DNA of 63,495 nucleotides, the filler included. It is 3 parts of 3 records of this genome, joined end to end, with 100 filler letters (N's around TTAATTAATTAA, not from the genome) between each part and the next. Parts side by side here need not be neighbours in the genome. Positions count along the whole stretch, not along the records: positions 21,234 to 47,867 come from SRR20825006_1518; 2 more parts are not named here. One strand, written 5' to 3'. A program made the translations under genes and the position numbers. Of the stretch, positions 1 to 63,495 are shown in pieces (the first letter of the stretch is position 1; each line of letters begins with the position of its first letter). Under the pieces are notes generated by a model. The model was not told the DNA's origin, searched no databases, and saw only the letters and a program-made list of their open reading frames with translations.

Positions 1-1107
1 CGCCAGCAGCACGTTCATGTGCCCCGGCATACGGCCCGCCACCGGGTGGATGGCATATTTGACCTCAACGCCCTCTTTCTTCAGCACATCACACATTTCC
101 TTGAGCGCGTGCTGCGCCTGCGCCACCGCCATGCCGTACCCCGGCACGATGATAACCTTGGAAGCGTTTTTCATGATGAAAGCCGCGTCTTCGGCTGAGC
201 CCTGTTTCACCGGGCGGGTCTCTGTCGTGCCGCCTGCGGCCACGCCGCCGTCACCACCAAACCCGCCAAGGATCACAGAGATGAAGCTGCGGTTCATGCC
301 TTTACACATGATGTAGCTGAGGATGGCACCGGAGGAGCCCACCAGCGCACCGGTGACGATAAGCGCGGTGTTCGCAAGCGTGAAACCAATGCCCGCCGCT
401 GCCCAGCCTGAATAGCTGTTCAGCATGGACACCACCACTGGCATGTCAGCACCCCCAATAGGGATGATGAGCAAGAAGCCAATGATGAAGCTGAGCGCCG
501 TGACGATCCAGAAAACATGGATGCCCGCGATCGCTGCGTCATTATCAACCACAAACCAGGCGATACCGCCAACAATACCTAAAGCCAGCAGGCTGTTGAT
601 AACGTGCCGCGCGGGCAGCATGATCGGCGCGCCAGACATGTTGCCGTTCAGCTTCGCAAACGCGATGACCGAGCCCGAGAAGGTGATGGCACCAATGGCG
701 ATGCCGATAGCCATCTCGATCTTGGAGGCTGTGTAGATATGGCCCATGGCGTCCGCAATGCCGAAGGATACCGGGTTGAGGAAGGCACTTGCCGCTACAA
801 GCACGGCGGCGAGGCCCACAAGGCTGTGGAAAGCCGCCACAAGCTGCGGCATGGCTGTCATCGCGATCTTGCGGGCGATGATGAAGCCGATACCACCACC
901 GATCACGATGGCACCGATGATCCAGTCATAGGACACGATCTCGGGGTTGAGGATGGTTGTCACCACTGCGATGGCCATCCCTACCATGCCGAAGATATTA
1001 CCCTTGCGGCTGGTGACAGGTGACGACAGGCCGCGAAGCGACAGGATGAAAAGAACAGCAGCCACCAGGTAGGCAACGGCTGTGAGGTCAGCGTGCATTT
1101 GTGTCAT
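1..1107 (-). CDS. pntB: NAD(P) transhydrogenase subunit beta (3' truncated by window edge)
   Basis: Manual translation from ATG at 1107 gives MTQMHADLTAVAYLVAAVLFILSLRGLSSPVTSRKGNIFGM. Later motifs include IGGADMPVVVSMLNSYSGWAAA, IIVPGYGMAVAQAQH and HPVAGRMPGHMNVLLA. Directly downstream of pntAb. Confidence 0.95.
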   Translation of the reverse strand, partial: MTQMHADLTAVAYLVAAVLFILSLRGLSSPVTSRKGNIFGMVGMAIAVVTTILNPEIVSYDWIIGAIVIGGGIGFIIARKIAMTAMPQLVAAFHSLVGLAAVLVAASAFLNPVSFGIADAMGHIYTASKIEMAIGIAIGAITFSGSVIAFAKLNGNMSGAPIMLPARHVINSLLALGIVGGIAWFVVDNDAAIAGIHVFWIVTALSFIIGFLLIIPIGGADMPVVVSMLNSYSGWAAAGIGFTLANTALIVTGALVGSSGAILSYIMCKGMNRSFISVILGGFGGDGGVAAGGTTETRPVKQGSAEDAAFIMKNASKVIIVPGYGMAVAQAQHALKEMCDVLKKEGVEVKYAIHPVAGRMPGHMNVLLA

Positions 1108-1119
1108 GTGCGCGGGCCC

Positions 1120-1416
1120 CTATTTCTTTTTCTTATACATGGCGAGCATGCGGGCAGTGACCGCAAAACCACCAAAGATATTCACGGCCGCGAGGCCGAT
1201 GGCGATGGCGCCCAGCACTTTGGAAAGCGTTGCTCCCTCAGGCCCGGCGGCAATGAGCGCACCCACGATGATCACGCTTGAGATGGCGTTGGTGACGCTC
1301 ATCAGCGGCGTGTGCAGCGCAGGCGTGACCGACCACACCACATAATAGCCAATGAAAATCGCCAGAATGAAAACGGAGAACTGCTGAACGAATGGGTTTA
1401 CGATAATGTCATGCAT
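1120..1416 (-). CDS. pntAb: NAD(P) transhydrogenase subunit alpha part 2 (membrane)
   Basis: Motifs VWSVTPALHTPLMSVTNAISS and NIFGGFAVTARML; lies between pntAa and pntB. Confidence 0.95.
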   Translation of the reverse strand: MHDIIVNPFVQQFSVFILAIFIGYYVVWSVTPALHTPLMSVTNAISSVIIVGALIAAGPEGATLSKVLGAIAIGLAAVNIFGGFAVTARMLAMYKKKK

Positions 1417-1417
1417 C

Positions 1418-2548
1418 TTATTTCTCCCCTTTCAGGCGTTCGTTAACGACCGCACCGTCTTTGGTGATGAGCGATTCCCTGATGATTTCATCGTCAAAAT
1501 CGAACGCAAGCGCGCCGTCTTTCACCATTGGTGTGATGAAGTGCACCAGATTGCGGGCGTAAAGCGCGGAGGCGTCCGCCGCCAGGCGTGATGGCACGTT
1601 TTTGTGCCCAACGATTTTAACACCATGTGCCTCGACCACCTTGCCAGGTTCCGAAAGCGCGCAGTTGCCGCCCATCTCAACCGCAAGGTCAACGATCACG
1701 CTGCCCGGTTTCATGGATTTGATCATGTCTTCCGTGATCAGCTTTGGTGCCGGCCTGCCGGGGATAAGCGCCGTGGTGATGGCGATATCCTGCTTGGCCA
1801 GCGTTTCCGCAATCAAGGCCGCTTGCTTGGCTTTATACTCGTCAGACATTTCTTTCGCGTAACCGCCAGAGGTTTCTGCGGCTGCGGTTTCCTCGTCCTC
1901 GACCATCACAAACTTGCCGCCCAAACTTTCAACCTGTTCCTTGGCTGCGGGACGAACGTCTGTAGCACTTACGATAGCACCGAGGCGCTTCGCGGTTGCG
2001 ATAGCCTGAAGCCCGGCAACACCTGCACCCATCACCATCACCTTGGCAGGCGCGATTGTGCCCGCAGCGGTCATCATCATCGGCAGCGCCCGGCCAAACT
2101 CGGCCGTGGCGTCCAGCACCGCTTTATAGCCCGCGAGGTTGGATTGGCTTGAGAGCACATCCATCGACTGCGCGCGGGTGATGCGCGGCACAAATTCCAT
2201 GGCAAAGGACATCAGGCCCGCGCTCGCATAGTCACCGAGGCGCTCCCCTTCCTGAAACGGGTTGAGGACCGCGAGAAGCGCCGCGCCAGACTTGGCGGCT
2301 TTGGCGTCCTTACCCTCCAACCCCTGCACGGAAAATATGACGTCCGCGTCCTTGAGGGTGGATTTGAGGTCTTTGGCGACAGCGGCACCGGCGGCTTCAA
2401 AGGCGCCATCCGGGATAGATGCACCATCCCCGGCCCCTTTTTCCACGCTGACGGTAAAACCAAGCGCAATGAGTTTTTTAATACTGTCCGGGGTGGCTGC
2501 GACACGCTTCTCTGCGTCTCGCCTTTCCCGAATAACGGCTAGTTTCAT
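1418..2548 (-). CDS. pntAa: NAD(P) transhydrogenase subunit alpha part 1
   Basis: Motifs EKRVAATP, PRITRAQSMDVLSSQ, GAGVAGLQA and DLAVEMGGNC. Start moved to ATG 2548 (MKLAVIRE), which has a GGAGA RBS. Confidence 0.95.
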   Translation of the reverse strand: MKLAVIRERRDAEKRVAATPDSIKKLIALGFTVSVEKGAGDGASIPDGAFEAAGAAVAKDLKSTLKDADVIFSVQGLEGKDAKAAKSGAALLAVLNPFQEGERLGDYASAGLMSFAMEFVPRITRAQSMDVLSSQSNLAGYKAVLDATAEFGRALPMMMTAAGTIAPAKVMVMGAGVAGLQAIATAKRLGAIVSATDVRPAAKEQVESLGGKFVMVEDEETAAAETSGGYAKEMSDEYKAKQAALIAETLAKQDIAITTALIPGRPAPKLITEDMIKSMKPGSVIVDLAVEMGGNCALSEPGKVVEAHGVKIVGHKNVPSRLAADASALYARNLVHFITPMVKDGALAFDFDDEIIRESLITKDGAVVNERLKGEK

Positions 2549-2819
2549 GAGTTTATCTCCCTGAAACAGATTAAAGGCAAATCTACAAAGGCAGGCAGGC
2601 ACCAAATGTTTGGTTGTTTTTTGTATTTGCCCCCGTGCGCCGCACGCCCGAGCCAGAAAGGTAGCGCAAATGCACATTCAAGCAACATTCTTTCTTTCAA
2701 TTACAGAAATAGAAAATTTTATCATTTGGGTTTTGTTAACAAGTGTCCTGAAATGATACATTCCGATTCGCGCTGCAGGCTGAGACAGCGCCTATCATGC
2801 GTATCGGGGGATATCAGGC

Positions 2820-4286
2820 ATGAAACAAGAACGCGTATTGATTGTAGAAGACGAGTTGACACAGGTGATGCTGCTTGAGGGGGTGATCAAGCGCGCGGGC
2901 TTTGTGGCTGAACACGCCATGGACGGCGCGGACGCCATCAAACGGCTGAATGACGCCGGTGCACCACCTATAGACGTTGTGCTGCTTGACCTGATGATGC
3001 CGGGAATGAGCGGCATTGAGGTCCTCAACGCCATTCGCCCAAAACACCCCACCCTGCCTGTTGTGATGCTCACGGCACATTCCTCCATCACCACGGTGGT
3101 CGATGCCATGCGCGCGGGCGCCAACGACTTTATCGTCAAACCCGCCAGCGCTGAACGTATCCGCACCGCTATAGAGGCCGCACTGAAGACCAATGGTTTT
3201 GTCGGCGAGATCGCGCCGGTCAGTGGGCAGATGACCGGCCAGATGCAAGGGCATGGTTTTGATAACCTTGTCGGCACCAGCGTGGGCATGCAGCGGGCGG
3301 TCAAGCTGGCGAAAAAAGCCGCCAGCTCCAGCATTCCGGTGCTGATTGAGGGCGAGAGCGGTGTGGGCAAGGAAGTTTTCGCCCGCGCGATCCATGAGGC
3401 CAGCGAACGCTCCGGCACCGCATTTGTTGCGGTCAACTGCGGTGCTATCCCGGAAAATCTGGTGGAAAGCATCCTTTTTGGCCATGAAAAAGGCGCTTTC
3501 ACGGGCGCCACGGAAAAGCGCATCGGTAAATTTCAGGAAGCCAATGGCGGCACGCTGTTTCTGGATGAAGTGGGGGAACTGCCCCTTGATGTGCAGGTCA
3601 AACTCCTACGCGCCATTCAGGAAAAAGAGATCGACCCGGTTGGCGGCAAACAAAGCGTGCGGGTTGATATAAGGATCATTTCGGCAACGAACCGAAATTT
3701 GGCCGACCTGTCGGCCAGCGGTGCGTTCCGGGAAGACCTTTATTATCGGCTGAATGTTTTCCCCATCCTGATACCACCGCTTCGGGACAGGAACAGCGAC
3801 ATCCCGGCGCTGGCGGAACATTTCCTCGCCCAGATATCCGCGCTTGAGGAAGTACCGCGCCGCCGCATCACGCGTGACGTGCTTGATCTGCTCTCAGGCT
3901 ATAGCTGGCCCGGCAACATCCGCCAGCTGCAGAACGCGCTTTTCCGCGCTGTGATCCTCTCTGAAGAAGATACGCTCCGGCAAAGCGATTTCCCGCACCT
4001 GATGGGCCAACCGCTAACCATGCAGCCCGCGCAGTCCATCCAGCCCAGCCCTCACCAGACATTACCAGCAGCGGCCGCACCTGTCGAAATTATGCCACAA
4101 GGTGGTGCTCTTCTGATATTGCATGGACAAGACGGCCACATCCGGCCCCTCGCAGAACTGGAAGCGGATATCATTCGGCAAACGCTGCTCAAATATGATG
4201 GACGCATGGCCGAAGTGGCACGCCGTCTGGGTATCGGAAGGTCAACACTATACCGCAAGGTAGCAGAATACGGCTTAAACACTTGA
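2820..4286 (+). CDS. tacA: sigma54-dependent response regulator (REC-AAA+-Fis HTH), TacA-like
   Basis: Receiver domain (LLDLMMPG), GESGVGKE, GAFTGA and C-terminal EVARRLGIGRSTLYRK. KPASAERI and GHIRPLAELE resemble alphaproteobacterial TacA (recognition from memory, not a search). Confidence 0.8.
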   Translation: MKQERVLIVEDELTQVMLLEGVIKRAGFVAEHAMDGADAIKRLNDAGAPPIDVVLLDLMMPGMSGIEVLNAIRPKHPTLPVVMLTAHSSITTVVDAMRAGANDFIVKPASAERIRTAIEAALKTNGFVGEIAPVSGQMTGQMQGHGFDNLVGTSVGMQRAVKLAKKAASSSIPVLIEGESGVGKEVFARAIHEASERSGTAFVAVNCGAIPENLVESILFGHEKGAFTGATEKRIGKFQEANGGTLFLDEVGELPLDVQVKLLRAIQEKEIDPVGGKQSVRVDIRIISATNRNLADLSASGAFREDLYYRLNVFPILIPPLRDRNSDIPALAEHFLAQISALEEVPRRRITRDVLDLLSGYSWPGNIRQLQNALFRAVILSEEDTLRQSDFPHLMGQPLTMQPAQSIQPSPHQTLPAAAAPVEIMPQGGALLILHGQDGHIRPLAELEADIIRQTLLKYDGRMAEVARRLGIGRSTLYRKVAEYGLNT

Positions 4287-4305
4287 GCCTTTGGGAGCAT
4301 GAAGA

Positions 4306-5157
4306 GTGATCGGTGTATTTGATTCCGGCTCCGGCGGTTTGACCATCCTTGAAGCGCTGCACCGGCGCATGCCAGAGCAGGATTTCCTCTATCTGGGCGA
4401 TCACGCCAACGCACCTTACGGCCACCGGTCTAACGAACGTATCGTTGAGCTGACCCGAGAGGGTGTGGAAACCCTGTTCAAAGCCGGGTGCAGCCTAGTC
4501 ATTTTAGCCTGCAACACGGCAGCCGCCGTTGCCCTTCGCACGCTTCAGCAAAAATGGTTGCCGCTCGCCTATCCCGGCCGTCGCATCCTTGGTGTGCTGG
4601 TGCCTATGGTGGAGGCCATCACGGGCGTGCCGTGGTCACAGGAGCACCCCGGCGAAAGCGCAGCAAAACCGACAGGTAAAACCATCCTGCTGTTCGCTAC
4701 GCAGAAAACTGTCAACAGCGGTGCTTATCTGGAAGAAGTGGCCAAACGCGCGCCCAATATCCGGCTCGTGCAGAAAGCCTGCCCCGGCCTTGTGGACGCC
4801 ATTGAAGGTGCCGCTGGCGCCCGCCCCCTGAAGGGCCTGATTGAAGGCTATGTGCAGGAAGCCCTTGAGGATGCGGGCAGCAAACCCGATGCCGCCCTTC
4901 TGGGCTGTACGCACTTCCCCCTTGCCCGCCCCTATTTTGAAAGCGCATTACCAATGGGCATGGAACTACTCTCGCAGCCCAATGTTGTTGCAACGTCGCT
5001 GGAAGGTTACCTGAAACGGCACCCGGAATTTGCACACAAGGGCACAGGCAGGGTCAGGCTTCTCACCACCGGCAAACCCGGTGACGTGAACCTGAGCGAC
5101 AGTTACCTGCCGCCACACCTGTGCGAATTTGAAGGCCCACCCGCTAAAGCCGTTTAG
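4306..5157 (+). CDS. murI: glutamate racemase
   Basis: Motifs IGVFDSGSGGLT, PYG, ACNTA and LGCTHF. Confidence 0.95.
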   Translation: MIGVFDSGSGGLTILEALHRRMPEQDFLYLGDHANAPYGHRSNERIVELTREGVETLFKAGCSLVILACNTAAAVALRTLQQKWLPLAYPGRRILGVLVPMVEAITGVPWSQEHPGESAAKPTGKTILLFATQKTVNSGAYLEEVAKRAPNIRLVQKACPGLVDAIEGAAGARPLKGLIEGYVQEALEDAGSKPDAALLGCTHFPLARPYFESALPMGMELLSQPNVVATSLEGYLKRHPEFAHKGTGRVRLLTTGKPGDVNLSDSYLPPHLCEFEGPPAKAV

Positions 5158-5168
5158 GCCGAAACAGC

Positions 5169-6956
5169 CTAAGCCTCCAGCGCCTGCTGCCGCACATCAT
5201 CAAGGAACAGTGTGGTCACATTGCGCATCTGGTCTGTTGCCTGCTGAATGGTTTTTGACGCCACCGCCATCTGGCTTGACGCATCCCGCGTTTGCCGCGC
5301 CCCATCCGCCGCCCCTGCTACGTGACGGCTTACGTCCTGTGTGCCGGTTGCTGCTTCCTGTACGTTACGGGCGATCTCGTCCGTCGCGGCGCGCTGTTCT
5401 TCTACCGCTGATGCAACACCAGAGGCCATCTCCGCGATCTGCTGGATACCCCTGCGGATCGCTTTCATCGCATCATTGGCCCTGTTGGACTGCGCTTGCA
5501 CTGCGCCTATCTGTTCGCTGATCTGCTCGGTCGCTTTGCCCGTCTGGTTCGCAAGGCTTTTGACCTCGCTGGCCACAACGGCAAAACCTTTACCCGCTTC
5601 GCCAGCACGGGCTGCCTCGATTGTGGCATTAAGCGCCAGCAGGTTGGTTTGCTCCGCAATGTCATTGATCAGCTTGACTATCTCACCAATCGCACCGGAG
5701 GACTGGGCAAGCTCGGTCATGATCTGCTCAGACTGACCCGCAGCGGACGCCGTTTCCTGTGATTGCCGTGAGGACATGTCCATCTGACGCGCGATCTCAG
5801 CCACAGATTGCCCAAGTTCCTCTGTAGCCGCCGCGACGGTCTGCACGTTGGAGCTGGATTCTTCCGCCGACGCTGCCGCCGCCGAAGTCTGATCGCCGGT
5901 TTTGTCCGCCGTCTGCACAAGCAGGTCAGAGATATTCATCAGGTTATTCAGCTCTGCCGCAACCTGCGCCATGGTGTCCTGCACCTTGCTATCAAACTCC
6001 GTGATCAGAGCGGTAATCAATGCTGTTTTCCGCTCGCGAGCTTCCACCTCTTCCTGCTGGCGCCTGAGCTCTGCTTCCTGTGCTTCCTGTTCCAAACGCA
6101 AGCGCTCGCGCTCGGCTTCTTCCTCACGTAGTCGAGCGGCTTCAGCTTCTTTCCTCAATCGGGTGCGTTCAATCGCATTTTCCTTGAAAGTATTCACCGC
6201 GCCCGCCATGTGGCCGACCTCGTCCTTGAAGTTCATGCACGGCACATCAACCGTGTCGTCACCATCCGCCAGTGTCAGCATCGTGGTGGTCATGCGCCGG
6301 ATAGGGACCGCAATCTGACGCGCGAAAAACAGCCCTGCAATCACCGCCACAACAACAATCAAAACGTTGGAAGCAACAGTGATGGTGTTCACGCCGCTGA
6401 TGGCTGCACCAGCCGCCTCATGGGCATGAGCAGCCATCTCCTGCTCAATTACATCCACTGCGGCTTCAAGTTCACGAATTTCATCAAATATATGGCCCGG
6501 CGCACCTGAGGCCTCAATGGCCCGGGCCTCATTCACTGTCAGGTAATGTGACATCAGCTTGACCTGACGTTCAGCGTACTGGCCACGCCATGCTTCCGCT
6601 TTTTCAATAATCTGGTTAACAGGTGCCGCCAGTTCCGGCCGCCGGTCTGCGTAATCCAGCAGGTCTTTGGCGACCCGCTCGAACTTTTCTTCCGCCTCAT
6701 TGTATTGCACAAGAACGGAACGGTCGCTCGCAACCAACAGATAAAGAATGGCCTGTCGTTGCCGGTCAAGGCTGCTGATCAACTCACTATAAGAGCTGCG
6801 GAAGTTCTGCACATCAGACGCCCCATCAAGCGTTGCCGACAGCCGCTTCATGTTTGCGAATGTGATGATGGACGATACCAACATGATGGCGATGAGAACG
6901 CCAAAGGCGGTGATGACCTTGCCAGGGATGGAAAGCTTCCTGATGATATCCAACAT
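5169..6956 (-). CDS. methyl-accepting chemotaxis protein (2 TM, CHASE3/4HB-like sensor, HAMP, MCP signal domain)
   Basis: Signature [48 protein letters not shown]; two hydrophobic segments. Confidence 0.95.
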
Positions 6957-7603
6957 TACTGGCCTCCCGCCGGTGTGTTTCTGCTACGGCGTGCCAGCTC
7001 CGTGAGGTTGATCTCTACAGTGACGGCACCTATGGGCTGGCCCCTGTCTGATTGCAGGGTCATATTCGCCTGCGCACGCCATGTGCCGGATGCTTCATGA
7101 AGCTCCGCCTCATCGATAAAAATGGCACCTGCGCCCACATCAAACGTCTTCTGGAACTTGGCTTCATCACCCTGCCAGAAGTCAGACGTAATGGCGCTTT
7201 GGCCCGCGTTCAGCCCCTGTGCATCGATGACAAAAATTTCGGTAAACAGTCCGGCAGACGCGGCCTGCACCTGGGTAAGATACGTTGAAAGCGGGTTATT
7301 GAGCGTTGCGGCGATCAGGGGTTGGTTGTCTGCCTCGCGCTCGGCACGCCACTGGCTATCAAGGCTGTTGATATTCGCCTGACTCAAGTTGGCGTACCGA
7401 CGATTTTGTGCTTCCAGCGTCATGAACACCACTGGCACAAGAAGCCAGCTCCGTACCTCACCCAAAGTCTCGTCATCAATCAGCGACGTTGAGGGTTGCT
7501 GCGCACCGGACATGGGCGCAAAAGACAACATCACCAGCAACACCGCTGCCTGCACAGTGTATCGTACCATGGAAGTACCTTTCCCTGGCGCCTGATCAAG
7601 CAT
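6956..7603 (-). CDS. exported protein, stand-alone PDC/Cache-like sensor fold (start possibly 7570)
   Basis: Signal-peptide-like N-terminus; [29 protein letters not shown] and [10 protein letters not shown] are Cache-like. TAATG stop/start overlap with the MCP. Confidence 0.65.
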
Positions 7604-7676
7604 TTGGACCCGGCGCTCACGTGGAGGGCAGACGCGTCACCTTCCTTCAACGGAAGCCAACCAAAACCGACAAAAC

Positions 7677-7702
7677 ATAGCTAAATATAGCTAAATATAG
7701 CT
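7677..7702. repeat. 10-bp tandem direct repeat (ATAGCTAAAT x2.6) in divergent promoter region
   Basis: Sequence atagctaaat atagctaaat atagct read directly. Confidence 0.8.
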
Positions 7703-7828
7703 CTGGCCGGATCATGGCAGACCGACTGCAGAAGGGTGGAAAATCAGAACATAGCGGGACGCGACAGCCCCCGACCTTAATCTTTGCGGGGCGGAAGACC
7801 CCACGTCTGAATATTGGCACGGGACAAA

Positions 7829-7844
7829 CTAATATACGGTTAAC
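7829..7844. promoter_or_regulatory. putative CtrA-binding box
   Basis: CTAA-N7-TTAAC has one mismatch to TTAA-N7-TTAAC and lies upstream of a chemoreceptor operon in an alphaproteobacterium. Confidence 0.45.
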
Positions 7845-8016
7845 GATAGAAGCGCCAAAGGGGTGTGGCGGGATCCGGCCACGGATGGGCGGCACCACAG
7901 CACTTCTTGCCTGGCGCGGGGCGAGCAGATAGGCTACCTAGAGATCGCTGTTGCAGAAGTGCTGCAAAGCATAAAGCCATCAATAGCTTAGGCACTCGCT
8001 GGAGGCTGACCCCTAT

Positions 8017-9747
8017 ATGAGTTCTCTCGCTGTCTTCCCAAAAAACGCGGCAAAAGCCCAGCGCCTGCATCAATTCCTGCAGCCACGCGCCTCAAGCTAT
8101 CAGGAGCTTGATGTGCCGGGCTTTCCCGAACTCACGCTTGTTTTATGGGCGGCAGACAGAGCGAGCACGACGCTTTTCCTCCCACTTGACGACAATGACT
8201 TTATCGCTGTCACAGGCACGTTGTTCGTTGCCGATAAAACCGGGCCAGAGGCCGCCCGCGCACTTCATGAAAGCTTTGACGCAGCCAGTTTTGACTGGAC
8301 GGATTGCACCGGCCAATTTGTGGCGGTCATCGGCAAAGCGGGCAAGCTGCATATGGTGAATGACGGTCTTGGAAGCTGGAAGCTTTATAGTGACACAGAC
8401 GGCTCGTTTGCCTCCGCCGGGTTTCTTGAGGCTTCGCTCCTCAAAGACAGCCTGAGCTTTAATGCGCAAGGCGTCTATGAGTATGCCTTCACCGGCTTTG
8501 TGCTGGGCGAAGCCACCTTTGTGAATGAGATCACAGCCGTGATGCCTCATCATCTTCTGGCGTGGCAAGGCGGTGCCTTCAAACCAATAGAGAAACCAAC
8601 ACCCATAAAAGCCACCCAGCGAAACAACGCGAGCTTTGATGACATGCTGAAGCTTCAGCTCACGGCTCTCCGGGCTCGTTTCTCAAAATTCGCGACCCTG
8701 CCGGTGGACGCCGTGACCTCTTCGGTCTCGGGCGGTTTCGATTCTCGCCTGATGATCGCGCTTCTTAAAGAAGCCGGGCTACGGCCCAACCTCTTTGTAT
8801 ATGGCGCGGATGACGACGAGGATGTCCCGCCGTCAAAAGCATTGGCAGATTATTTTGGCCTGCCACTCAACCATGTTGACCGCGGCACGTTTACCCCGCC
8901 CGAACACCTGCCCACGGTTGAAGATGTGCTCTATTATTTTGATGGCTGGAAAGATGACGGGCTTGCTGATTTTGAGCATGACATCACTGACCGCAAGAAC
9001 CGGGCTGCGAGTGCGTCCTATATGGCCAACGGTAAATGTGGTGAAATTTACCGACATTATTATTACCAGCATGTCGGTAAGAGCGGTATCAACCTTAACG
9101 CCTTTGTACGCGGCACTTTTGGCAGACACGTGCCGCAAATGGTAACCCCGCGCTTTGATCGCCACAGCTTTGAGGCCAATGTGACGCGTGCGTTCCGGGC
9201 CTTGACCGGTTTTGACGGCACGCGCCTGAGCCAGGAAGATCTCGACTATCTGTATCCTAAGGTACGCATCTGTCACGATGCCGGGCGTGACATTACCGTC
9301 AACCACCGTTTCTCGCACGCGCTCTACCCATTTGCGGAAGCAGAGCTGAGCGGGCCTGCGCTCGCCCTCAACTATGAGGAACGGCTATACGGCAAGCTTG
9401 AAGCTCATGTTATCGCGGCGATTGACCCGGACCTTATCAACATCCCAAGCGCATACGGTTATGACCTATTGAGAGGCCCTGGCCTCGCCTATCGGCTCAA
9501 GATGGCCGCGTCTTACCACCGGCCCACATGGCTACGTACCGCGGTACCTGCGCTCAAGACCATGCTCAGCCCGGCCAGTGCAATCGATATGGCCTCCCTG
9601 CCGGAAGCCACCCTTATCACGGATAAAACCATGCCTGCCATGCAGCGCTATTTCAATCTGGACAGGGTATGCGACAGGCGCACAGCTTCGCGCATTTATG
9701 CGCTGGAAGTGCTCGCGCAATACGTCGGTATCACCTCAAACAATTAG
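8017..9747 (+). CDS. asparagine synthase-like (PP-loop amidotransferase family) protein
   Basis: SGGFDSR PP-loop and an Ntn-like N-terminal region (GQFVAV, NDGLG) lacking the N-terminal Cys. Confidence 0.75.
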   Translation: MSSLAVFPKNAAKAQRLHQFLQPRASSYQELDVPGFPELTLVLWAADRASTTLFLPLDDNDFIAVTGTLFVADKTGPEAARALHESFDAASFDWTDCTGQFVAVIGKAGKLHMVNDGLGSWKLYSDTDGSFASAGFLEASLLKDSLSFNAQGVYEYAFTGFVLGEATFVNEITAVMPHHLLAWQGGAFKPIEKPTPIKATQRNNASFDDMLKLQLTALRARFSKFATLPVDAVTSSVSGGFDSRLMIALLKEAGLRPNLFVYGADDDEDVPPSKALADYFGLPLNHVDRGTFTPPEHLPTVEDVLYYFDGWKDDGLADFEHDITDRKNRAASASYMANGKCGEIYRHYYYQHVGKSGINLNAFVRGTFGRHVPQMVTPRFDRHSFEANVTRAFRALTGFDGTRLSQEDLDYLYPKVRICHDAGRDITVNHRFSHALYPFAEAELSGPALALNYEERLYGKLEAHVIAAIDPDLINIPSAYGYDLLRGPGLAYRLKMAASYHRPTWLRTAVPALKTMLSPASAIDMASLPEATLITDKTMPAMQRYFNLDRVCDRRTASRIYALEVLAQYVGITSNN

Positions 9748-9766
9748 GGCGCTAGAAAGCGCCCTA
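9745..9766. terminator. hairpin between convergent genes
   Basis: TAGGGCGCT-AGAA-AGCGCCCTA. Confidence 0.55.
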
Positions 9767-9788
9767 TGCAGCAGTATACAGCTGTGTG

Positions 9789-10079
9789 TTATTCGCCAAC
9801 CGCTTCCGGCGTTCCCGCTTCAGGCAGTTGTCCGCCTTCAATGGCGTGAAGATACACATCCAGAAGGCTTTCCTGTTCCTGCCGCTCGGCCTGGTCCATC
9901 TTGCGCACCGCAATTACCTTGCGCATGATTTTGGTATCGAAGCCGACAGCCTTGGCGCCCGCGTAAACTTCCTTGATATCTTCGGCGATGCCTTTTTTCT
10001 CTTCTTCAAGGCGCTCGATACGCTCAACAAAAGAACGAAGCTGTTCACCAGCCACACCACCAGCCTGTACTTGTACCAT
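9789..10079 (-). CDS. gapR: nucleoid-associated protein GapR (DUF2312)
   Basis: [16 protein letters not shown]...DIKEVY..AK..GFD.KI.R..I..RKMD is the DUF2312 signature. Confidence 0.92.
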
Positions 10080-10240
10080 CTATAAACTCCCTGACTTCAC
10101 GTCATCTTGGTTGCGCTGCGCCTCTGAGCTCCACCTTGGGGTATCGCCGGGCTGCATATAAATCACTTGGTCGGCGCGCACTCTAGCGATGCACGTGCGC
10201 CAGTTCAATTGCATAATCGCCAGACCCCCGTTGGCAAGGG

Positions 10241-10275
10241 AAAACAAAGGGCGTCCTCCGCATGGAAAACGCCCC
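10241..10275 (-). terminator. rho-independent terminator of the TonB-dependent receptor gene
   Basis: GGGCGT...ACGCCC stem followed by TTTGTTTT on the minus strand. Confidence 0.65.
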
Positions 10276-10304
10276 ATTTTGCAATAAATCTGAAGATGGT
10301 CTCG

Positions 10305-13070
10305 TTAGAACTGCGCCCTTACTCCCATATAGAAGGAACGACCAACAATGTCATAGTGTGCCGGGTTGGTAACCTGAGGGGAGATGAAGTCCAGCGGCGC
10401 AACAGGCGGGTTGTTATCAAAGAGATTATTGATACCCGCGTATAGCTCCAGCTCGTCCCGCAGCTTATAACGACCCGAGACATCCACATACACTTCCGCA
10501 CCGATATTGTTGTCTTCATCCGAGAGCTGCTCCGGCCCCCAAAGCACATTATATTTGCCCGCACCAACATAACGGACGTTGGTGAAGAAACCATATTTCT
10601 CGGTTTGATAGGAAATGTTGCCGCGCATCTTCCACTTGGGAAGCCCAAAAACATTGGCCGCCCCTACATCGCCAGCGTAGTTCTCTTCGGTCGCGCCATC
10701 GGGGGCAATATTCTTCTCATACACATAGCTGCCAAGAAGCTTGAAGTTCAGATCAGCGCCATTTGCGAGCGGCAAACCGTACTGCACTTCAAAATCAACC
10801 CCGCGAACCTCATAGGTGCCAAGGTTCAGGAGTTTGTTGGTGACCGATGCGATGGTGTTATCAGGTTCAAATGAGATCAGGTCACAGAACTCATTATCGC
10901 CCCCATGGCAACCCTCCACGATCGCGCGGCTTGAGATGGATTGGATAGCATCACTAATGCCGATGTCATACCAATCCACCGACAGGCGCGCACCTTCCAA
11001 CCAGTTTGGCGAATACACCAACCCAAGTGTTTTTGTGAGCGCCCGCTCTTCCTGAAGATCTGTATTGCCAGTGTTCAGGATTTTGGTGAAATCCACGTTT
11101 CCGGTGAAGGGGTTTTCAATGTTTTCAAACAGCAGCAGTGTTTTCAAAAACACCTCGCCGATGCTGGGCGCCCGAATATCTCGCGAGATTGTGCCCCGCA
11201 AACGAAGCTGCTCGAAAGGATCGAAGGTCAACCCTGCTTTCCAGGTCAGAACCGTGCCGCTGGTGCTATAGTCCGTGTACCTGAGCGCACCATTGAAACT
11301 GAGCGATTGTCCTGCATCAGTATTCAGGAGCGGCATAAGAACTTCGCCAAAAGCCTCTTTCACATCATAGCTACCCTCAAGTGGCTGAGCGTTGGTGATC
11401 AGGAACTGCGCCTGTTCTGAAAGGTCATCCACTTCCCGCTTCAGAGACTCTTTCCGGTATTCAACACCAAAGGCGGTTGAAACAGGCCCGGCCCACCCTT
11501 CAAACACATCACCATTTATCGTGGCCGCCACAACATCCTGTCGCAGCCGGGTATCCGAGATGCTGGTGCCGGTTACATAATCGATCGCCGCCTGGCTTGG
11601 TGAACCCGAGCCAAAGAGGTTGATCGGCACACAGTTCGAGTTTTGGCCGCTGAGAACTGACGCACACACAGGGGCACCGGTTGCGGGATCGGTCACCACA
11701 TCTGCTGCCAGCTGAAGGTTGGCGGGAATTAGATTATTCGTCTGCTGATTAGAGAAATCTACCCGACCGTATTGGTAATATACATCCCACGTCCAGTCGT
11801 TTGAGAACGCGCCTTCGAAACCGGTCACCAGACGGAAGTTCTGAGTTTTGCTCACGGATGTGATAGCACCGAACTCTGCATTAGTGCGGTACAGGCTTAA
11901 GGTGTCAACACCCGATGCATCCATGCTGTCCTGCACGCCGGTGGGCAAGTATGGGTTACCGGAGCGAATGGTCTGCCCAAAAATAAACGAATCGATCAAA
12001 GCGCCTTCAGAAGCAGACTGACCGGCACTACCCTCAAAATAGAAGTCGATGCCGTCGGTGAGTTCATAATTAAAAGCCGCGAGGATATTCTTCCGCTCCA
12101 GCGGGATAGACAGCGCGGTGGCATCACCATGATAGGTGCCGCTGCCTCCTGTCATAAACACACCGCCAATAACATCACCAAGCTCACGCTGGACAGCGGT
12201 ACCGTCTGGCAGAAACTCCAGATTCCCAAGCGCACTACCATCAGGAAGGGTTACGCCGTTGGGTGAGGCGAGAAACAGCTTCACGTCCGGCGCAAACATG
12301 CTGGCCGGGATTCCGTCATTCGGACCAGTGTCATCCGGGTTTGCGATAATACCCCAATGTTCCGCCGACCACGCCCGCGCACGAGAATCGGGAATACCAC
12401 TATTGTCGTTATAGTCTGCCGCAATGAGCACATGACCGCGCCCATCTGCCACGTCGGCCCCAAATGCCATCGATACACGATAATTCTCGTTATCGCCTTC
12501 GTCAGAAATACCATATTGGGCCTCTACCTTCAGGCCTTCCAACTGGTTGTCATAGACGATATCCACGACACCGGAGATTGCGTCAGATCCCCATGCGGCA
12601 GAAGCGCCGCCGGTTACCACTTCAATTCGGCTGACCGCGAGTGTGGGAACAATATTGATGTCAACAACCCCAAACTCATCGGTTGGAACATGACGGCGCC
12701 CATTCACCAGAACGAGGTTTCGGTTTCCGCCAAGTCCACGCAGGTCCAGCACATTGGTTGCGCTACCGCGTGAGTTCAATACCGTGGCAGTGGGTGTAAC
12801 CGTACCGGAGAACCCCGGCAATTCGTTCACTATATCTGCGACATTTGTTACGCCACGAGACTGCATATCTTCGCTACCCAGCACGGTAACTGGCGTTGGC
12901 GCTTCAAAGCCCGATTTTTTAATACGCGACGAACTGACAACTATTTCTTCAAATTCAGAAACTTCAGCCTCAGATGCACTCTCTTGCGCCACTGTGGGCA
13001 GTGTGTTCATAAGAGCCAGGCATGAAACAGCGCCTAAAATCGCGCTTCCCCTTCGATGGTACTTCACCAT
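10305..13070 (-). CDS. TonB-dependent receptor
   Basis: Signal peptide, TonB box EEIVVS, plug motifs LRGLG..RNLVLVNGRR and RIEVVTGGASAAWGSDAISGVV, C-terminal GRSFYMGVRAQF. Confidence 0.95.
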   Translation of the reverse strand: MVKYHRRGSAILGAVSCLALMNTLPTVAQESASEAEVSEFEEIVVSSSRIKKSGFEAPTPVTVLGSEDMQSRGVTNVADIVNELPGFSGTVTPTATVLNSRGSATNVLDLRGLGGNRNLVLVNGRRHVPTDEFGVVDINIVPTLAVSRIEVVTGGASAAWGSDAISGVVDIVYDNQLEGLKVEAQYGISDEGDNENYRVSMAFGADVADGRGHVLIAADYNDNSGIPDSRARAWSAEHWGIIANPDDTGPNDGIPASMFAPDVKLFLASPNGVTLPDGSALGNLEFLPDGTAVQRELGDVIGGVFMTGGSGTYHGDATALSIPLERKNILAAFNYELTDGIDFYFEGSAGQSASEGALIDSFIFGQTIRSGNPYLPTGVQDSMDASGVDTLSLYRTNAEFGAITSVSKTQNFRLVTGFEGAFSNDWTWDVYYQYGRVDFSNQQTNNLIPANLQLAADVVTDPATGAPVCASVLSGQNSNCVPINLFGSGSPSQAAIDYVTGTSISDTRLRQDVVAATINGDVFEGWAGPVSTAFGVEYRKESLKREVDDLSEQAQFLITNAQPLEGSYDVKEAFGEVLMPLLNTDAGQSLSFNGALRYTDYSTSGTVLTWKAGLTFDPFEQLRLRGTISRDIRAPSIGEVFLKTLLLFENIENPFTGNVDFTKILNTGNTDLQEERALTKTLGLVYSPNWLEGARLSVDWYDIGISDAIQSISSRAIVEGCHGGDNEFCDLISFEPDNTIASVTNKLLNLGTYEVRGVDFEVQYGLPLANGADLNFKLLGSYVYEKNIAPDGATEENYAGDVGAANVFGLPKWKMRGNISYQTEKYGFFTNVRYVGAGKYNVLWGPEQLSDEDNNIGAEVYVDVSGRYKLRDELELYAGINNLFDNNPPVAPLDFISPQVTNPAHYDIVGRSFYMGVRAQF

Positions 13071-13311
13071 TATTTCCTCCGATTTCCATATAATTGTAGC
13101 GTTAGAAATGTCCCTTTCTCAGCTTTAACATTATTTTTGGCTGAATTAATATAATTTTATAACTGCTATATATGTTTTTTTAGCTGTATTAATTTGCGAT
13201 AGTAGAAAAAAAAGCATTCAAAATGATTTTTGGCTTTGCGTTGCTGTCTGTTGCTTTAGAGGTTGGAAAGGAGGCCTGTTGGGCGACAACGCAATAACAA
13301 GGGGGAGCCAC

Positions 13312-14019
13312 ATGGCTATCATGGGGCCTGAGGCAGTTAAAAACACAGGGCACCAATCCGATGCTGAGGTTGCCTATGAACAAGTGATGGACGCAATTGT
13401 CACGCAGCAACTGGCGCCAAGCCAGAAAGTTTCGGAAAATGTGTTTACGGAAATGTTTGGCATCAGTCGCGCCGTTGCCAGAAATCTTATTGAACGGCTG
13501 ATAGCGCGGCACTTTCTGGTTTCAGTTTCGCCCAGGATAACGGTCGTAGCACCTCTCACACTTCTGGAGATCAAGCAAAGCTTCACGCTGAGGAAAATAC
13601 TACTTCCTGAGATATTCGCTCTCGCGGCGCCCAAGGTTGACTATGTCGTCCTTCACGCCCTCGCCGAACGCGTCCACGATATGTTGCCTCCAAAGGACGA
13701 TGCGACCGCACTGCAGGTACTTAAACTGAATAAAGAGCTCAATGAAATGCTTTGTGAGCAATCAGGATACCCGCAAATGCTGGATTGGGCCCGCCAACTC
13801 GAGCTTACCGCAATGCGCATCTACTGGCTCTATATCAAGGTCACTGGCTCATTTTTCTATTCAAGAGAACAAACTGAAATGAGCATCAATGTGCTGCAAA
13901 GCGAAGACCCTGCCCGGATCAAACGGGTGATGTATGACCTTCTTAGCCAAACGGAAGAGCGCATCCTGAATACGGTGTTCTCACACAAGCAGTTTAATAC
14001 GCAGGACCTGACTATTTAA
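13312..14019 (+). CDS. GntR-family transcriptional regulator (FCD-like)
   Basis: wHTH AYEQVMDAIV..QLAPSQKVSE..FGISRAVAR. ATG 13312 has a GGGGGAG RBS. Divergent from the receptor. Confidence 0.85.
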   Translation: MAIMGPEAVKNTGHQSDAEVAYEQVMDAIVTQQLAPSQKVSENVFTEMFGISRAVARNLIERLIARHFLVSVSPRITVVAPLTLLEIKQSFTLRKILLPEIFALAAPKVDYVVLHALAERVHDMLPPKDDATALQVLKLNKELNEMLCEQSGYPQMLDWARQLELTAMRIYWLYIKVTGSFFYSREQTEMSINVLQSEDPARIKRVMYDLLSQTEERILNTVFSHKQFNTQDLTI

Positions 14020-14119
14020 CGTCAGTGCGAACGCTATTCTACGCCGCTGCGGCACCTGATGAACCGCCACCGAAATACGGGATCAATGAAAAACAATCAT
14101 CACGCTTGCGCTGGAGAGT

Positions 14120-14431
14120 TTAGCTGCGCGCAAGTTTGTTTTTTGCCACGCTGATTTCCATACGCCGCAACTGCTCATCTGTCGCAGGTAGCTGATGCTT
14201 CTCTTTATATTCGTCATACGGCATGCCATAGATGCGCTCACGTGCTTCATCTTTGCTTATCTCAACACCCGCTTCTTCAGCCGCTTCCTTATACCATTCA
14301 GACAGGCAATTGCGGCAAAACCCGCCATAGCCCATCAGGTCGATATTCTGCACGTCGCTGCGTTCACGGAAATGCTGAACAAGACGACGGAACACCGCGG
14401 CCTCTAACTTCTCGTCTGTCGTGTCGGTCAT
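14120..14431 (-). CDS. DUF1244 family protein
   Basis: Motifs EAAVFRRLV.H.R.R.DVQNIDLM..GFCRNCLS.W and IYGMPY. Confidence 0.9.
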   Translation of the reverse strand: MTDTTDEKLEAAVFRRLVQHFRERSDVQNIDLMGYGGFCRNCLSEWYKEAAEEAGVEISKDEARERIYGMPYDEYKEKHQLPATDEQLRRMEISVAKNKLARS

Positions 14432-14440
14432 TATAATCTC

Positions 14441-15226
14441 CTATTGATAGTGACGAATGCTCGCCACATCCTCACGGCTCATGCATTCATCCAGAATATC
14501 CGCCAGAAGCGCGGCCCATTCTGTTGTCATCGCGTCTGTGGCAAGCAAGTCCTGCCGCACCTCGATCGTAGTTTGCGGCAAGCCATGGTCTGCGCCGTGA
14601 CGCTGCATGGTATAGTATAGATCCCGGCCTGAATATGGCAGGTTATCACCAACCGTCAGGTCCGTCTCTCGTTCCAGCATGCCGATCATGGCCTGCGCCA
14701 AGCGTGGGTCCTTGTTCCAGAGGAAGCCCGCCTGCCATGGACGCGGCTGGCCGGCCATCTCTGGCGTAAAACTGTGCATGCCCACCACAAGCGGTACTTT
14801 GCCAGCCTTCAGGTGGCTTTCAACCAGCGCGCCACAGGCCTCATGAAACGGGGTGTAATAGGCTGCCTTTCTCGCTTCAACCGCACGGGCACCTAGGTCC
14901 TGGTTCGCCGGGATGCTGATACCATCGCTTATCGGTGGCACCAGTGTTTTATGGTCTGGCTCCCGGTTGCAGTCGATAAGAAGGCGTGACACAGGCGCCA
15001 ACACACCGGCCACGCCCATCATACTGCATATCTTGCGGGTCACATCCGCCGCGCCAATATCCCACGCGATATGCTTCTCAAGGTGGGCTTCTTCAAGCCC
15101 GAGATTTGCGAAATCTGCAGGAATGAAATTGGTTGCATGGTCACACAGCACAATCACGCCGCCGCATGCGTCCGCATTGAGGATTTCTGGTTTCAGGATT
15201 TGGCTCTGGACAGTGAAATCATTCAT
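14441..15226 (-). CDS. N-formylglutamate amidohydrolase family protein
   Basis: Motifs CDHA, HIAWDIGA, SRLLIDCNR, HSFTP and IEVRQDL. Start placed at ATG 15226. Confidence 0.9.
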   Translation of the reverse strand: MNDFTVQSQILKPEILNADACGGVIVLCDHATNFIPADFANLGLEEAHLEKHIAWDIGAADVTRKICSMMGVAGVLAPVSRLLIDCNREPDHKTLVPPISDGISIPANQDLGARAVEARKAAYYTPFHEACGALVESHLKAGKVPLVVGMHSFTPEMAGQPRPWQAGFLWNKDPRLAQAMIGMLERETDLTVGDNLPYSGRDLYYTMQRHGADHGLPQTTIEVRQDLLATDAMTTEWAALLADILDECMSREDVASIRHYQ

Positions 15227-15383
15227 AGGGTACACCGGGCACGCACGTGAAGCTTTGGTTTCAAAGCGAAAAATGCTGGACGTGACGCGAGCGATCACGC
15301 AGCATGTGCCCTGAAACCTAATGATCTGACCAACCAAGTCAACATTTCATCGTGCTCGCTCCATACTGCTCAGGGAGGCAATA

Positions 15384-16835
15384 TTGACGTCCGAAATACT
15401 ATCCGCGGGGCGCCGTCGTAAAACCCGTATCGTCGCGACCCTGGGGCCCGCGAGCTCCAGCTATGAACGCATCAAGGATCTGTTCATTGCCGGCGTGGAT
15501 GTTTTCCGCCTCAACATGAGCCATGGCGAACACAAAGATAAAGAAGCGCTGGTACATACCATTCGCGCGATTGAACGCGAGTGTGGCCGCCCCATCGCTA
15601 TTCTGGCTGACCTTCAGGGCCCGAAGCTGCGCATCGGCTTGTTTGAGGACGGCAAGACAGAGCTGACACAGGGGCAGGCCTTCAAGCTCGACCTCCTTGA
15701 CCAGCCGGGCGACAATCAGCGTGTTTACCTGCCGCACAAGGAAATTTTCGACGCCCTTGAAGTTGGCACCCATATCCTGCTGGATGACGGCAAGATCCGC
15801 CTTGAAGTTGAAACGGTAGAAGCCAACAAAGCCAACTGCCGCGTGATTGTGGGTGGCGTGCTCTCGGACCGCAAGGGGGTGAACGTACCAAACGCAGTGC
15901 TGCCCCTTGCTGCCCTGACACCAAAAGACCGTAAAGACCTTTCCTTCGCACTTCAGTGCGGGGTGGACTGGATTGCGCTTTCTTTTGTGCAGCGTGGCGC
16001 AGATGTGGCGGAAGCCAAAAAGCTGGTAGGCAAAAAAGCCGCCGTGATGGCGAAGATCGAAAAACCAGCCGCTGTGCTCGCGCTTGATGAGATTATCGAA
16101 CTGGCGGACGGCGTGATGGTCGCGCGCGGCGACCTTGGTGTTGAAGAACCGGTCGAGAATGTGCCCGGCATCCAGAAGCAAATCGTGCGGGCTGCACGGC
16201 AAGCGGGCAAACCGGTTGTTGTGGCAACGCAAATGCTCGAATCGATGATCAAATCCCCCGTGCCAACTCGCGCGGAGGTATCTGACGTGGCAACAGCGGT
16301 GCTGGACGGTGCAGACGCCGTGATGCTCTCAGCCGAATCAGCTGTGGGTGATTATCCAATCGAGGCTGTGCAGGTGATGGACCGTGTGGCCATCCGCGTT
16401 GAGCATGAGCCCAACTACCGTATGGCGGGCAGCGATGACCGCACCAACCCGAACTCCACCACGGAAGACGCCATTACGGCTGCTGCGCGCCAGGTAGCAC
16501 GCACCGTGGGCGCCAAAGCCATCGTAACCTTCACCACCTCAGGCGCCACGGCGCTCAGGGCTGCCCGTGAGCGCCCTGAGGCTGAAATCCTGACGCTGAC
16601 ACCGCGCCTTGCCGTTGCGCGCCGCCTTGCCATTGTATGGGGCATGCGTACGGTCAAAACAAAAGACGTGGGCAGCTTTGAAGAGATGGTTGGCAAAGCC
16701 AAACGCATGGCGCTGAGAACGGGGGTTGTGAAAGCGGGTGACCGTATCGTCGTGACCGCAGGCGTGCCCTTCGGTACACCCGGCGCCACCAACGTGCTGC
16801 ACATTGCGTGGATCAGCGGTAGCGAACTGAGCTAA
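15384..16835 (+). CDS. pyk: pyruvate kinase
   Basis: Motifs TRIVATLGPAS, RLNMSHG, DLQGPKLR, MVARGDLGVE and PTRAEVSDVA. TTG start with GGAGG RBS. Confidence 0.97.
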   Translation: MTSEILSAGRRRKTRIVATLGPASSSYERIKDLFIAGVDVFRLNMSHGEHKDKEALVHTIRAIERECGRPIAILADLQGPKLRIGLFEDGKTELTQGQAFKLDLLDQPGDNQRVYLPHKEIFDALEVGTHILLDDGKIRLEVETVEANKANCRVIVGGVLSDRKGVNVPNAVLPLAALTPKDRKDLSFALQCGVDWIALSFVQRGADVAEAKKLVGKKAAVMAKIEKPAAVLALDEIIELADGVMVARGDLGVEEPVENVPGIQKQIVRAARQAGKPVVVATQMLESMIKSPVPTRAEVSDVATAVLDGADAVMLSAESAVGDYPIEAVQVMDRVAIRVEHEPNYRMAGSDDRTNPNSTTEDAITAAARQVARTVGAKAIVTFTTSGATALRAARERPEAEILTLTPRLAVARRLAIVWGMRTVKTKDVGSFEEMVGKAKRMALRTGVVKAGDRIVVTAGVPFGTPGATNVLHIAWISGSELS

Positions 16836-16848
16836 ACCGCGCCCACCC

Positions 16849-17463
16849 TCAATAGAGGAAACCTTTGGCGCGCAGATCAGCCGCTAGCTTGTCTGCGTCT
16901 GTGAAGTGATGCCCGATCATGCCCATATGCTCCGCCGCCTGAACATTCTCAAGCCGGTCATCAATATAAACGGTCTGTTCCGGCTCAAGCCCGAAGCGGT
17001 CAATCGCAAGCTGGAAGATGCGTGGGTCGGGTTTGACGAGGCCTTCAGCGCCAGATACCACCACGCCGCCAAACAGGTCTGTGAAGGCATACTCACGGCA
17101 AAACAGCGGCCATTTCTCTGCCGAGAAGTTTGTGAGCCCATAACACGGCGTGCCCTGTTCGCTCAACCGCTCCAGCACATCTACTGTACCGGCAAACACC
17201 GGGCCGATGGTGTCATTCCAGCGTTCATCAAACGCCTGGATCAGGTCTTCATATTCGGGGAATTTGGCAGACAGGATACGCACACCCTCTGCGAAGGGCC
17301 GCCCGCGGTCATGTTCGGTGTGCCACTCAAGGGTCACCACTTCTGACAAGAATCGCTCAAGCTCCGCCTGATCATGAATCAGTTGGGAATACAGCAAACG
17401 CGGGTTCCACTCGACAAATACATTGCCGATGTCAAATAGTACCGATTTGCCAGAATTCGTCAT
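16849..17463 (-). CDS. HAD-superfamily phosphatase
   Basis: Motifs FDIGNV, LTN, KPDPRIF and YIDD..EN. Confidence 0.9.
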   Translation of the reverse strand: MTNSGKSVLFDIGNVFVEWNPRLLYSQLIHDQAELERFLSEVVTLEWHTEHDRGRPFAEGVRILSAKFPEYEDLIQAFDERWNDTIGPVFAGTVDVLERLSEQGTPCYGLTNFSAEKWPLFCREYAFTDLFGGVVVSGAEGLVKPDPRIFQLAIDRFGLEPEQTVYIDDRLENVQAAEHMGMIGHHFTDADKLAADLRAKGFLY

Positions 17464-17480
17464 GCTTTCCCCATACGACT

Positions 17481-17513
17481 AAGCCGCGCAACCCTACTAG
17501 AGAGTGCGCGGCT
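17481..17513 (-). terminator. hairpin downstream of rpmJ
   Basis: AGCCGCGCA...TGCGCGGCT inverted repeat. Confidence 0.5.
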
Positions 17514-17570
17514 AAATCAATAACCTTGAGGCTATGCTGACGAGCCTGAGCTCTAAGCTTAGCTTGAGGC

Positions 17571-17696
17571 TTAACCTTGGCGTGCTTTAAAGCGACGCTG
17601 CGTCTTGTTGATCACGTAGATCCGGCCTTTGCGGCGAATCACGCGGCAATCGCGGTGACGGCTTTTCAAAGACTTCAAGCTGTTACGAATTTTCAT
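17571..17696 (-). CDS. rpmJ: 50S ribosomal protein L36, type B (zinc-independent, YkgO-like)
   Basis: [41 protein letters not shown] (41 aa); no CxxC motif. Confidence 0.96.
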
Positions 17697-17813
17697 GGCT
17701 CGTCTCACTACAAACCGGCTCAAAAATACTTTATCCCCTGCCACGCCAGCCGGCGCCATGGCACACAGGGTGGGAACGACGAATCCGTCATTCCTCGAAT
17801 CCATTGGCGGCGG

Positions 17814-17842
17814 AACATACTGACGAGGCACGGACCTGTCAA
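17814..17842 (-). promoter_or_regulatory. sigma70-type promoter of rpmJ
   Basis: TTGACA (17842-17837), 17-nt spacer, TATGTT (17819-17814) on the minus strand. Confidence 0.7.
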
Positions 17843-17891
17843 TAGCAAGAGGCGGTTTTTACTGTGTTTTTACACTGCCCGAGTTTCGCAC

Positions 17892-17982
17892 AAAAAATAG
17901 AGGCGTCCCCCATGCCCGGTGGGACGCCTCAAATTTCCCCCGCTAGATAGTGGGGGTAGTCCGCTCACGCCTGTGCGTCAGT
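17892..17982 (-). ncRNA. candidate ~90-nt small RNA
   Basis: Upstream ATGACA-17-TAATAT promoter (18017-17989), two internal hairpins, and a GAGGCGTCCC...GGGACGCCTC terminator with U-run. No protein gene ends here. Confidence 0.55.
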
Positions 17983-18155
17983 AAGGTGATATTACCAAAA
18001 CGGGACTGTCTTGTCATGGGAATAAAGCGTCATAAAGGCTGACCCATCTCAGGAAAGCCCCATTTTCCGCCAATTGGCATTGACCACAGGGTGGCCACAC
18101 TGTAGGCAAACATTTCACGAAAAGGCACCACATACGCACGAGGAGCGAAAAGGTC

Positions 18156-19280
18156 ATGCTTATCACCAGCCAGTTCGATAGCGGCAATATCGAAGTGATC
18201 AAAGGCGACGATCCGTCAGATATTCGCCTGAACATTCGTAAAGACAGCAACTCGGATTTTTACCAGTGGTTTCATTTCCGCCTCTCTGGTGTTGCAGACA
18301 CGCCCTGCAAGCTGACGATCGAGAACGCTGGCGGTGCCGCCTATGTGCCCGGCTGGGAAAATTATAAAGTCTGCGCATCCTACGACCGCGAGAACTGGTT
18401 CCGGATCGACACCAGCTTTGACGGCCAGAACCTCTCATGGAGTGTGGAGCCAGAGCAGGACAGCCTCTATTTCGCGTATTTCGCGCCCTACTCCATGGAT
18501 CGTCATGCAGACCTGATCGCCGACGTTTCCGGCTCACCGCTTGTGCGTACCAGCGTGCTGGGTCATACCCTTGACGGGCAGGACATGGACCTTGTGGAGG
18601 TTGGCTTCGGGCCAGAGGGCCGCAAGAAAATCTGGATGGCGGCACGCCAGCACCCCGGTGAGACCATGGCAGAATGGTGGATGGAAGGCGCGCTCGACTA
18701 TCTGCTGGATGAAGACAACCCGGTTGCCCGCGCCCTTTTTGAAAAGGCGCATTTCTATATTGTACCCAACATGAACCCGGACGGATCACGCCGCGGCAAC
18801 CTGCGCACCAATGCGGCAGGCGCAAACCTGAACCGCGAGTGGAACTGCGCCACGATGGAGCGCAGCCCGGAGGTTTATCTGGTGCGGGAGAAAATGCACG
18901 AGACAGGCGTGGACTTCCACCTGGATGTGCATGGTGATGAGAACCTGCCCTATAACTTTATCGCAGGCTTTGAAGGCATTCCGTCGCTCACGGAAAAACA
19001 GAGCAAACTTCTGGCTATGTACCAGGACCTTCTGTGCGTGAACTCACCTGATTTCCAGCAAGAGCATGGCTATGACACGGATGAGCCCGGCACGGCCAAC
19101 CTCTCCATGTGCACGAACTATATGGCGGAGACGTTCGGTTGCCTCGCGATGACGCTTGAAATGCCGTTCAAGGATAACGACGACCTGCCTGATCTCGAAT
19201 ATGGCTGGTCGCCAGAGCGTTGCCGCCATCTTGGCCGCGCGTGCATTGACACACTCGCCCAGATGATCGATGAGCTCTAG
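18156..19280 (+). CDS. M14 zinc carboxypeptidase (cytosolic carboxypeptidase-like)
   Basis: N-domain FDSGN...QWFHF, FAYFAPYS, RQHPGE, NPDG, NLNREW, DVHGDE. Confidence 0.92.
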   Translation: MLITSQFDSGNIEVIKGDDPSDIRLNIRKDSNSDFYQWFHFRLSGVADTPCKLTIENAGGAAYVPGWENYKVCASYDRENWFRIDTSFDGQNLSWSVEPEQDSLYFAYFAPYSMDRHADLIADVSGSPLVRTSVLGHTLDGQDMDLVEVGFGPEGRKKIWMAARQHPGETMAEWWMEGALDYLLDEDNPVARALFEKAHFYIVPNMNPDGSRRGNLRTNAAGANLNREWNCATMERSPEVYLVREKMHETGVDFHLDVHGDENLPYNFIAGFEGIPSLTEKQSKLLAMYQDLLCVNSPDFQQEHGYDTDEPGTANLSMCTNYMAETFGCLAMTLEMPFKDNDDLPDLEYGWSPERCRHLGRACIDTLAQMIDEL

Positions 19281-19381
19281 CTATACAAAAACAGTGTAAC
19301 TGCTATAGTTTTTCTGCCGATTGACGCTGAACCATGTGCGGAGCATAGGGGGCCGGTTCAGTTTTTTGGAGAAAATCTATC

Positions 19382-19756
19382 ATGACTACACTGTCTGGAC
19401 ACTTCCTTCGGGCGGCGGTGATCTATGCCGTGCTCGGTATGGCGATGGGCATCCATATGGCGTCTTCTCACGACCATAGCCAGATGCCCACGCACGCCCA
19501 TCTTATATTGTTAGGGTGGGTATCCATGGCGCTCTATGGATTGTTTTATCGCGGGCTTGGTGATGTTGCGGTCAGCAAGCTGATGCTGGCGCACAAATGG
19601 CTCTCGCACATCGGCCTTATTGGCATGGTGGTGGCGCTGTACGCGATGTTTTCCGGAGTTGCCGCCATTGAACCACTTGCGGGCATCTCGTCGCTTGTTG
19701 TTTTGCTGGCGATGATCCTGTTCGGGGTAATCGTCTTTAAAAACACCGAAGGATGA
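19382..19756 (+). CDS. small 4-TM membrane protein (HAHLxLLGW family, heme-copper oxidase-like motif)
   Basis: Four hydrophobic helices with the motif THAHLILLGWVS. Confidence 0.7.
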   Translation: MTTLSGHFLRAAVIYAVLGMAMGIHMASSHDHSQMPTHAHLILLGWVSMALYGLFYRGLGDVAVSKLMLAHKWLSHIGLIGMVVALYAMFSGVAAIEPLAGISSLVVLLAMILFGVIVFKNTEG

Positions 19757-19762
19757 TGAGTA

Positions 19763-19789
19763 ACTGCATGAGGCACTGCCTCATGCAGT
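19763..19789. terminator. perfect 13-bp inverted repeat between convergent genes
   Basis: ACTGCATGAGGCA-C-TGCCTCATGCAGT. Confidence 0.55.
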
Positions 19790-19799
19790 ATCGCCGGTA

Positions 19800-20330
19800 T
19801 CAGTCGCCTTCAAAGCTGCACAGGCTCACGACCCGTTCGCAGCGGGTCTTGAGTTTTGTGCTGCCTCCAAGATCCGGCAGGTCCACGACAAAGGCGCAGC
19901 CCACCACGTCACCACCCTGCCGGTCGATCAGCGCCAGCGCGGCGTCTACGGTGCCACCCGTTGCGATAAGGTCATCAACCACCAGAATGCGGTCGCCCGG
20001 CGCCAATGCGTCAAGGTGCATCTCAAGCGTTGCCTCACCATATTCAAGGGAATAGCTTTCCGCGATGGTTTGCTCAGGCAGCTTGCCCTCCTTCCGGATG
20101 GGGATAAAGCCTGCCCCCAGACGGTGTGCGATGGCACCGCCCAGCACAAAACCACGCGCTTCAATAGCGGCAACTTTCTGAATTTTATCATTCTTGAAAG
20201 CTGCGACAATGGCATCTACCGCATGCCGGAACGACGCCGGGTTTCCCAGAAGCGTCGTGACATCCCGAAACTGAATTCCTTCTTTCGGGAAATCAGGAAC
20301 CGTGCGGATATAGGACTTCAAGTCCTTCAT
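19800..20330 (-). CDS. apt: adenine phosphoribosyltransferase
   Basis: Motifs PDFPKEGIQFRDVT, EARGF, RKEGKLP and VVDDLIATGGT. Confidence 0.96.
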   Translation of the reverse strand: MKDLKSYIRTVPDFPKEGIQFRDVTTLLGNPASFRHAVDAIVAAFKNDKIQKVAAIEARGFVLGGAIAHRLGAGFIPIRKEGKLPEQTIAESYSLEYGEATLEMHLDALAPGDRILVVDDLIATGGTVDAALALIDRQGGDVVGCAFVVDLPDLGGSTKLKTRCERVVSLCSFEGD

Positions 20331-20481
20331 ATATAACCTCTTGCCAGATTGGACTAGGAGGGCAGATTACGCTCACCAAGCGCCTTGAACAAGAAAAGAG
20401 AGAGTACGGCACATAAGATATGCACCGCACCCGATTAGGCTGGAAGGAACACCTTGGTGTCCTTTCGCATCAACAGGAGTT

Positions 20482-21133
20482 TCAGAGAGACGCCTCAGGA
20501 AAATGCCGCCGGGTACGATTAGCGATCACTACCAACGACAGCATCACCGGAACCTCAACCAGCACCCCAACCACTGTCGCAAGCGCCGCGCCTGAGTTCA
20601 GGCCGAAAAGGCCAATTGCCACGGCCACAGCCAGCTCGAAAAAATTGGATGTCCCAATCAAAGCCGCAGGGGCTGCTGTGCTGAACGGCACCCGCCATAT
20701 ATAAGCCCAGCCGTAGGCGATGACAAAAATACCGTATGTCTGGATCAGCAAAGGAACGGCAATCAACGCAATCACGAGCGGGCGGTCAAGGATCGTCTGG
20801 GCCTGAAACCCGAACAGGACAACAACAGTTGCCAGAAGACCCAAGATGGAAAAGGGCTTAATTGTGCCTGTAAACGCATCAATACGGGCCTGCGTGCTAC
20901 CGCCTTCCAGCCGCTTGCGTGTGATATAGCCAGCCAACAGGGGAAGAACCACATACAAGAGGACAGAGAAAAACAGAGTCTGCCACGGCACAATGATATC
21001 CGTGACCCCCAGCAGCAGGGCGCATAGAGGCGCAAAGGCAACCACCATGATCAGGTCGTTGATCGAAACCTGCACCAGCGTGTAATTGGCGTCGCCGCGC
21101 ACCAGTTGGCTCCAGACAAAGACCATTGCCGTG
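20482..21133 (-). CDS. acr3: Acr3 arsenite efflux transporter (5' truncated at contig end)
   Basis: Motifs [30 protein letters not shown] and [12 protein letters not shown]. Confidence 0.93.
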
Positions 21134-21233
21134 NNNNNNNNNNNNNNNNNNNNNNNNNNNNNNNNNNNNNNNNNNNNTTAATTAATTAANNNNNNNNNNN
21201 NNNNNNNNNNNNNNNNNNNNNNNNNNNNNNNNN
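21134..21233. other. artificial contig spacer (N44-TTAATTAATTAA-N44)
   Basis: N runs around a linker with stops in all six frames; composition shifts abruptly across it. Confidence 0.98.
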
Positions 21234-21549
21234 GGATTAATCCCCAAGTGGCTTTTTTTATGCCCTATCTTTTTTTGCTCTATTATGAGCATTGTTCTCA
21301 TCAGAATATTCGGAAGTATCTATTTGTTAGTTAAATATTCGTAGCAATAAGAATCCAGATACTAGAATAGTTTAAACCATTTTAAACAATGGTATTAACT
21401 GCTATTAAGGTTTTTATAATATGAATGCATAAGCGACGTTAAAATGCAACTTCTAATTATCTATTTATACCATTTTAACCAAACTTTCCATAAAAGAGTG
21501 GTATATTGTAGTCTTGCATAATCCATGTAAGAAAATCAAATTGTAAAAA

Positions 21550-23049
21550 ATGTCGAAATTGAATTTTTCCGAGTTTTTAATTGAATATAAAAACCGACTA
21601 TCAGATATTTTCGCTACTGAAGACGAAAAACATACTGACAGCTTAAAACGTGGAATAGAACCATCCACTCTAAATAAAATTGTTGAATTAGCTCCTCTTG
21701 GAGCATTTATTCCGTCTGAATACGGCGGTTTTGGTGGGCATACTCAAGAAGCTTTGGCTATGCTAGAAGCAAGCTCTTATCAGTCGCTACCACTTTCACT
21801 AATGATGGGTATTAACGGCGCATTATTTTTGCAGCCAATTGCAAATTACGGTAGTGAAGAAGCAAAGACGGAGATTTATGATAGAGTAATTAATGCAGGT
21901 AAAATGGGAGGGCTAATGATTACTGAACCTGATTATGGTTCAGATGCCCTCAAAATGCAAACATCATTCACAAAAAATGATGACTCTTATAATATCAAAG
22001 GAACAAAGCATTGGGCTGGTCTCACAGGAATGGCTGATTACTGGCTTATGACTGCTCGTGGTGAAGGTAAGAATGGTAATCTAGATAGAGATATTTCTTT
22101 CTTCATTCATGATAGTAGAAACGGTGGAATTGAGGTTGATGAATATTATAATAATCTTGGTTTATACATGCTTCCTTACGGACGTAATCAGATTGATATC
22201 AATGTAAACGAATCTCATAAGTTAAACCCGAGTAGTACTGGTATTACTATGATGCTAGACTTACTGCACCGTAGTAGACTACAGTTTCCTGGAATGGGAA
22301 TGGGTTTTCTAAAACGTATGATGGATGAAGCCATTACTCATTGCAAGGAGCGCTTTGTAGGCGGTCAAAGTTTGTTTAATTACGAGCAAGTTAAAAGCAG
22401 AATCTCTGAGCTTCAAGCTTATTTTACTGTTTGTTCTGCAATGTGTAATTACACGGGAAGCAACATACATTTATCAGACAATACAGCAAAAATGGATTTG
22501 GAAGCAAATGCTATTAAATCGGTTGTTACTGACTTTATGCAAAGAGCATCTCAATCTCTCCTTCAATTAACAGGAGCAAAAGGTTATAGACTAGACCATA
22601 TTGCTGGTCGCTCAACGGTTGATAGCCGTCCGTTCCAAATTTTTGAAGGCTCAAACGATATACTTTATCAACAGATATCAGAATCAGTTATGAAGATGAT
22701 GCGAAGAGTTAAGAGTACAAATTTATATGATTTTTTAAGTGAGTATAAATTCACCACAAAGTCTTCTGAACACTTTAAAGATTTATTAAACTTCGAACTT
22801 GATGTTAAGATGCCACAGAATAAGCTTGTTGAGCTTGGCCGTGCAATTGGTAGAATGGTTTCTATGGAGTTTACTATCGATTTAGGTGAGCAAGGCTTTA
22901 ACAAAGACCTTATCGAGAATGCAGTAACTACATTGAAGGATGAGATCAATACCATCATGCGCATGTTTGATGTAAGTGGTTCAGCTAAAGTTGTTGAAGA
23001 CTTTGAAATGGATAGTTCTTGGTTTAACCTCCAAACAGTGAATGCATAA
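21550..23049 (+). CDS. acyl-CoA dehydrogenase family protein
   Basis: Motifs IPSEYGGFG, ITEPDYGSD, GTKHW, QLTGAKGY and IFEGSNDIL. Confidence 0.9.
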   Translation: MSKLNFSEFLIEYKNRLSDIFATEDEKHTDSLKRGIEPSTLNKIVELAPLGAFIPSEYGGFGGHTQEALAMLEASSYQSLPLSLMMGINGALFLQPIANYGSEEAKTEIYDRVINAGKMGGLMITEPDYGSDALKMQTSFTKNDDSYNIKGTKHWAGLTGMADYWLMTARGEGKNGNLDRDISFFIHDSRNGGIEVDEYYNNLGLYMLPYGRNQIDINVNESHKLNPSSTGITMMLDLLHRSRLQFPGMGMGFLKRMMDEAITHCKERFVGGQSLFNYEQVKSRISELQAYFTVCSAMCNYTGSNIHLSDNTAKMDLEANAIKSVVTDFMQRASQSLLQLTGAKGYRLDHIAGRSTVDSRPFQIFEGSNDILYQQISESVMKMMRRVKSTNLYDFLSEYKFTTKSSEHFKDLLNFELDVKMPQNKLVELGRAIGRMVSMEFTIDLGEQGFNKDLIENAVTTLKDEINTIMRMFDVSGSAKVVEDFEMDSSWFNLQTVNA

Positions 23050-23740
23050 AAAGAAGCTTGCAGTATTAACAGGTGCCGGAATCAGTGCTGAAAGTGGGTT
23101 AGCTACTTTCAGAGATTCTGGAGGGCTTTGGGAAGGCTTTGATATAAATGAAGTCGCTACCCTTGAGGCATGGACGATAAATCCTAAAAAGGTTTTAGAC
23201 TTCTATAACTTAAGACGCACGCAAGCTTTAATAGCCCAACCTAACCTAGCTCATAAAGGGCTTGCAGCTTTAGAAAGTCATTTTGAAGTGCAAATTATTA
23301 CGCAGAATGTGGATGATTTACATGAAAAAGCAGGAAGTAAAAATGTATTACATCTGCATGGGGAGCTTAATAAAGCACGGAGCGAACTAAACGAAGATAT
23401 TATCGTTGATATAGGAAGCAATCCGATTAACATTGGCGATTTGGCTGAAGATGGAGCACAGCTTCGCCCACACATTGTGTGGTTTGGGGAAATGGTCCCT
23501 ATGCTAGGGCAAGCCATTAATATTATTGAGAAAGCCGACGTACTTGTTGTAATTGGCTCTTCCTTAGTAGTATATCCTGCGGCTGGTTTAGTTCATTATG
23601 CTAAACCAAATATCCCAAAGTACATCATTGATCCCTCCATTCCACAGCTTACAAGTTATAACGGCTGGGTTCATATAAAAGAATGTGGAACTATAGGAGT
23701 TGAACAACTAATAAAGAAATTAAAAGAAGATTATGAGTAA
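23042..23740 (+). CDS. cobB: NAD-dependent protein deacylase (sirtuin, class III)
   Basis: Motifs GAGISAESG..TFR, TQNVDDLHE, LHG, RPHIVWFGE and GSSL.VYPAA. Confidence 0.93.
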   Translation: MHKKKLAVLTGAGISAESGLATFRDSGGLWEGFDINEVATLEAWTINPKKVLDFYNLRRTQALIAQPNLAHKGLAALESHFEVQIITQNVDDLHEKAGSKNVLHLHGELNKARSELNEDIIVDIGSNPINIGDLAEDGAQLRPHIVWFGEMVPMLGQAINIIEKADVLVVIGSSLVVYPAAGLVHYAKPNIPKYIIDPSIPQLTSYNGWVHIKECGTIGVEQLIKKLKEDYE

Positions 23741-24593
23741 AGCATCAGCAGAAGAAAGAGAAATACTTGAACAATTTATGTTGCCTTTTTTACATCTAAA
23801 AAAGAGACACCCACTGCTTCCTGGTAAAGAAAATGAAGAGGCAGAAGCTCTGCTTATGGGAATTTCTGTAGAAGAATTGAAGAAATATCGTTTAAACTTT
23901 GACGAGAATGCGAAACAAGCTGCATTAGAACTTTTGAAAGAAGATGAGATTGTAGATATAATCACCAATTTACCTTTAGATGGTACTGAAACATTTGCAG
24001 CATTAGGAGATTCGATTACAGAAGATGCGCAAGGTTGGTTTGAAATACTACGCCACATTCTCACAATTTCCGTTGAGAAAGAAAGTTTTACCTTCATAAA
24101 TGCAGGTGTTGCTTACAACACAACAACCGATGCATTAAGAAGAATTGATAGAGATGTTTTAATTCAAGAGCCAGATTGGGTATTTGTAGCTCTTGGAACT
24201 TTTGATGCACAACGCTTAAACATAGCTCCAGATAGAACATTGATTCCTCTTTCTGAAAGTTGGGAAAATCTAGAAACTATTCAGAATATTCTTGATGAAA
24301 CTATATCGAACCCCGCTTTTTGGATTACACCTGCACCAGTATTGAATGAACTATTGGCGGCAAATCCTCTATACGAGTATTCTATAGAGCCTTCTGATTT
24401 AGCCCAAGTTCAGCAACTTGTTGCTGGTAAGTCTGGAGTGATAATAGATTCTTTAGGCACAAGAATGGGTAAAGAAGGTCCCGAAGCTTGGAATTATCAA
24501 AGTGATGGATTACATCACTCACTTTCAGGGCACATGAATGTGGTTAGGCTGATTCTTAAAAAAATGCTAGAAGCAGAAATTCCTAAAAGTTAA
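23733..24593 (+). CDS. SGNH/GDSL hydrolase
   Basis: Blocks GDSIT, NAGV, LGTFD and DGLH. Confidence 0.85.
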   Translation: MSKASAEEREILEQFMLPFLHLKKRHPLLPGKENEEAEALLMGISVEELKKYRLNFDENAKQAALELLKEDEIVDIITNLPLDGTETFAALGDSITEDAQGWFEILRHILTISVEKESFTFINAGVAYNTTTDALRRIDRDVLIQEPDWVFVALGTFDAQRLNIAPDRTLIPLSESWENLETIQNILDETISNPAFWITPAPVLNELLAANPLYEYSIEPSDLAQVQQLVAGKSGVIIDSLGTRMGKEGPEAWNYQSDGLHHSLSGHMNVVRLILKKMLEAEIPKS

Positions 24594-25242
24594 TTCTTAG
24601 GTTCATAACATCAACTGCTGGTGATAGTGATAAGCTAAAATCAGCAGACTTTGTTTGAATAACAGTAGGGTTTACAAATCCTAAACTCGTTCCATTTTCA
24701 AAGTTCACACCAAGTAATCCACTCGCAGTACTAGGAGGTGTATAGGCAGCCATCGATGGTGCAGAAGATCTTTTTGCTAATACAAAAGTGTCGAATAAGC
24801 CAAAGCCAAATCCAGCCCAAGCGCCGATAGAAGCACCATATTGTAATCCTTCAACAATAGGTTCGTTTGCCACAAGCATTACAGAAGTTACAACAATAGA
24901 TCCAACGGCAGCGCCATAAAAGGTATCAAGTAAAACTATTATACTACTGTTGTTTCCGTCATTGAAAAGTCCAGAAACAACGATATCGCGTCCCCCAGCT
25001 TGGGAAATATCATAAGCGCCCATCCCTAGACCGTAAAGAGTTCCAAGCCCTACACCAACTCTTAAAGCACCAAAATCATCGCTATTAGAAAGCCCCATCG
25101 CGGCTCCACCTAATAACGTTCCTTGAAGTGCGCCATTAAGCGTGTTTCCGGCAACTATTTCAACTGACTGTGCCTGAACAGTGGTACTAATGGTTGCTAA
25201 TAGAAATAGAAGAGTGAGCGAAAACGCAAAAATCTTTTTCAT
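24583..25242 (-). CDS. exported glycine-rich hypothetical protein
   Basis: Signal peptide, two Gly-zipper-like repeats, C-terminal Phe. Confidence 0.7.
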   Translation of the reverse strand: MKKIFAFSLTLLFLLATISTTVQAQSVEIVAGNTLNGALQGTLLGGAAMGLSNSDDFGALRVGVGLGTLYGLGMGAYDISQAGGRDIVVSGLFNDGNNSSIIVLLDTFYGAAVGSIVVTSVMLVANEPIVEGLQYGASIGAWAGFGFGLFDTFVLAKRSSAPSMAAYTPPSTASGLLGVNFENGTSLGFVNPTVIQTKSADFSLSLSPAVDVMNLRINF

Positions 25243-25301
25243 GCTTTAAGTTGGTTTATTTTTTTTAAGAAGGTAGTAATTAAATATAGGGTTTACCAAG
25301 C

Positions 25302-25994
25302 TTAATCGGGATTATTAAGAGCAACAGGTAGAATTTTACCGTTGAAGAATTGGTGACCTGAAACAATGAAATCTGAAATATACTCACCCATTTGTTCTGG
25401 CTTTACTGGAGCCTCATAACCAGGGAAAGCTTCGGCAAGCATTTCGGTTTGAACTGCACCTAGACAGAGGCAATTTACTGCAATTTTTGAAGAAGTTAAT
25501 TCAGTACTTAAGCACTCAGTAAGAATAGCTAAAGCTCCTTTAGAAGCCGAATATGCCGATAAACCAGCAAACTTGGAACTACCCTGAAAGCCACCCATGC
25601 TACTAATATTGAGAATATGAGATCCTTTGGCCATATATGGTAAAAGTGATTGTGTAAGTTGTACAGAAGAAAACACATTCACTTCGAAAACAGAACGCCA
25701 CTCAGCAATGTTGGTTTCTTCAAAAGATTTATTAAGAACTACACCCGCGTTATTAATGAGGCCTGAAATAGGTGCCAATTGCGAAATTTTTTCTTTTATA
25801 GATTCAATATCATCAGAAAGTGTTAGATCTGCTTTGATGGTTATTAAATTTGGAGAATTCGACTCTAACTGTAGCCTAATTAGTTTGTCGGCAGATCTAG
25901 CAATGGCCACAACTCGATGATTTTTCTTAAGGAGTGAAAGGGCTGTTTGATAACCAATTCCTTTACTTGCTCCAGTAATAATGTATGTCTTCAT
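25302..25994 (-). CDS. short-chain dehydrogenase/reductase
   Basis: Motifs TGASKGIG, NNAG and YSASK. Confidence 0.93.
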   Translation of the reverse strand: MKTYIITGASKGIGYQTALSLLKKNHRVVAIARSADKLIRLQLESNSPNLITIKADLTLSDDIESIKEKISQLAPISGLINNAGVVLNKSFEETNIAEWRSVFEVNVFSSVQLTQSLLPYMAKGSHILNISSMGGFQGSSKFAGLSAYSASKGALAILTECLSTELTSSKIAVNCLCLGAVQTEMLAEAFPGYEAPVKPEQMGEYISDFIVSGHQFFNGKILPVALNNPD

Positions 25995-26142
25995 AGAAAT
26001 TTTCTTCCCTCAGTTTCCTAAAAGGTACGGAATGCAAATTGTTTACAAAACATTAAACAATTTGAGTTTAAATTGATGGAAAAAGCGCTTTTTTATGGAT
26101 ATCTTAAAGGGCTATAATGGAATTAATATATTTATATACTAA

Positions 26143-27264
26143 ATGAGTCAACGTCCGAATAAGCCTCTTGTGCCCAGTAATATTGAACAGTTAAGTCGTT
26201 ATATTGCTGGCAAAACCATTGCAGAGGTTGAGGAAGTTTATAAACCCAAACGCATTGCAAAGTTAGCATCTAACGAAAACCGCTTAGGTTTCAGCCCGAA
26301 GGTAAAAGAAAGTATCGAAGAGGCATTGTCGGGAGCCCATAATTATCCAGACCCTATTGCGCGAGATTTAAGAAAAGCAATTGCGATAAGAAATGGAGTA
26401 AAGGAAACGGAAGTTATAATTGCGGCGGGCTCTGAGAGTATTATTGCAATGCTCTGCCGTACTTTTTTCCTAAATAAACAAAATGCAATTACAGCAGATG
26501 CGACGTTCGTTGGCTTTTTTGTTCAAATAGGCGTGCGAGGTGCACATCTTAAAAAAGTACCTGTAACTAAAGACTTTCGGTTTGATGTAAAAGCCATAGT
26601 CAATGCTATTGATGAAGACACTAAAATGGTTTACATCGCCAATCCAAATAACCCGACAGGCACCTACATTACTAAGGAAGAATATGAATGGATGATGACA
26701 AAAATTCCAAGTGATGTGTTGGTTGTTATGGACGAAGCTTATTACGAGTTTGCTGAAAGAGTGGAAGATTACCCTCATGCATTAGATTATGGACATGAAA
26801 ATGTAATTGTGCTCCGTACTTTTTCAAAAGCGTATGGATTGGCAGGCTTTCGAGTGGGATATGCAATTGCCCGCGAAGAGATTATCAATTATTTATTAAA
26901 AACGAAGCTAACATTTGAACCATCAGCTTTAGCACAAGCCGCAGCATTAGCAGCATATAACGACCTTGAGTTTTTAGAAAAAGGTTTGGGCGTTATTGAG
27001 GAAGGGAAACATAGATTGTACGCCTTTTTTGATAAGCATAACGTTGAGTATGTTCGATCTATTTCCAATTCTGTTATGATGGTGTTTTCAACCGAAGAAA
27101 AAGCGATAGTTTTTACACAATCAATGCTGGAAAAAGGAGTAATATTGCGTCGCATCAATGCATTTGGACTACCAAAATGCGTGCGTATCAGTATTGGCCT
27201 GAAAGAGGACATGGATCAATTTGAATGGGCATACGAAGAAATTTTAGATTCAAAAGGGAAGTAG
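26143..27264 (+). CDS. hisC: histidinol-phosphate/aromatic aminotransferase (HisC family)
   Basis: Motifs KLASNEN, YPD, NPNNPTG, DEAYYE and RTFSKAYGLAGFRVGY. Confidence 0.85.
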   Translation: MSQRPNKPLVPSNIEQLSRYIAGKTIAEVEEVYKPKRIAKLASNENRLGFSPKVKESIEEALSGAHNYPDPIARDLRKAIAIRNGVKETEVIIAAGSESIIAMLCRTFFLNKQNAITADATFVGFFVQIGVRGAHLKKVPVTKDFRFDVKAIVNAIDEDTKMVYIANPNNPTGTYITKEEYEWMMTKIPSDVLVVMDEAYYEFAERVEDYPHALDYGHENVIVLRTFSKAYGLAGFRVGYAIAREEIINYLLKTKLTFEPSALAQAAALAAYNDLEFLEKGLGVIEEGKHRLYAFFDKHNVEYVRSISNSVMMVFSTEEKAIVFTQSMLEKGVILRRINAFGLPKCVRISIGLKEDMDQFEWAYEEILDSKGK

Positions 27265-27268
27265 AATA

Positions 27269-29359
27269 ATGGCGAAGACTAAAAAATCTGCAAAGAAAAA
27301 AGAACAATCCAAATCTGTAAATGTAGATTGGAAAGATGTTGCTCGCTTAATGTTGACTTCTCGTGCAATGGATGAGAAAGAAGAGACGGAACTGGTTCCG
27401 CAAAAAAAAGTACTGTATCAGTTTTCTGCTAGAGGACATGAACTTGGGCAGATTCTATTGGCAAAATTATTAACAAATAAGAACGATGCAGCAAGCGCTT
27501 ATTATAGATCAAGACCTGTTCTTTTAACTCTAGGTTTAGATTTGGAAGACGCTATGGCAGCCTCGATGGGAAAGTCTGGTGGCTACAGTGATGGGCGTGA
27601 TATTGGTGTGGTTTGTAATAAACCTGATGCTGATGGACCAAAGGTGCTGCCAATGGCCGGTGATGTTGGCTCGCAATATACTCCTGCAATTGGTTGGGCT
27701 CAGGCGATAGAATACCGCATAAATGTACTTAAGGAAAAAGAGTATGAGAATGCAATATCTGTGATACTTGGTGGCGATGGTTCTGTTGCAACAAATGGTT
27801 TTTGGTCGGCACTGACCATAGCAACAACACAGAACCTGCCCGTTCTGTTTTATATTGAAGATAACGGCTATGGAATTTCGGTTACAAGTGATTTTCAAAC
27901 TCCAGGTGGTGTTATTACTGATAATCTACAATCGTTTAAGAATTTAAGAATTATTGAAGGAGACGGAACTGAGCCAGAAGAAGCTGCAGCTTTAATGGAA
28001 GAAGCTGTTTCTTATGTGCGTGATAGAAAAGGCCCCGCAATGATACGACTACGTGTGCCAAGGCTAAATGGACATTCCTATCAAGATAATCAAGCGTATA
28101 AACCCAACGAATTTGTTGACGAGGAAAAGAAAAGAGATCCTCTGACAAAGCTTCAGAGCTATTTAGTGCCAAATCACCTTTCTAAAAAAGCTTGGAATAC
28201 GCTAGAAAAGAAAGCCAAAGAAACGATTGAGCAAGTTGCTGAAGCGGCGTATAATAGACCAGAGCCTGATGAAACACTTACAGGAAAATATGCTTTTTAT
28301 GAAGAAAATGAGCCGCAAACCATTGGGGGATTAATAGTAAATGGGCATGAATTTCCCTTACAAAGTGAGGTGGCAACACCTGAAAAACAACGGATTAATA
28401 TTGTTGAAGGGATTCGTAAGACATTGGACTATGAACTTTCAACAAACAAAAAGTTGTTAGTTTTTGGAGAAGATGTTGGTTTAAAAGGTGGTGTTCATGC
28501 AGCCACAATGGATTTGCAATCCAAGTTTGGAGATGAGCGGGTTTTCGATACGAGTTTATCGGAAGAAGGAATTATCGGTAGAGCAGTAGGAATGGCTTAT
28601 GCAGGGTTAATGCCTGTTGCTGAAATTCAGTTCCGAAAATATGCCGACCCAGCTACGGAGCAGCTTAATAATTGTGGAACAACACGATGGAGAACCGCAA
28701 ACCGTTTTGCCGCGCCTATTGTAGTTCGTATGCCAGGAGGCTTTGCTAAGTGTGGAGATCCTTGGCATAGTATGAGTAATGAAGTGTTTTTTACGCATGC
28801 AATTGGCTGGCAGGTAGCCATGCCAAGTAACGCTGAGGATGCTGTCGGACTTCTCCGTACGGCAATGCGTTCGAACAACCCAACAATCTTTTTTGAGCAT
28901 CGAAACCTGTTAGATGCAAAATATGCTCGTAAGCCCTACCCCGGGGATGAATTCGTAGTTCCATTCGGAAAGGCCAAAAAGCTTAAAGAAGGAAATGACA
29001 TCACCATTATTACTTGGGGTGCCATGTGTGAACGTAGCGAACAAGCGGTAGAAGAGATGGGGATTTCTGCAGATGTAATAGATTTACGAACACTGATGCC
29101 TTGGGACAAAGAAACTTGTTTAGAATCGTTGAAAAAAACCAATAAATGTCTGGTTGTTCACGAAGATAATAAGACAGCAGGTTTCGGCTCTGAGATTATT
29201 ACAACTCTTACAAATGAGGCGTTTAAATATCTCGACGCACCCATAGCCAGACTCACCATGCCAGACATACCTGTACCTTATAACCTAGGGCTCATGGATT
29301 CTGTGCTACCAAATGTTGGAAAAATCATCAAAAAGCTCGATTACCTACTTTCGTATTAG
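27269..29359 (+). CDS. 2-oxoacid dehydrogenase E1, fused alpha+beta
   Basis: TPP motif GDG...N, GEDVG..GGV, DTSLSEEGIIG.AVG, EIQF, DVIDLRTL.P; no alpha/beta split. Confidence 0.92.
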   Translation: MAKTKKSAKKKEQSKSVNVDWKDVARLMLTSRAMDEKEETELVPQKKVLYQFSARGHELGQILLAKLLTNKNDAASAYYRSRPVLLTLGLDLEDAMAASMGKSGGYSDGRDIGVVCNKPDADGPKVLPMAGDVGSQYTPAIGWAQAIEYRINVLKEKEYENAISVILGGDGSVATNGFWSALTIATTQNLPVLFYIEDNGYGISVTSDFQTPGGVITDNLQSFKNLRIIEGDGTEPEEAAALMEEAVSYVRDRKGPAMIRLRVPRLNGHSYQDNQAYKPNEFVDEEKKRDPLTKLQSYLVPNHLSKKAWNTLEKKAKETIEQVAEAAYNRPEPDETLTGKYAFYEENEPQTIGGLIVNGHEFPLQSEVATPEKQRINIVEGIRKTLDYELSTNKKLLVFGEDVGLKGGVHAATMDLQSKFGDERVFDTSLSEEGIIGRAVGMAYAGLMPVAEIQFRKYADPATEQLNNCGTTRWRTANRFAAPIVVRMPGGFAKCGDPWHSMSNEVFFTHAIGWQVAMPSNAEDAVGLLRTAMRSNNPTIFFEHRNLLDAKYARKPYPGDEFVVPFGKAKKLKEGNDITIITWGAMCERSEQAVEEMGISADVIDLRTLMPWDKETCLESLKKTNKCLVVHEDNKTAGFGSEIITTLTNEAFKYLDAPIARLTMPDIPVPYNLGLMDSVLPNVGKIIKKLDYLLSY

Positions 29360-29435
29360 TACCGAAGCCATTTGTTACACAATTATTTTATAATTCTTAA
29401 TCGTGGTTATTAATACTGTCTTTAGATAACTTTAT

Positions 29436-31256
29436 TTGCTAAAACAAATAAGGGTAAAATTGAGCCTAGGTAAAAGAATTGTATTGAGTTTTGTATTTCT
29501 TAGTGTGCTGCTAGGCGGCTTGGGAATACTTTGGGAAGTTCATTATGAGAGGATAATTAACCAGCAACTCAAAGAAAGTAGAGAAGCTTCATTATTAGTG
29601 GAATACACTAATAGCATGGAAATAAGTTTATATCAGAGTTTGTTGTATTTGAATTCCATTCGCGAAGTAAACCAAGTACCAATTTTAGAGCAAGGTATTC
29701 AGATAATACCGACTATAGCTTTTTTATCGGATGGATTTAATGAAGAAGCTCAAAAATTCAATATGGCTTTTGATACTCTCGAAGCTCTTCTTGGCAAGAA
29801 CCCTCCCTTTTTTAACGAAATTTCAGAACTAAGAAAAAGATTTCTCTTATACACTTCACTTTCTACTGAATGGTTGGGGCTTGTAAAAGAAGATTCTGAT
29901 TTGGCTAACGAGATGTTCATGTCGTCATTAGAGCCGTATTTCAGAACGCATATTATGCCTAAAGTATCTGAAATAAGAAAAAAAGTGGTGTCTAGGCAAG
30001 AAGAGAAAATTAAAGACTTAGACGCTGAGTTATCTGTAGCGAGGAAAGCGAACTTGATAGCTAGTTCTTTCGCTTTAATACTTGGTTTTTTATTGGCTCT
30101 GTATATCTATAGGTCTATTGCACGTCCTCTAAAGAGTTTAATTAATGCTGTTAATAAACTAGGTGAAGGTGATCTTAAATTTAGAATCGATTCAATATCT
30201 AAAGATGAATTTGGGCATTTAGCCACAGCTTTTAATAAAATGGCTCATAATCTCGAAACGAAAACGATTTCAACCGATTACCTTGATAATTTATTAGAAT
30301 CTATAGAAGAAGCTATTTTTGTTGCAGATGAAGATGGGAAAGTTACTAAGGTGAATAGTGCAGCGGCAGCTATGCTAGATTATAGTAGAAGCAAATTGTT
30401 AGGTAAACAACTTAAAAATTTCTTTTACCTAACTGATCTTGATGAGGATGATGATCAGTCTTTGAATAAAAGTTCATCGAGAGAGTATAATTTAGTTACG
30501 AGCAAAAACAGCCAAATTCCGGTATTATTTTCACAGGCTGAATTGATTGAAAATGGCATAAGGAGAGGCACTGTAAATGTAGCTAGCGATATAAGCGAGT
30601 TAAAAGCTGCTGAGCTAGAATTGAAAGTAGCTCTTCAAGAAAAAGGGCTTATGTTAGCCGAGATTCATCATAGGGTTAAAAACAATCTAGCTGTAATTTC
30701 AGGACTCTTACAGCTTCAAAGTTTCCAAAGTGAGAATGAAGAAGTTAGCAAAGCATTAACCGACAGCCAGTATCGAGTTCAGTCGATTGCTTTAGTGCAT
30801 GAAATGCTGTATCAAAGTGAATCGTTGGCATATATAAATTATGATCAATACGTAAAAGACTTAATGCAGAATATAAAAGCGATGCATTTATCGAGCCACA
30901 AAGATATTAACCTTATTGCTGAGATAGAGCCATTTTCCTTGAATATTAATCAAGCAATATCATGTTCGCTTTTAATAAACGAAGTACTAGTAAATTCATT
31001 TAAGCATGCGTTTACAGATCAAGATAATGGATTTATAAAAGTTCAAGCTCAAGAAGTTGATGGAGATGTAATTATAAATATATCGGATGATGGAAAGGGT
31101 GTAAATCACGATGATTTCTATAAATCATCATCATTAGGAGCAACGTTAATAAAAACTCTTTCAAGCCAATTATATGGCTCATTCGAAGTGCAAGAACAAC
31201 CGGGCGGTAGAGGCTCAATGTTTGTGTTTAGATTCAAGAAAGAATCAGCCGAGTAA
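29436..31256 (+). CDS. membrane sensor histidine kinase (4HB-HAMP-PAS-HisKA_2-HATPase)
   Basis: HAMP DEFGHLA, PAS, EIHHRVKNNL, NEVLVNSFKHAF and DDGKG. Confidence 0.9.
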   Translation: MLKQIRVKLSLGKRIVLSFVFLSVLLGGLGILWEVHYERIINQQLKESREASLLVEYTNSMEISLYQSLLYLNSIREVNQVPILEQGIQIIPTIAFLSDGFNEEAQKFNMAFDTLEALLGKNPPFFNEISELRKRFLLYTSLSTEWLGLVKEDSDLANEMFMSSLEPYFRTHIMPKVSEIRKKVVSRQEEKIKDLDAELSVARKANLIASSFALILGFLLALYIYRSIARPLKSLINAVNKLGEGDLKFRIDSISKDEFGHLATAFNKMAHNLETKTISTDYLDNLLESIEEAIFVADEDGKVTKVNSAAAAMLDYSRSKLLGKQLKNFFYLTDLDEDDDQSLNKSSSREYNLVTSKNSQIPVLFSQAELIENGIRRGTVNVASDISELKAAELELKVALQEKGLMLAEIHHRVKNNLAVISGLLQLQSFQSENEEVSKALTDSQYRVQSIALVHEMLYQSESLAYINYDQYVKDLMQNIKAMHLSSHKDINLIAEIEPFSLNINQAISCSLLINEVLVNSFKHAFTDQDNGFIKVQAQEVDGDVIINISDDGKGVNHDDFYKSSSLGATLIKTLSSQLYGSFEVQEQPGGRGSMFVFRFKKESAE

Positions 31257-31943
31257 ATAATGAAGCCGAAGAGGTTCTTCGAACTTCTCTATGGCATACC
31301 GAAGCATCGTTCGAGGCATTTTCTTGAAATGCAGATCAAGAAATTGTGTTTCAACTTTCAAGTCTCTATTCCCGATTTCACGAATCATCCATCCAACCGC
31401 TTTATGAATCAAATCGTGGTTGTCGTTCAGTAAAATCTCTGCAATAGCCAAAGCGTCATCAAAGTCTTTCTTCCTGATAAAGTAAAAGCAGGTAATCATG
31501 GCTATTCTCCTTTCCCATAGATTATCCGATGTTGCTAAATCATAGAGTAAATCTCGTTCTTTATGCTCTAGAAATCGTCCAAGTATTTGATGACAAGAAC
31601 TATCAACTAAATCCCAATTATTTACAAATTCTAAGTTTTTTAAATATAGTTGAACTACTTCGTCTAACTCTAAATCAGTAGATTTTTGAATGCGATATAC
31701 GAGAAGCATAACAGCCGTTAATCGAGCTTCGTGGTATTTATTCTGAAGGAGTATTTCTATCTCAGGTAAAGGTATCTGAGAGTACTTTTTGGCAATGATT
31801 CTTTGGTTAGGAACATTGATACCTAAGAATACTTCACCTTGGCCATACTCACCTTTCCCACTTTTAAAAAATCGTTTCGAATGTTCTGCTTTAACGGGAT
31901 CAGCAAATTGTTGTAACTCAGCAAGAGCAAGTTGAGCAGTCAT
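31245..31943 (-). CDS. DNA alkylation repair protein (AlkD-like)
   Basis: Motifs FFK.GKGEYG, NNWDLVD, NLWERR, HKAVGWM.RE.G and PRTMLRYAIE. Confidence 0.9.
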   Translation of the reverse strand: MTAQLALAELQQFADPVKAEHSKRFFKSGKGEYGQGEVFLGINVPNQRIIAKKYSQIPLPEIEILLQNKYHEARLTAVMLLVYRIQKSTDLELDEVVQLYLKNLEFVNNWDLVDSSCHQILGRFLEHKERDLLYDLATSDNLWERRIAMITCFYFIRKKDFDDALAIAEILLNDNHDLIHKAVGWMIREIGNRDLKVETQFLDLHFKKMPRTMLRYAIEKFEEPLRLHYLLG

Positions 31944-31955
31944 GTGTTATTGGAA

Positions 31956-32888
31956 TCAGGTTTTTGAATAGCTAATTATAGCAACACCAGAAATAATTAC
32001 CAAAGCACCGGCAAATTGGATGAGAGTAAGTGCTTCCCCTAAGAAAATCATGGAAAGTAAAATGGTGGAAACAGGGCCTAAGCTCCCAACAATGGAAACA
32101 CTAGGAGCACCAATCCTACTGATTGCTTCAACAATTAGAAAAGAAGGAATTACGGTTGCAAAAATAGCCATAATAAAAGCTATCATGTACACTTCAATTG
32201 GGTAGCCCCAAAGAGTGGCGCTAGCCGTAAGAAGAAAGTGGATAATTACGGCTATGCATGAGACAATCAGTGAAAAAGTAGTTAAACGTTGGCTTCCCAC
32301 TCTCGCAATTAGAAAGTTGCTTCCTACTAGATATAAAGCGTAGGTGAAAGCGCTTAATAAGATTAATCCCACTCCAAGAAGAACGTCTTGCTTTGTTCCT
32401 GTAACAATTCCGGTACTGCCATTGGAGAAAATAATAGCCAGTCCTGCATAAGTAATAAGAATAGCTCCAATTTGCGACCTAGTAACTTTCTTTTTCAAGA
32501 TAAAGATGCTAAGAATTAAGACTATTGTGGGATAGGTAAATAATATGAGCCTTTCTAAGCTTGCGCTAATAAAAGTAAGACCTTTAAAATCGAAAAAGCT
32601 GGCAAGGTAATAACCCACAATTCCGAGTAAAACAATCAGGCCATACTCTTTTTTACGAAGAGGATTTTTCTTCCACTTTTTGAAATTAAAAGCCCAAACT
32701 ATTAGATAGAAAGGAAGGGAGATGAGCATACGAAGCAACAATAAAGAAATTTCATCAATGGGATGTTGATAAGCTAGTTTTACCATTACAGCTTTGGAAG
32801 AGAATAGAATTACCCCGCATGCAGCAATGAGTAAAGCGGTTGTTTTTTGCTTATCGATGAGTGTGAGAGTGAAGGAGTGAGTTGTCAA
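31956..32888 (-). CDS. EamA/DMT family transporter
   Basis: Ten hydrophobic segments in two repeats; LERLILFTYP and LGE.LT motifs. Confidence 0.9.
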   Translation of the reverse strand: MTTHSFTLTLIDKQKTTALLIAACGVILFSSKAVMVKLAYQHPIDEISLLLLRMLISLPFYLIVWAFNFKKWKKNPLRKKEYGLIVLLGIVGYYLASFFDFKGLTFISASLERLILFTYPTIVLILSIFILKKKVTRSQIGAILITYAGLAIIFSNGSTGIVTGTKQDVLLGVGLILLSAFTYALYLVGSNFLIARVGSQRLTTFSLIVSCIAVIIHFLLTASATLWGYPIEVYMIAFIMAIFATVIPSFLIVEAISRIGAPSVSIVGSLGPVSTILLSMIFLGEALTLIQFAGALVIISGVAIISYSKT

Positions 32889-33067
32889 TTCTCCAAAATA
32901 CAGAGAATCTTTTAATCATGACGAAATAAATTAGGCTAAATGGGTGTTTTGCCTTCTATACTAAATAGATATATGGAGGTATTAATTTCTATATTCTTAA
33001 ATATATATATTAGTGATGTAATATATTTTAAAAGCTAATTGAAAAGTATTTATTAACAGAAATTCGG

Positions 33068-36000
33068 GTGTATTCGGTATTGTTGGATAAAGTAAAATTA
33101 GTACTAATTGTTTTATTAGCGCTACTTCTTAAAGATGTCTCTGCACAGAAGTACAACATTAAAACGTATTCAGTGAATGACGGGCTCCCGTCAAGTCAGG
33201 TTTATGACGTTCACTTAGATGACAATGGCTATGTATGGTTTGCTACTGCTAGTGGCTTAGTAAAGTTTGATGGGATTACTTTTAAAACATACGACAAGAG
33301 TAACGGTCTAAAAGATGAGCTTACATTGGATATATTTGTGGACAGCAAGAAAAATATGTGGGCTAGTACTGAGGTTGGTGGAGTGGCTCTTTTTAAAGAG
33401 GATTCATTAATATATATCCCAGAACTTGCTCTTTTGGATACTATACTAGTAAACTATATATCAGAATCTCCATTAGGAGAACTTTGGTTTAGTACAAATT
33501 CACACGGAGTTATAACCTGGAATCCAGATTCCAATAGCTTTTCGAACATTACTACAAAAGAAGGGTTACCTAGCGATCAAGTGTGGGATATTACCTTCGA
33601 TAAAAACTCAACAGCATGGATTGCCACTATGTACGGAGTAGTAGAATATAAAAAAGGCGAAGGCACAACTCGATCTTGGACCAAAGAGACTGGGCTTAGT
33701 GGTGAGATTAGCTATCAGGTTTTTGATGCTTTAGATGGTACTAAATGGGTAGCTACAAGTAGAGGGATCACATTAATCAAAAATAACGGCTCTATTGAAA
33801 CAATTACTGAGATTAATGGAGAGCCTCTAAACTATGTATACCATATCAATCAGGACGATGACGGGATAATATGGATTGGAACCGAGCGAAAAGGATTGTA
33901 CTGGTTCGATGGACAAACATACACGCATATAACGAAAAAAAATGGATTAAGCAGTAATTATATCTACCGGCTTATTAAGGCTAAAGATGGGACAATGTGG
34001 ATTGCTACAGATGGAAATGGTGTAAATATATTCAAGGATAAGCAATTTAGATTCTTCGACGCTAACACCTCATTTGGTTCAAACTCGGTATATGGGATGC
34101 TGAGAGATAGAAATAATACTCTTTGGTTTGGAAATGAAAAAGGTCTTACGAAATATCAAAACGGTGCATTCAAGACCTATACGATCCCGAAAGAACTATT
34201 TGATGAAGATGAAATTTGGGATATTGAGGAATTTAGCAATGGTAATCTGTTATTGCTCTCATATAATTATGTTCTAACAGTTTTTGACGGATCCAGATTC
34301 TACAAATTTGATGGGGAAGTAGACTTGTCTCCATACTATATCAATGATATTTATATTGATGACAATGATGCTATTTATTTGGGTATTTCGAACGGGGTAT
34401 TAAAGTATGAAGATGGTAAGCTAGAGTCTTACAAATTAAAGAACGGTTACTGGGGGAGCATGGTAATCTCAATATTTAAAGATTCTAAAAATAATTTTTG
34501 GCTGGGAACTTATGATGGGCTTGTAAAATTTGACGGAAATGATTTTTCAACAGCTAAGGTTAAGCGTGGTATTGTCGGAGAAAGTATTTATGAGGTATTA
34601 GAGGATAAAAATGGAAATATTTGGACAGGTACAAATAAAGGAATTTACTATTCTCAGGATGTTGATGGGCCAGCTGACTCTTTAGAATTTCAGGTATTTG
34701 ATGAAGGTAATTACGGATTAGATGAGACTATTTTTATGCAGTTTGATGAGAATGGCGGACTTTGGCAAGGAACCAACGCAGGTTTAAATTATTACGATTT
34801 GAATTTTTGGAGAGAAACAAAGACAACTTTTCGCATCCATTATGCACTACAGGAATATGGTAAAGGTGTTGAGTTAAATGGTGGAGCAAGGCTATTAGAT
34901 GAGAATGGTAGATTGTGGTTTGGTTCTGCACGAAACGGTTTAATAATTCATGATTTCAACTTCCAAAAAGAAAATAAGGTTAGAGTAAACTCTGCGCCAA
35001 GTACTTTTATTCGATCAATAACTGCCAGTGGAATAACAGTATTTGAACAGAATGAAATTAGAACTGACTCTATAGCTAAGATTGTATTGAGTTATGATAG
35101 AAACAGTGTTGAGTTTAGGTTTGGTGCGATGAACTATACAGACCCTCTTAGACTATTATATAAGTATCGTTTGAAAGGGTTTGAGGACTCTTGGAACGAA
35201 GAGTTTAATCTTCGTGAAGCAACATATACAAACTTGAAAGCAGGAAAGTATACGTTCGAGGTGATGGCGAAATCTATGAAATCAGGGTGGAGCCAAACAC
35301 CCTCAAGATTTGAGATAATAATTGAAAAACCGTTTTGGTTAACATTATGGTTTTTCGCTGTTACTGGATTTTCAGTAATCATGCTAGTGTTAGCATATAC
35401 CCACGCAAGAGTTGGCCGGTTAGAAAAGAAGAAGCTGAAGCAACTCGTTGATGAACAAACAAAAGAGCTAACGGATGCTTTATCAGAAAAAGAAATTTTA
35501 ATAAAAGAAATTCACCATCGTGTTAAAAATAATCTAGCAGTAATATCTGGTTTGTTTGAATTACAACTTTGGAATACGCATGACGAATCTGTGATAAATA
35601 TTTTAAAGAACAGCCAGATGCGCATTCGATCGATGGCTATTATTCACGAACAGCTTTATCAGAGTAAGAATTTTTCGAAGATAAACTTAAGTGATTATAT
35701 GAGGAAGCTGATTCAAGCAGTTTCTGACACTATGGATAATGGCTTATCTAAGGTTTCACTTTCTGTCGAAATCGATAATGATATTGAAATGACTATTGTT
35801 CAGAGTGTGCCATGTGGTCTTATTCTAAATGAATTGCTAAGTAATGTGTATGAGCACGCCTTTAAAGGAAGGAGTGTCGGAAACATTGAAGTGATAATGA
35901 AAGAAGAAAAAGACCGTATCATTGTGGTAGTTAGCGATGACGGAATTGGAATGCCTTCAAACAACCCCGAAGATTACAAAGACTCTCTGGGGTTAACATT

Positions 36001-36130
36001 AATTACGACACTAATAGCCCAGTTAAATGGGAATGTGAAAATTGCGAATAAATCGGGAACGACTTTTCACATTGACTTCGAAAAAGTAAAAATTACAAGT
36101 GATTATATCAGGCGACAAAAAACTAATTAG
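33068..36130 (+). CDS. beta-propeller (Reg_prop) + Y_Y_Y sensor histidine kinase, HisKA_2 type
   Basis: Repeated D..G..W..T..G blades, YKYRL.G/YTNL.AGKYTF, TM helix, EIHHRVKNNL and DDGIG. Confidence 0.92.
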   Translation: MYSVLLDKVKLVLIVLLALLLKDVSAQKYNIKTYSVNDGLPSSQVYDVHLDDNGYVWFATASGLVKFDGITFKTYDKSNGLKDELTLDIFVDSKKNMWASTEVGGVALFKEDSLIYIPELALLDTILVNYISESPLGELWFSTNSHGVITWNPDSNSFSNITTKEGLPSDQVWDITFDKNSTAWIATMYGVVEYKKGEGTTRSWTKETGLSGEISYQVFDALDGTKWVATSRGITLIKNNGSIETITEINGEPLNYVYHINQDDDGIIWIGTERKGLYWFDGQTYTHITKKNGLSSNYIYRLIKAKDGTMWIATDGNGVNIFKDKQFRFFDANTSFGSNSVYGMLRDRNNTLWFGNEKGLTKYQNGAFKTYTIPKELFDEDEIWDIEEFSNGNLLLLSYNYVLTVFDGSRFYKFDGEVDLSPYYINDIYIDDNDAIYLGISNGVLKYEDGKLESYKLKNGYWGSMVISIFKDSKNNFWLGTYDGLVKFDGNDFSTAKVKRGIVGESIYEVLEDKNGNIWTGTNKGIYYSQDVDGPADSLEFQVFDEGNYGLDETIFMQFDENGGLWQGTNAGLNYYDLNFWRETKTTFRIHYALQEYGKGVELNGGARLLDENGRLWFGSARNGLIIHDFNFQKENKVRVNSAPSTFIRSITASGITVFEQNEIRTDSIAKIVLSYDRNSVEFRFGAMNYTDPLRLLYKYRLKGFEDSWNEEFNLREATYTNLKAGKYTFEVMAKSMKSGWSQTPSRFEIIIEKPFWLTLWFFAVTGFSVIMLVLAYTHARVGRLEKKKLKQLVDEQTKELTDALSEKEILIKEIHHRVKNNLAVISGLFELQLWNTHDESVINILKNSQMRIRSMAIIHEQLYQSKNFSKINLSDYMRKLIQAVSDTMDNGLSKVSLSVEIDNDIEMTIVQSVPCGLILNELLSNVYEHAFKGRSVGNIEVIMKEEKDRIIVVVSDDGIGMPSNNPEDYKDSLGLTLITTLIAQLNGNVKIANKSGTTFHIDFEKVKITSDYIRRQKTN

Positions 36131-36887
36131 CCTTGAACTGTTGGATAAAGTTCTTTGTGTATTCTGAAAGTACTAACCGCCCACTAATTTCAGCACGCTG
36201 ATCTAGTAACCTATCCCATTTTTTAGTGCCTTTCCACAAAACACTCTTCAAGTCTAACATCGCTTCTGGGCTACTTTTAGCAAGCTGGCTTGCTAAAGCT
36301 AAAACGGCAGAATCTAGTTCTTCAGTAGTTTCATGAACTTGGTTAAACAATCCGTTTTTTAGAGCCCAATCAGATGAATACCAGTTCGTAGCATCCACAG
36401 CAAGAGCAGCAAATGCAGACGTTCCTACTTTACGCTCTACAGCGGGACCAACTACGAATGGGCCAATACCTAAAGCTAGTTCACTAAGTTTTACTGAAGC
36501 TCCTGTTTTGGCATACGTGTAATCACCAGCAGAGGCAATACCAACGCCGCCACCAACAGTTTTGCCATGTACGCGAACTATAATCAACTTAGGAGAAGTT
36601 CGCATAGCATTGAGAACTAGAGCAAAGCCCATAAAGAAGTTTTTCCCAGTTTCGAAATCCTCAATAGCAATAAGTTCGTCGAAAGATGCACCAGCACAAA
36701 AGGCACCGTTACCAGTACTTTTAATCACAATTACTCGAATGTCTTCATTATTGCCAGCAACGGTAATAGTTTCGGCAAGTTTACGGAGTATTGCTCCTGG
36801 TAAAGAATTTCCTTTTGGGTGATAGAACTCTACCGTTCCGATATTATTTTCGATGGATAAATTTACGGATCCGTTTTGGTCTGGCAT
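36123..36887 (-). CDS. enoyl-CoA hydratase/isomerase (crotonase) family
   Basis: Motifs FCAGAS, GGGVG and LSEL.LGIGP; last gene of the paa operon. Confidence 0.9.
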   Translation of the reverse strand: MPDQNGSVNLSIENNIGTVEFYHPKGNSLPGAILRKLAETITVAGNNEDIRVIVIKSTGNGAFCAGASFDELIAIEDFETGKNFFMGFALVLNAMRTSPKLIIVRVHGKTVGGGVGIASAGDYTYAKTGASVKLSELALGIGPFVVGPAVERKVGTSAFAALAVDATNWYSSDWALKNGLFNQVHETTEELDSAVLALASQLAKSSPEAMLDLKSVLWKGTKKWDRLLDQRAEISGRLVLSEYTKNFIQQFKAN

Positions 36888-36992
36888 GGCTTTGTGATTC
36901 AGTATGTTGGTATTAATATTTTTGTATTCAGAATTGAGGATGTGGACTTCATGATAGTTTTCGAATATCCATCAAAGTTAACTTACTTCTTT

Positions 36993-39041
36993 CTATACTT
37001 CATCAATATCTAATCGGTGTTTACGTTTCACTAGTGTCAAAATAGTGTATTCAGCTACCAGAACTGCATCTTGGTTTTTCACCTCTACATCCCAATAGAC
37101 AACGCCAAACGGGAAAAGGTCTACTTCACGTTTCTGACGAACTGTTTTTCGCTTCACAATAAGTTTAGTTTGAATGGTATCACCAGGAAAAACGGGGGCA
37201 AGAAACGAAAGGTTTTCTAACCCATAATTCAGTAGAACGGGACCTTCATCCGAAAGCACAAACTGGCCAGCAGCTGCTGAAAGAACGAAGTAGCCATGAG
37301 CTACAATTTTACCAAATAGTGATCGTGCAGCGGCGTCTTTATCAGTATGAGCATAGAAGTGATCACCTGATAGATTAGCAAAATCTTCAACATCTTGGTC
37401 TTTAACTTTACGCAAATCTGAAAGCAGAGATTGACCTACTTTCAACTCTTCAAAGTACATTTTGAAAGGATGCTTAGGCGCTTCTTCGGTTTCGGCGCCT
37501 TTCACAAACTGCTGTACAATATTCATTAACGTTGTTGGGGAACCTTGAAGAGCAATTCGTTGCATGTTATGCAATACTGAACGAGCTCCGCCCAATTCTT
37601 CTCCACCACCAGCGCGGCCAGGGCCGCCATGAACCATATGTGGCATCGGGGAACCGTGACCAGTTGATTCGCCCGCGGAATGTTTATTAATCACCATAAA
37701 TCGCCCATGATAAGGAGCACATCCCAAAGTGATTCTTGCGGCAATATCATCATTAGCTGTAAAAAGAGAAGCTACAAGTGAACCATCTGATTTATTTGCG
37801 ATGGCAATTGCTTCTTCTTCTGAATCGTAAGGCATAACAGTTGTTAGCGGGCCGAACGCCTCTATGCGGTGTACTTCATCAACCTGCATAGGTTGGTGAC
37901 ACAGAAGTACTCTAGGGCTGGTAAACGCACCAGTCTGCGTATCTCCAGCGTACATGGTATCGGTTACATCAGAAAGAATAGCGAGTTGTTCATCAAAACG
38001 TTTTGATTGTAGTTCTGAAGCCAGTGGTCCCATGCGAGTTTCTTTTAGGGAAGGATCGCCAATAGTAGTTTTGGAGAGGAACCTTTTTAGAGCCGCTACT
38101 ACATCTTCCACCCGTTCACGTGGGACAATGGCTCGACGAATAGCAGTACATTTTTGTCCCGTTTTTACTGTCATCTCCATCCCAACTTCCTTTATGAAAA
38201 GTCCGAACTCATCCATTTCTGGCGTGACATCTGGCCCTAAAATGGATGCGTTCAAAGAATCGGCTTCCAAATTAAACTGAACACTGTTAGCCACAATATT
38301 AGGATGTGATTTTAGCATCCTACCCGTATGTGCTGATCCTGTAAAGGAAACGGAATCTTGGCTTATAAGATGTTCAAGTAAATCGCCAGGTTTATCGGCA
38401 GCAATAAATTGCACACTCCCTTCAGGTAAAATGTTGGACTCAATAATATCTTTAAAAACGGCGTGAGCTAAATAAGAACCAACAGGAGATGGTTTTACGA
38501 TGCAGGGTAGTCCCGCCATAATTGCCGGCGCTAATTTCTCTACCATTCCCCAAACTGGGAAGTTAAATGCGTTGATGTGAACAGCGATGCCATGTTTTGG
38601 AACACAAATATGTTGTCCCACAAAAGTTCCTCCTCTAGAAAGACGCTCCGTGCCACCTTCAACATGAAAAGGGAGATCCGAAAGCTCTCTTCTGGCTTTA
38701 CTAGAAAGTACAAACATGGATCCAAAACCACCTTCAATATCAATCCAAGAATCTTTGCGAGTAGCACCTGTTTGTGTGGAAAGCTCGTAATAATGTTCCT
38801 TTCGCTCCATCAAATAGGCAGCTAGGAATTTAATTTTAAAAGCTCTTTGATGAATGGTTAGTTCTCGCAAAGCAGGGCCGCCAACAGTTCGTCCATAATT
38901 CAGTGCAGATTTGTAGTTAATGTCTGCTTCAACAAGTTGAGCAATGGGTTTGCCTGTAACCGCACTCATTAAATCGGTTTCGCTACCAGATGGCAACCAT
39001 TTCCCTTGGATGTAGCTTTGTATTTTCATCGTTGAACTCAT
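36993..39041 (-). CDS. paaZ: oxepin-CoA hydrolase / 3-oxo-5,6-dehydrosuberyl-CoA semialdehyde dehydrogenase
   Basis: ALDH domain (INAFNFPVWG, EADSLN, GQKCTAIRR, ESTGHGSP..HGGPGRAGGGEE) plus MaoC domain (SGDHFYAH, AHGY). Confidence 0.95.
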   Translation of the reverse strand: MSSTMKIQSYIQGKWLPSGSETDLMSAVTGKPIAQLVEADINYKSALNYGRTVGGPALRELTIHQRAFKIKFLAAYLMERKEHYYELSTQTGATRKDSWIDIEGGFGSMFVLSSKARRELSDLPFHVEGGTERLSRGGTFVGQHICVPKHGIAVHINAFNFPVWGMVEKLAPAIMAGLPCIVKPSPVGSYLAHAVFKDIIESNILPEGSVQFIAADKPGDLLEHLISQDSVSFTGSAHTGRMLKSHPNIVANSVQFNLEADSLNASILGPDVTPEMDEFGLFIKEVGMEMTVKTGQKCTAIRRAIVPRERVEDVVAALKRFLSKTTIGDPSLKETRMGPLASELQSKRFDEQLAILSDVTDTMYAGDTQTGAFTSPRVLLCHQPMQVDEVHRIEAFGPLTTVMPYDSEEEAIAIANKSDGSLVASLFTANDDIAARITLGCAPYHGRFMVINKHSAGESTGHGSPMPHMVHGGPGRAGGGEELGGARSVLHNMQRIALQGSPTTLMNIVQQFVKGAETEEAPKHPFKMYFEELKVGQSLLSDLRKVKDQDVEDFANLSGDHFYAHTDKDAAARSLFGKIVAHGYFVLSAAAGQFVLSDEGPVLLNYGLENLSFLAPVFPGDTIQTKLIVKRKTVRQKREVDLFPFGVVYWDVEVKNQDAVLVAEYTILTLVKRKHRLDIDEV

Positions 39042-39059
39042 AATAATGGATTAACCGTG

Positions 39060-39521
39060 TTATTGTTGGCGTTCTTTATTTTGCGAAGTCCCCATATCCT
39101 CACCTAATCTTTTAGGGTGTTGGTCTTCTTCTTGTAACTCATCAAAAGCTTTCTGGAAAGTGTGCATTAGCTCCATATATTTCTCTGAATCTCGATATTG
39201 AAGCTCCAATTTTCTACTAGCTAAACTTTCGTTTTGTGCCACTTTTATCATGCGGAAGAACTCGAATTGCACAATGTTTCCGTCGTGATCTAGGTAAATA
39301 TTTCCTTGTCCATCAACCGACTTATATGTGAAAGTACCTTTACCAAATCCTGTTGAACTGTGGTCAAGGTATTTGTAATAATCTTGAGGCTTTGCTGTTG
39401 CATACCCAATTGCTTTGGCAACATTCCAGCAGAAAATTTTATCGCCTTCTCGCCAATGCAAAATATCTGGATACCAAGTGTGGGGAGCTTTGCCTTTCTT
39501 TTTGTTCGTAAATAATCCCAT
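39060..39521 (-). CDS. hypothetical protein, paralog of 39521-39988
   Basis: Shares MGLFTNKKKGKAPHTWYPDILHW.EGDK..CWNV and ELQEEDQHPKRLG with its neighbour. Confidence 0.85.
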   Translation of the reverse strand: MGLFTNKKKGKAPHTWYPDILHWREGDKIFCWNVAKAIGYATAKPQDYYKYLDHSSTGFGKGTFTYKSVDGQGNIYLDHDGNIVQFEFFRMIKVAQNESLASRKLELQYRDSEKYMELMHTFQKAFDELQEEDQHPKRLGEDMGTSQNKERQQ

Positions 39522-39988
39522 TATTCTTTTTCCTTTGTTGGAAGTGATTGCTGAGCATTGTTAGGTAAAGAACCTAATCTTTTAGGATGTTGATCTTCCT
39601 CTTGTAGCTCGTTAAAAGCTTGCTGAAAACTCTTCATCAACTCCATATAGTTCTCGGTTCCTGTCACCCGATCTTGAATCATTCGGTTAACCAAACTCTC
39701 ATTTCTAGCTTTTTTAATAAATCTATAGAAATCAAATTCTAAAAGATTTTCCTTTTCGTCTTTAACAAAGATTTTTCCCTCAGAATTTACCCCAACAAAT
39801 ACGAAGTGTGCTTTTGCAAATCCGCCACCTTCAGGTGTATATCGATGTACTTCAGCCCAAGAATTTTTACCGCCTAGTGCAGTAAGAACATTCCAGCAAT
39901 ATAGTTTGTCACCTTCTTGCCAATGCAAGATATCGGGATACCAAGTATGTGGAGCTTTTCCTTTTTTCTTATTGGTGAATAAGCCCAT
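39521..39988 (-). CDS. hypothetical protein, paralog of 39060-39521
   Basis: Same termini as the neighbour; TAATG overlap with it. Confidence 0.85.
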   Translation of the reverse strand: MGLFTNKKKGKAPHTWYPDILHWQEGDKLYCWNVLTALGGKNSWAEVHRYTPEGGGFAKAHFVFVGVNSEGKIFVKDEKENLLEFDFYRFIKKARNESLVNRMIQDRVTGTENYMELMKSFQQAFNELQEEDQHPKRLGSLPNNAQQSLPTKEKE

Positions 39989-40074
39989 CTAGTCTAGTAA
40001 TTTAGGGTTGTCAGTTTCTTCGAGTTCTTTGTATGCAGTTTATGTGGCGGAATATGTTTTGAAAAAATGCCCAT
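39989..40074 (-). pseudogene. internally deleted remnant of a third paralog
   Basis: Begins MGIFSKHIPPH (ATG overlaps the paaY stop). In a shifted frame it ends TAYKELEETDNPKLLD*. These match the N- and C-termini of the two paralogs. Confidence 0.7.
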
Positions 40075-40670
40075 TATGATTTCTTTTTATTTCCCCAAGT
40101 TGAATAGTCAGCATTCTGATCTTGTCTGTCTTTTGGAATTTCCCTTAACGGCTCACATTCTATCAAGGTTTCATGCAATTCTTTTGGCAAACGTTGATAC
40201 CATCCTGTGCCTTCGGTTTTCCATTTCAGCATTTCGTCAGAGACATCTGTAATTATTTTTGAAGGATTTCCAACTACCACTTTCCTATCTGGAATTTGGG
40301 TGCCTTCCTTAACAAAAGTAAGAGCGCCAACAATACAACCAGCTCCAATTTTCACATTATCCATCACAACAGCATTCATTCCAATTAAGCAGTTTTCGCC
40401 TAAATGTGCACCGTGAATAATTGCGCCATGACCAACATGAGCTCCTTTTTCTAACAAAACCGTAGTACCAGGGAACATGTGAATGGTACAATTCTCTTGA
40501 ACATTACAGCCATCTTCGATAATAATCTTTCCCCAATCTCCACGAATCGCAGCTCCAGGTCCGATATACACATCTTTGCCGATAATCACATTTCCAGTTA
40601 CCGCCGCCAGTGGATGGATGTATGCACTTTCGTGAATTACGGGTTTGTATCCTTTGTATGAGTAAATCAT
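40074..40670 (-). CDS. paaY: phenylacetate degradation protein PaaY (gamma-carbonic anhydrase-like)
   Basis: Hexapeptide repeats, RGDWG.I...GCNVQENC..H and GHGAIIHG, in paa context. Confidence 0.9.
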   Translation of the reverse strand: MIYSYKGYKPVIHESAYIHPLAAVTGNVIIGKDVYIGPGAAIRGDWGKIIIEDGCNVQENCTIHMFPGTTVLLEKGAHVGHGAIIHGAHLGENCLIGMNAVVMDNVKIGAGCIVGALTFVKEGTQIPDRKVVVGNPSKIITDVSDEMLKWKTEGTGWYQRLPKELHETLIECEPLREIPKDRQDQNADYSTWGNKKKS

Positions 40671-40692
40671 TTTTGGTTGTGTGGGTGATTTA

Positions 40693-41114
40693 GTTATTAA
40701 GAGATTGAGTGATTAGGTTGATTTCTTGGCTTTTTTAAGGTATTGAACATAGCCATTTAAGATTTTTAAACATTCTAAAATTAGCTCATTGGTATTGTTG
40801 AACTGTTCGTCATTTATAAACCCTTCATCTTTCGCACACATTAAGTGTTCTAATGTTTCATACAGTGAGCCTCGCGCTATTCTGCAAAACTGAATGTTTT
40901 CTTGATAATGAAATCTTCCAAACCCCTCAGCAATATTTGCTGCGACAGATCTTGAAGATCGAAGTATTTGATCCTTAAGCCTAAATTTTTCATCAACAGG
41001 AAAAGATTTAGCCAACTCAGAAATGGCAAGTCTCAACCTCCTTGATGATTTCCATGATTCTAGCTCAGATAGTTTATACATGATGTAGACTCAATAACTC
41101 AATCTCTTAATAAC
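40693..41114. repeat. 18-bp perfect inverted repeat enclosing four-helix-bundle gene 1
   Basis: GTTATTAAGAGATTGAGT (40693-40710) and ACTCAATCTCTTAATAAC (41097-41114). Confidence 0.9.
40713..41081 (-). CDS. four-helix-bundle protein (23S rRNA IVS protein / TIGR02436 family)
   Basis: Motif L..W......FP.DEKF.L.DQI.RSSRSV.ANIAEGFGR.....F..IARGSL.ET. Confidence 0.92.
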   Translation of the reverse strand: MYKLSELESWKSSRRLRLAISELAKSFPVDEKFRLKDQILRSSRSVAANIAEGFGRFHYQENIQFCRIARGSLYETLEHLMCAKDEGFINDEQFNNTNELILECLKILNGYVQYLKKAKKST

Positions 41115-42339
41115 CATTAACCAGCAACGACTCCCCAACCTTCTCCAGAACAACCGCAAAGCCTTGTCCAACGCCTATACATAATGTACAAAGGGCATAT
41201 TTCGCATCTTTTCTTTCATGGAGTTCCACTGTTGCCGTTTGAAGTAACCGTGCGCCTGTCATTCCTAGAGGATGACCAAGAGCAATCGCTCCTCCATTTG
41301 GATTCAATCGTGCGTCGTCATCTTTTAAACCTAAAGTTCTAGTAACGCCTAAAGATTGACCTGCAAAGGCTTCGTTTAGCTCAATAATGTCCATATCGGC
41401 AAGTGTGAGGCCTGCTCGCTGAAGTACTTTTTGGGTTGCTTCTACAGGCCCGAGTCCCATTATACGAGGCTCAATTCCAGAAACAGCTGTCGCTACAATT
41501 CGTGATTTTGGCTTCAATCCGTATTTGTTTACGGCAGTATCTGATGCAATAAGCAAAGCCGCTGCGCCATCGTTTAATCCCGAGGCATTTCCAGCAGTTA
41601 CACTGCCATCTTTTTTGAAAGCAGGACGAAGTTTCGCTAAAATTTCTGCGGTAGTACCAGCGCGAATAAATTCATCATCCTTAAAAATAACAGGATCGCC
41701 TTTACGCTGAGGAATTTCAACAGGGACGATTTCTTTGGCAAGTCGACCAGAATTTTGTGCTGCAGCTGCTTTTTGTTGGCTCCATGCAGCAAATGCGTCT
41801 TGATCTTCGCGCGAAATATTGTGCATTTCTACTACATTTTCTGCCGTAACTCCCATGCCATCAGTTCCAAACATCTCGTGCATTTTAGGATTAACAAAAC
41901 GCCATCCAAAAGTAGAATCGTGCATTTCTGTAGTTCCGGAAAATGGAGAAGAACCTTTACCAAGAACAATCGGTCCACGAGTCATGTGTTCAACTCCTCC
42001 AGTAATAAATAAATCTCCTTCGCCCGCTTTTATAGCATGGAAAGCTCGAGCGGTGGCACTCATACCAGAAGCACAAAGTCGATTCACAGTTTCTCCAGGA
42101 ACCGAAACAGGGAGTCCCGCAAGTAAAGCCGCCATCCGAGCAACATTTCTATTGTCTTCACCTGCTTGATTTGCACATCCAAAAATCACATCCTCAATAG
42201 CCGATAGGTCAATTTCTGGATTTCTTCGTAATAATTCCTTGATTGGAATTGCCGCTAAATCATCAGTTCTAACAGGCGAAAGAGCTCCTTTTAAATTCCC
42301 AATAGGAGTTCTGATTGCGTCAATAATATAAGCGTCCAT
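41107..42339 (-). CDS. paaJ: 3-oxoadipyl-CoA / 3-oxo-5,6-dehydrosuberyl-CoA thiolase
   Basis: Motifs GEDNRNVARMA, NRLCASG, NEAFA, GGAIALGHPLG and LCIGVGQG. Confidence 0.9.
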   Translation of the reverse strand: MDAYIIDAIRTPIGNLKGALSPVRTDDLAAIPIKELLRRNPEIDLSAIEDVIFGCANQAGEDNRNVARMAALLAGLPVSVPGETVNRLCASGMSATARAFHAIKAGEGDLFITGGVEHMTRGPIVLGKGSSPFSGTTEMHDSTFGWRFVNPKMHEMFGTDGMGVTAENVVEMHNISREDQDAFAAWSQQKAAAAQNSGRLAKEIVPVEIPQRKGDPVIFKDDEFIRAGTTAEILAKLRPAFKKDGSVTAGNASGLNDGAAALLIASDTAVNKYGLKPKSRIVATAVSGIEPRIMGLGPVEATQKVLQRAGLTLADMDIIELNEAFAGQSLGVTRTLGLKDDDARLNPNGGAIALGHPLGMTGARLLQTATVELHERKDAKYALCTLCIGVGQGFAVVLEKVGESLLVNGY

Positions 42340-42800
42340 AGTATTTTGTCTTTAGTAGTGAGTATCTAGTAATATGAGAGTAGCATTACTCACTTAATTC
42401 ATCGTATTAGATAAAGAGAATATCATTTTTTGAATTTCATTTATTGAGTCAGATAGGATTGATAGAGAATCAGTGTTCAGAAAGTCTAGGTTTTTAGAAA
42501 TTATAAGTTGGGTTTCAAGTTCTGAGCAAGAGCCGTAAGCATAGTTTAGGAAAAGTTTGAATTCTTTATTTGAGTTCCTTCCTGCACCTTCAGCGATATT
42601 GGAACTAATGGATACAACACTTCTTCTTATTTGAGAAGTTAGTCCGAATTTTTCATCCTTAGGAAAGTTCTTTGTTGCTTCATAAATGTGAGTAGCAAGT
42701 TCAACAGCTTTTTGCCAAACTTTTAACTCTTTAAAATTATGCATCTTTGTACCTCCTTTTAATAAGATTTCTAAATACTAAATACTAATGTCTAAATACT
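42340..42800. repeat. imperfect 30-bp heptamer-built inverted repeat enclosing four-helix-bundle gene 2
   Basis: 42340-42369 matches the reverse complement of 42771-42800 at 24/30 positions. The upstream arm is CTAAATA CTAAATA CTAATGT CTAAATA CT. Confidence 0.8.
42394..42744 (-). CDS. four-helix-bundle protein (23S rRNA IVS protein / TIGR02436 family)
   Basis: Motif FKELKVWQKA...FP.DEKFGLTSQIRRS.VSI.SNIAEGAGR...EF..FL..A.GS..ELETQL. Confidence 0.94.
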   Translation of the reverse strand: MHNFKELKVWQKAVELATHIYEATKNFPKDEKFGLTSQIRRSVVSISSNIAEGAGRNSNKEFKLFLNYAYGSCSELETQLIISKNLDFLNTDSLSILSDSINEIQKMIFSLSNTMN

Positions 42801-43193
42801 CCTATAGACCGTCCCTCTAAATTCTGCTACAAGTTGATCCTCTTGATTGGTGATTTTGACTTTATATACACCAAGAGTTCGTCCATTCTGAATTTCTTCA
42901 GTTTCAGCGGTTAGTGTGTCGCCCACGGAGACTTTTTTGGTGTAATTGATATTGTTTTCGATGGCCACAGATGTAGCCCCTCGAGAGTTGGATGCAAAAG
43001 CGAGAGTACTATCTGCAAAGGCGAAGGTTACTCCTCCATGGCAAACTCCAAAACCATTCGTCATATCGTCACGAACAAGCATTGAAAGTTTAGCATAACC
43101 TGCTTGAATGTCTACAATTTTGACACCCAACCATTTTGAGAATGCGTCTTTCTCAAGCATTTGCTGAATTTCGGTTTTTGGATTTGTACTCAT
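42792..43193 (-). CDS. paaI: phenylacetyl-CoA thioesterase (hotdog fold)
   Basis: Motifs D.FS.WLG, M.NGFGVCHGG..F.FADS..AFASNS and VAEFRGTVY. Confidence 0.92.
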   Translation of the reverse strand: MSTNPKTEIQQMLEKDAFSKWLGVKIVDIQAGYAKLSMLVRDDMTNGFGVCHGGVTFAFADSTLAFASNSRGATSVAIENNINYTKKVSVGDTLTAETEEIQNGRTLGVYKVKITNQEDQLVAEFRGTVYRSI

Positions 43194-43218
43194 TCTTAGA
43201 AATTGACGTTGCTTGGTT

Positions 43219-44397
43219 TTATACTATCTCGTAGAAATTACGTCCTTCTCGAACCATCCGTTTTAACAGCGGATTAGGGCGATATCGTTCTTCACGATAC
43301 TCAACTTGTAATGCGGTCATCATATCGAGCACTTTAGGTAATCCAATTTCATCGGCCCAAGCAAGCAAGCCTTTTGGATAGTTTACTCCATTCTGCATCG
43401 CTAAGTCTACATCTTCTACCGAGCCAATATTCATAAATACAGCATCGCAAGCTTCGTTCATAAGCATAACCAATACTCTGTTTAGGACTTTCATGCCTAA
43501 TTCTTTGTCGGTAGTAGGTGAGGGATTTGTCGAATTTTCGCGATAATCATAAAATCCACGACCCGATTTACGACCAAGCCATCCTGCTTCTACTAATCTT
43601 TTCTGAGTGAAAGAAGGCTTAAATCTTGGATCATAATAAAACTCTTTAAAAACAGAGCTAGTCACTTCGTAGTTAACATCGTGGCCAATTAAATCCATCA
43701 GTTCAAAAGGCCCCATTCTGAATCCGCCAATTTCTTTCATCGCCCAATCTATAGTAGGAACATCTGCTACACCTTCTTCCAAGATACGAAGCGATTCTCC
43801 ATAAAAAGGTCGAGCTACTCTGTTAACGATAAATCCAGGAGTGTCTTTACTGGTAACAATCGTTTTTCCCCAAGATTTTATAAGCTCTTTTGTTTGATTT
43901 GTAACTTCGGGAGCGGTTGCAATGCCAGGAATAATTTCTACCAATTTCATTAGTGGAGCAGGATTGAAAAAATGAACTCCTAAAAAACGGCCTGATTTTT
44001 TTAATGAAGAAGAGATGGATGCAATTGAAAGGGAAGAAGTATTTGATGCAAGTATACAGTCTCGAGATACAATAGCTTCTAGCCGAGCAAAAACGTCTTT
44101 TTTTATGTCTGGATTTTCTACCACGGCTTCAATCACAAAGCCACATTCTCCAAACATGGTGATGTTGTCTACAAACTCGATTCGATTTAAAATATCATCC
44201 ACTTCTTGTTGAGACATTCGGCCTTTTTCAACTTGTCGGGCAAGAATGTTTTCAAGTGCTTTTTTGGCTTTTACAAGTTGTTCAGAGAACGCGTCATAAA
44301 TATATACTTGATGGCCATTTGTAGCTGCTACTTGTGCAATGCCAGTTCCCATTGTTCCGGCGCCAATAACGCCAATGGTTGCCTGTGTATTAGTCAT
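43219..44397 (-). CDS. paaH: 3-hydroxyadipyl-CoA dehydrogenase
   Basis: Motifs GAGTMG.GIA, SNTSSLS, HFFNPAPLM, PGFIVNRV and MGPFEL.D.IG; first gene of the paa operon. Confidence 0.9.
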   Translation of the reverse strand: MTNTQATIGVIGAGTMGTGIAQVAATNGHQVYIYDAFSEQLVKAKKALENILARQVEKGRMSQQEVDDILNRIEFVDNITMFGECGFVIEAVVENPDIKKDVFARLEAIVSRDCILASNTSSLSIASISSSLKKSGRFLGVHFFNPAPLMKLVEIIPGIATAPEVTNQTKELIKSWGKTIVTSKDTPGFIVNRVARPFYGESLRILEEGVADVPTIDWAMKEIGGFRMGPFELMDLIGHDVNYEVTSSVFKEFYYDPRFKPSFTQKRLVEAGWLGRKSGRGFYDYRENSTNPSPTTDKELGMKVLNRVLVMLMNEACDAVFMNIGSVEDVDLAMQNGVNYPKGLLAWADEIGLPKVLDMMTALQVEYREERYRPNPLLKRMVREGRNFYEIV

Positions 44398-44828
44398 AGA
44401 AAATCTTTGTTATAATTATAGAAAATCGCTTCCAAGATAATAATTCTGAGTTGTAATAACGTTTAAAAATAGAAAAAATAGCAAGGAGTATATTTTGAAT
44501 AGTTCAGAAATTAGGATGTCATGGTAGCAAAAAATCATGCAGTAAATTGAGGTTACTTATTATTAAAATAATAAGTGATTAAATATTGAATGAAGAAATA
44601 TTTATTCATAGCATATTGTGTACTAGTCTTCATTCTTTTATTCATGATTCAAAGGGATCTGTTTTAAAACTGAATATTTGCTAAAGAATCAGAGAGGGAT
44701 AATTTAATAAAGATAAGATGGGAATAAGCTACAATTGGAATCATATTATTTACTTCGATTCAACAACGGTTGTTTTTAAGAAGTTTAATACACTAAAATA
44801 ATAATAGTATAATTTTGGACTAGGGATA

Positions 44829-46091
44829 GTGACAAATAAGACAAATCACGTCATAATTATTGGGGCTGGTATTGCAGGTTTAGCAACAGCCTATTATTTA
44901 AATAAAAGTGGAGTATCGGTCACCGTCTGTGACAAAGGTGATGGTAGCGACAACTGTTCTTACGGGAATGCAGGTCTTATTGCCCCTCGGCATATCATAC
45001 CGTTATCATCTCCCGGTGTTATTAGCCAAGGGTTGCGTTGGATGTTCAAGGCAGAAAGTCCCTTTTATATTAAACCACGATTGAACGTAGATTTGGTTAG
45101 TTGGTTATGGAAATTTAGAAATGCTGCTACTGCAAAACATGTAGAGGAGGCTGGCCCTGTACTTAGAGATATGCTTCTTCGAAACCAAGAATTACTTATT
45201 GATTTAGAGAAGTCTGAATCTATGAATTTTGGATTGCAAAGAAATGGACACCTATCTATCTGTGAAACAGAAAAAGGGCTTAAAAGCGAGATTGCAAGCG
45301 CTGAGAAAGCAAAGGCCTTAGGTGTGCCAACGCGGATTCTGTCGGCCAAGGAAGCTCAAGAAATGGAGCCTAATATGCAGCTAGATATCTATGGTGCTGT
45401 CTACTATCCGAACGACGCGCATGTGCATCCTGGGCAATTGATGAGCGAACTAAAAACTCTACTGCTGAAGCAAGGCGTAACGTTCAGTTTTAATACCAAG
45501 GTCGTTGACATCAAAGAAAAACCAGATGGAAGCTTAGATGTTATAAGCTCCGATCGGCAAAAAAAAAGCGGAACACACGTTGTAGTTTGCTCGGGCACCT
45601 GGGCGCCCGATTTGATGAAGAAACTCGATATTAAACTTCCTGTTCAAGCAGGTAAAGGGTATAGCATAACTCTTAAAGCTCCGTCAAAAATTCCAAAGAT
45701 AAACGTTGTGCTAGCGGAGCGTAAAGTAGCGATAACACCAATTAATGGAGATCTGCGATTTGCTGGAACGATGGAAGTTGCAGGGCATGATACCTCTGTA
45801 ACGGCTGCAAAAATAAATGCTCTTAAAAAATCAGTTCTTCCCTACTTTCCTGAATACTCCTTAGAAGATTTAGATAAGCAGTCGGTTTGGGTTGGGCTAC
45901 GTCCTTGTTCCCCTGATGGCTTGCCGTATGTAGGTAAAATAAACTCTCGTAGAAATGTGTATGTTTCCACAGGTCACTCCATGGTTGGGATGAGCCTAAG
46001 CTTTGCTAATGGCGAAACAATCAGCCAATTAATAACGCAGGGCCAAGCTAAACTTTCCCATCCATTGACAGATCCTAATCGCTATATGTGA
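44829..46091 (+). CDS. FAD-dependent D-amino acid dehydrogenase (DadA family)
   Basis: Motifs GAGIAG, SYGNAG, GKGYS, GLRP.SPDGLP and GH..G. Confidence 0.88.
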   Translation: MTNKTNHVIIIGAGIAGLATAYYLNKSGVSVTVCDKGDGSDNCSYGNAGLIAPRHIIPLSSPGVISQGLRWMFKAESPFYIKPRLNVDLVSWLWKFRNAATAKHVEEAGPVLRDMLLRNQELLIDLEKSESMNFGLQRNGHLSICETEKGLKSEIASAEKAKALGVPTRILSAKEAQEMEPNMQLDIYGAVYYPNDAHVHPGQLMSELKTLLLKQGVTFSFNTKVVDIKEKPDGSLDVISSDRQKKSGTHVVVCSGTWAPDLMKKLDIKLPVQAGKGYSITLKAPSKIPKINVVLAERKVAITPINGDLRFAGTMEVAGHDTSVTAAKINALKKSVLPYFPEYSLEDLDKQSVWVGLRPCSPDGLPYVGKINSRRNVYVSTGHSMVGMSLSFANGETISQLITQGQAKLSHPLTDPNRYM

Positions 46092-46132
46092 TATTTCTTT
46101 AACTCAATAAATTCTTTATACCGGAATGCATT

Positions 46133-47683
46133 ATGCCAGAAGCAAAAAAAACATGGTTCTCTTCAGTTTCCAAAAATAACCGAATAAATCTAGCCATTAC
46201 TTTTTTTCTTATTGCCTTGGGTTTAGTCTTTACTGGTCGGTTCCCAGATCAGGGTGGACATTTTGGCTTCTGGTCGATTCTGCCACCGTTGGTTGCAATC
46301 GGGTTAGCATTTTGGACCAAAGAAGTAATCAGTTCTCTATTTGTGGGGATAGCTTTGGGCGGGGTTATTTCTGGTAAACTCAATATCATTCAAGATTTTT
46401 TAATCCCATCGATTGGAACCGAGAGTTTTGCACTTATTTTATTGGTGTATTTGTGGGCGCTGGGCGGACTTATAGGCATTTGGACACGAACAGGTGGGGC
46501 CGAACGGTTTGCAGAATGGGCGGGGGCGAAGATTGTACGTGGACCTAAAAGTGCTAAGTTTTTTACGTGGATGATGGGACTTATTTTTCACCAAGGAGGT
46601 ACCATCAGCACCGTGCTTACTGGCGCTACTGTACGTCCTATCGCTGATAAGCATGGAGTGGCACACGAAGAACTTGCGTATATGGTGGATTCCACAGCCT
46701 CACCAGCGGCTACCATCATTCCATTTAATGTGTGGCCCATTTATATAGCCGGACTTGTTGTCGGTACCATTCCACTTTTTGAAACGAGTCAGGATGGGAT
46801 TAACTTTTTTATTCAAGCATTGCCCTATAATTTTTACGGTATTTTTGCTTTGCTCATCACCCTTTTCTTTGCTTTTGAGTTGCTTCCTTGGATTCCTGGA
46901 AAGAAGATGCGAGAGGCAATTAAGCGAGTAAAAACTACGGGAAGGCTTGATAGAGAGGGCTCCATGCCTATGTCGTCGCGCGAATTGACGGAAATGAAAG
47001 TTCCAGAAGGATATCGTTCGGGCTTAATTGATTTTTTAGGGCCTATTGGAACCCTTTTGGGCGTGGCTATTATTCCGTATTTCGTCACCTTTTATATTAT
47101 GGGGCAAACAGAAAGCCCTATGCTACTCATTGGTGAAGCTTTTGTACTAGCCGTACTAACGAGCGTTTTCATTGCCCTAGCCAAAGGGATGGATTTACAA
47201 ACAGTGATGGATGGTTTTCTAGATGGTTGTAAAGGCGTAACTATTGGAGCTATTATCTTAGCCCTCGCCGTAACACTTAAAGAGGTGGCGCAAGCAGTAG
47301 GAACGGCGGAATATGTTGTAGATCTTGTGGGGAATGCTATATCGCCCGTCGCTTTACCAGCTATTTTAATGGCTATGTGTATGCTGATTGCATTTTCGGC
47401 AGGTACATCGTGGGGCACTTATGCGGTAGTCTTTCCTGTGGCGATGCCATTGGCTTGGGCCATATTGCCAGATCCATTCTTCATCACTATTTGCTTTGGC
47501 GCAGTGGTAGGTGGTGGCGTGTTTGGAGATCAATGTTCGCCTATCTCTGATACCACGATATTATCATCGCTAGCAACGGGGTGCGATCTTATGGATCATG
47601 TGAAAACACAGATTCCTTTGGCGCTTACAGCCGCGGCATTAGGTGGGATATGTTCCACGCTAGCTGTATTCTTTTTTGTGTAG
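46133..47683 (+). CDS. NhaC-family transporter (likely amino acid/Na+ linked)
   Basis: Motifs LAY.VDSTA.P, GTSWGT, GDQCSPISDTTILSS and DHV.TQ.P. Confidence 0.88.
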   Translation: MPEAKKTWFSSVSKNNRINLAITFFLIALGLVFTGRFPDQGGHFGFWSILPPLVAIGLAFWTKEVISSLFVGIALGGVISGKLNIIQDFLIPSIGTESFALILLVYLWALGGLIGIWTRTGGAERFAEWAGAKIVRGPKSAKFFTWMMGLIFHQGGTISTVLTGATVRPIADKHGVAHEELAYMVDSTASPAATIIPFNVWPIYIAGLVVGTIPLFETSQDGINFFIQALPYNFYGIFALLITLFFAFELLPWIPGKKMREAIKRVKTTGRLDREGSMPMSSRELTEMKVPEGYRSGLIDFLGPIGTLLGVAIIPYFVTFYIMGQTESPMLLIGEAFVLAVLTSVFIALAKGMDLQTVMDGFLDGCKGVTIGAIILALAVTLKEVAQAVGTAEYVVDLVGNAISPVALPAILMAMCMLIAFSAGTSWGTYAVVFPVAMPLAWAILPDPFFITICFGAVVGGGVFGDQCSPISDTTILSSLATGCDLMDHVKTQIPLALTAAALGGICSTLAVFFFV

Positions 47684-47732
47684 AGGTAACTACTAGGTTA
47701 TCCCATTTCTAAATCAGGATATTTAAAGGAAC

Positions 47733-47773
47733 AAAAAAAAGGCTAGTTACCGATGTGTGGTAACTAGCCTTTT
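47733..47773. terminator. bidirectional rho-independent terminator
   Basis: A-run-GGCTAGTTACC...GGTAACTAGCC-T-run between convergent genes. Confidence 0.85.
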
Positions 47774-47809
47774 GAATTATGGTTGCCTTTTTTATCTCAT
47801 GAAGAGAGA

Positions 47810-47866
47810 TTATTTCTTCATAATCGGCAACTTAATTTGAGACGGATATTTTGAAGAGTGGTGAAT
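47810..47866 (-). CDS. C-terminal fragment of a truncated gene (CocE/NonD hydrolase-like ending)
   Basis: IHHSSKYPSQIKLPIMKK* converges on the terminator; only 18 aa are visible. Confidence 0.4.
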   Translation of the reverse strand: MHHSSKYPSQIKLPIMKK

Positions 47867-47867
47867 G

Positions 47868-47967
47868 NNNNNNNNNNNNNNNNNNNNNNNNNNNNNNNNN
47901 NNNNNNNNNNNTTAATTAATTAANNNNNNNNNNNNNNNNNNNNNNNNNNNNNNNNNNNNNNNNNNNN
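47868..47967. other. artificial contig spacer (N44-TTAATTAATTAA-N44)
   Basis: Same linker as 21134-21233; abrupt AT-rich to GC-rich switch. Confidence 0.98.
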
Positions 47968-48062
47968 CGCGTTCATCTTTCGCTCGCCTCCAGGATGCCT
48001 TACAAAAATCGTTCATTCGAATTTATCGAAACATCCACAGGAGGCGCTTATTCACTGAAGCT

Positions 48063-48845
48063 TCACGCCCCGGCATCGCTCTCCTGCTCGGCCATCAGGC
48101 GCTGGATCTCGATGGCGTTCACGGCGAGCGTGTCCGCGCGCTCGTTGAGCGGGAGCCCCGAGTGCCCCTTGACCTTGATCAACTCGAGGTCGTCGAACTC
48201 GGCGATCAGCTTCCGCGTCTCGAGGATCAGCTCCTTGTTGGCCTTGATCTTCCAGTTTTGGGTGAGCGCGCCGATCGAGTAGCTCGAGTCGGTGTGCAGA
48301 CGCACCGGGATATCGCGCACCTCGATCGTCTGTAGCGCCACCAAAATCGCGGTCAGCTCGCCGATATTATTGGTGCCCTCGCCGAGGTACTGGCTGACCT
48401 CCTTGTAGTGATTTCCCGCGCGCAGCAGCAACCCGTAGGAGCATGGCCCCGGGTTCCCCTGACAGGCGCCATCGGTGTAGACCTCGATGATGCCTGTCTC
48501 GGGAGGATCGAGCGCGGCGAGCTCCTCGGGAACCTCCGTCGAGATGATCTTCTCGCCGGGGTCCTTGTAGCCATCGAAGGTGACGCTGCTCTTTTTCGAG
48601 GACGCCTTCTTGCTCTTTTTGGAAGAGCTCTTCTTGCCATCACCGCCAGATGAAGAGGACGAGGATGAAGAAGATGGCGCATCTGCGCCGATGTTATTGG
48701 GGTGAACGTTGTAGGTCTGCGCTTCGTCGTCGTTTTTGTAGCGCATCGGGACCATGCCGTTCTCGTCGGTGACGAGGTTGCCCTCTTCATCGACCTCGAT
48801 CCAAACCTTTTGCTTTTTCTTGAAGAATTTTCGCACCCAGGTCAC
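48063..48845 (-). CDS. rnhA: ribonuclease HI with N-terminal extra domain and Ser/Lys-rich linker
   Basis: Motifs YTDGAC.GNPGP, TNN..EL, TDS.Y and KVKGHSG...NERAD.LA. GTG start at 48845 with AGGAG RBS. Confidence 0.9.
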   Translation of the reverse strand: MTWVRKFFKKKQKVWIEVDEEGNLVTDENGMVPMRYKNDDEAQTYNVHPNNIGADAPSSSSSSSSSGGDGKKSSSKKSKKASSKKSSVTFDGYKDPGEKIISTEVPEELAALDPPETGIIEVYTDGACQGNPGPCSYGLLLRAGNHYKEVSQYLGEGTNNIGELTAILVALQTIEVRDIPVRLHTDSSYSIGALTQNWKIKANKELILETRKLIAEFDDLELIKVKGHSGLPLNERADTLAVNAIEIQRLMAEQESDAGA

Positions 48846-49159
48846 GCGTGAGTCTCCTTGTTGCAAGCGGTCGAGCGCGCCGAATGGACACGCCTGGAAT
48901 CGAGCAGCTCTATCATGCAGGCAATCATAAGTCGAACCATGCAAACGGCAAGCGCGTAACTTCAACAGACGATTCAACACATGAAACGTGTCCGCGTCAG
49001 CGTCCATGGAGTGTGACGAGGAGGCGACGAATTGGCGAAATGACTGGTGAATCAATTCTCATCCGCCGTGCATTATGGTAGTGAGAGGCGCGCTCCCAGG
49101 GGAAATCGGGTGAGAGACCCTACCCCGAGGGCGCGAGTTGCAGCATCGAAGGATTCGAG

Positions 49160-50218
49160 ATGACATCACATGATCAACGGTTGGCCGAGCGCAATAATCA
49201 CGGCCTCGTGACCACCACCCACCGCAGACGCAAGATCAACCTGGTGGATAGCGCGATGACCGCCGCGCTTGGAAGAAAGAAGTTTTTTGGCAAGGGTTGG
49301 GGCGATATCGACGCCGTCGAGCTCGTCGAGCAGCGCTTCCACGAGCAACGCACCGAGGTGCCAGACATCCACGTGCGCTGGATCACGCTCCCCTACACAC
49401 ACAATGGCATCACGCGCATGCGCGGCTACTTCGAAAGCCCGGCGAGCGCGTATCTGCCGCTCCCCCCCGAGACGCGCGCCGCCTACTTCGAGCTGTTGCT
49501 CCCTGAGGGCGCGGGCGTGACGCTCAAGCCGCCGGTGTGTTTGCATCTGGCGAGCACCGGCGAACAAGGGATGGCGAGGCGCACGCGCTTTGCCACGCCG
49601 TTGATCGAGCGCGGCGTCGGCGCGTTGATTCTGGAGAACCCATATTACGGCATCCGGCGCCCTCGCGGGCAAAAGGGTGTGAGCCTTCTAACCGTCGCGG
49701 ATCAGTTGATGATGTGCATGGCGACGGTCGAGGAGGCGCGCGCGCTCCTGAAGTGGCTGCGCCGCGATGGCTACAAACACCTTGGCGTGAGCGGCTATAG
49801 CATGGGCGGCTCGATGGCGGCCTATGTCGCCGCGCTCGAAGACGAACCGATCGCCGCCGTTCCGATCTCTGCAGGCGCGTCCTCCTCCTCGATCTTCACC
49901 GGCTCTCCAATGGCGCGTTATACGGATTGGCGCGCGTTGGGTGGCAAGGATAGTCGCGAGCTCTTGCGCGGCGTCCTCGACGCGCTCTCACTCGAGCTGC
50001 TTCCAAAACCTGCTGCGCCGGAGCTCGCCATCCTCGTCTCGGGCACACGCGACAGCGTCGTCGCCCCAGACACCGTGCACGCGCTCGCGAACCACTGGGG
50101 GAGCGAGATCCGCTGGTATGACTCCGGTCATATCGCGGGCTACGTGCTCCGCCGAGAGTTCTTCCACGACGCGATCCTCGACGCGTTCGGCATGTTGATG
50201 GTCCACCAGGAGAAGTGA
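49160..50218 (+). CDS. alpha/beta hydrolase, ABHD18/DUF2048-like
   Basis: Motifs FF.KGWG, LENPYYG.R.P..Q, GYSMGG nucleophile, D..V and GH. Confidence 0.85.
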   Translation: MTSHDQRLAERNNHGLVTTTHRRRKINLVDSAMTAALGRKKFFGKGWGDIDAVELVEQRFHEQRTEVPDIHVRWITLPYTHNGITRMRGYFESPASAYLPLPPETRAAYFELLLPEGAGVTLKPPVCLHLASTGEQGMARRTRFATPLIERGVGALILENPYYGIRRPRGQKGVSLLTVADQLMMCMATVEEARALLKWLRRDGYKHLGVSGYSMGGSMAAYVAALEDEPIAAVPISAGASSSSIFTGSPMARYTDWRALGGKDSRELLRGVLDALSLELLPKPAAPELAILVSGTRDSVVAPDTVHALANHWGSEIRWYDSGHIAGYVLRREFFHDAILDAFGMLMVHQEK

Positions 50219-50393
50219 GCCTCGCGCTCGATACGGCACTCGCCATCGCTCGTTCGCATGGGCGTGATACGCGACCGTTGCGCTCTGTGCGGCGATCGGG
50301 GATAACAGGGCATCGAAACACACGAGGAGTCTTCCTCTCCCCGACATGCCACCGAGCGCGCACCGCGCGTGAGGATCAAGGACAAGGAGCCGT

Positions 50394-51326
50394 ATGGAAG
50401 CGAGCGCGTTGGATGATGTGAACCTTCCCCCCCGAACAAAGCAAAGGCTCGGCGATCTATGCGAGCAGCTCGCGCGCACGCTGGGGGAGGACTTCGTCGG
50501 CGCGCTCCTGTATGGGAGCGCGGCGCGCGAGGACTGGGAAGAAGGCGCGAGTGACATCAACCTGATGATCGTCTCCAAGCGCGCGCAGCTCCAGCAATGC
50601 GCTTCGATCACGCGCGCCTTGCGAAAGGCGCAGCGCGCCTTGCCGCTGCACGCAGAGATCATCACGCCGCGAGATCTGCAACGCTCGGCGGATGTGTTCC
50701 CGCTCAAGTTTCTGGATATCCAACGCAATCACATGGTGCTCGTCGGCGAAGATCCTCTCGAGGGGGTCGAGATCGCCTGGGATCACTTGAGGCTTCGGGT
50801 CGAGCAGGAGCTCAAGAGCGTGATGTTCACCCTGCGACGCCACTACCTGATTTACGAGCAACAGCCCGACCAGTTGGTGCGCACGATGAGCGAACAACTG
50901 AGCGCGTTTCTGATTGGCCTCGGCGCGTTGATGTTCTTGCGCGATGGGCAGTGGTGGCTCTCCGGCAAGGAGACCATCGCGCGCGCGGTCCCGGAGAGCT
51001 TCGGACTCGATGAGGGGTTGATCGACAGCCTGCTGGCGTTGAAGCGGCGCGAGCTCGAGCTCGACCCGGAAGAGCTCCAGGTGCTCTATGGCGCATTTAT
51101 GATCGCCGCAGAAGAGGTCGCCGATATCGTCGACCGCCTGGGTGACGAGGAAGACTCGCGAGCGCAGGAGCAAGAAGACACCTCCTCCGCATCCTCGGAT
51201 ACGGAGGAGGAGGACACCACGCCCCTCGAGGAAGAAGGCGAACTGGTGATGCCAGTGGTCGAGCCGGAGATCGTCGAAGAAGACGCGCAGGATGAGCTGG
51301 CCGAAGTCTCACAGGAGGCCTCATGA
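50394..51326 (+). CDS. Pol-beta-like nucleotidyltransferase-domain protein with acidic tail
   Basis: Motifs LYGSAAR....SDINL, DVFP..F.DI...H..L.G.DP and LR...EQEL. Confidence 0.75.
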   Translation: MEASALDDVNLPPRTKQRLGDLCEQLARTLGEDFVGALLYGSAAREDWEEGASDINLMIVSKRAQLQQCASITRALRKAQRALPLHAEIITPRDLQRSADVFPLKFLDIQRNHMVLVGEDPLEGVEIAWDHLRLRVEQELKSVMFTLRRHYLIYEQQPDQLVRTMSEQLSAFLIGLGALMFLRDGQWWLSGKETIARAVPESFGLDEGLIDSLLALKRRELELDPEELQVLYGAFMIAAEEVADIVDRLGDEEDSRAQEQEDTSSASSDTEEEDTTPLEEEGELVMPVVEPEIVEEDAQDELAEVSQEAS

Positions 51327-52177
51327 GCATCATCTTCGAGAACGCGTTGGCGACGCTCGATGCTGGCGCCTACCTGGGCATCTACACCCTGGGGGTTGGT
51401 GCAGCAGCGGCGGCTTTGTTTATGCGCCGTCAGAAAAGCGACGAGACATTGGGGATGAGAGTCCCCGAGATCCCTGACGAGCTGGACGCTTACGAGTTGG
51501 CCTATCTGAACGGCGGCATCCGCGAGCTCTCGAGGTTGGTGGTCTTTGATCTGGCGCGTCGTGGCTGGCTCGAGATGTTCGAGGAGTCGAGCATGTTTGG
51601 CGATGATCACTATCTAAAGCGCGCCGCGGATCACCCTCCGGTGAATCTGCTCCGACCGATCGAGCGAGAGGTCTGGGATCTTATCGACGGGACGGTGTTG
51701 TTGAGCAACCTGATGGGGACCATCGATCTACCAGCGCACCTCGAACCGTTCGCCTCGGACTATCACACGCGGCTCTCCAAGAAGAAGATGATGCTCGATG
51801 ACCAGCAGCGATCCTCGGAAGAGACGCTCGCCGCAGGCGCGATGGTGGCCGTGATGGCGCCAGGCGTGTATCGGATGCTCATCGCGATGCAGGCGCGCAC
51901 CGAGGAGTGGCTCGCGTTTCTCATCTGGGCGCTGCTCTCGGGGTTGGTGGTGTGGTTTTGTGCCAGGCCGAGGTTTCGCACAGACCTCGGCGATCGCTAC
52001 CTCGATGTGTTGAGGCGTGAATTCGACGCGATGCGCGATCACATGCACATCTGGGGAGAGGCCGCCGCGGCGCACACCTCCACGCTTGCGGCGTTGTTTG
52101 GAGCGCGCTCCGTGCTCACGGGCACGGCGGCAGCAGAGCTCGAATACGCGCGCCGGAAAGCACAATCAAACCCGTGA
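51323..52177 (+). CDS. TIGR04222-domain membrane protein
   Basis: Motif LDAYELAYL.GG..R+...L...G.L, TM segments, RT..G..YL; ATGA overlap with the upstream gene. Confidence 0.7.
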   Translation: MSIIFENALATLDAGAYLGIYTLGVGAAAAALFMRRQKSDETLGMRVPEIPDELDAYELAYLNGGIRELSRLVVFDLARRGWLEMFEESSMFGDDHYLKRAADHPPVNLLRPIEREVWDLIDGTVLLSNLMGTIDLPAHLEPFASDYHTRLSKKKMMLDDQQRSSEETLAAGAMVAVMAPGVYRMLIAMQARTEEWLAFLIWALLSGLVVWFCARPRFRTDLGDRYLDVLRREFDAMRDHMHIWGEAAAAHTSTLAALFGARSVLTGTAAAELEYARRKAQSNP

Positions 52178-52312
52178 GTAGCGGCTCTTCCTCGGATTTG
52201 ATATACATCCAACGAGCCCACAGCCAATCACGACGTGCGCATCAGGTATCAATGTCGCCTGAGCATCACACCTTGCCGCCCGTCCAACCCCGAAATCAGG
52301 AGCGAGAAGTTC

Positions 52313-53623
52313 ATGGCCGAAGAGATCCTGCTCGACTACAAGATCAACCGCCCCAATGTCTCGACCGAGCGCCAGGAAACCGACCTCAAGGTGCTGCTCA
52401 AGATCAACGCCTCGAACGCGCTGCGCGCCGGTGGCGGCGAGGTCGAGCTCTCCTCGCACATCGCGCTGGTGTTGGACGTCTCTTCCTCGATGCGCTCGCG
52501 TGAGCTCGACGCGCTCAAGCAGGCTGCCAAGGCCGCCGTCGCCGAGCTTCGCCCTGGCGACTTCGTGACCGTGATCGCCTTCCAGTCGGTGGCCTACGAG
52601 ATCGTGGAGCCAACCCGCATCGAGAGCCCTTCGACCAAGGCCGCCATCTCCTCCAAGATCGAGATCATCGATCAGTACCAGGGTGGCGGCACGGATATGG
52701 AGCACGCGCTCACGAAAGCGGAGCACGCGCTCACGGTGATTCCTGGCGACAACCTCGTGCGACGCATCATGGTGTTCACCGATGGCCAAGTGACGGGCGT
52801 GCCAGAGAGCTGCCTGGATCGCGCGCGTGAAATTAGCGGGCGCGGCTTTGGCATCGACGCGATGGGCTTCGGGCAAGAGTTCGACTACAAGTTCATGCAG
52901 CGCCTCGTCTCGTTCTCCAACGGGTACACCGAGAAGATCGATCGCCCCGAGGAGATCGCGCAGGTCTTCGCCAGACGCGTCAAGGCGGTGACCTCCTCGA
53001 TCGCAAAGAACGTCAGGCTAGACCTGACGTTCACACCGCAGGTGCGCGCGAAGCGTGGGTATCGCTATAGCCCCGAGATCGCCTACCTCGGCAAGATCAA
53101 GCTCCCCGGTGACGCGCGCACGATCTCGATCCCGATCGGAGAGGTCGAGAAGGACAAGGAGTACGCCTACCTGGTGAGCCTGACGATCCCCAAGCGAGAG
53201 GCGGGCAACATCCGCGTCATCAAGGCGGAGTTGTTCTATGACATCCCATCGATGCAGATCGAGGGAGGCAACAGCTTGCAGTCCGTGATCGTGAACTACA
53301 CGGGTGACGCGCAGCTGGTCAACGAGCTCAACGGCGAGGCCGAGCGAGCCTTCGACGAGGTCGAGATCGGTCGCCTGGTGGAAGGTCTCGATCGCGCCAT
53401 GGAGCGCAACGAGTCGAGCGACGTGGCCAAGTTCTTCGACGCCCTGAGCGAGCGTTACCGCGAGCTCGGCGATGATGACATGTCGGACCACTACATCCAG
53501 CTCAAGAACAAGTACGCCGCGCAAGGGATGATCTCTCAGGAGGACATGAACTTCACGCGTCACAAGGCCACGCAGAAGCGCTCGAGCGGTGTTCAGCTCG
53601 TCGATGCGTCGAGCCTGATCTAG
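52313..53623 (+). CDS. von Willebrand factor A domain protein
   Basis: MIDAS DVSSSM, GGTDM, FTDG, GFG.EFD. ATG 52313 has an AGGAG RBS. Confidence 0.9.
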   Translation: MAEEILLDYKINRPNVSTERQETDLKVLLKINASNALRAGGGEVELSSHIALVLDVSSSMRSRELDALKQAAKAAVAELRPGDFVTVIAFQSVAYEIVEPTRIESPSTKAAISSKIEIIDQYQGGGTDMEHALTKAEHALTVIPGDNLVRRIMVFTDGQVTGVPESCLDRAREISGRGFGIDAMGFGQEFDYKFMQRLVSFSNGYTEKIDRPEEIAQVFARRVKAVTSSIAKNVRLDLTFTPQVRAKRGYRYSPEIAYLGKIKLPGDARTISIPIGEVEKDKEYAYLVSLTIPKREAGNIRVIKAELFYDIPSMQIEGGNSLQSVIVNYTGDAQLVNELNGEAERAFDEVEIGRLVEGLDRAMERNESSDVAKFFDALSERYRELGDDDMSDHYIQLKNKYAAQGMISQEDMNFTRHKATQKRSSGVQLVDASSLI

Positions 53624-53717
53624 AGCCGCGCCAAACCCGAAGCAAGCAAGCAAACCACTTTCCCCTCGTATCATCGCGCGGCTGCAGCGTCGTCGCGCAA
53701 GACAGGAGTCAAACGAC

Positions 53718-54851
53718 ATGTCCGATTTCATCACTTGCCCTGTGTGTGAGACCGCGAACCAACCGGACGCGACCAACTGCGAGGTCTGTGGCGAGCGCCT
53801 CGCGCCCTTGCAGCCTGGCGAAGAGCTCAACCCTGAAGAGAACGTCTCGGCGATGCTCGCCGCACAGGCAGAGGAGGCAGCCGCTGCACCTCAGCCCGCC
53901 GAAGAGCCTGTGCCCATGGCGAGTGGTTTCGACGTCGATGATGAGGATGACTACGATCCGATCGCCGAGGGCGACGCCCCTGTAGACACCATGATGGAAG
54001 AAGCTCCAGCGGCACCGGCGGCTGACGAGGAGTTGATGGGGATCGATCCTGTGGACGAGCCCGTCTCGTTCTACGGTGATGACGCTCCAGACGTCCTCTA
54101 CTCTCCCACGACCGGCGAGGCATATCCCAAGGGAACCGCCGAGTACGAGGAAGGTTTCGGGCCGATGGGCGAGCAGCTCGTGGCGACCCCACCCGCTCAG
54201 GCCGCCGAGGCCGAGGCGGTGCAGCAACCAGAAGCCGAGGAGCAAGCATCCTTCGAGGGTGGTTATGACGATGAGGACGATCTGAGCCTCGCGCCATCGA
54301 CTGACCCCGAAGACGAAGAGCCATCACTCGTGGGCTTCGATGGTGATGACACCGGCGAAGAAGAGGCGCCATCGTTCGATGATGACGATGAGCTCGACGC
54401 AGGTGTTGTCCCAGCGGGCGCGACCACAGATGTCGACCCCGCAGAGGTCGAGAAGGCGAACCCCTTCCGCGTCTCCGGGCCAAACCCGGCGGTGGTGTTG
54501 CCAAAGCCTGGCACTTACGCAGAGCCCGCCTCGGTGACGCTTTATTACCAGAAGCAACCTGTGCTCACGCACGACATCGAGACTGACGAGACCTTGATCG
54601 GGCGCAAGGATATCCGCGCGGATATCTACCCCGACATCGACCTCTCGCAGTATGACCCGGAGTCTTTTGTCTCGCGCAAGCACGCCTACATCTACAGGCA
54701 GAACAAGAACTATACGCTGTACGCGATCTCCAACGGTGGCGTGCAGCTCAACAGCGATCTGCTCGAGCTGGGCGACAAGCGCCAGCTCTCGGACGGGGAC
54801 GTGATCGTGATCGCGGGCTTCCTCGCGTTTAAATTCTCCAAAGGCGCCTGA
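53718..54851 (+). CDS. zinc ribbon - long acidic linker - FHA domain protein
   Basis: N-terminal CPVC...CEVCG, D/E/P-rich middle, FHA IGR...PDIDL...VSRKHA...SNGG. Confidence 0.88.
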   Translation: MSDFITCPVCETANQPDATNCEVCGERLAPLQPGEELNPEENVSAMLAAQAEEAAAAPQPAEEPVPMASGFDVDDEDDYDPIAEGDAPVDTMMEEAPAAPAADEELMGIDPVDEPVSFYGDDAPDVLYSPTTGEAYPKGTAEYEEGFGPMGEQLVATPPAQAAEAEAVQQPEAEEQASFEGGYDDEDDLSLAPSTDPEDEEPSLVGFDGDDTGEEEAPSFDDDDELDAGVVPAGATTDVDPAEVEKANPFRVSGPNPAVVLPKPGTYAEPASVTLYYQKQPVLTHDIETDETLIGRKDIRADIYPDIDLSQYDPESFVSRKHAYIYRQNKNYTLYAISNGGVQLNSDLLELGDKRQLSDGDVIVIAGFLAFKFSKGA

Positions 54852-54863
54852 TAGGTTCAGTTC

Positions 54864-55838
54864 ATGCCAAGCTTTCCTTTCAAGCTCGGAGCCGGTGGCC
54901 GGTATCAGGTCGAGCGCGTCTTCGCGGACAGTGGCGGGATGGGCATCCTCTACCACGCTCGCGATACGCGATGCGCGGGTAACGAGGTCCTGATCAAGAC
55001 GACGCGATACGACGGCGGCGAGCACGCGCGCCACTTTCGTTACACGCGCGATGAGGCGGTCAAGCACGTCGAGGCCACGCGTAAGATCCTCGAGTGGGAG
55101 AAGAAGGTCCTCGCGCGCTTTCGCGGCGAGGGCTTGAACAACCTCCCCTCCCCCAATGACTTCTTCTATGACAGGAGCTCCACGTTGGAGCCTCGTTACG
55201 AGGGCCAGCATGGTGCCTTCGCGCTCTCGGACGATTTGCTCGGGAGCGAACCTTACCTGGTGATGGAGAAGATCCATGGCGAGGTGCTCGAGAATGTCAT
55301 GGGAGATGACGCGTGGCGCGAGCGGTTGGAGTGGCGGTTGCTGACGATGAGTCGGGAGCTGCTCACGATCTTTATCAAGATCCACAAACGCATCGACATC
55401 AACGGTCGGCCAGCCTGCTTTATTTATCAGGACCTCAAGCCTGCAAACATCCTGGTCTCGGCCACGGATTACTTCACGCTGATCGACTTCGGCGCGGTCA
55501 CGCTAAAGCTCGGCGAGAAGACCACCGAGCCGACCGCGGGCTGTATCACGCCGGGTTACGCAGCGCCCGAGGCGTCGCACGGACGCGAGGCGCAGATCGA
55601 CCCGAGGTTTGACCTCTACACGCTCGGCGCGACGCTCTGGCAAGCGGTCACGTTGCAGGACCCTCGCGAGATGGGCGAGGACTTCCCCACGCTCGATCCG
55701 AAGGCGATGATGGGCAAGGGTGTCTCGGGCGACTTCATCACGCTCGTCGCCAAGGCGCTCTCTCGCGATCCCGAGCAGCGCTATTCGATGGCGGCGACGA
55801 TGCGCAAGGACGTGATGAACCTGCTGCGAAACTTCTAG
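54864..55838 (+). CDS. Hanks-type Ser/Thr protein kinase (soluble, non-RD)
   Basis: Motifs GGMG, VLIK, YQDLKPANI, DFG, TPGYAAPE and DLYTLG. Confidence 0.93.
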   Translation: MPSFPFKLGAGGRYQVERVFADSGGMGILYHARDTRCAGNEVLIKTTRYDGGEHARHFRYTRDEAVKHVEATRKILEWEKKVLARFRGEGLNNLPSPNDFFYDRSSTLEPRYEGQHGAFALSDDLLGSEPYLVMEKIHGEVLENVMGDDAWRERLEWRLLTMSRELLTIFIKIHKRIDINGRPACFIYQDLKPANILVSATDYFTLIDFGAVTLKLGEKTTEPTAGCITPGYAAPEASHGREAQIDPRFDLYTLGATLWQAVTLQDPREMGEDFPTLDPKAMMGKGVSGDFITLVAKALSRDPEQRYSMAATMRKDVMNLLRNF

Positions 55839-55850
55839 GACATTGTTCCA

Positions 55851-55935
55851 AGGCATCACGACGACAAGAAAGAGAAGAGGCGACGCTGTTTTCGAAACAA
55901 CGTCGCCTCTTCTCTTTCTTGCTGTCGTGATGCCT
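55851..55935. repeat. ~85-bp near-perfect palindrome (likely bidirectional terminator)
   Basis: AGGCATCACGAC..CAAGAAAGAGAAGAGGCGACG.TGTTT pairs with AAACA.CGTCGCCTCTTCTCTTTCTTG..GTCGTGATGCCT. Confidence 0.85.
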
Positions 55936-55954
55936 GACTGGCAGTGCCTTTAAA

Positions 55955-57043
55955 TCAAAGGCTCGCCTGACTCTTCATCTCGTTCTCCGAGAGGATGATC
56001 TCGACGCGGCGGTTGTTTGCGCGGCCTTCTGGCGTGTCATTGGTCGCGATGGGCTGAGACTCACCCGCGCCGATCGCTTTGACGCGATCCTGGGGCACTC
56101 CTTGAGACACGAGGTAGGTCATCACGCTCGTGGCGCGCGCCCTGGAGAGCGCCATATTATCACTGGTGTCACCGCGTGAGTCGGTGTGACCCTCGATGGT
56201 GATGTACTTGTCCTCGTGTTCTTTGAGGACGGCGGCGACCTGGTCGAGCTTGCGCTGCGCGGTCGGCATCAGGTTGGACTCACCAGTCTTGAAGAGCACC
56301 GAGCCGTTGAGCGTGATCACCATGCGTGATTGCTCTTCCTTGACCTTGGCGATCTCGACGAGCTCTTCGCGAGCATCGGAGAGTTCAGCCTTGAGCTCCT
56401 TGCGAGCCTTCTCGGCTTCCTGGAGCTTCTCGGCGGTTGCCGAGAGGCGCTGCTCCTTGGCGGCGAGCTCCTTCTCCATCTGATTGATTTGAGCTTCACT
56501 GAGCTCGCCCTTCTCCTTGGCTTCTTCGAGCTTGGCACGCGCCGCGCTCAATTCACCCTCGGCGGAGGCGTACTTGTCGCGAGCGCTCTCGAGCTCCTGC
56601 TCGGTCATGATCTTGGCGACCTTCTCGCGCTGGTAGGCGCTCTTGTACGCCTGGCGCTTGCGCTCGGACTCGTCGATGAGCTGCTCTTTCTTCTTTGCCT
56701 GCATCTGCTCGGCCTTGCGCGTCTCTGCGATCACGCTCGCCTCGACGGCCTTACGCTGTGCGATGTAGGCATAGGTCCTGGTACTCTCCTCGTCGCCCTT
56801 CTTGTCGAACTCCGCCTCGGCCTTTTGGAGCGCGAGCTCTGCCTTGCGAAGCTCTGCGGCAGCGTACTGCTTGGTCACGGAGTCTTGCGCGACGCTATCG
56901 TAGGTCGAGCGTGCTTGCTCGAGCTCGTCGGGCGCGGTCGCACATGCAGCGAGCATCATGGCGCAGGTCGCCATCGCTCCGGCGCCGAGTGCGCGAGTGA
57001 GGTTCTTCTTCAGGTTCTTTGTATCCATCAATCCGTTCAACAT
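55955..57043 (-). CDS. OmpA-family lipoprotein with DUF4398 and coiled coil
   Basis: Lipobox LAAC, DUF4398-like helices, coiled coil, OmpA_C (VLF..G, EGHTDS.G, N..LS..RA, GRA.NRRVEI). Confidence 0.92.
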   Translation of the reverse strand: MLNGLMDTKNLKKNLTRALGAGAMATCAMMLAACATAPDELEQARSTYDSVAQDSVTKQYAAAELRKAELALQKAEAEFDKKGDEESTRTYAYIAQRKAVEASVIAETRKAEQMQAKKKEQLIDESERKRQAYKSAYQREKVAKIMTEQELESARDKYASAEGELSAARAKLEEAKEKGELSEAQINQMEKELAAKEQRLSATAEKLQEAEKARKELKAELSDAREELVEIAKVKEEQSRMVITLNGSVLFKTGESNLMPTAQRKLDQVAAVLKEHEDKYITIEGHTDSRGDTSDNMALSRARATSVMTYLVSQGVPQDRVKAIGAGESQPIATNDTPEGRANNRRVEIILSENEMKSQASL

Positions 57044-57186
57044 TTCGATTCCTCATCTATGCTTCTCGGAGGAGAGATGCGCCAGGGCGCGCCAGCTCGC
57101 TCCGTGTTGTTTCTATCGCAGGTCCTTCATGATCCTGGCTTTAAGCGATGCGCTCACCGTCAGGATCATGAGTGGCGCTGTGCGTC

Positions 57187-57549
57187 TTAGAGGGACTCGG
57201 AGCGAAGCTCGTCGATGCGAGCCTCGAGCTTCTCGAGGTCTTGCTTGGTGGAGGCGCGTTCGGCGTAGGCGAGCGCGAGCTCGGCGTCAGCTTCGGCGCG
57301 GTCGAGGTAGTAGCGTGCTCGGTCGTGCTCTTCTTCGGCGATGAGCTTGTCTGCGTGCTCGAGGTTCTCCTCGGCGTACTGCATGTAAAGCGACGCCTGT
57401 TGATTCTCGGTCGTACCGACCTGACGAGCCGCCGCGAGCGTCTCGCGAGGCTCGGAGTATTCCTTCGACGTCACCGACGGAGACGCGCACCCCGAAGCAA
57501 CGAGCAAAACCAACGAACCACCAGCAACCATTCGATTAAGATCAAACAT
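57187..57549 (-). CDS. DUF4398 lipoprotein
   Basis: Lipobox ASGC and motif A..YL.RAEADAELALA. ATG 57549 has a GAGGAG RBS. Typical partner upstream of the OmpA gene. Confidence 0.8.
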   Translation of the reverse strand: MFDLNRMVAGGSLVLLVASGCASPSVTSKEYSEPRETLAAARQVGTTENQQASLYMQYAEENLEHADKLIAEEEHDRARYYLDRAEADAELALAYAERASTKQDLEKLEARIDELRSESL

Positions 57550-57779
57550 TCCATTCTCCTCATCATCTATCACGAATGCAGGAAGTGCGCTGTTTTCAAC
57601 GCGTTCCTCACATCCCATCGTGCTCACCAGAGATCGTAAAGACGCACAATGGCACAACAAGAACTTTTTTCTGGAATAGGCTCCTCGGGCAGCATTCAAG
57701 GGCCTATCCGCGCATTCACACGAGATCAGGATCGCCAGTCCGAGGGAGGGCTTTTGATGGATTTTGCGGCAAGCGGCGC

Positions 57780-57862
57780 ACGAAAATAGGGAGCGCGCCA
57801 TTTCTGAGCGCTGGTGCAGATAGACACCCAGCGTTCAGAAATGGCGCGCTCCCTATTTTCGT
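57780..57862. repeat. 83-bp palindrome (35-bp arms, 1 mismatch)
   Basis: ACGAAAATAGGGAGCGCGCCATTTCTGAGCGCTGG and CCAGCGTTCAGAAATGGCGCGCTCCCTATTTTCGT. Confidence 0.9.
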
Positions 57863-57905
57863 TCAGCAGCGTCGCGATGCGGCGAGACAGCGCTCACACC
57901 GAGAG

Positions 57906-58370
57906 CTACACCAGGAGGTCTCTCGAGCGCTCGAGGTATGGTGAGATGAGTTCTGCCACGTGTTTGGTGAGGTGATCCTGTGAGACACTCACGAGGGTGG
58001 AGAAGGCGAAGTCGATCGCCTCGGTCTCGAGGTAGGAGTGCAGGATCGGTCGAAGCCAGCTCAGGAGCTTCTCGTCGAGATAGCGCAGATCATCGAGGAC
58101 GTACGCCATCGACGCGTAGCGAAGCACGAGGCGCAGATCCCGCACACCGCTGGGGCTGGTCTCCCTGTGGCGCTGGGCGACCATGGGGAAGCGTTTGTAG
58201 AAGATGTCGAGGGTGTCTTCGAGGATGGCGCCCTCGCTCTTGGCGAGCTCGTTCATCAGGTCAAAGCGTCGAGGAAGTTCGGAGACGAAGTCGATGATGA
58301 CTTCTTGAGCTTCTCTCTCGAGGTACTCCCCCTCTGCGCGTGCGATCATGGAGTTTAGAAGGTGGTTCAT
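57906..58370 (-). CDS. phycobiliprotein (allophycocyanin-like globin fold) homolog without chromophore Cys
   Basis: 154 aa. AEGEYL corresponds to AD..GRYL; RDLRLVLRYASMAYVLDD..YLDE.LL.WLR is the phycobilisome-family core; ends ..PYL. Start ATG 58370 has a GAGG RBS. Confidence 0.75.
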   Translation of the reverse strand: MNHLLNSMIARAEGEYLEREAQEVIIDFVSELPRRFDLMNELAKSEGAILEDTLDIFYKRFPMVAQRHRETSPSGVRDLRLVLRYASMAYVLDDLRYLDEKLLSWLRPILHSYLETEAIDFAFSTLVSVSQDHLTKHVAELISPYLERSRDLLV

Positions 58371-58503
58371 AGCCTCGAGGGGGCGAGCGAATTGTTGCAA
58401 AGACAACCTTTTCTCCAACAAGTGTACGCACGCATCCGCCCAAGTTACAAGTGAATCTGATTTAAGCGCCGTCGAACTCTAGAGCGGGACTCTCGATAAA
58501 CAC

Positions 58504-58535
58504 AAAAAACCGCGCCTCGGAAAAGGCGCGGTTTT
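58504..58535 (-). terminator. rho-independent terminator after nuoN
   Basis: AAAACCGCGCCT...AGGCGCGGTTTT with U-run on the minus strand. Confidence 0.85.
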
Positions 58536-58568
58536 GGATAGCGTTGCTGCTCCAGTGGAGCTTGTATC

Positions 58569-60290
58569 TCAGCCCATTGGCTCGTCAGAAGGTGGCGCTT
58601 GCTCGCTGGCCTTGGAGCGTTGCTCGATCTGCTCGAGCTGCTTGGCGCCATCGTCGAGCGTCTTCTGGAGCGCGGGGGATGCGCCGCCAAAGTCGACGAC
58701 AGCCTCGCGCGCAGCTTGAATCGCAGCGCCAGGAGCCACGCCGAGCCACAGCGTCAACACAGCGGCCGCAGTGAGCGCGATCTTGGCGCCAGTGTCCTCG
58801 GCCATCTCGAACTTACCGGGCTCGCTCTCCTCGCGCATATACATGCAGACGAGCACCTTGAGGTAGTAGTAGGCGCCGGCGACGCTGGTAAGCACGGCGA
58901 GGATGGCGAGGCCGATGAAAGAGAACTCGCCGGTCGCGTTACCCACCTGCACCGCAGAGGAGAAGATGTAGAACTTGCCAACGAAGCCAGCGGTCGGAGG
59001 CACGCCCGCGCTCGAGAACATGAAGATGCCCATCATCAGGCCAGCGAACGGGTACTTGAGCCCGAGGCCAGTGAGATCTTCGTAGGTCTCGACGGTGCGT
59101 CCCTTGCGACCGAGGATGCTCAGGACACCGAAGGCGCCGACGGTGCCCGCGGTGTAGGTCAGCAGGTAGAAGAGGACGGTGTCATTGTGCAGGAAGAATT
59201 TGACGTCTGCGCCAGCCGCCACGAACCCGAGCAGCAGGTAACCAGCGTGCGCGATGCTCGAGTAAGCGAGCATACGCTTGACGTTGGTTTGCATGATGGC
59301 GACCACGTTGCCGAGCACCATGCTCGCTGCAGCGAGGAAGAAGAAGACGTCGATCCAACCGATGCCAAAGAAGCCACCTTTGAGCTGTGAGCTTTCGAAG
59401 GCGATCATGAACACGCGGATCATCGCTGCGAACGCGCCAGCCTTGACCGTGGTGGCCATGAAGCCGACGGCAGGAGCAGGAGAGCCGGTGTAGACGTCAG
59501 GCGTCCAGATGTGGAATGGCACCGCAGCGATCTTGAACGCGAAGCCGCTGAGAATCAGCAGGATGGCGACCGTCAGGAGCAACCCTGCATCCTGAGCAGC
59601 TTCGGGGACGCTGGTGACGCCGTTTTGAACGATGGGGGTCACGATGCGGTTAAGCCCCGTGCCGATGTGCTCGAGGTTTGTGGTCCCGGTGATGCCGTAA
59701 ATCATCGACATCCCGTAGAGCATCAGGCCAGCGGAGAACGCTCCGAGGATGAAGTACTTCATCGAGGACTCCGCGCCGCGCGGATCGCGGCGCATGTAGC
59801 CAGCCAGGCAATAGACCGGGATCGACATGATCTCGAGCGCGATGAAGATCGTCAGCAAGTCCGCGGCGCTGGCCATAAAGATGGCCCCGGACACCGAGAA
59901 CAGCACGAGCATATAGAACTCGCCGCGGTCCATCCGCGAGAACTTCATAAACGGAGGTGTCTGTAACATCGCTATCCCACCGGAGAGGCAGGCGATGAAG
60001 ACAAAGAAGAGCGCGAAGCGATCCAGGTAGAGCATCCCGTGGAAGGTCGTCCCATCGACGGTGTTGTCCCAGAGCAAGTACGCGCTCAGGCCTGCGAGCC
60101 CGAGGCCGATAGCGCTGATGTAAGCCAGGTAATCGCGCCTTGTCCCGGGCCTGTGGAACGTGTCCACGAGGATCACGATCATGGCCACGATCGCGACGAT
60201 CGAGCCGGGGATAAGCGCCAGATACTCGGCAGCTGACGGGGGCGTCAGCATCGCCAGGGTCTGGAAGCCAGTCAAGATGTTCGCCAGCAT
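58569..60290 (-). CDS. nuoN: NADH-quinone oxidoreductase subunit N
   Basis: Motifs ESSMKYFILGA, FKIAAVPFHIWTPDVY.G, KRMLAYSSIAHAGY and AGVPPTAGFVGKF. Confidence 0.96.
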   Translation of the reverse strand: MLANILTGFQTLAMLTPPSAAEYLALIPGSIVAIVAMIVILVDTFHRPGTRRDYLAYISAIGLGLAGLSAYLLWDNTVDGTTFHGMLYLDRFALFFVFIACLSGGIAMLQTPPFMKFSRMDRGEFYMLVLFSVSGAIFMASAADLLTIFIALEIMSIPVYCLAGYMRRDPRGAESSMKYFILGAFSAGLMLYGMSMIYGITGTTNLEHIGTGLNRIVTPIVQNGVTSVPEAAQDAGLLLTVAILLILSGFAFKIAAVPFHIWTPDVYTGSPAPAVGFMATTVKAGAFAAMIRVFMIAFESSQLKGGFFGIGWIDVFFFLAAASMVLGNVVAIMQTNVKRMLAYSSIAHAGYLLLGFVAAGADVKFFLHNDTVLFYLLTYTAGTVGAFGVLSILGRKGRTVETYEDLTGLGLKYPFAGLMMGIFMFSSAGVPPTAGFVGKFYIFSSAVQVGNATGEFSFIGLAILAVLTSVAGAYYYLKVLVCMYMREESEPGKFEMAEDTGAKIALTAAAVLTLWLGVAPGAAIQAAREAVVDFGGASPALQKTLDDGAKQLEQIEQRSKASEQAPPSDEPMG

Positions 60291-60425
60291 ATGCTGCTCT
60301 CTATCTCAGTCGAGCGTCTTGCCCACTCTGGCATCGAGCCAGGGAGTGAGCGCCACGCCGCAATCACGAACGGTTCGAGGTCCGCGCCGAGGTCATCCTC
60401 ACGCGCGTCCCAATTCAAATCATTA

Positions 60426-62276
60426 TCAGCGAGCCGAGCCTGCGCCCTTCTCTGCCTTGTCCTCGAGCTCGAGCATCGGCCCCTGGGGCAGGATGCTCGC
60501 CTCTGGCGTCTCCACGCGGACAAGCCCGCTCGGAGACACCTGTGAATCCATGTAGGTCAGGAACTGGTAGACCGATGGCTCCATGCGACTCAGGAAGAAG
60601 TTTGGCGCCACACCCATGATGATGGCCATGGCCACGATCGGGATGAGGTAGCCGAGCTCGCGCGCGTTCACGTCCTCGAGGTTCTTGTTCTCTTCCTTGT
60701 CGAGCGGCCCGAACATCACGCGGCGCCACATCCACAGCAGGTAAGCCGCGGCGAAGATCACGCCCAGCGCGGCGAACGCCGTCAGGAAGATGGCCGTGAG
60801 CTCTGGACCTGCCTGCTGCAAGTCGCTCATCGGGAAGTACTCGGGGGTCTTCCATGCCCAGGCGAGCCCTTGCTCGGTCTGGACGTGGCCCACGATGTAG
60901 GGGTCCTTGAAGAAGAGGAAGTGCGAGCGGGAGGTCCCGATCAACGCCAGGAACTCACCGACAAACCCGTTGAGTCCAGGCAGCCCGACAGAAGCCATCA
61001 CGATGACCATGAAGAGCGCCGAGAAGACGGGCATGGAACGAGCCACGCCGCCAAAGGCGTCGATCTTCTTGGTGTGACGTCGCTCGTAGAGGATGCCGAC
61101 ACAGAGGAAGAGTCCGCCGGTGGCGATACCGTGCGCGAGCATGATGTAGAGGCCACCCTGCAAGGCTTGCGGCGTCATCGCGATCAAGCCGAGGACGCAG
61201 AAGCCGAGGTGACTCACGGACGAGTACGCCACGATCTTCTTCACGTCGGGTTGCACCATCGCCACGATCGCTCCGTAGAGGATGCCGATCACGGCCAACA
61301 CGGCGATGTAAGGCGCGAAGGTGCGAAGCGCTTCAGGGAAGAGCGGGAACGCGTAGCGGAGCAGTCCGTAGGTACCCATCTTGAGCATCACGCCCGCCAG
61401 AACCACCGAGCCTGCCGTGGGCGCCTGAACGTGCGCCAGCGGGAGCCATGTGTGGAATGGGAAGAGCGGGACTTTGATGGCAAACGCCAGGAAGAACGCC
61501 AGGAAGAGCCAGAACTGCTCGTTGTAGCTGAGCTGGACCTTGAAGAGATCCGCGAACAGGAAGCTGTAGGTTCCCGTGTCGGCGCCGACCTTGAAGTAGA
61601 CATACAGGATCGCGATCAGCATCAGCAGCGAGCCAACCAGCGTGTAGATGAAGAACTTGACCGCAGCCTGAACCCTGTCCTCTCCGCCCCAGACACCGAT
61701 GATGAAGTACATCGGGATGAGCATCATCTCCCAGAAGATGTAGAAGAGGAACACGTCGGTCGCCACGAGGGCACCGAGCATCGCCGTCTCCAGGACAAGC
61801 AGGCAGATCATGTACTCTTTGACGTGCCGATCTTCGGCAGAATACGTCGAGAGGATCACGAGCGGCATCAGGAAGGTCGTGAGCATGATCAGCCAGAGGC
61901 TGATGCCATCGACGCCCATCGCGTAGTGAATCCCGATTAGAGGAATCCACTCCACGGGCCCTTCGATCATCTGGAAGGTGAACGGAGCCCCTGCCGTGAG
62001 CGTCGCCTGGGGGTTAAACAACACCAGGACGCTCAGGCTGACGACGAACGTGCCGATCGTGGTGATCAGCGCCGTGGTGCGCAACGCCTGGAGCTGCTGC
62101 TTTGGCATCAGCATCAAGGCCAACACACCGAGCAGCGGCGCGAAGGTCACCACCGTCAACCAGGGAATCGTACCCGGCGCCGTCAGGGGCGCGCCGAGCG
62201 TGAGAAAAGAACTCACCAAACTTGTCAGGCCAACCGCATCCATCATCGGTCGAGATCCTATCGCTGCGTCGCCCAC
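60426..62276 (-). CDS. nuoM: NADH-quinone oxidoreductase subunit M (true start may be downstream)
   Basis: Motifs GVDGISL, FYIFWE..LIPMY, AFAIKVPLFPFHTWLP.AH..APT, AYSSVSHLG and GLPGLNGFVGEF. Confidence 0.96.
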   Translation of the reverse strand: MGDAAIGSRPMMDAVGLTSLVSSFLTLGAPLTAPGTIPWLTVVTFAPLLGVLALMLMPKQQLQALRTTALITTIGTFVVSLSVLVLFNPQATLTAGAPFTFQMIEGPVEWIPLIGIHYAMGVDGISLWLIMLTTFLMPLVILSTYSAEDRHVKEYMICLLVLETAMLGALVATDVFLFYIFWEMMLIPMYFIIGVWGGEDRVQAAVKFFIYTLVGSLLMLIAILYVYFKVGADTGTYSFLFADLFKVQLSYNEQFWLFLAFFLAFAIKVPLFPFHTWLPLAHVQAPTAGSVVLAGVMLKMGTYGLLRYAFPLFPEALRTFAPYIAVLAVIGILYGAIVAMVQPDVKKIVAYSSVSHLGFCVLGLIAMTPQALQGGLYIMLAHGIATGGLFLCVGILYERRHTKKIDAFGGVARSMPVFSALFMVIVMASVGLPGLNGFVGEFLALIGTSRSHFLFFKDPYIVGHVQTEQGLAWAWKTPEYFPMSDLQQAGPELTAIFLTAFAALGVIFAAAYLLWMWRRVMFGPLDKEENKNLEDVNARELGYLIPIVAMAIIMGVAPNFFLSRMEPSVYQFLTYMDSQVSPSGLVRVETPEASILPQGPMLELEDKAEKGAGSAR

Positions 62277-62420
62277 AAAGAGTTTTTGAGGGCTTGTTCA
62301 TGCCTCGAGGCGCGCTCTGTCAGCGTCGCCCGCGAAGCTCGTATTCTCTCTTCTTCGCGAGTGGTGATTCTATTGAAAGAACAACCACTCACACTATCCG
62401 TTCTTCGTCGCGCTCGTACG

Positions 62421-63495
<1,075 letters not shown>

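What the first reader, a model, noticed from the sequence alone, without database searches (positions are those of the whole stretch)
40671..42800. Two inverted-repeat-enclosed four-helix-bundle cassettes inside the paa mRNA: candidate mRNA intervening-sequence / selfish element system
Seen in sequence: two divergent four-helix-bundle genes sit at different junctions (paaJ|paaY and paaI|paaJ) of one operon. Each is co-oriented with the operon and enclosed by its own inverted repeat built from 7-8-nt units. In both, the 5' arm contains the stop codon of the upstream paa gene and the 3' arm ends near the start of the next paa gene. On the transcript, each cassette could fold into a long stem with the ORF in the loop, bringing the flanking paa genes together. 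Established: this family (TIGR02436/23S_rRNA_IVP, structurally related to DGR Avd) is encoded inside RNase III-excised 23S rRNA intervening sequences of Leptospira and Coxiella. Inference: these are IVS-like elements transplanted into mRNA. They may be processed, used to tune downstream translation, or spread by an unknown mechanism, since no transposase or reverse transcriptase is nearby.
Basis: partly seen in the sequence, partly recalled or inferred. Interest (0 to 1): 0.85.

Follow-up and report, generated by a model that had tools for sequence, protein, structure and literature searches.

The report
Heptamer-armed four-helix-bundle cassettes in paa operon

Summary
The window is a composite. 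The finding lies in its 38-40% G+C middle part, a Balneolaceae contig. Two TIGR02436/PF05635 genes (37% identical) fill the paaI|paaJ and paaJ|paaY junctions. Each is bracketed by its own inverted arms, 34 nt at 79% and 22 nt at 95% complementarity, built of 7-8-nt units. The arms hold the upstream stop codon.

This bracket is typical of the family. In 76 distinct cassettes from this phylum the flanks pair with their own partner far better than with other cassettes' flanks, with a 7-nt period. A blind scan finds such repeats about 113 times more often around these genes than elsewhere.

Among relatives the junctions are filled, empty, scarred (arms without gene) or hold broken genes. Both genes are under purifying selection (dN/dS 0.04-0.08). 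Arms vary by whole heptamers in public assemblies.

Best reading: rRNA-IVS-type cassettes resident in an mRNA, tolerated because the arms pair. RNase III cutting is inferred, not shown, because no RNA data were available. A test of RNA-level against DNA-level pairing was inconclusive.

I found no paper linking the family to such arms outside rRNA. This scan's earlier notes report the same build on other DNA in over 500 genomes.

The parts
42792..43193 (-). paaI (hydroxyphenylacetyl-CoA thioesterase). Its stop codon 42792-42794 lies inside the 5' arm of cassette 2.
   Evidence: TIGR02286, 127.2 bits, cut-off 118.9. ORF.
42767..42800 (-). Cassette 2, 5' arm: an array of 7-nt units (TAGTATT type on the transcript).
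   Evidence: Inverted repeat I1, 34 nt, 79% complementary. TRF period 7, 4.3 copies, 42771-42800. A 7-nt insertion after 42770 in a contig of run X6.
42394..42744 (-). fhb2, a 116-aa four-helix-bundle protein. An AGGAGG sequence lies 7 nt before its ATG, in the loop rather than in the stem.
   Evidence: TIGR02436 131.3 bits, PF05635 142.2 bits. PDB 2gsc_A, E 1.6e-20. dN/dS 0.079 against L012. Sequence read.
42340..42373 (-). Cassette 2, 3' arm. It ends one base before the paaJ ATG (42339-42337), and that ATG is paired in the predicted fold.
   Evidence: In one search positions 465-477 of the folded stretch are paired in the minimum-energy structure, and the ATG occupies positions 472-474.
41107..42339 (-). 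paaJ/pcaF-type 3-oxoadipyl-CoA thiolase. Its last 9 codons and stop codon (41107-41109) are supplied by the 5' arm region of cassette 1.
   Evidence: TIGR02430, 632.9 bits, cut-off 597. The empty site in L012 ends the protein at ...LEKV, whereas the window reads on as ...EKVGESLLVNGY.
41093..41114 (-). Cassette 1, 5' arm.
   Evidence: Inverted repeat I1, 22 nt, 95% complementary. TRF period 8, 41089-41114. A 7-nt unit inserted after 41110 in contigs of runs X2 and X3, and a 7-nt gap against L009 placed by the aligner at 41124.
40713..41081 (-). fhb1, a 122-aa four-helix-bundle protein.
   Evidence: TIGR02436 111.3 bits, PF05635 115.2 bits. dN/dS 0.042 against L014.
40693..40714 (-). Cassette 1, 3' arm. 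It overlaps the fhb1 stop codon and ends 22 nt before the paaY ATG.
   Evidence: A 20-bp terminal stem appears in both the minimum-energy and the centroid fold, z -3.08.
40074..40670 (-). paaY-like hexapeptide-repeat protein.
   Evidence: Best match TIGR02287 PaaY, 225.3 bits, which is below that model's cut-off of 319.6.

Best explanation
Each cassette is a unit made of one functional PF05635/TIGR02436 gene and two inverted arrays of 7-8-nt units. It is the same kind of element as the ORF-bearing intervening sequences of 23S rRNA, but it sits at a junction between cistrons.

SHOWN. The family membership is shown. The arms are specific to each cassette. The arms have a 7-nt period. This packaging is typical of the family in this phylum. 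The cassettes are co-oriented with the operon. Related genomes differ at these junctions: filled, empty or scarred. Whole heptamers are gained and lost in the arms. Both ORFs are under purifying selection.

INFERRED. The cassette is transcribed with the paa operon. On that RNA the arms pair and loop out the roughly 400-nt gene, so the paa cistrons stay functional. This is why such an insert is tolerated both in rRNA and in operons.

The perfect 20-bp helix of cassette 1 (22-nt arms, 95% complementary) is the kind of duplex that RNase III cuts in the rRNA versions. Cutting there would separate the paaJ, fhb1 and paaY messages. The looser stem of cassette 2 also hides the paaJ start codon. Ribosomes that finish paaI inside the 5' arm would open that stem.

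The protein is kept by selection, so it presumably acts on the heptamer arrays, its own and gene-less ones. What it does there is unknown.

MY ODDS. About 0.9 that these are members of this cassette class with selected arms. About 0.4 that RNase III processes them in the mRNA. About 0.25 that the protein binds the arrays.
For: FAMILY..

ARMS ARE SPECIFIC TO EACH CASSETTE.
- 30 Balneolaceae cassettes: own-partner score 27.0 against 14.5 for other partners; 22 of 30 exceed the 95th percentile of mismatched pairs.
- 17 Flavobacteriia-side cassettes: 31.8 against 16.0; 12 of 17.
- 28 cassettes from a phylum-wide sample: 26.6 against 14.7; 16 of 28.
- RNA duplex energy of matched flanks is -36.8 against -25.1 kcal/mol, Mann-Whitney p 4e-8.

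BLIND SCAN. Over 27,015 positions, 26 of the 40 repeat pairs scoring at least 30 are centred on the 434 positions that hold these genes. That is about 113-fold enrichment.

PERIOD. Autocorrelation at lag 7 is 0.405 upstream and 0.396 downstream, against about 0.29 in the flanks at other lags and 0.28 inside the ORF. Lag 7 is the best lag in 26 of 49 upstream and 24 of 49 downstream flanks. The phylum sample repeats this.

GEOMETRY. 61 of 76 distinct cassettes are co-oriented with both neighbours. Among the 49 with arm score of at least 24:
- the upstream stop codon is inside the arm in 14 of 41 and 1-20 nt before it in 19 of 41;
- the downstream ATG lies within -10 to +25 nt of the 3' arm end in 28 of 43.

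TURNOVER.
- L012 has an empty paaJ|paaY site.
- L010 keeps 33-nt arms around a 121-nt loop with no gene, and these arms match the arms of the L153 and L014 cassettes.
- L011 has a frameshifted copy.
- 6 of 37 HMM hits are truncated.

SELECTION. dN/dS is 0.042 for fhb1 and 0.079 for fhb2, against 0.04-0.09 for paaJ.

HEPTAMER INDELS. They fall exactly in the arms.

FOLDS.. No terminator-like site lies in or at either cassette.

RNase III. The gene is present in the three Balneolaceae genomes searched. In the Coxiella IVS a 28-bp terminal-repeat stem is cut mid-stem by RNase III, with tandem GACAGAT heptamers before the ORF (PMC4990558, passages read).
Against: - No RNA evidence exists for this DNA, so co-transcription, pairing and cutting are all inferences.
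- The overall fold energy of cassette 2 is not unusual: z -0.49, and 28 of 100 shuffles fold at least as well.
- The strand test gave 39 G.U against 26 A.C mismatches in 35 cassettes (p 0.14). A signature of pairing in the sense RNA is therefore not demonstrated.
- A simple stem does not need a 7-nt period, so the stem idea leaves the period unexplained.
- Arms are weak or absent in part of the family: 8 of 30, 5 of 17 and 12 of 28 cassettes do not exceed the 95th percentile of mismatched pairs.
- Of 4 cyanobacterial plasmid copies only 1 has a repeat scoring at least 24. One (L166) has direct, not inverted, heptamer arrays on both sides.
Confidence: 0.55

Rival explanations
1. The stems are a device of the host operon. 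They set relative expression of the paa cistrons through translational coupling or differential mRNA stability. The small protein is an RNA-binding regulator recruited by the host, so the unit is not a selfish or mobile cassette.
For: - The 3' arm abuts or covers the downstream start: cassette 2 pairs the paaJ ATG, and this holds for 28 of 43 cassettes.
- The upstream stop lies in or just before the 5' arm in 33 of 41 cassettes.
- The ORFs are under purifying selection.
- Orthologous junctions stay occupied across genomes.
- Heptamer arrays ending next to start codons were proposed as translational regulators in Beggiatoaceae (PMC4679880, passages read).
Against: - The same junction is empty or scarred in close relatives whose paa operon is intact.
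- Copies decay: 6 of 37 are truncated.
- Cassettes sit in many unrelated operons, and 15 of 76 are not co-oriented with both neighbours.
- The start of paaY is not sequestered by cassette 1.
Confidence: 0.2
2. The arms act in DNA, not RNA. They would be hairpins or binding arrays in single-stranded or double-stranded DNA, used for recombination, replication-linked copying or spread. This would be comparable in logic to REP/RAYT, IS200/IS605 ends or integron attC sites. The protein, or a host enzyme, would work on them.
For: - The G.U excess expected for an RNA stem is not significant (39 against 26, p 0.14).
- Arrays change by whole units, which is slippage, a DNA process.
- Gene-less hairpins and single arrays of the cassette-2 unit are dispersed in related genomes: G002 has 22 matches against 4 for the control pattern, G003 has 13 against 3.
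- Between the window and L009 both cassettes are about ten times less diverged than the genes around them: 2 mismatches in 461 nt and 2 in 444 nt, against 4.3-6.2% in the flanks.
Against: - No recombinase, transposase or reverse transcriptase was seen next to the cassettes.
- Arms differ between copies, unlike the ends of a transposon family.
- Cassettes are strongly co-oriented with transcription, 61 of 76, which a purely DNA-level element would not need.
- The low divergence rests on one genome pair that is a mosaic of near-identical and diverged tracts. Other pairs did not show it: the Winogradskyella cassettes are less alike than their flanks.
Confidence: 0.18
3. The repeats are chance complementarity in A+T-rich intergenic DNA next to ordinary small genes.
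For: The segment is A+T-rich at 38-40% G+C. The fold of cassette 2 as a whole is no more stable than its shuffles.
Against: - Matched flanks beat mismatched flanks in three separate samples.
- The blind scan shows about 113-fold enrichment.
- The flanks have a 7-nt period that is absent inside the ORFs.
- The orthologues compared (L010 to L014, L140, L153) keep complementarity while the unit sequence changes.
Confidence: 0.02
4. The genes are Avd accessory proteins of a diversity-generating retroelement.
For: fhb2 gives weak hits to the Avd models: NF033474 at 37.3 bits and PF22296 at 35.6 bits.
Against: - Both hits are below their cut-offs of 80 and 40 bits.
- The flanking genes are paa genes, and no reverse transcriptase was found among the ORFs scanned.
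- fhb2 has no match in 50,697 phage records at the E-value limit of 1e-5.
Confidence: 0.01

Closest known systems
ORF-bearing intervening sequences (IVS) of 23S rRNA, as in Coxiella burnetii helix 45 and in Leptospira (PMC4990558, passages read; the older Leptospira and Salmonella papers are known to me only through its citations)
   Same: A PF05635 'S23p' ORF of about 120 aa. Terminal inverted repeats that form a stem around it. Tandem heptamers directly upstream of the ORF whose copy number differs between strains. An element size of about 430-460 nt.
   Different: The host transcript here is a polycistronic mRNA, not rRNA. The arms overlap a stop codon and abut a start codon. The ORFs here are under purifying selection, whereas the Coxiella ORF is described as decaying and probably untranslated. 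RNase III excision is shown there and untested here.
Unexplained intergenic heptamer repeats: TAACTGA in Beggiatoaceae, cyanobacteria and some Bacteroidetes (PMC4679880); GGGAATC in Xanthomonas and GGGGATT in Nostoc (PMC4692102)
   Same: Arrays with a 7-nt period in intergenic DNA. They often end next to a start codon or overlap the end of the upstream ORF. In Xanthomonas 70 convergent pairs are reported.
   Different: In the passages my term searches returned, neither paper links the repeats to a four-helix-bundle gene. The terms 'S23', 'intervening' and 'four helix' did not occur in PMC4692102, and '23S' did not occur in PMC4679880. Here the arrays come as cassette-specific inverted pairs around such a gene.
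Xcc0516 of Xanthomonas campestris (PDB 2GSC) and DGR Avd
   Same: fhb2 matches 2gsc_A at E 1.6e-20, an entry with 5 chains. The family is described as pentamers of four-helix bundles (PMC4990558 and PMC10053308, passages read).
   Different: No function is known for Xcc0516. Avd works with a reverse transcriptase, and none is present here.
Pairs of autonomous elements and MITE-like or REP-like hairpins
   Same: Gene-less hairpins built of the same heptamer unit as the cassette-2 arms occur at other gene junctions in related genomes. Chryseobacterium paa operons likewise have gene-less hairpins that share the unit of the resident cassette.
   Different: There is no transposase. The arms are not conserved among gene-bearing copies. 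Cassette 1 has no such dispersed partners.

Membership tests
PF05635 / TIGR02436 (23S rRNA intervening-sequence protein; four helix bundle protein) | Profile score above the curated cut-off over the whole domain | tested here: met
   TIGR02436: 111.3 and 131.3 bits, cut-off 24. PF05635: 115.2 and 142.2 bits, cut-off 33.8, covering profile positions 2-106 and 1-105 of 106.
PF05635 / TIGR02436 | Relative of a solved four-helix-bundle pentamer | tested here: met
   fhb2 against 2gsc_A, E 1.6e-20, and 2rld_A, E 1.2e-05; each entry has 5 chains. This is a sequence match only. The oligomeric state of these two proteins was not tested.
ORF-bearing 23S rRNA intervening sequence | Inserted in a 23S rRNA gene | tested here: not met
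   The cassettes are flanked by paaI, paaJ and paaY. No Rfam family was found in window 21200-48100 or in 20 loci of Balneolaceae copies.
ORF-bearing 23S rRNA intervening sequence | Terminal inverted repeats that close a stem around the ORF | tested here: met
   The pairing is specific to each cassette.
ORF-bearing 23S rRNA intervening sequence | Tandem heptamers next to the ORF with variable copy number | tested here: met
   Period 7 and 8 arrays. Lag-7 signal in the flanks. 7-nt insertions in both 5' arms in public contigs, and a 7-nt gap against L009.
ORF-bearing 23S rRNA intervening sequence | Excision from the transcript by RNase III | not testable with these tools
   No RNA run was listed for this DNA. 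An RNase III gene is present in G002, G003 and G004, which allows cutting but does not show it.
Diversity-generating retroelement (Avd accessory protein) | Avd profile above cut-off, with an adjacent reverse transcriptase and template/variable repeats | tested here: not met
   NF033474 at 37.3 bits against a cut-off of 80, and PF22296 at 35.6 against 40. No reverse transcriptase was found among the operon genes or the 10 ORFs scanned. Template and variable repeats were not searched for.
Transposon or MITE | A transposase, and terminal repeats shared among copies | tested here: not met
   No transposase was seen. Arms differ between non-orthologous copies. Target-site duplications were not examined.

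The most novel reading that the evidence does not exclude
The gene plus its arms is a self-contained genetic element with its own gene flow. The ring-forming protein would recognise runs of its cognate heptamer, in its own arms and in gene-less hairpins elsewhere in the genome. The cassette would be copied into, or exchanged at, the same inter-cistronic site by a homing-like conversion that drags along a few dozen bases of the neighbouring genes.

Three observations point this way:
- Both cassettes are about 99.5% identical between the window and L009, in tracts of 532 and 555 nt, while the paa genes around and between them differ by 4-6%.
- Protein clade and arm type change together while the host thiolase stays equally distant.
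- Arrays of the cassette-2 unit are dispersed without a gene.

If true, this would link three things: the 30-year-old puzzle of the rRNA-IVS protein, the excess of heptamer repeats in bacteria, and a new way for genes to lodge inside operons.
Probability: 0.25. Interest if true: 0.85.

Novelty: new variant of a known kind. Interest (0 to 1): 0.68.

Why it matters
The PF05635/TIGR02436 family is very common. It occurs in 119 of 151 sampled genomes of this phylum, with up to 19 copies each. It has had no function since it was found inside rRNA intervening sequences.

The gene normally travels with inverted 7-nt arrays and lodges exactly between cistrons, where it comes, goes and leaves scars. 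This gives concrete experiments on what the protein binds, whether RNase III excises it from mRNAs, and whether operon expression depends on the stem.

It also offers an origin for some of the unexplained intergenic heptamer repeats described in several phyla.

Six full-text searches found no paper that links the family to such arms outside rRNA. Subscription-journal papers and supplements were not searchable.

Tried and rejected
RNA EVIDENCE. No RNA holder was listed for window 40000-43300, so nothing can be said about expression or processing.

READS. Contigs of four DNA runs laid on the stretch showed no joint that skips a whole cassette. Contigs drop rare variants, so this does not exclude cassette-free alleles.

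OWN GENOME. The window's own assembly is not held. The 'nearest' genome G001 matches only the unrelated 56% G+C part of the window. It has no TIGR02436 gene and no paa match, so it was useless as an empty-site control.

STRAND TEST. G.U against A.C gave 39 against 26, p 0.14, which is inconclusive.

CASSETTE LESS DIVERGED THAN ITS FLANKS, AS A GENERAL RULE. This is not general.
- Chryseobacterium pairs give 81-83% for the cassette against 76-90% for the flanks.
- The Winogradskyella pair gives 66% against 78-80%.
- The Aequorivita/Flavobacteriaceae pair gives 71% against 56-79%.

The window-L009 pair is itself a mosaic: 75 of 486 windows of 450 nt have at most 2 mismatches.

CASSETTE-1 UNIT AS A DISPERSED FAMILY. 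Only the cassette itself matches. Other matches equal the control counts.

KNOWN RNA FAMILIES, tRNAs AND TERMINATORS. None was found at the cassettes.

PHAGES. No match.

PLASMIDS. 29 records, mostly cyanobacteria. Of the 4 I inspected only 1 has inverted arms.

NOT PURSUED. That note is marked as having partly fallen. My own data only show that protein clade and arm type change together, which common descent of the whole cassette would also give.

I did not predict a structure or a complex. The pentamer could not be modelled within the limit on copies.
Full report
SETTING

The window is not one piece of genome. G+C is about 56% up to about 21.1 kb, 38-40% from about 21.2 to 48.1 kb, and about 60% after that. 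The first part is 98% identical to genome G001. The paa segment and the last part are not. G001 has no TIGR02436 gene.

The thiolase of the middle part is 97% identical to that of an uncultured Balneolaceae genome (L009) and 84-90% identical to five other Balneolaceae or Balneola loci. The finding therefore belongs to a roughly 27-kb Balneolaceae contig.

This contig holds ordinary metabolic and sensor genes. I saw no transposase, integrase or reverse transcriptase in the 10 of 14 ORFs of at least 120 aa that I scanned for 21.0-33.1 kb, nor among the paa genes. It has no Rfam family and no tRNA.

THE OBSERVATION

On the minus strand the order is paaH, paaI, fhb2, paaJ, fhb1, paaY-like, two paralogous genes of unknown function, paaZ and an enoyl-CoA hydratase.

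Both small genes are clear members of TIGR02436 and PF05635. fhb2 matches the solved Xanthomonas protein 2GSC at E 1.6e-20. The two are only 37% identical to each other.

Each is enclosed by its own inverted repeat: 22 nt at 95% complementarity for cassette 1 and 34 nt at 79% for cassette 2. The arms are built from units of period 8 and 7.

The stop codons of paaJ and paaI lie inside the 5' arms. The 3' arm of cassette 2 ends one base before the paaJ ATG. The 3' arm of cassette 1 ends 22 nt before the paaY ATG.

Predicted folds close both cassettes with the terminal stem, in the minimum-energy and in the centroid structure. In cassette 2 the paaJ start codon is paired. The overall energy is unusual for cassette 1 (z -3.08) but not for cassette 2 (z -0.49). 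No terminator-like site lies in or at the cassettes.

IS IT MORE THAN CHANCE, AND IS IT TYPICAL OF THE FAMILY?

Three Balneolaceae genomes hold 6, 9 and 13 copies. I compared each cassette's upstream 80 nt with the reverse complement of its own downstream 80 nt, and with those of all other cassettes. Three samples gave the same answer.
- 30 Balneolaceae cassettes: own partners score 27.0, others 14.5 (sd 3.6). 22 of 30 exceed the 95th percentile of mismatched pairs. Every mismatched pair at or above the 99th percentile was an orthologous pair. RNA duplex energies agree (p 4e-8).
- 17 full-length cassettes in paa loci of Chryseobacterium, Aequorivita, Winogradskyella and others: 31.8 against 16.0, and 12 of 17.
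- 28 cassettes from a sample of 151 genomes of the phylum: 26.6 against 14.7, and 16 of 28.

A blind scan of about 1.1 Mb for repeat pairs 360 nt apart put 26 of the 40 best pairs on the 1.6% of positions that hold these genes. I inspected seven of the top-scoring hits that did not lie on an annotated fhb gene. They were:
- three pairs of gene-less heptamer hairpins around paaB;
- one fhb pseudogene;
- three other small genes flanked by inverted repeats.

The flanks have a 7-nt period that is absent inside the ORFs.

The window's geometry is the usual one. 61 of 76 distinct cassettes are co-oriented with both neighbours. Among well-armed cassettes the upstream stop lies in or within 20 nt before the 5' arm in 33 of 41. 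The downstream ATG lies within -10 to +25 nt of the 3' arm end in 28 of 43.

There are exceptions. A third or more of cassettes in each sample lack a strong repeat. Of four cyanobacterial plasmid copies only one has inverted arms, and one has direct heptamer arrays on both sides.

EVOLUTION

The two junctions differ among the Balneolaceae loci.
- L009, L013 and L014 have both cassettes.
- L012 lacks the paaJ|paaY cassette. There paaJ ends at ...LEKV and a 90-nt spacer with a different 20-nt hairpin follows.
- L010 lacks the gene at paaI|paaJ but keeps 33-nt arms around a 121-nt loop. These arms match the arms of the L153 and L014 cassettes.
- L011 has a frameshifted fhb2.
- L010 and L014 have extra cassettes at other paa junctions.

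Six of 37 family hits in 81 sources are truncated.

Where a cassette is present, the upstream protein reads into the arm for 0-9 extra residues in paaJ, and for up to about 20 in paaI of L013.

Both ORFs are under purifying selection: dN/dS 0.042 and 0.079, against 0.04-0.09 for paaJ. Arms change faster than the proteins yet stay complementary.

The paaI|paaJ cassettes fall into two groups. One has TAGTATT-type arms (window, L012, L140; proteins 72-79% identical). The other has TAAGAT-type arms (L013, L014, L153; 60-74%). Identity between the groups is 54-63%. The adjacent thiolases are uniformly 84-89% identical.

Public assemblies carry one extra 7-nt unit in the 5' arm of cassette 1 (runs X2, X3) and of cassette 2 (run X6). 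L009 differs from the window by a 7-nt gap at the same arm of cassette 1.

A SUGGESTIVE ODDITY

Between the window and L009 the cassettes have 2 mismatches in 461 nt and 2 in 444 nt, with no synonymous change in either ORF. By contrast paaI, paaJ and paaY differ by 4.5, 4.3 and 6.2%.

The low-divergence tracts (42275-42806 and 40642-41196) run 6-82 nt into the flanking genes. They are the only such windows inside the diverged 39-44.4 kb block.

Three caveats apply. The pair is a mosaic elsewhere (75 of 486 windows). The other assemblies laid share many variants with L009, so they are not independent. Other genus pairs do not show the effect. A metagenome assembly that switches strains cannot be fully excluded. 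I treat this as a lead for cassette-specific exchange, not as a result.

GENE-LESS PARTNERS

Arrays of the cassette-2 unit occur well above the control count in G002 (22 against 4) and G003 (13 against 3), but not in G004 (1 against 11). They include convergent pairs that form short gene-less hairpins at gene junctions, and also single arrays. The cassette-1 unit has no such family.

In Chryseobacterium paa operons, gene-less hairpins flanking paaB share their unit with the resident cassette.

MECHANISM

The anatomy matches the Coxiella IVS. That element has a 28-bp stem of terminal repeats cut mid-stem by RNase III, with tandem GACAGAT units of variable number before the S23p start (PMC4990558, passages read). 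RNase III is encoded in the three Balneolaceae genomes searched.

The most economical reading is an IVS-type cassette whose pairing arms make it harmless to the host transcript. Cassette 1 is a likely RNase III substrate. Cassette 2 additionally masks the paaJ start until ribosomes finishing paaI open the 5' arm.

All RNA-level steps are inferred, because no RNA run was available. The G.U against A.C test does not separate RNA pairing from DNA symmetry. The 7-nt period and the selection on the protein point to a protein-array interaction that a plain stem does not explain.

LITERATURE

Six full-text searches found papers on four topics:
- the rRNA IVS;
- the family as Avd-like (PMC10053308);
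- family ORFs scattered in rRNA insertions of CPR bacteria (bioRxiv 10.1101/2024.02.27.582315);
- unexplained intergenic heptamer repeats (PMC4679880 and PMC4692102).

None ties the family to inverted heptamer arms outside rRNA. I read passages only, not whole papers. Supplements were closed.

The scan's own earlier notes describe the same build on other DNA in more than 500 genomes. I used them as leads and re-tested their main points here.

Noticed in passing
window 1-21100, 21200-48100, 48100-63495: The window is a compositional three-part composite (56%, 38-40% and 60% G+C). Only the first part matches genome G001, at 98%. It looks like contigs of different organisms joined together, or a contaminated assembly.
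   Followed up: partly
window 39060-39521 and 39521-39988 (minus strand): Two paralogous genes of 153 and 155 aa lie between paaY and paaZ. They have no Pfam or NCBIfam match. Their copy number varies from 1 to 4 among Balneolaceae paa operons.
   Followed up: no
L093-L096, L104, L105, L107, L112, L116 (upstream of stand-alone cassettes); G003 and G004 genome-wide: A conserved motif, GTAAGGAATT then 8-14 nt then GTCTTAC, usually after a run of T, lies 30-60 nt upstream of many family genes. It occurs 9 times in G003, 13 times in G004 (7 identical copies), not at all in G002, and never for the control pattern. It may be a promoter or another repeat element.
   Followed up: partly
L059:2901-3460; L042:10981-11540; L048:11181-11740: Other small genes sit in paa-locus junctions of Flavobacteriia inside their own, non-heptamer inverted repeats. 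By my reading of the translations, one has a DUF559-like endonuclease fold and two look like GIY-YIG nucleases. No family search was run on them.
   Followed up: no
L018:781-1340, L021:1341-1900, L031:461-1020: In Chryseobacterium, paaB is flanked on both sides by gene-less hairpins of TTTGAAAAT-type units. These are the same unit as the arms of the four-helix-bundle cassette further along the operon.
   Followed up: partly
L166 (Pseudanabaena plasmid NZ_CP112875.1, 45668-47191): A family gene between cas6 and cas4 is flanked by long direct arrays of two related heptamers, more than 10 copies on each side, rather than by inverted arms.
   Followed up: no
L012:8206-8262: The empty paaJ|paaY site of this Balneola genome holds a different 20-nt, 80% complementary hairpin. 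It could be an unrelated structure or the relic of another element.
   Followed up: no
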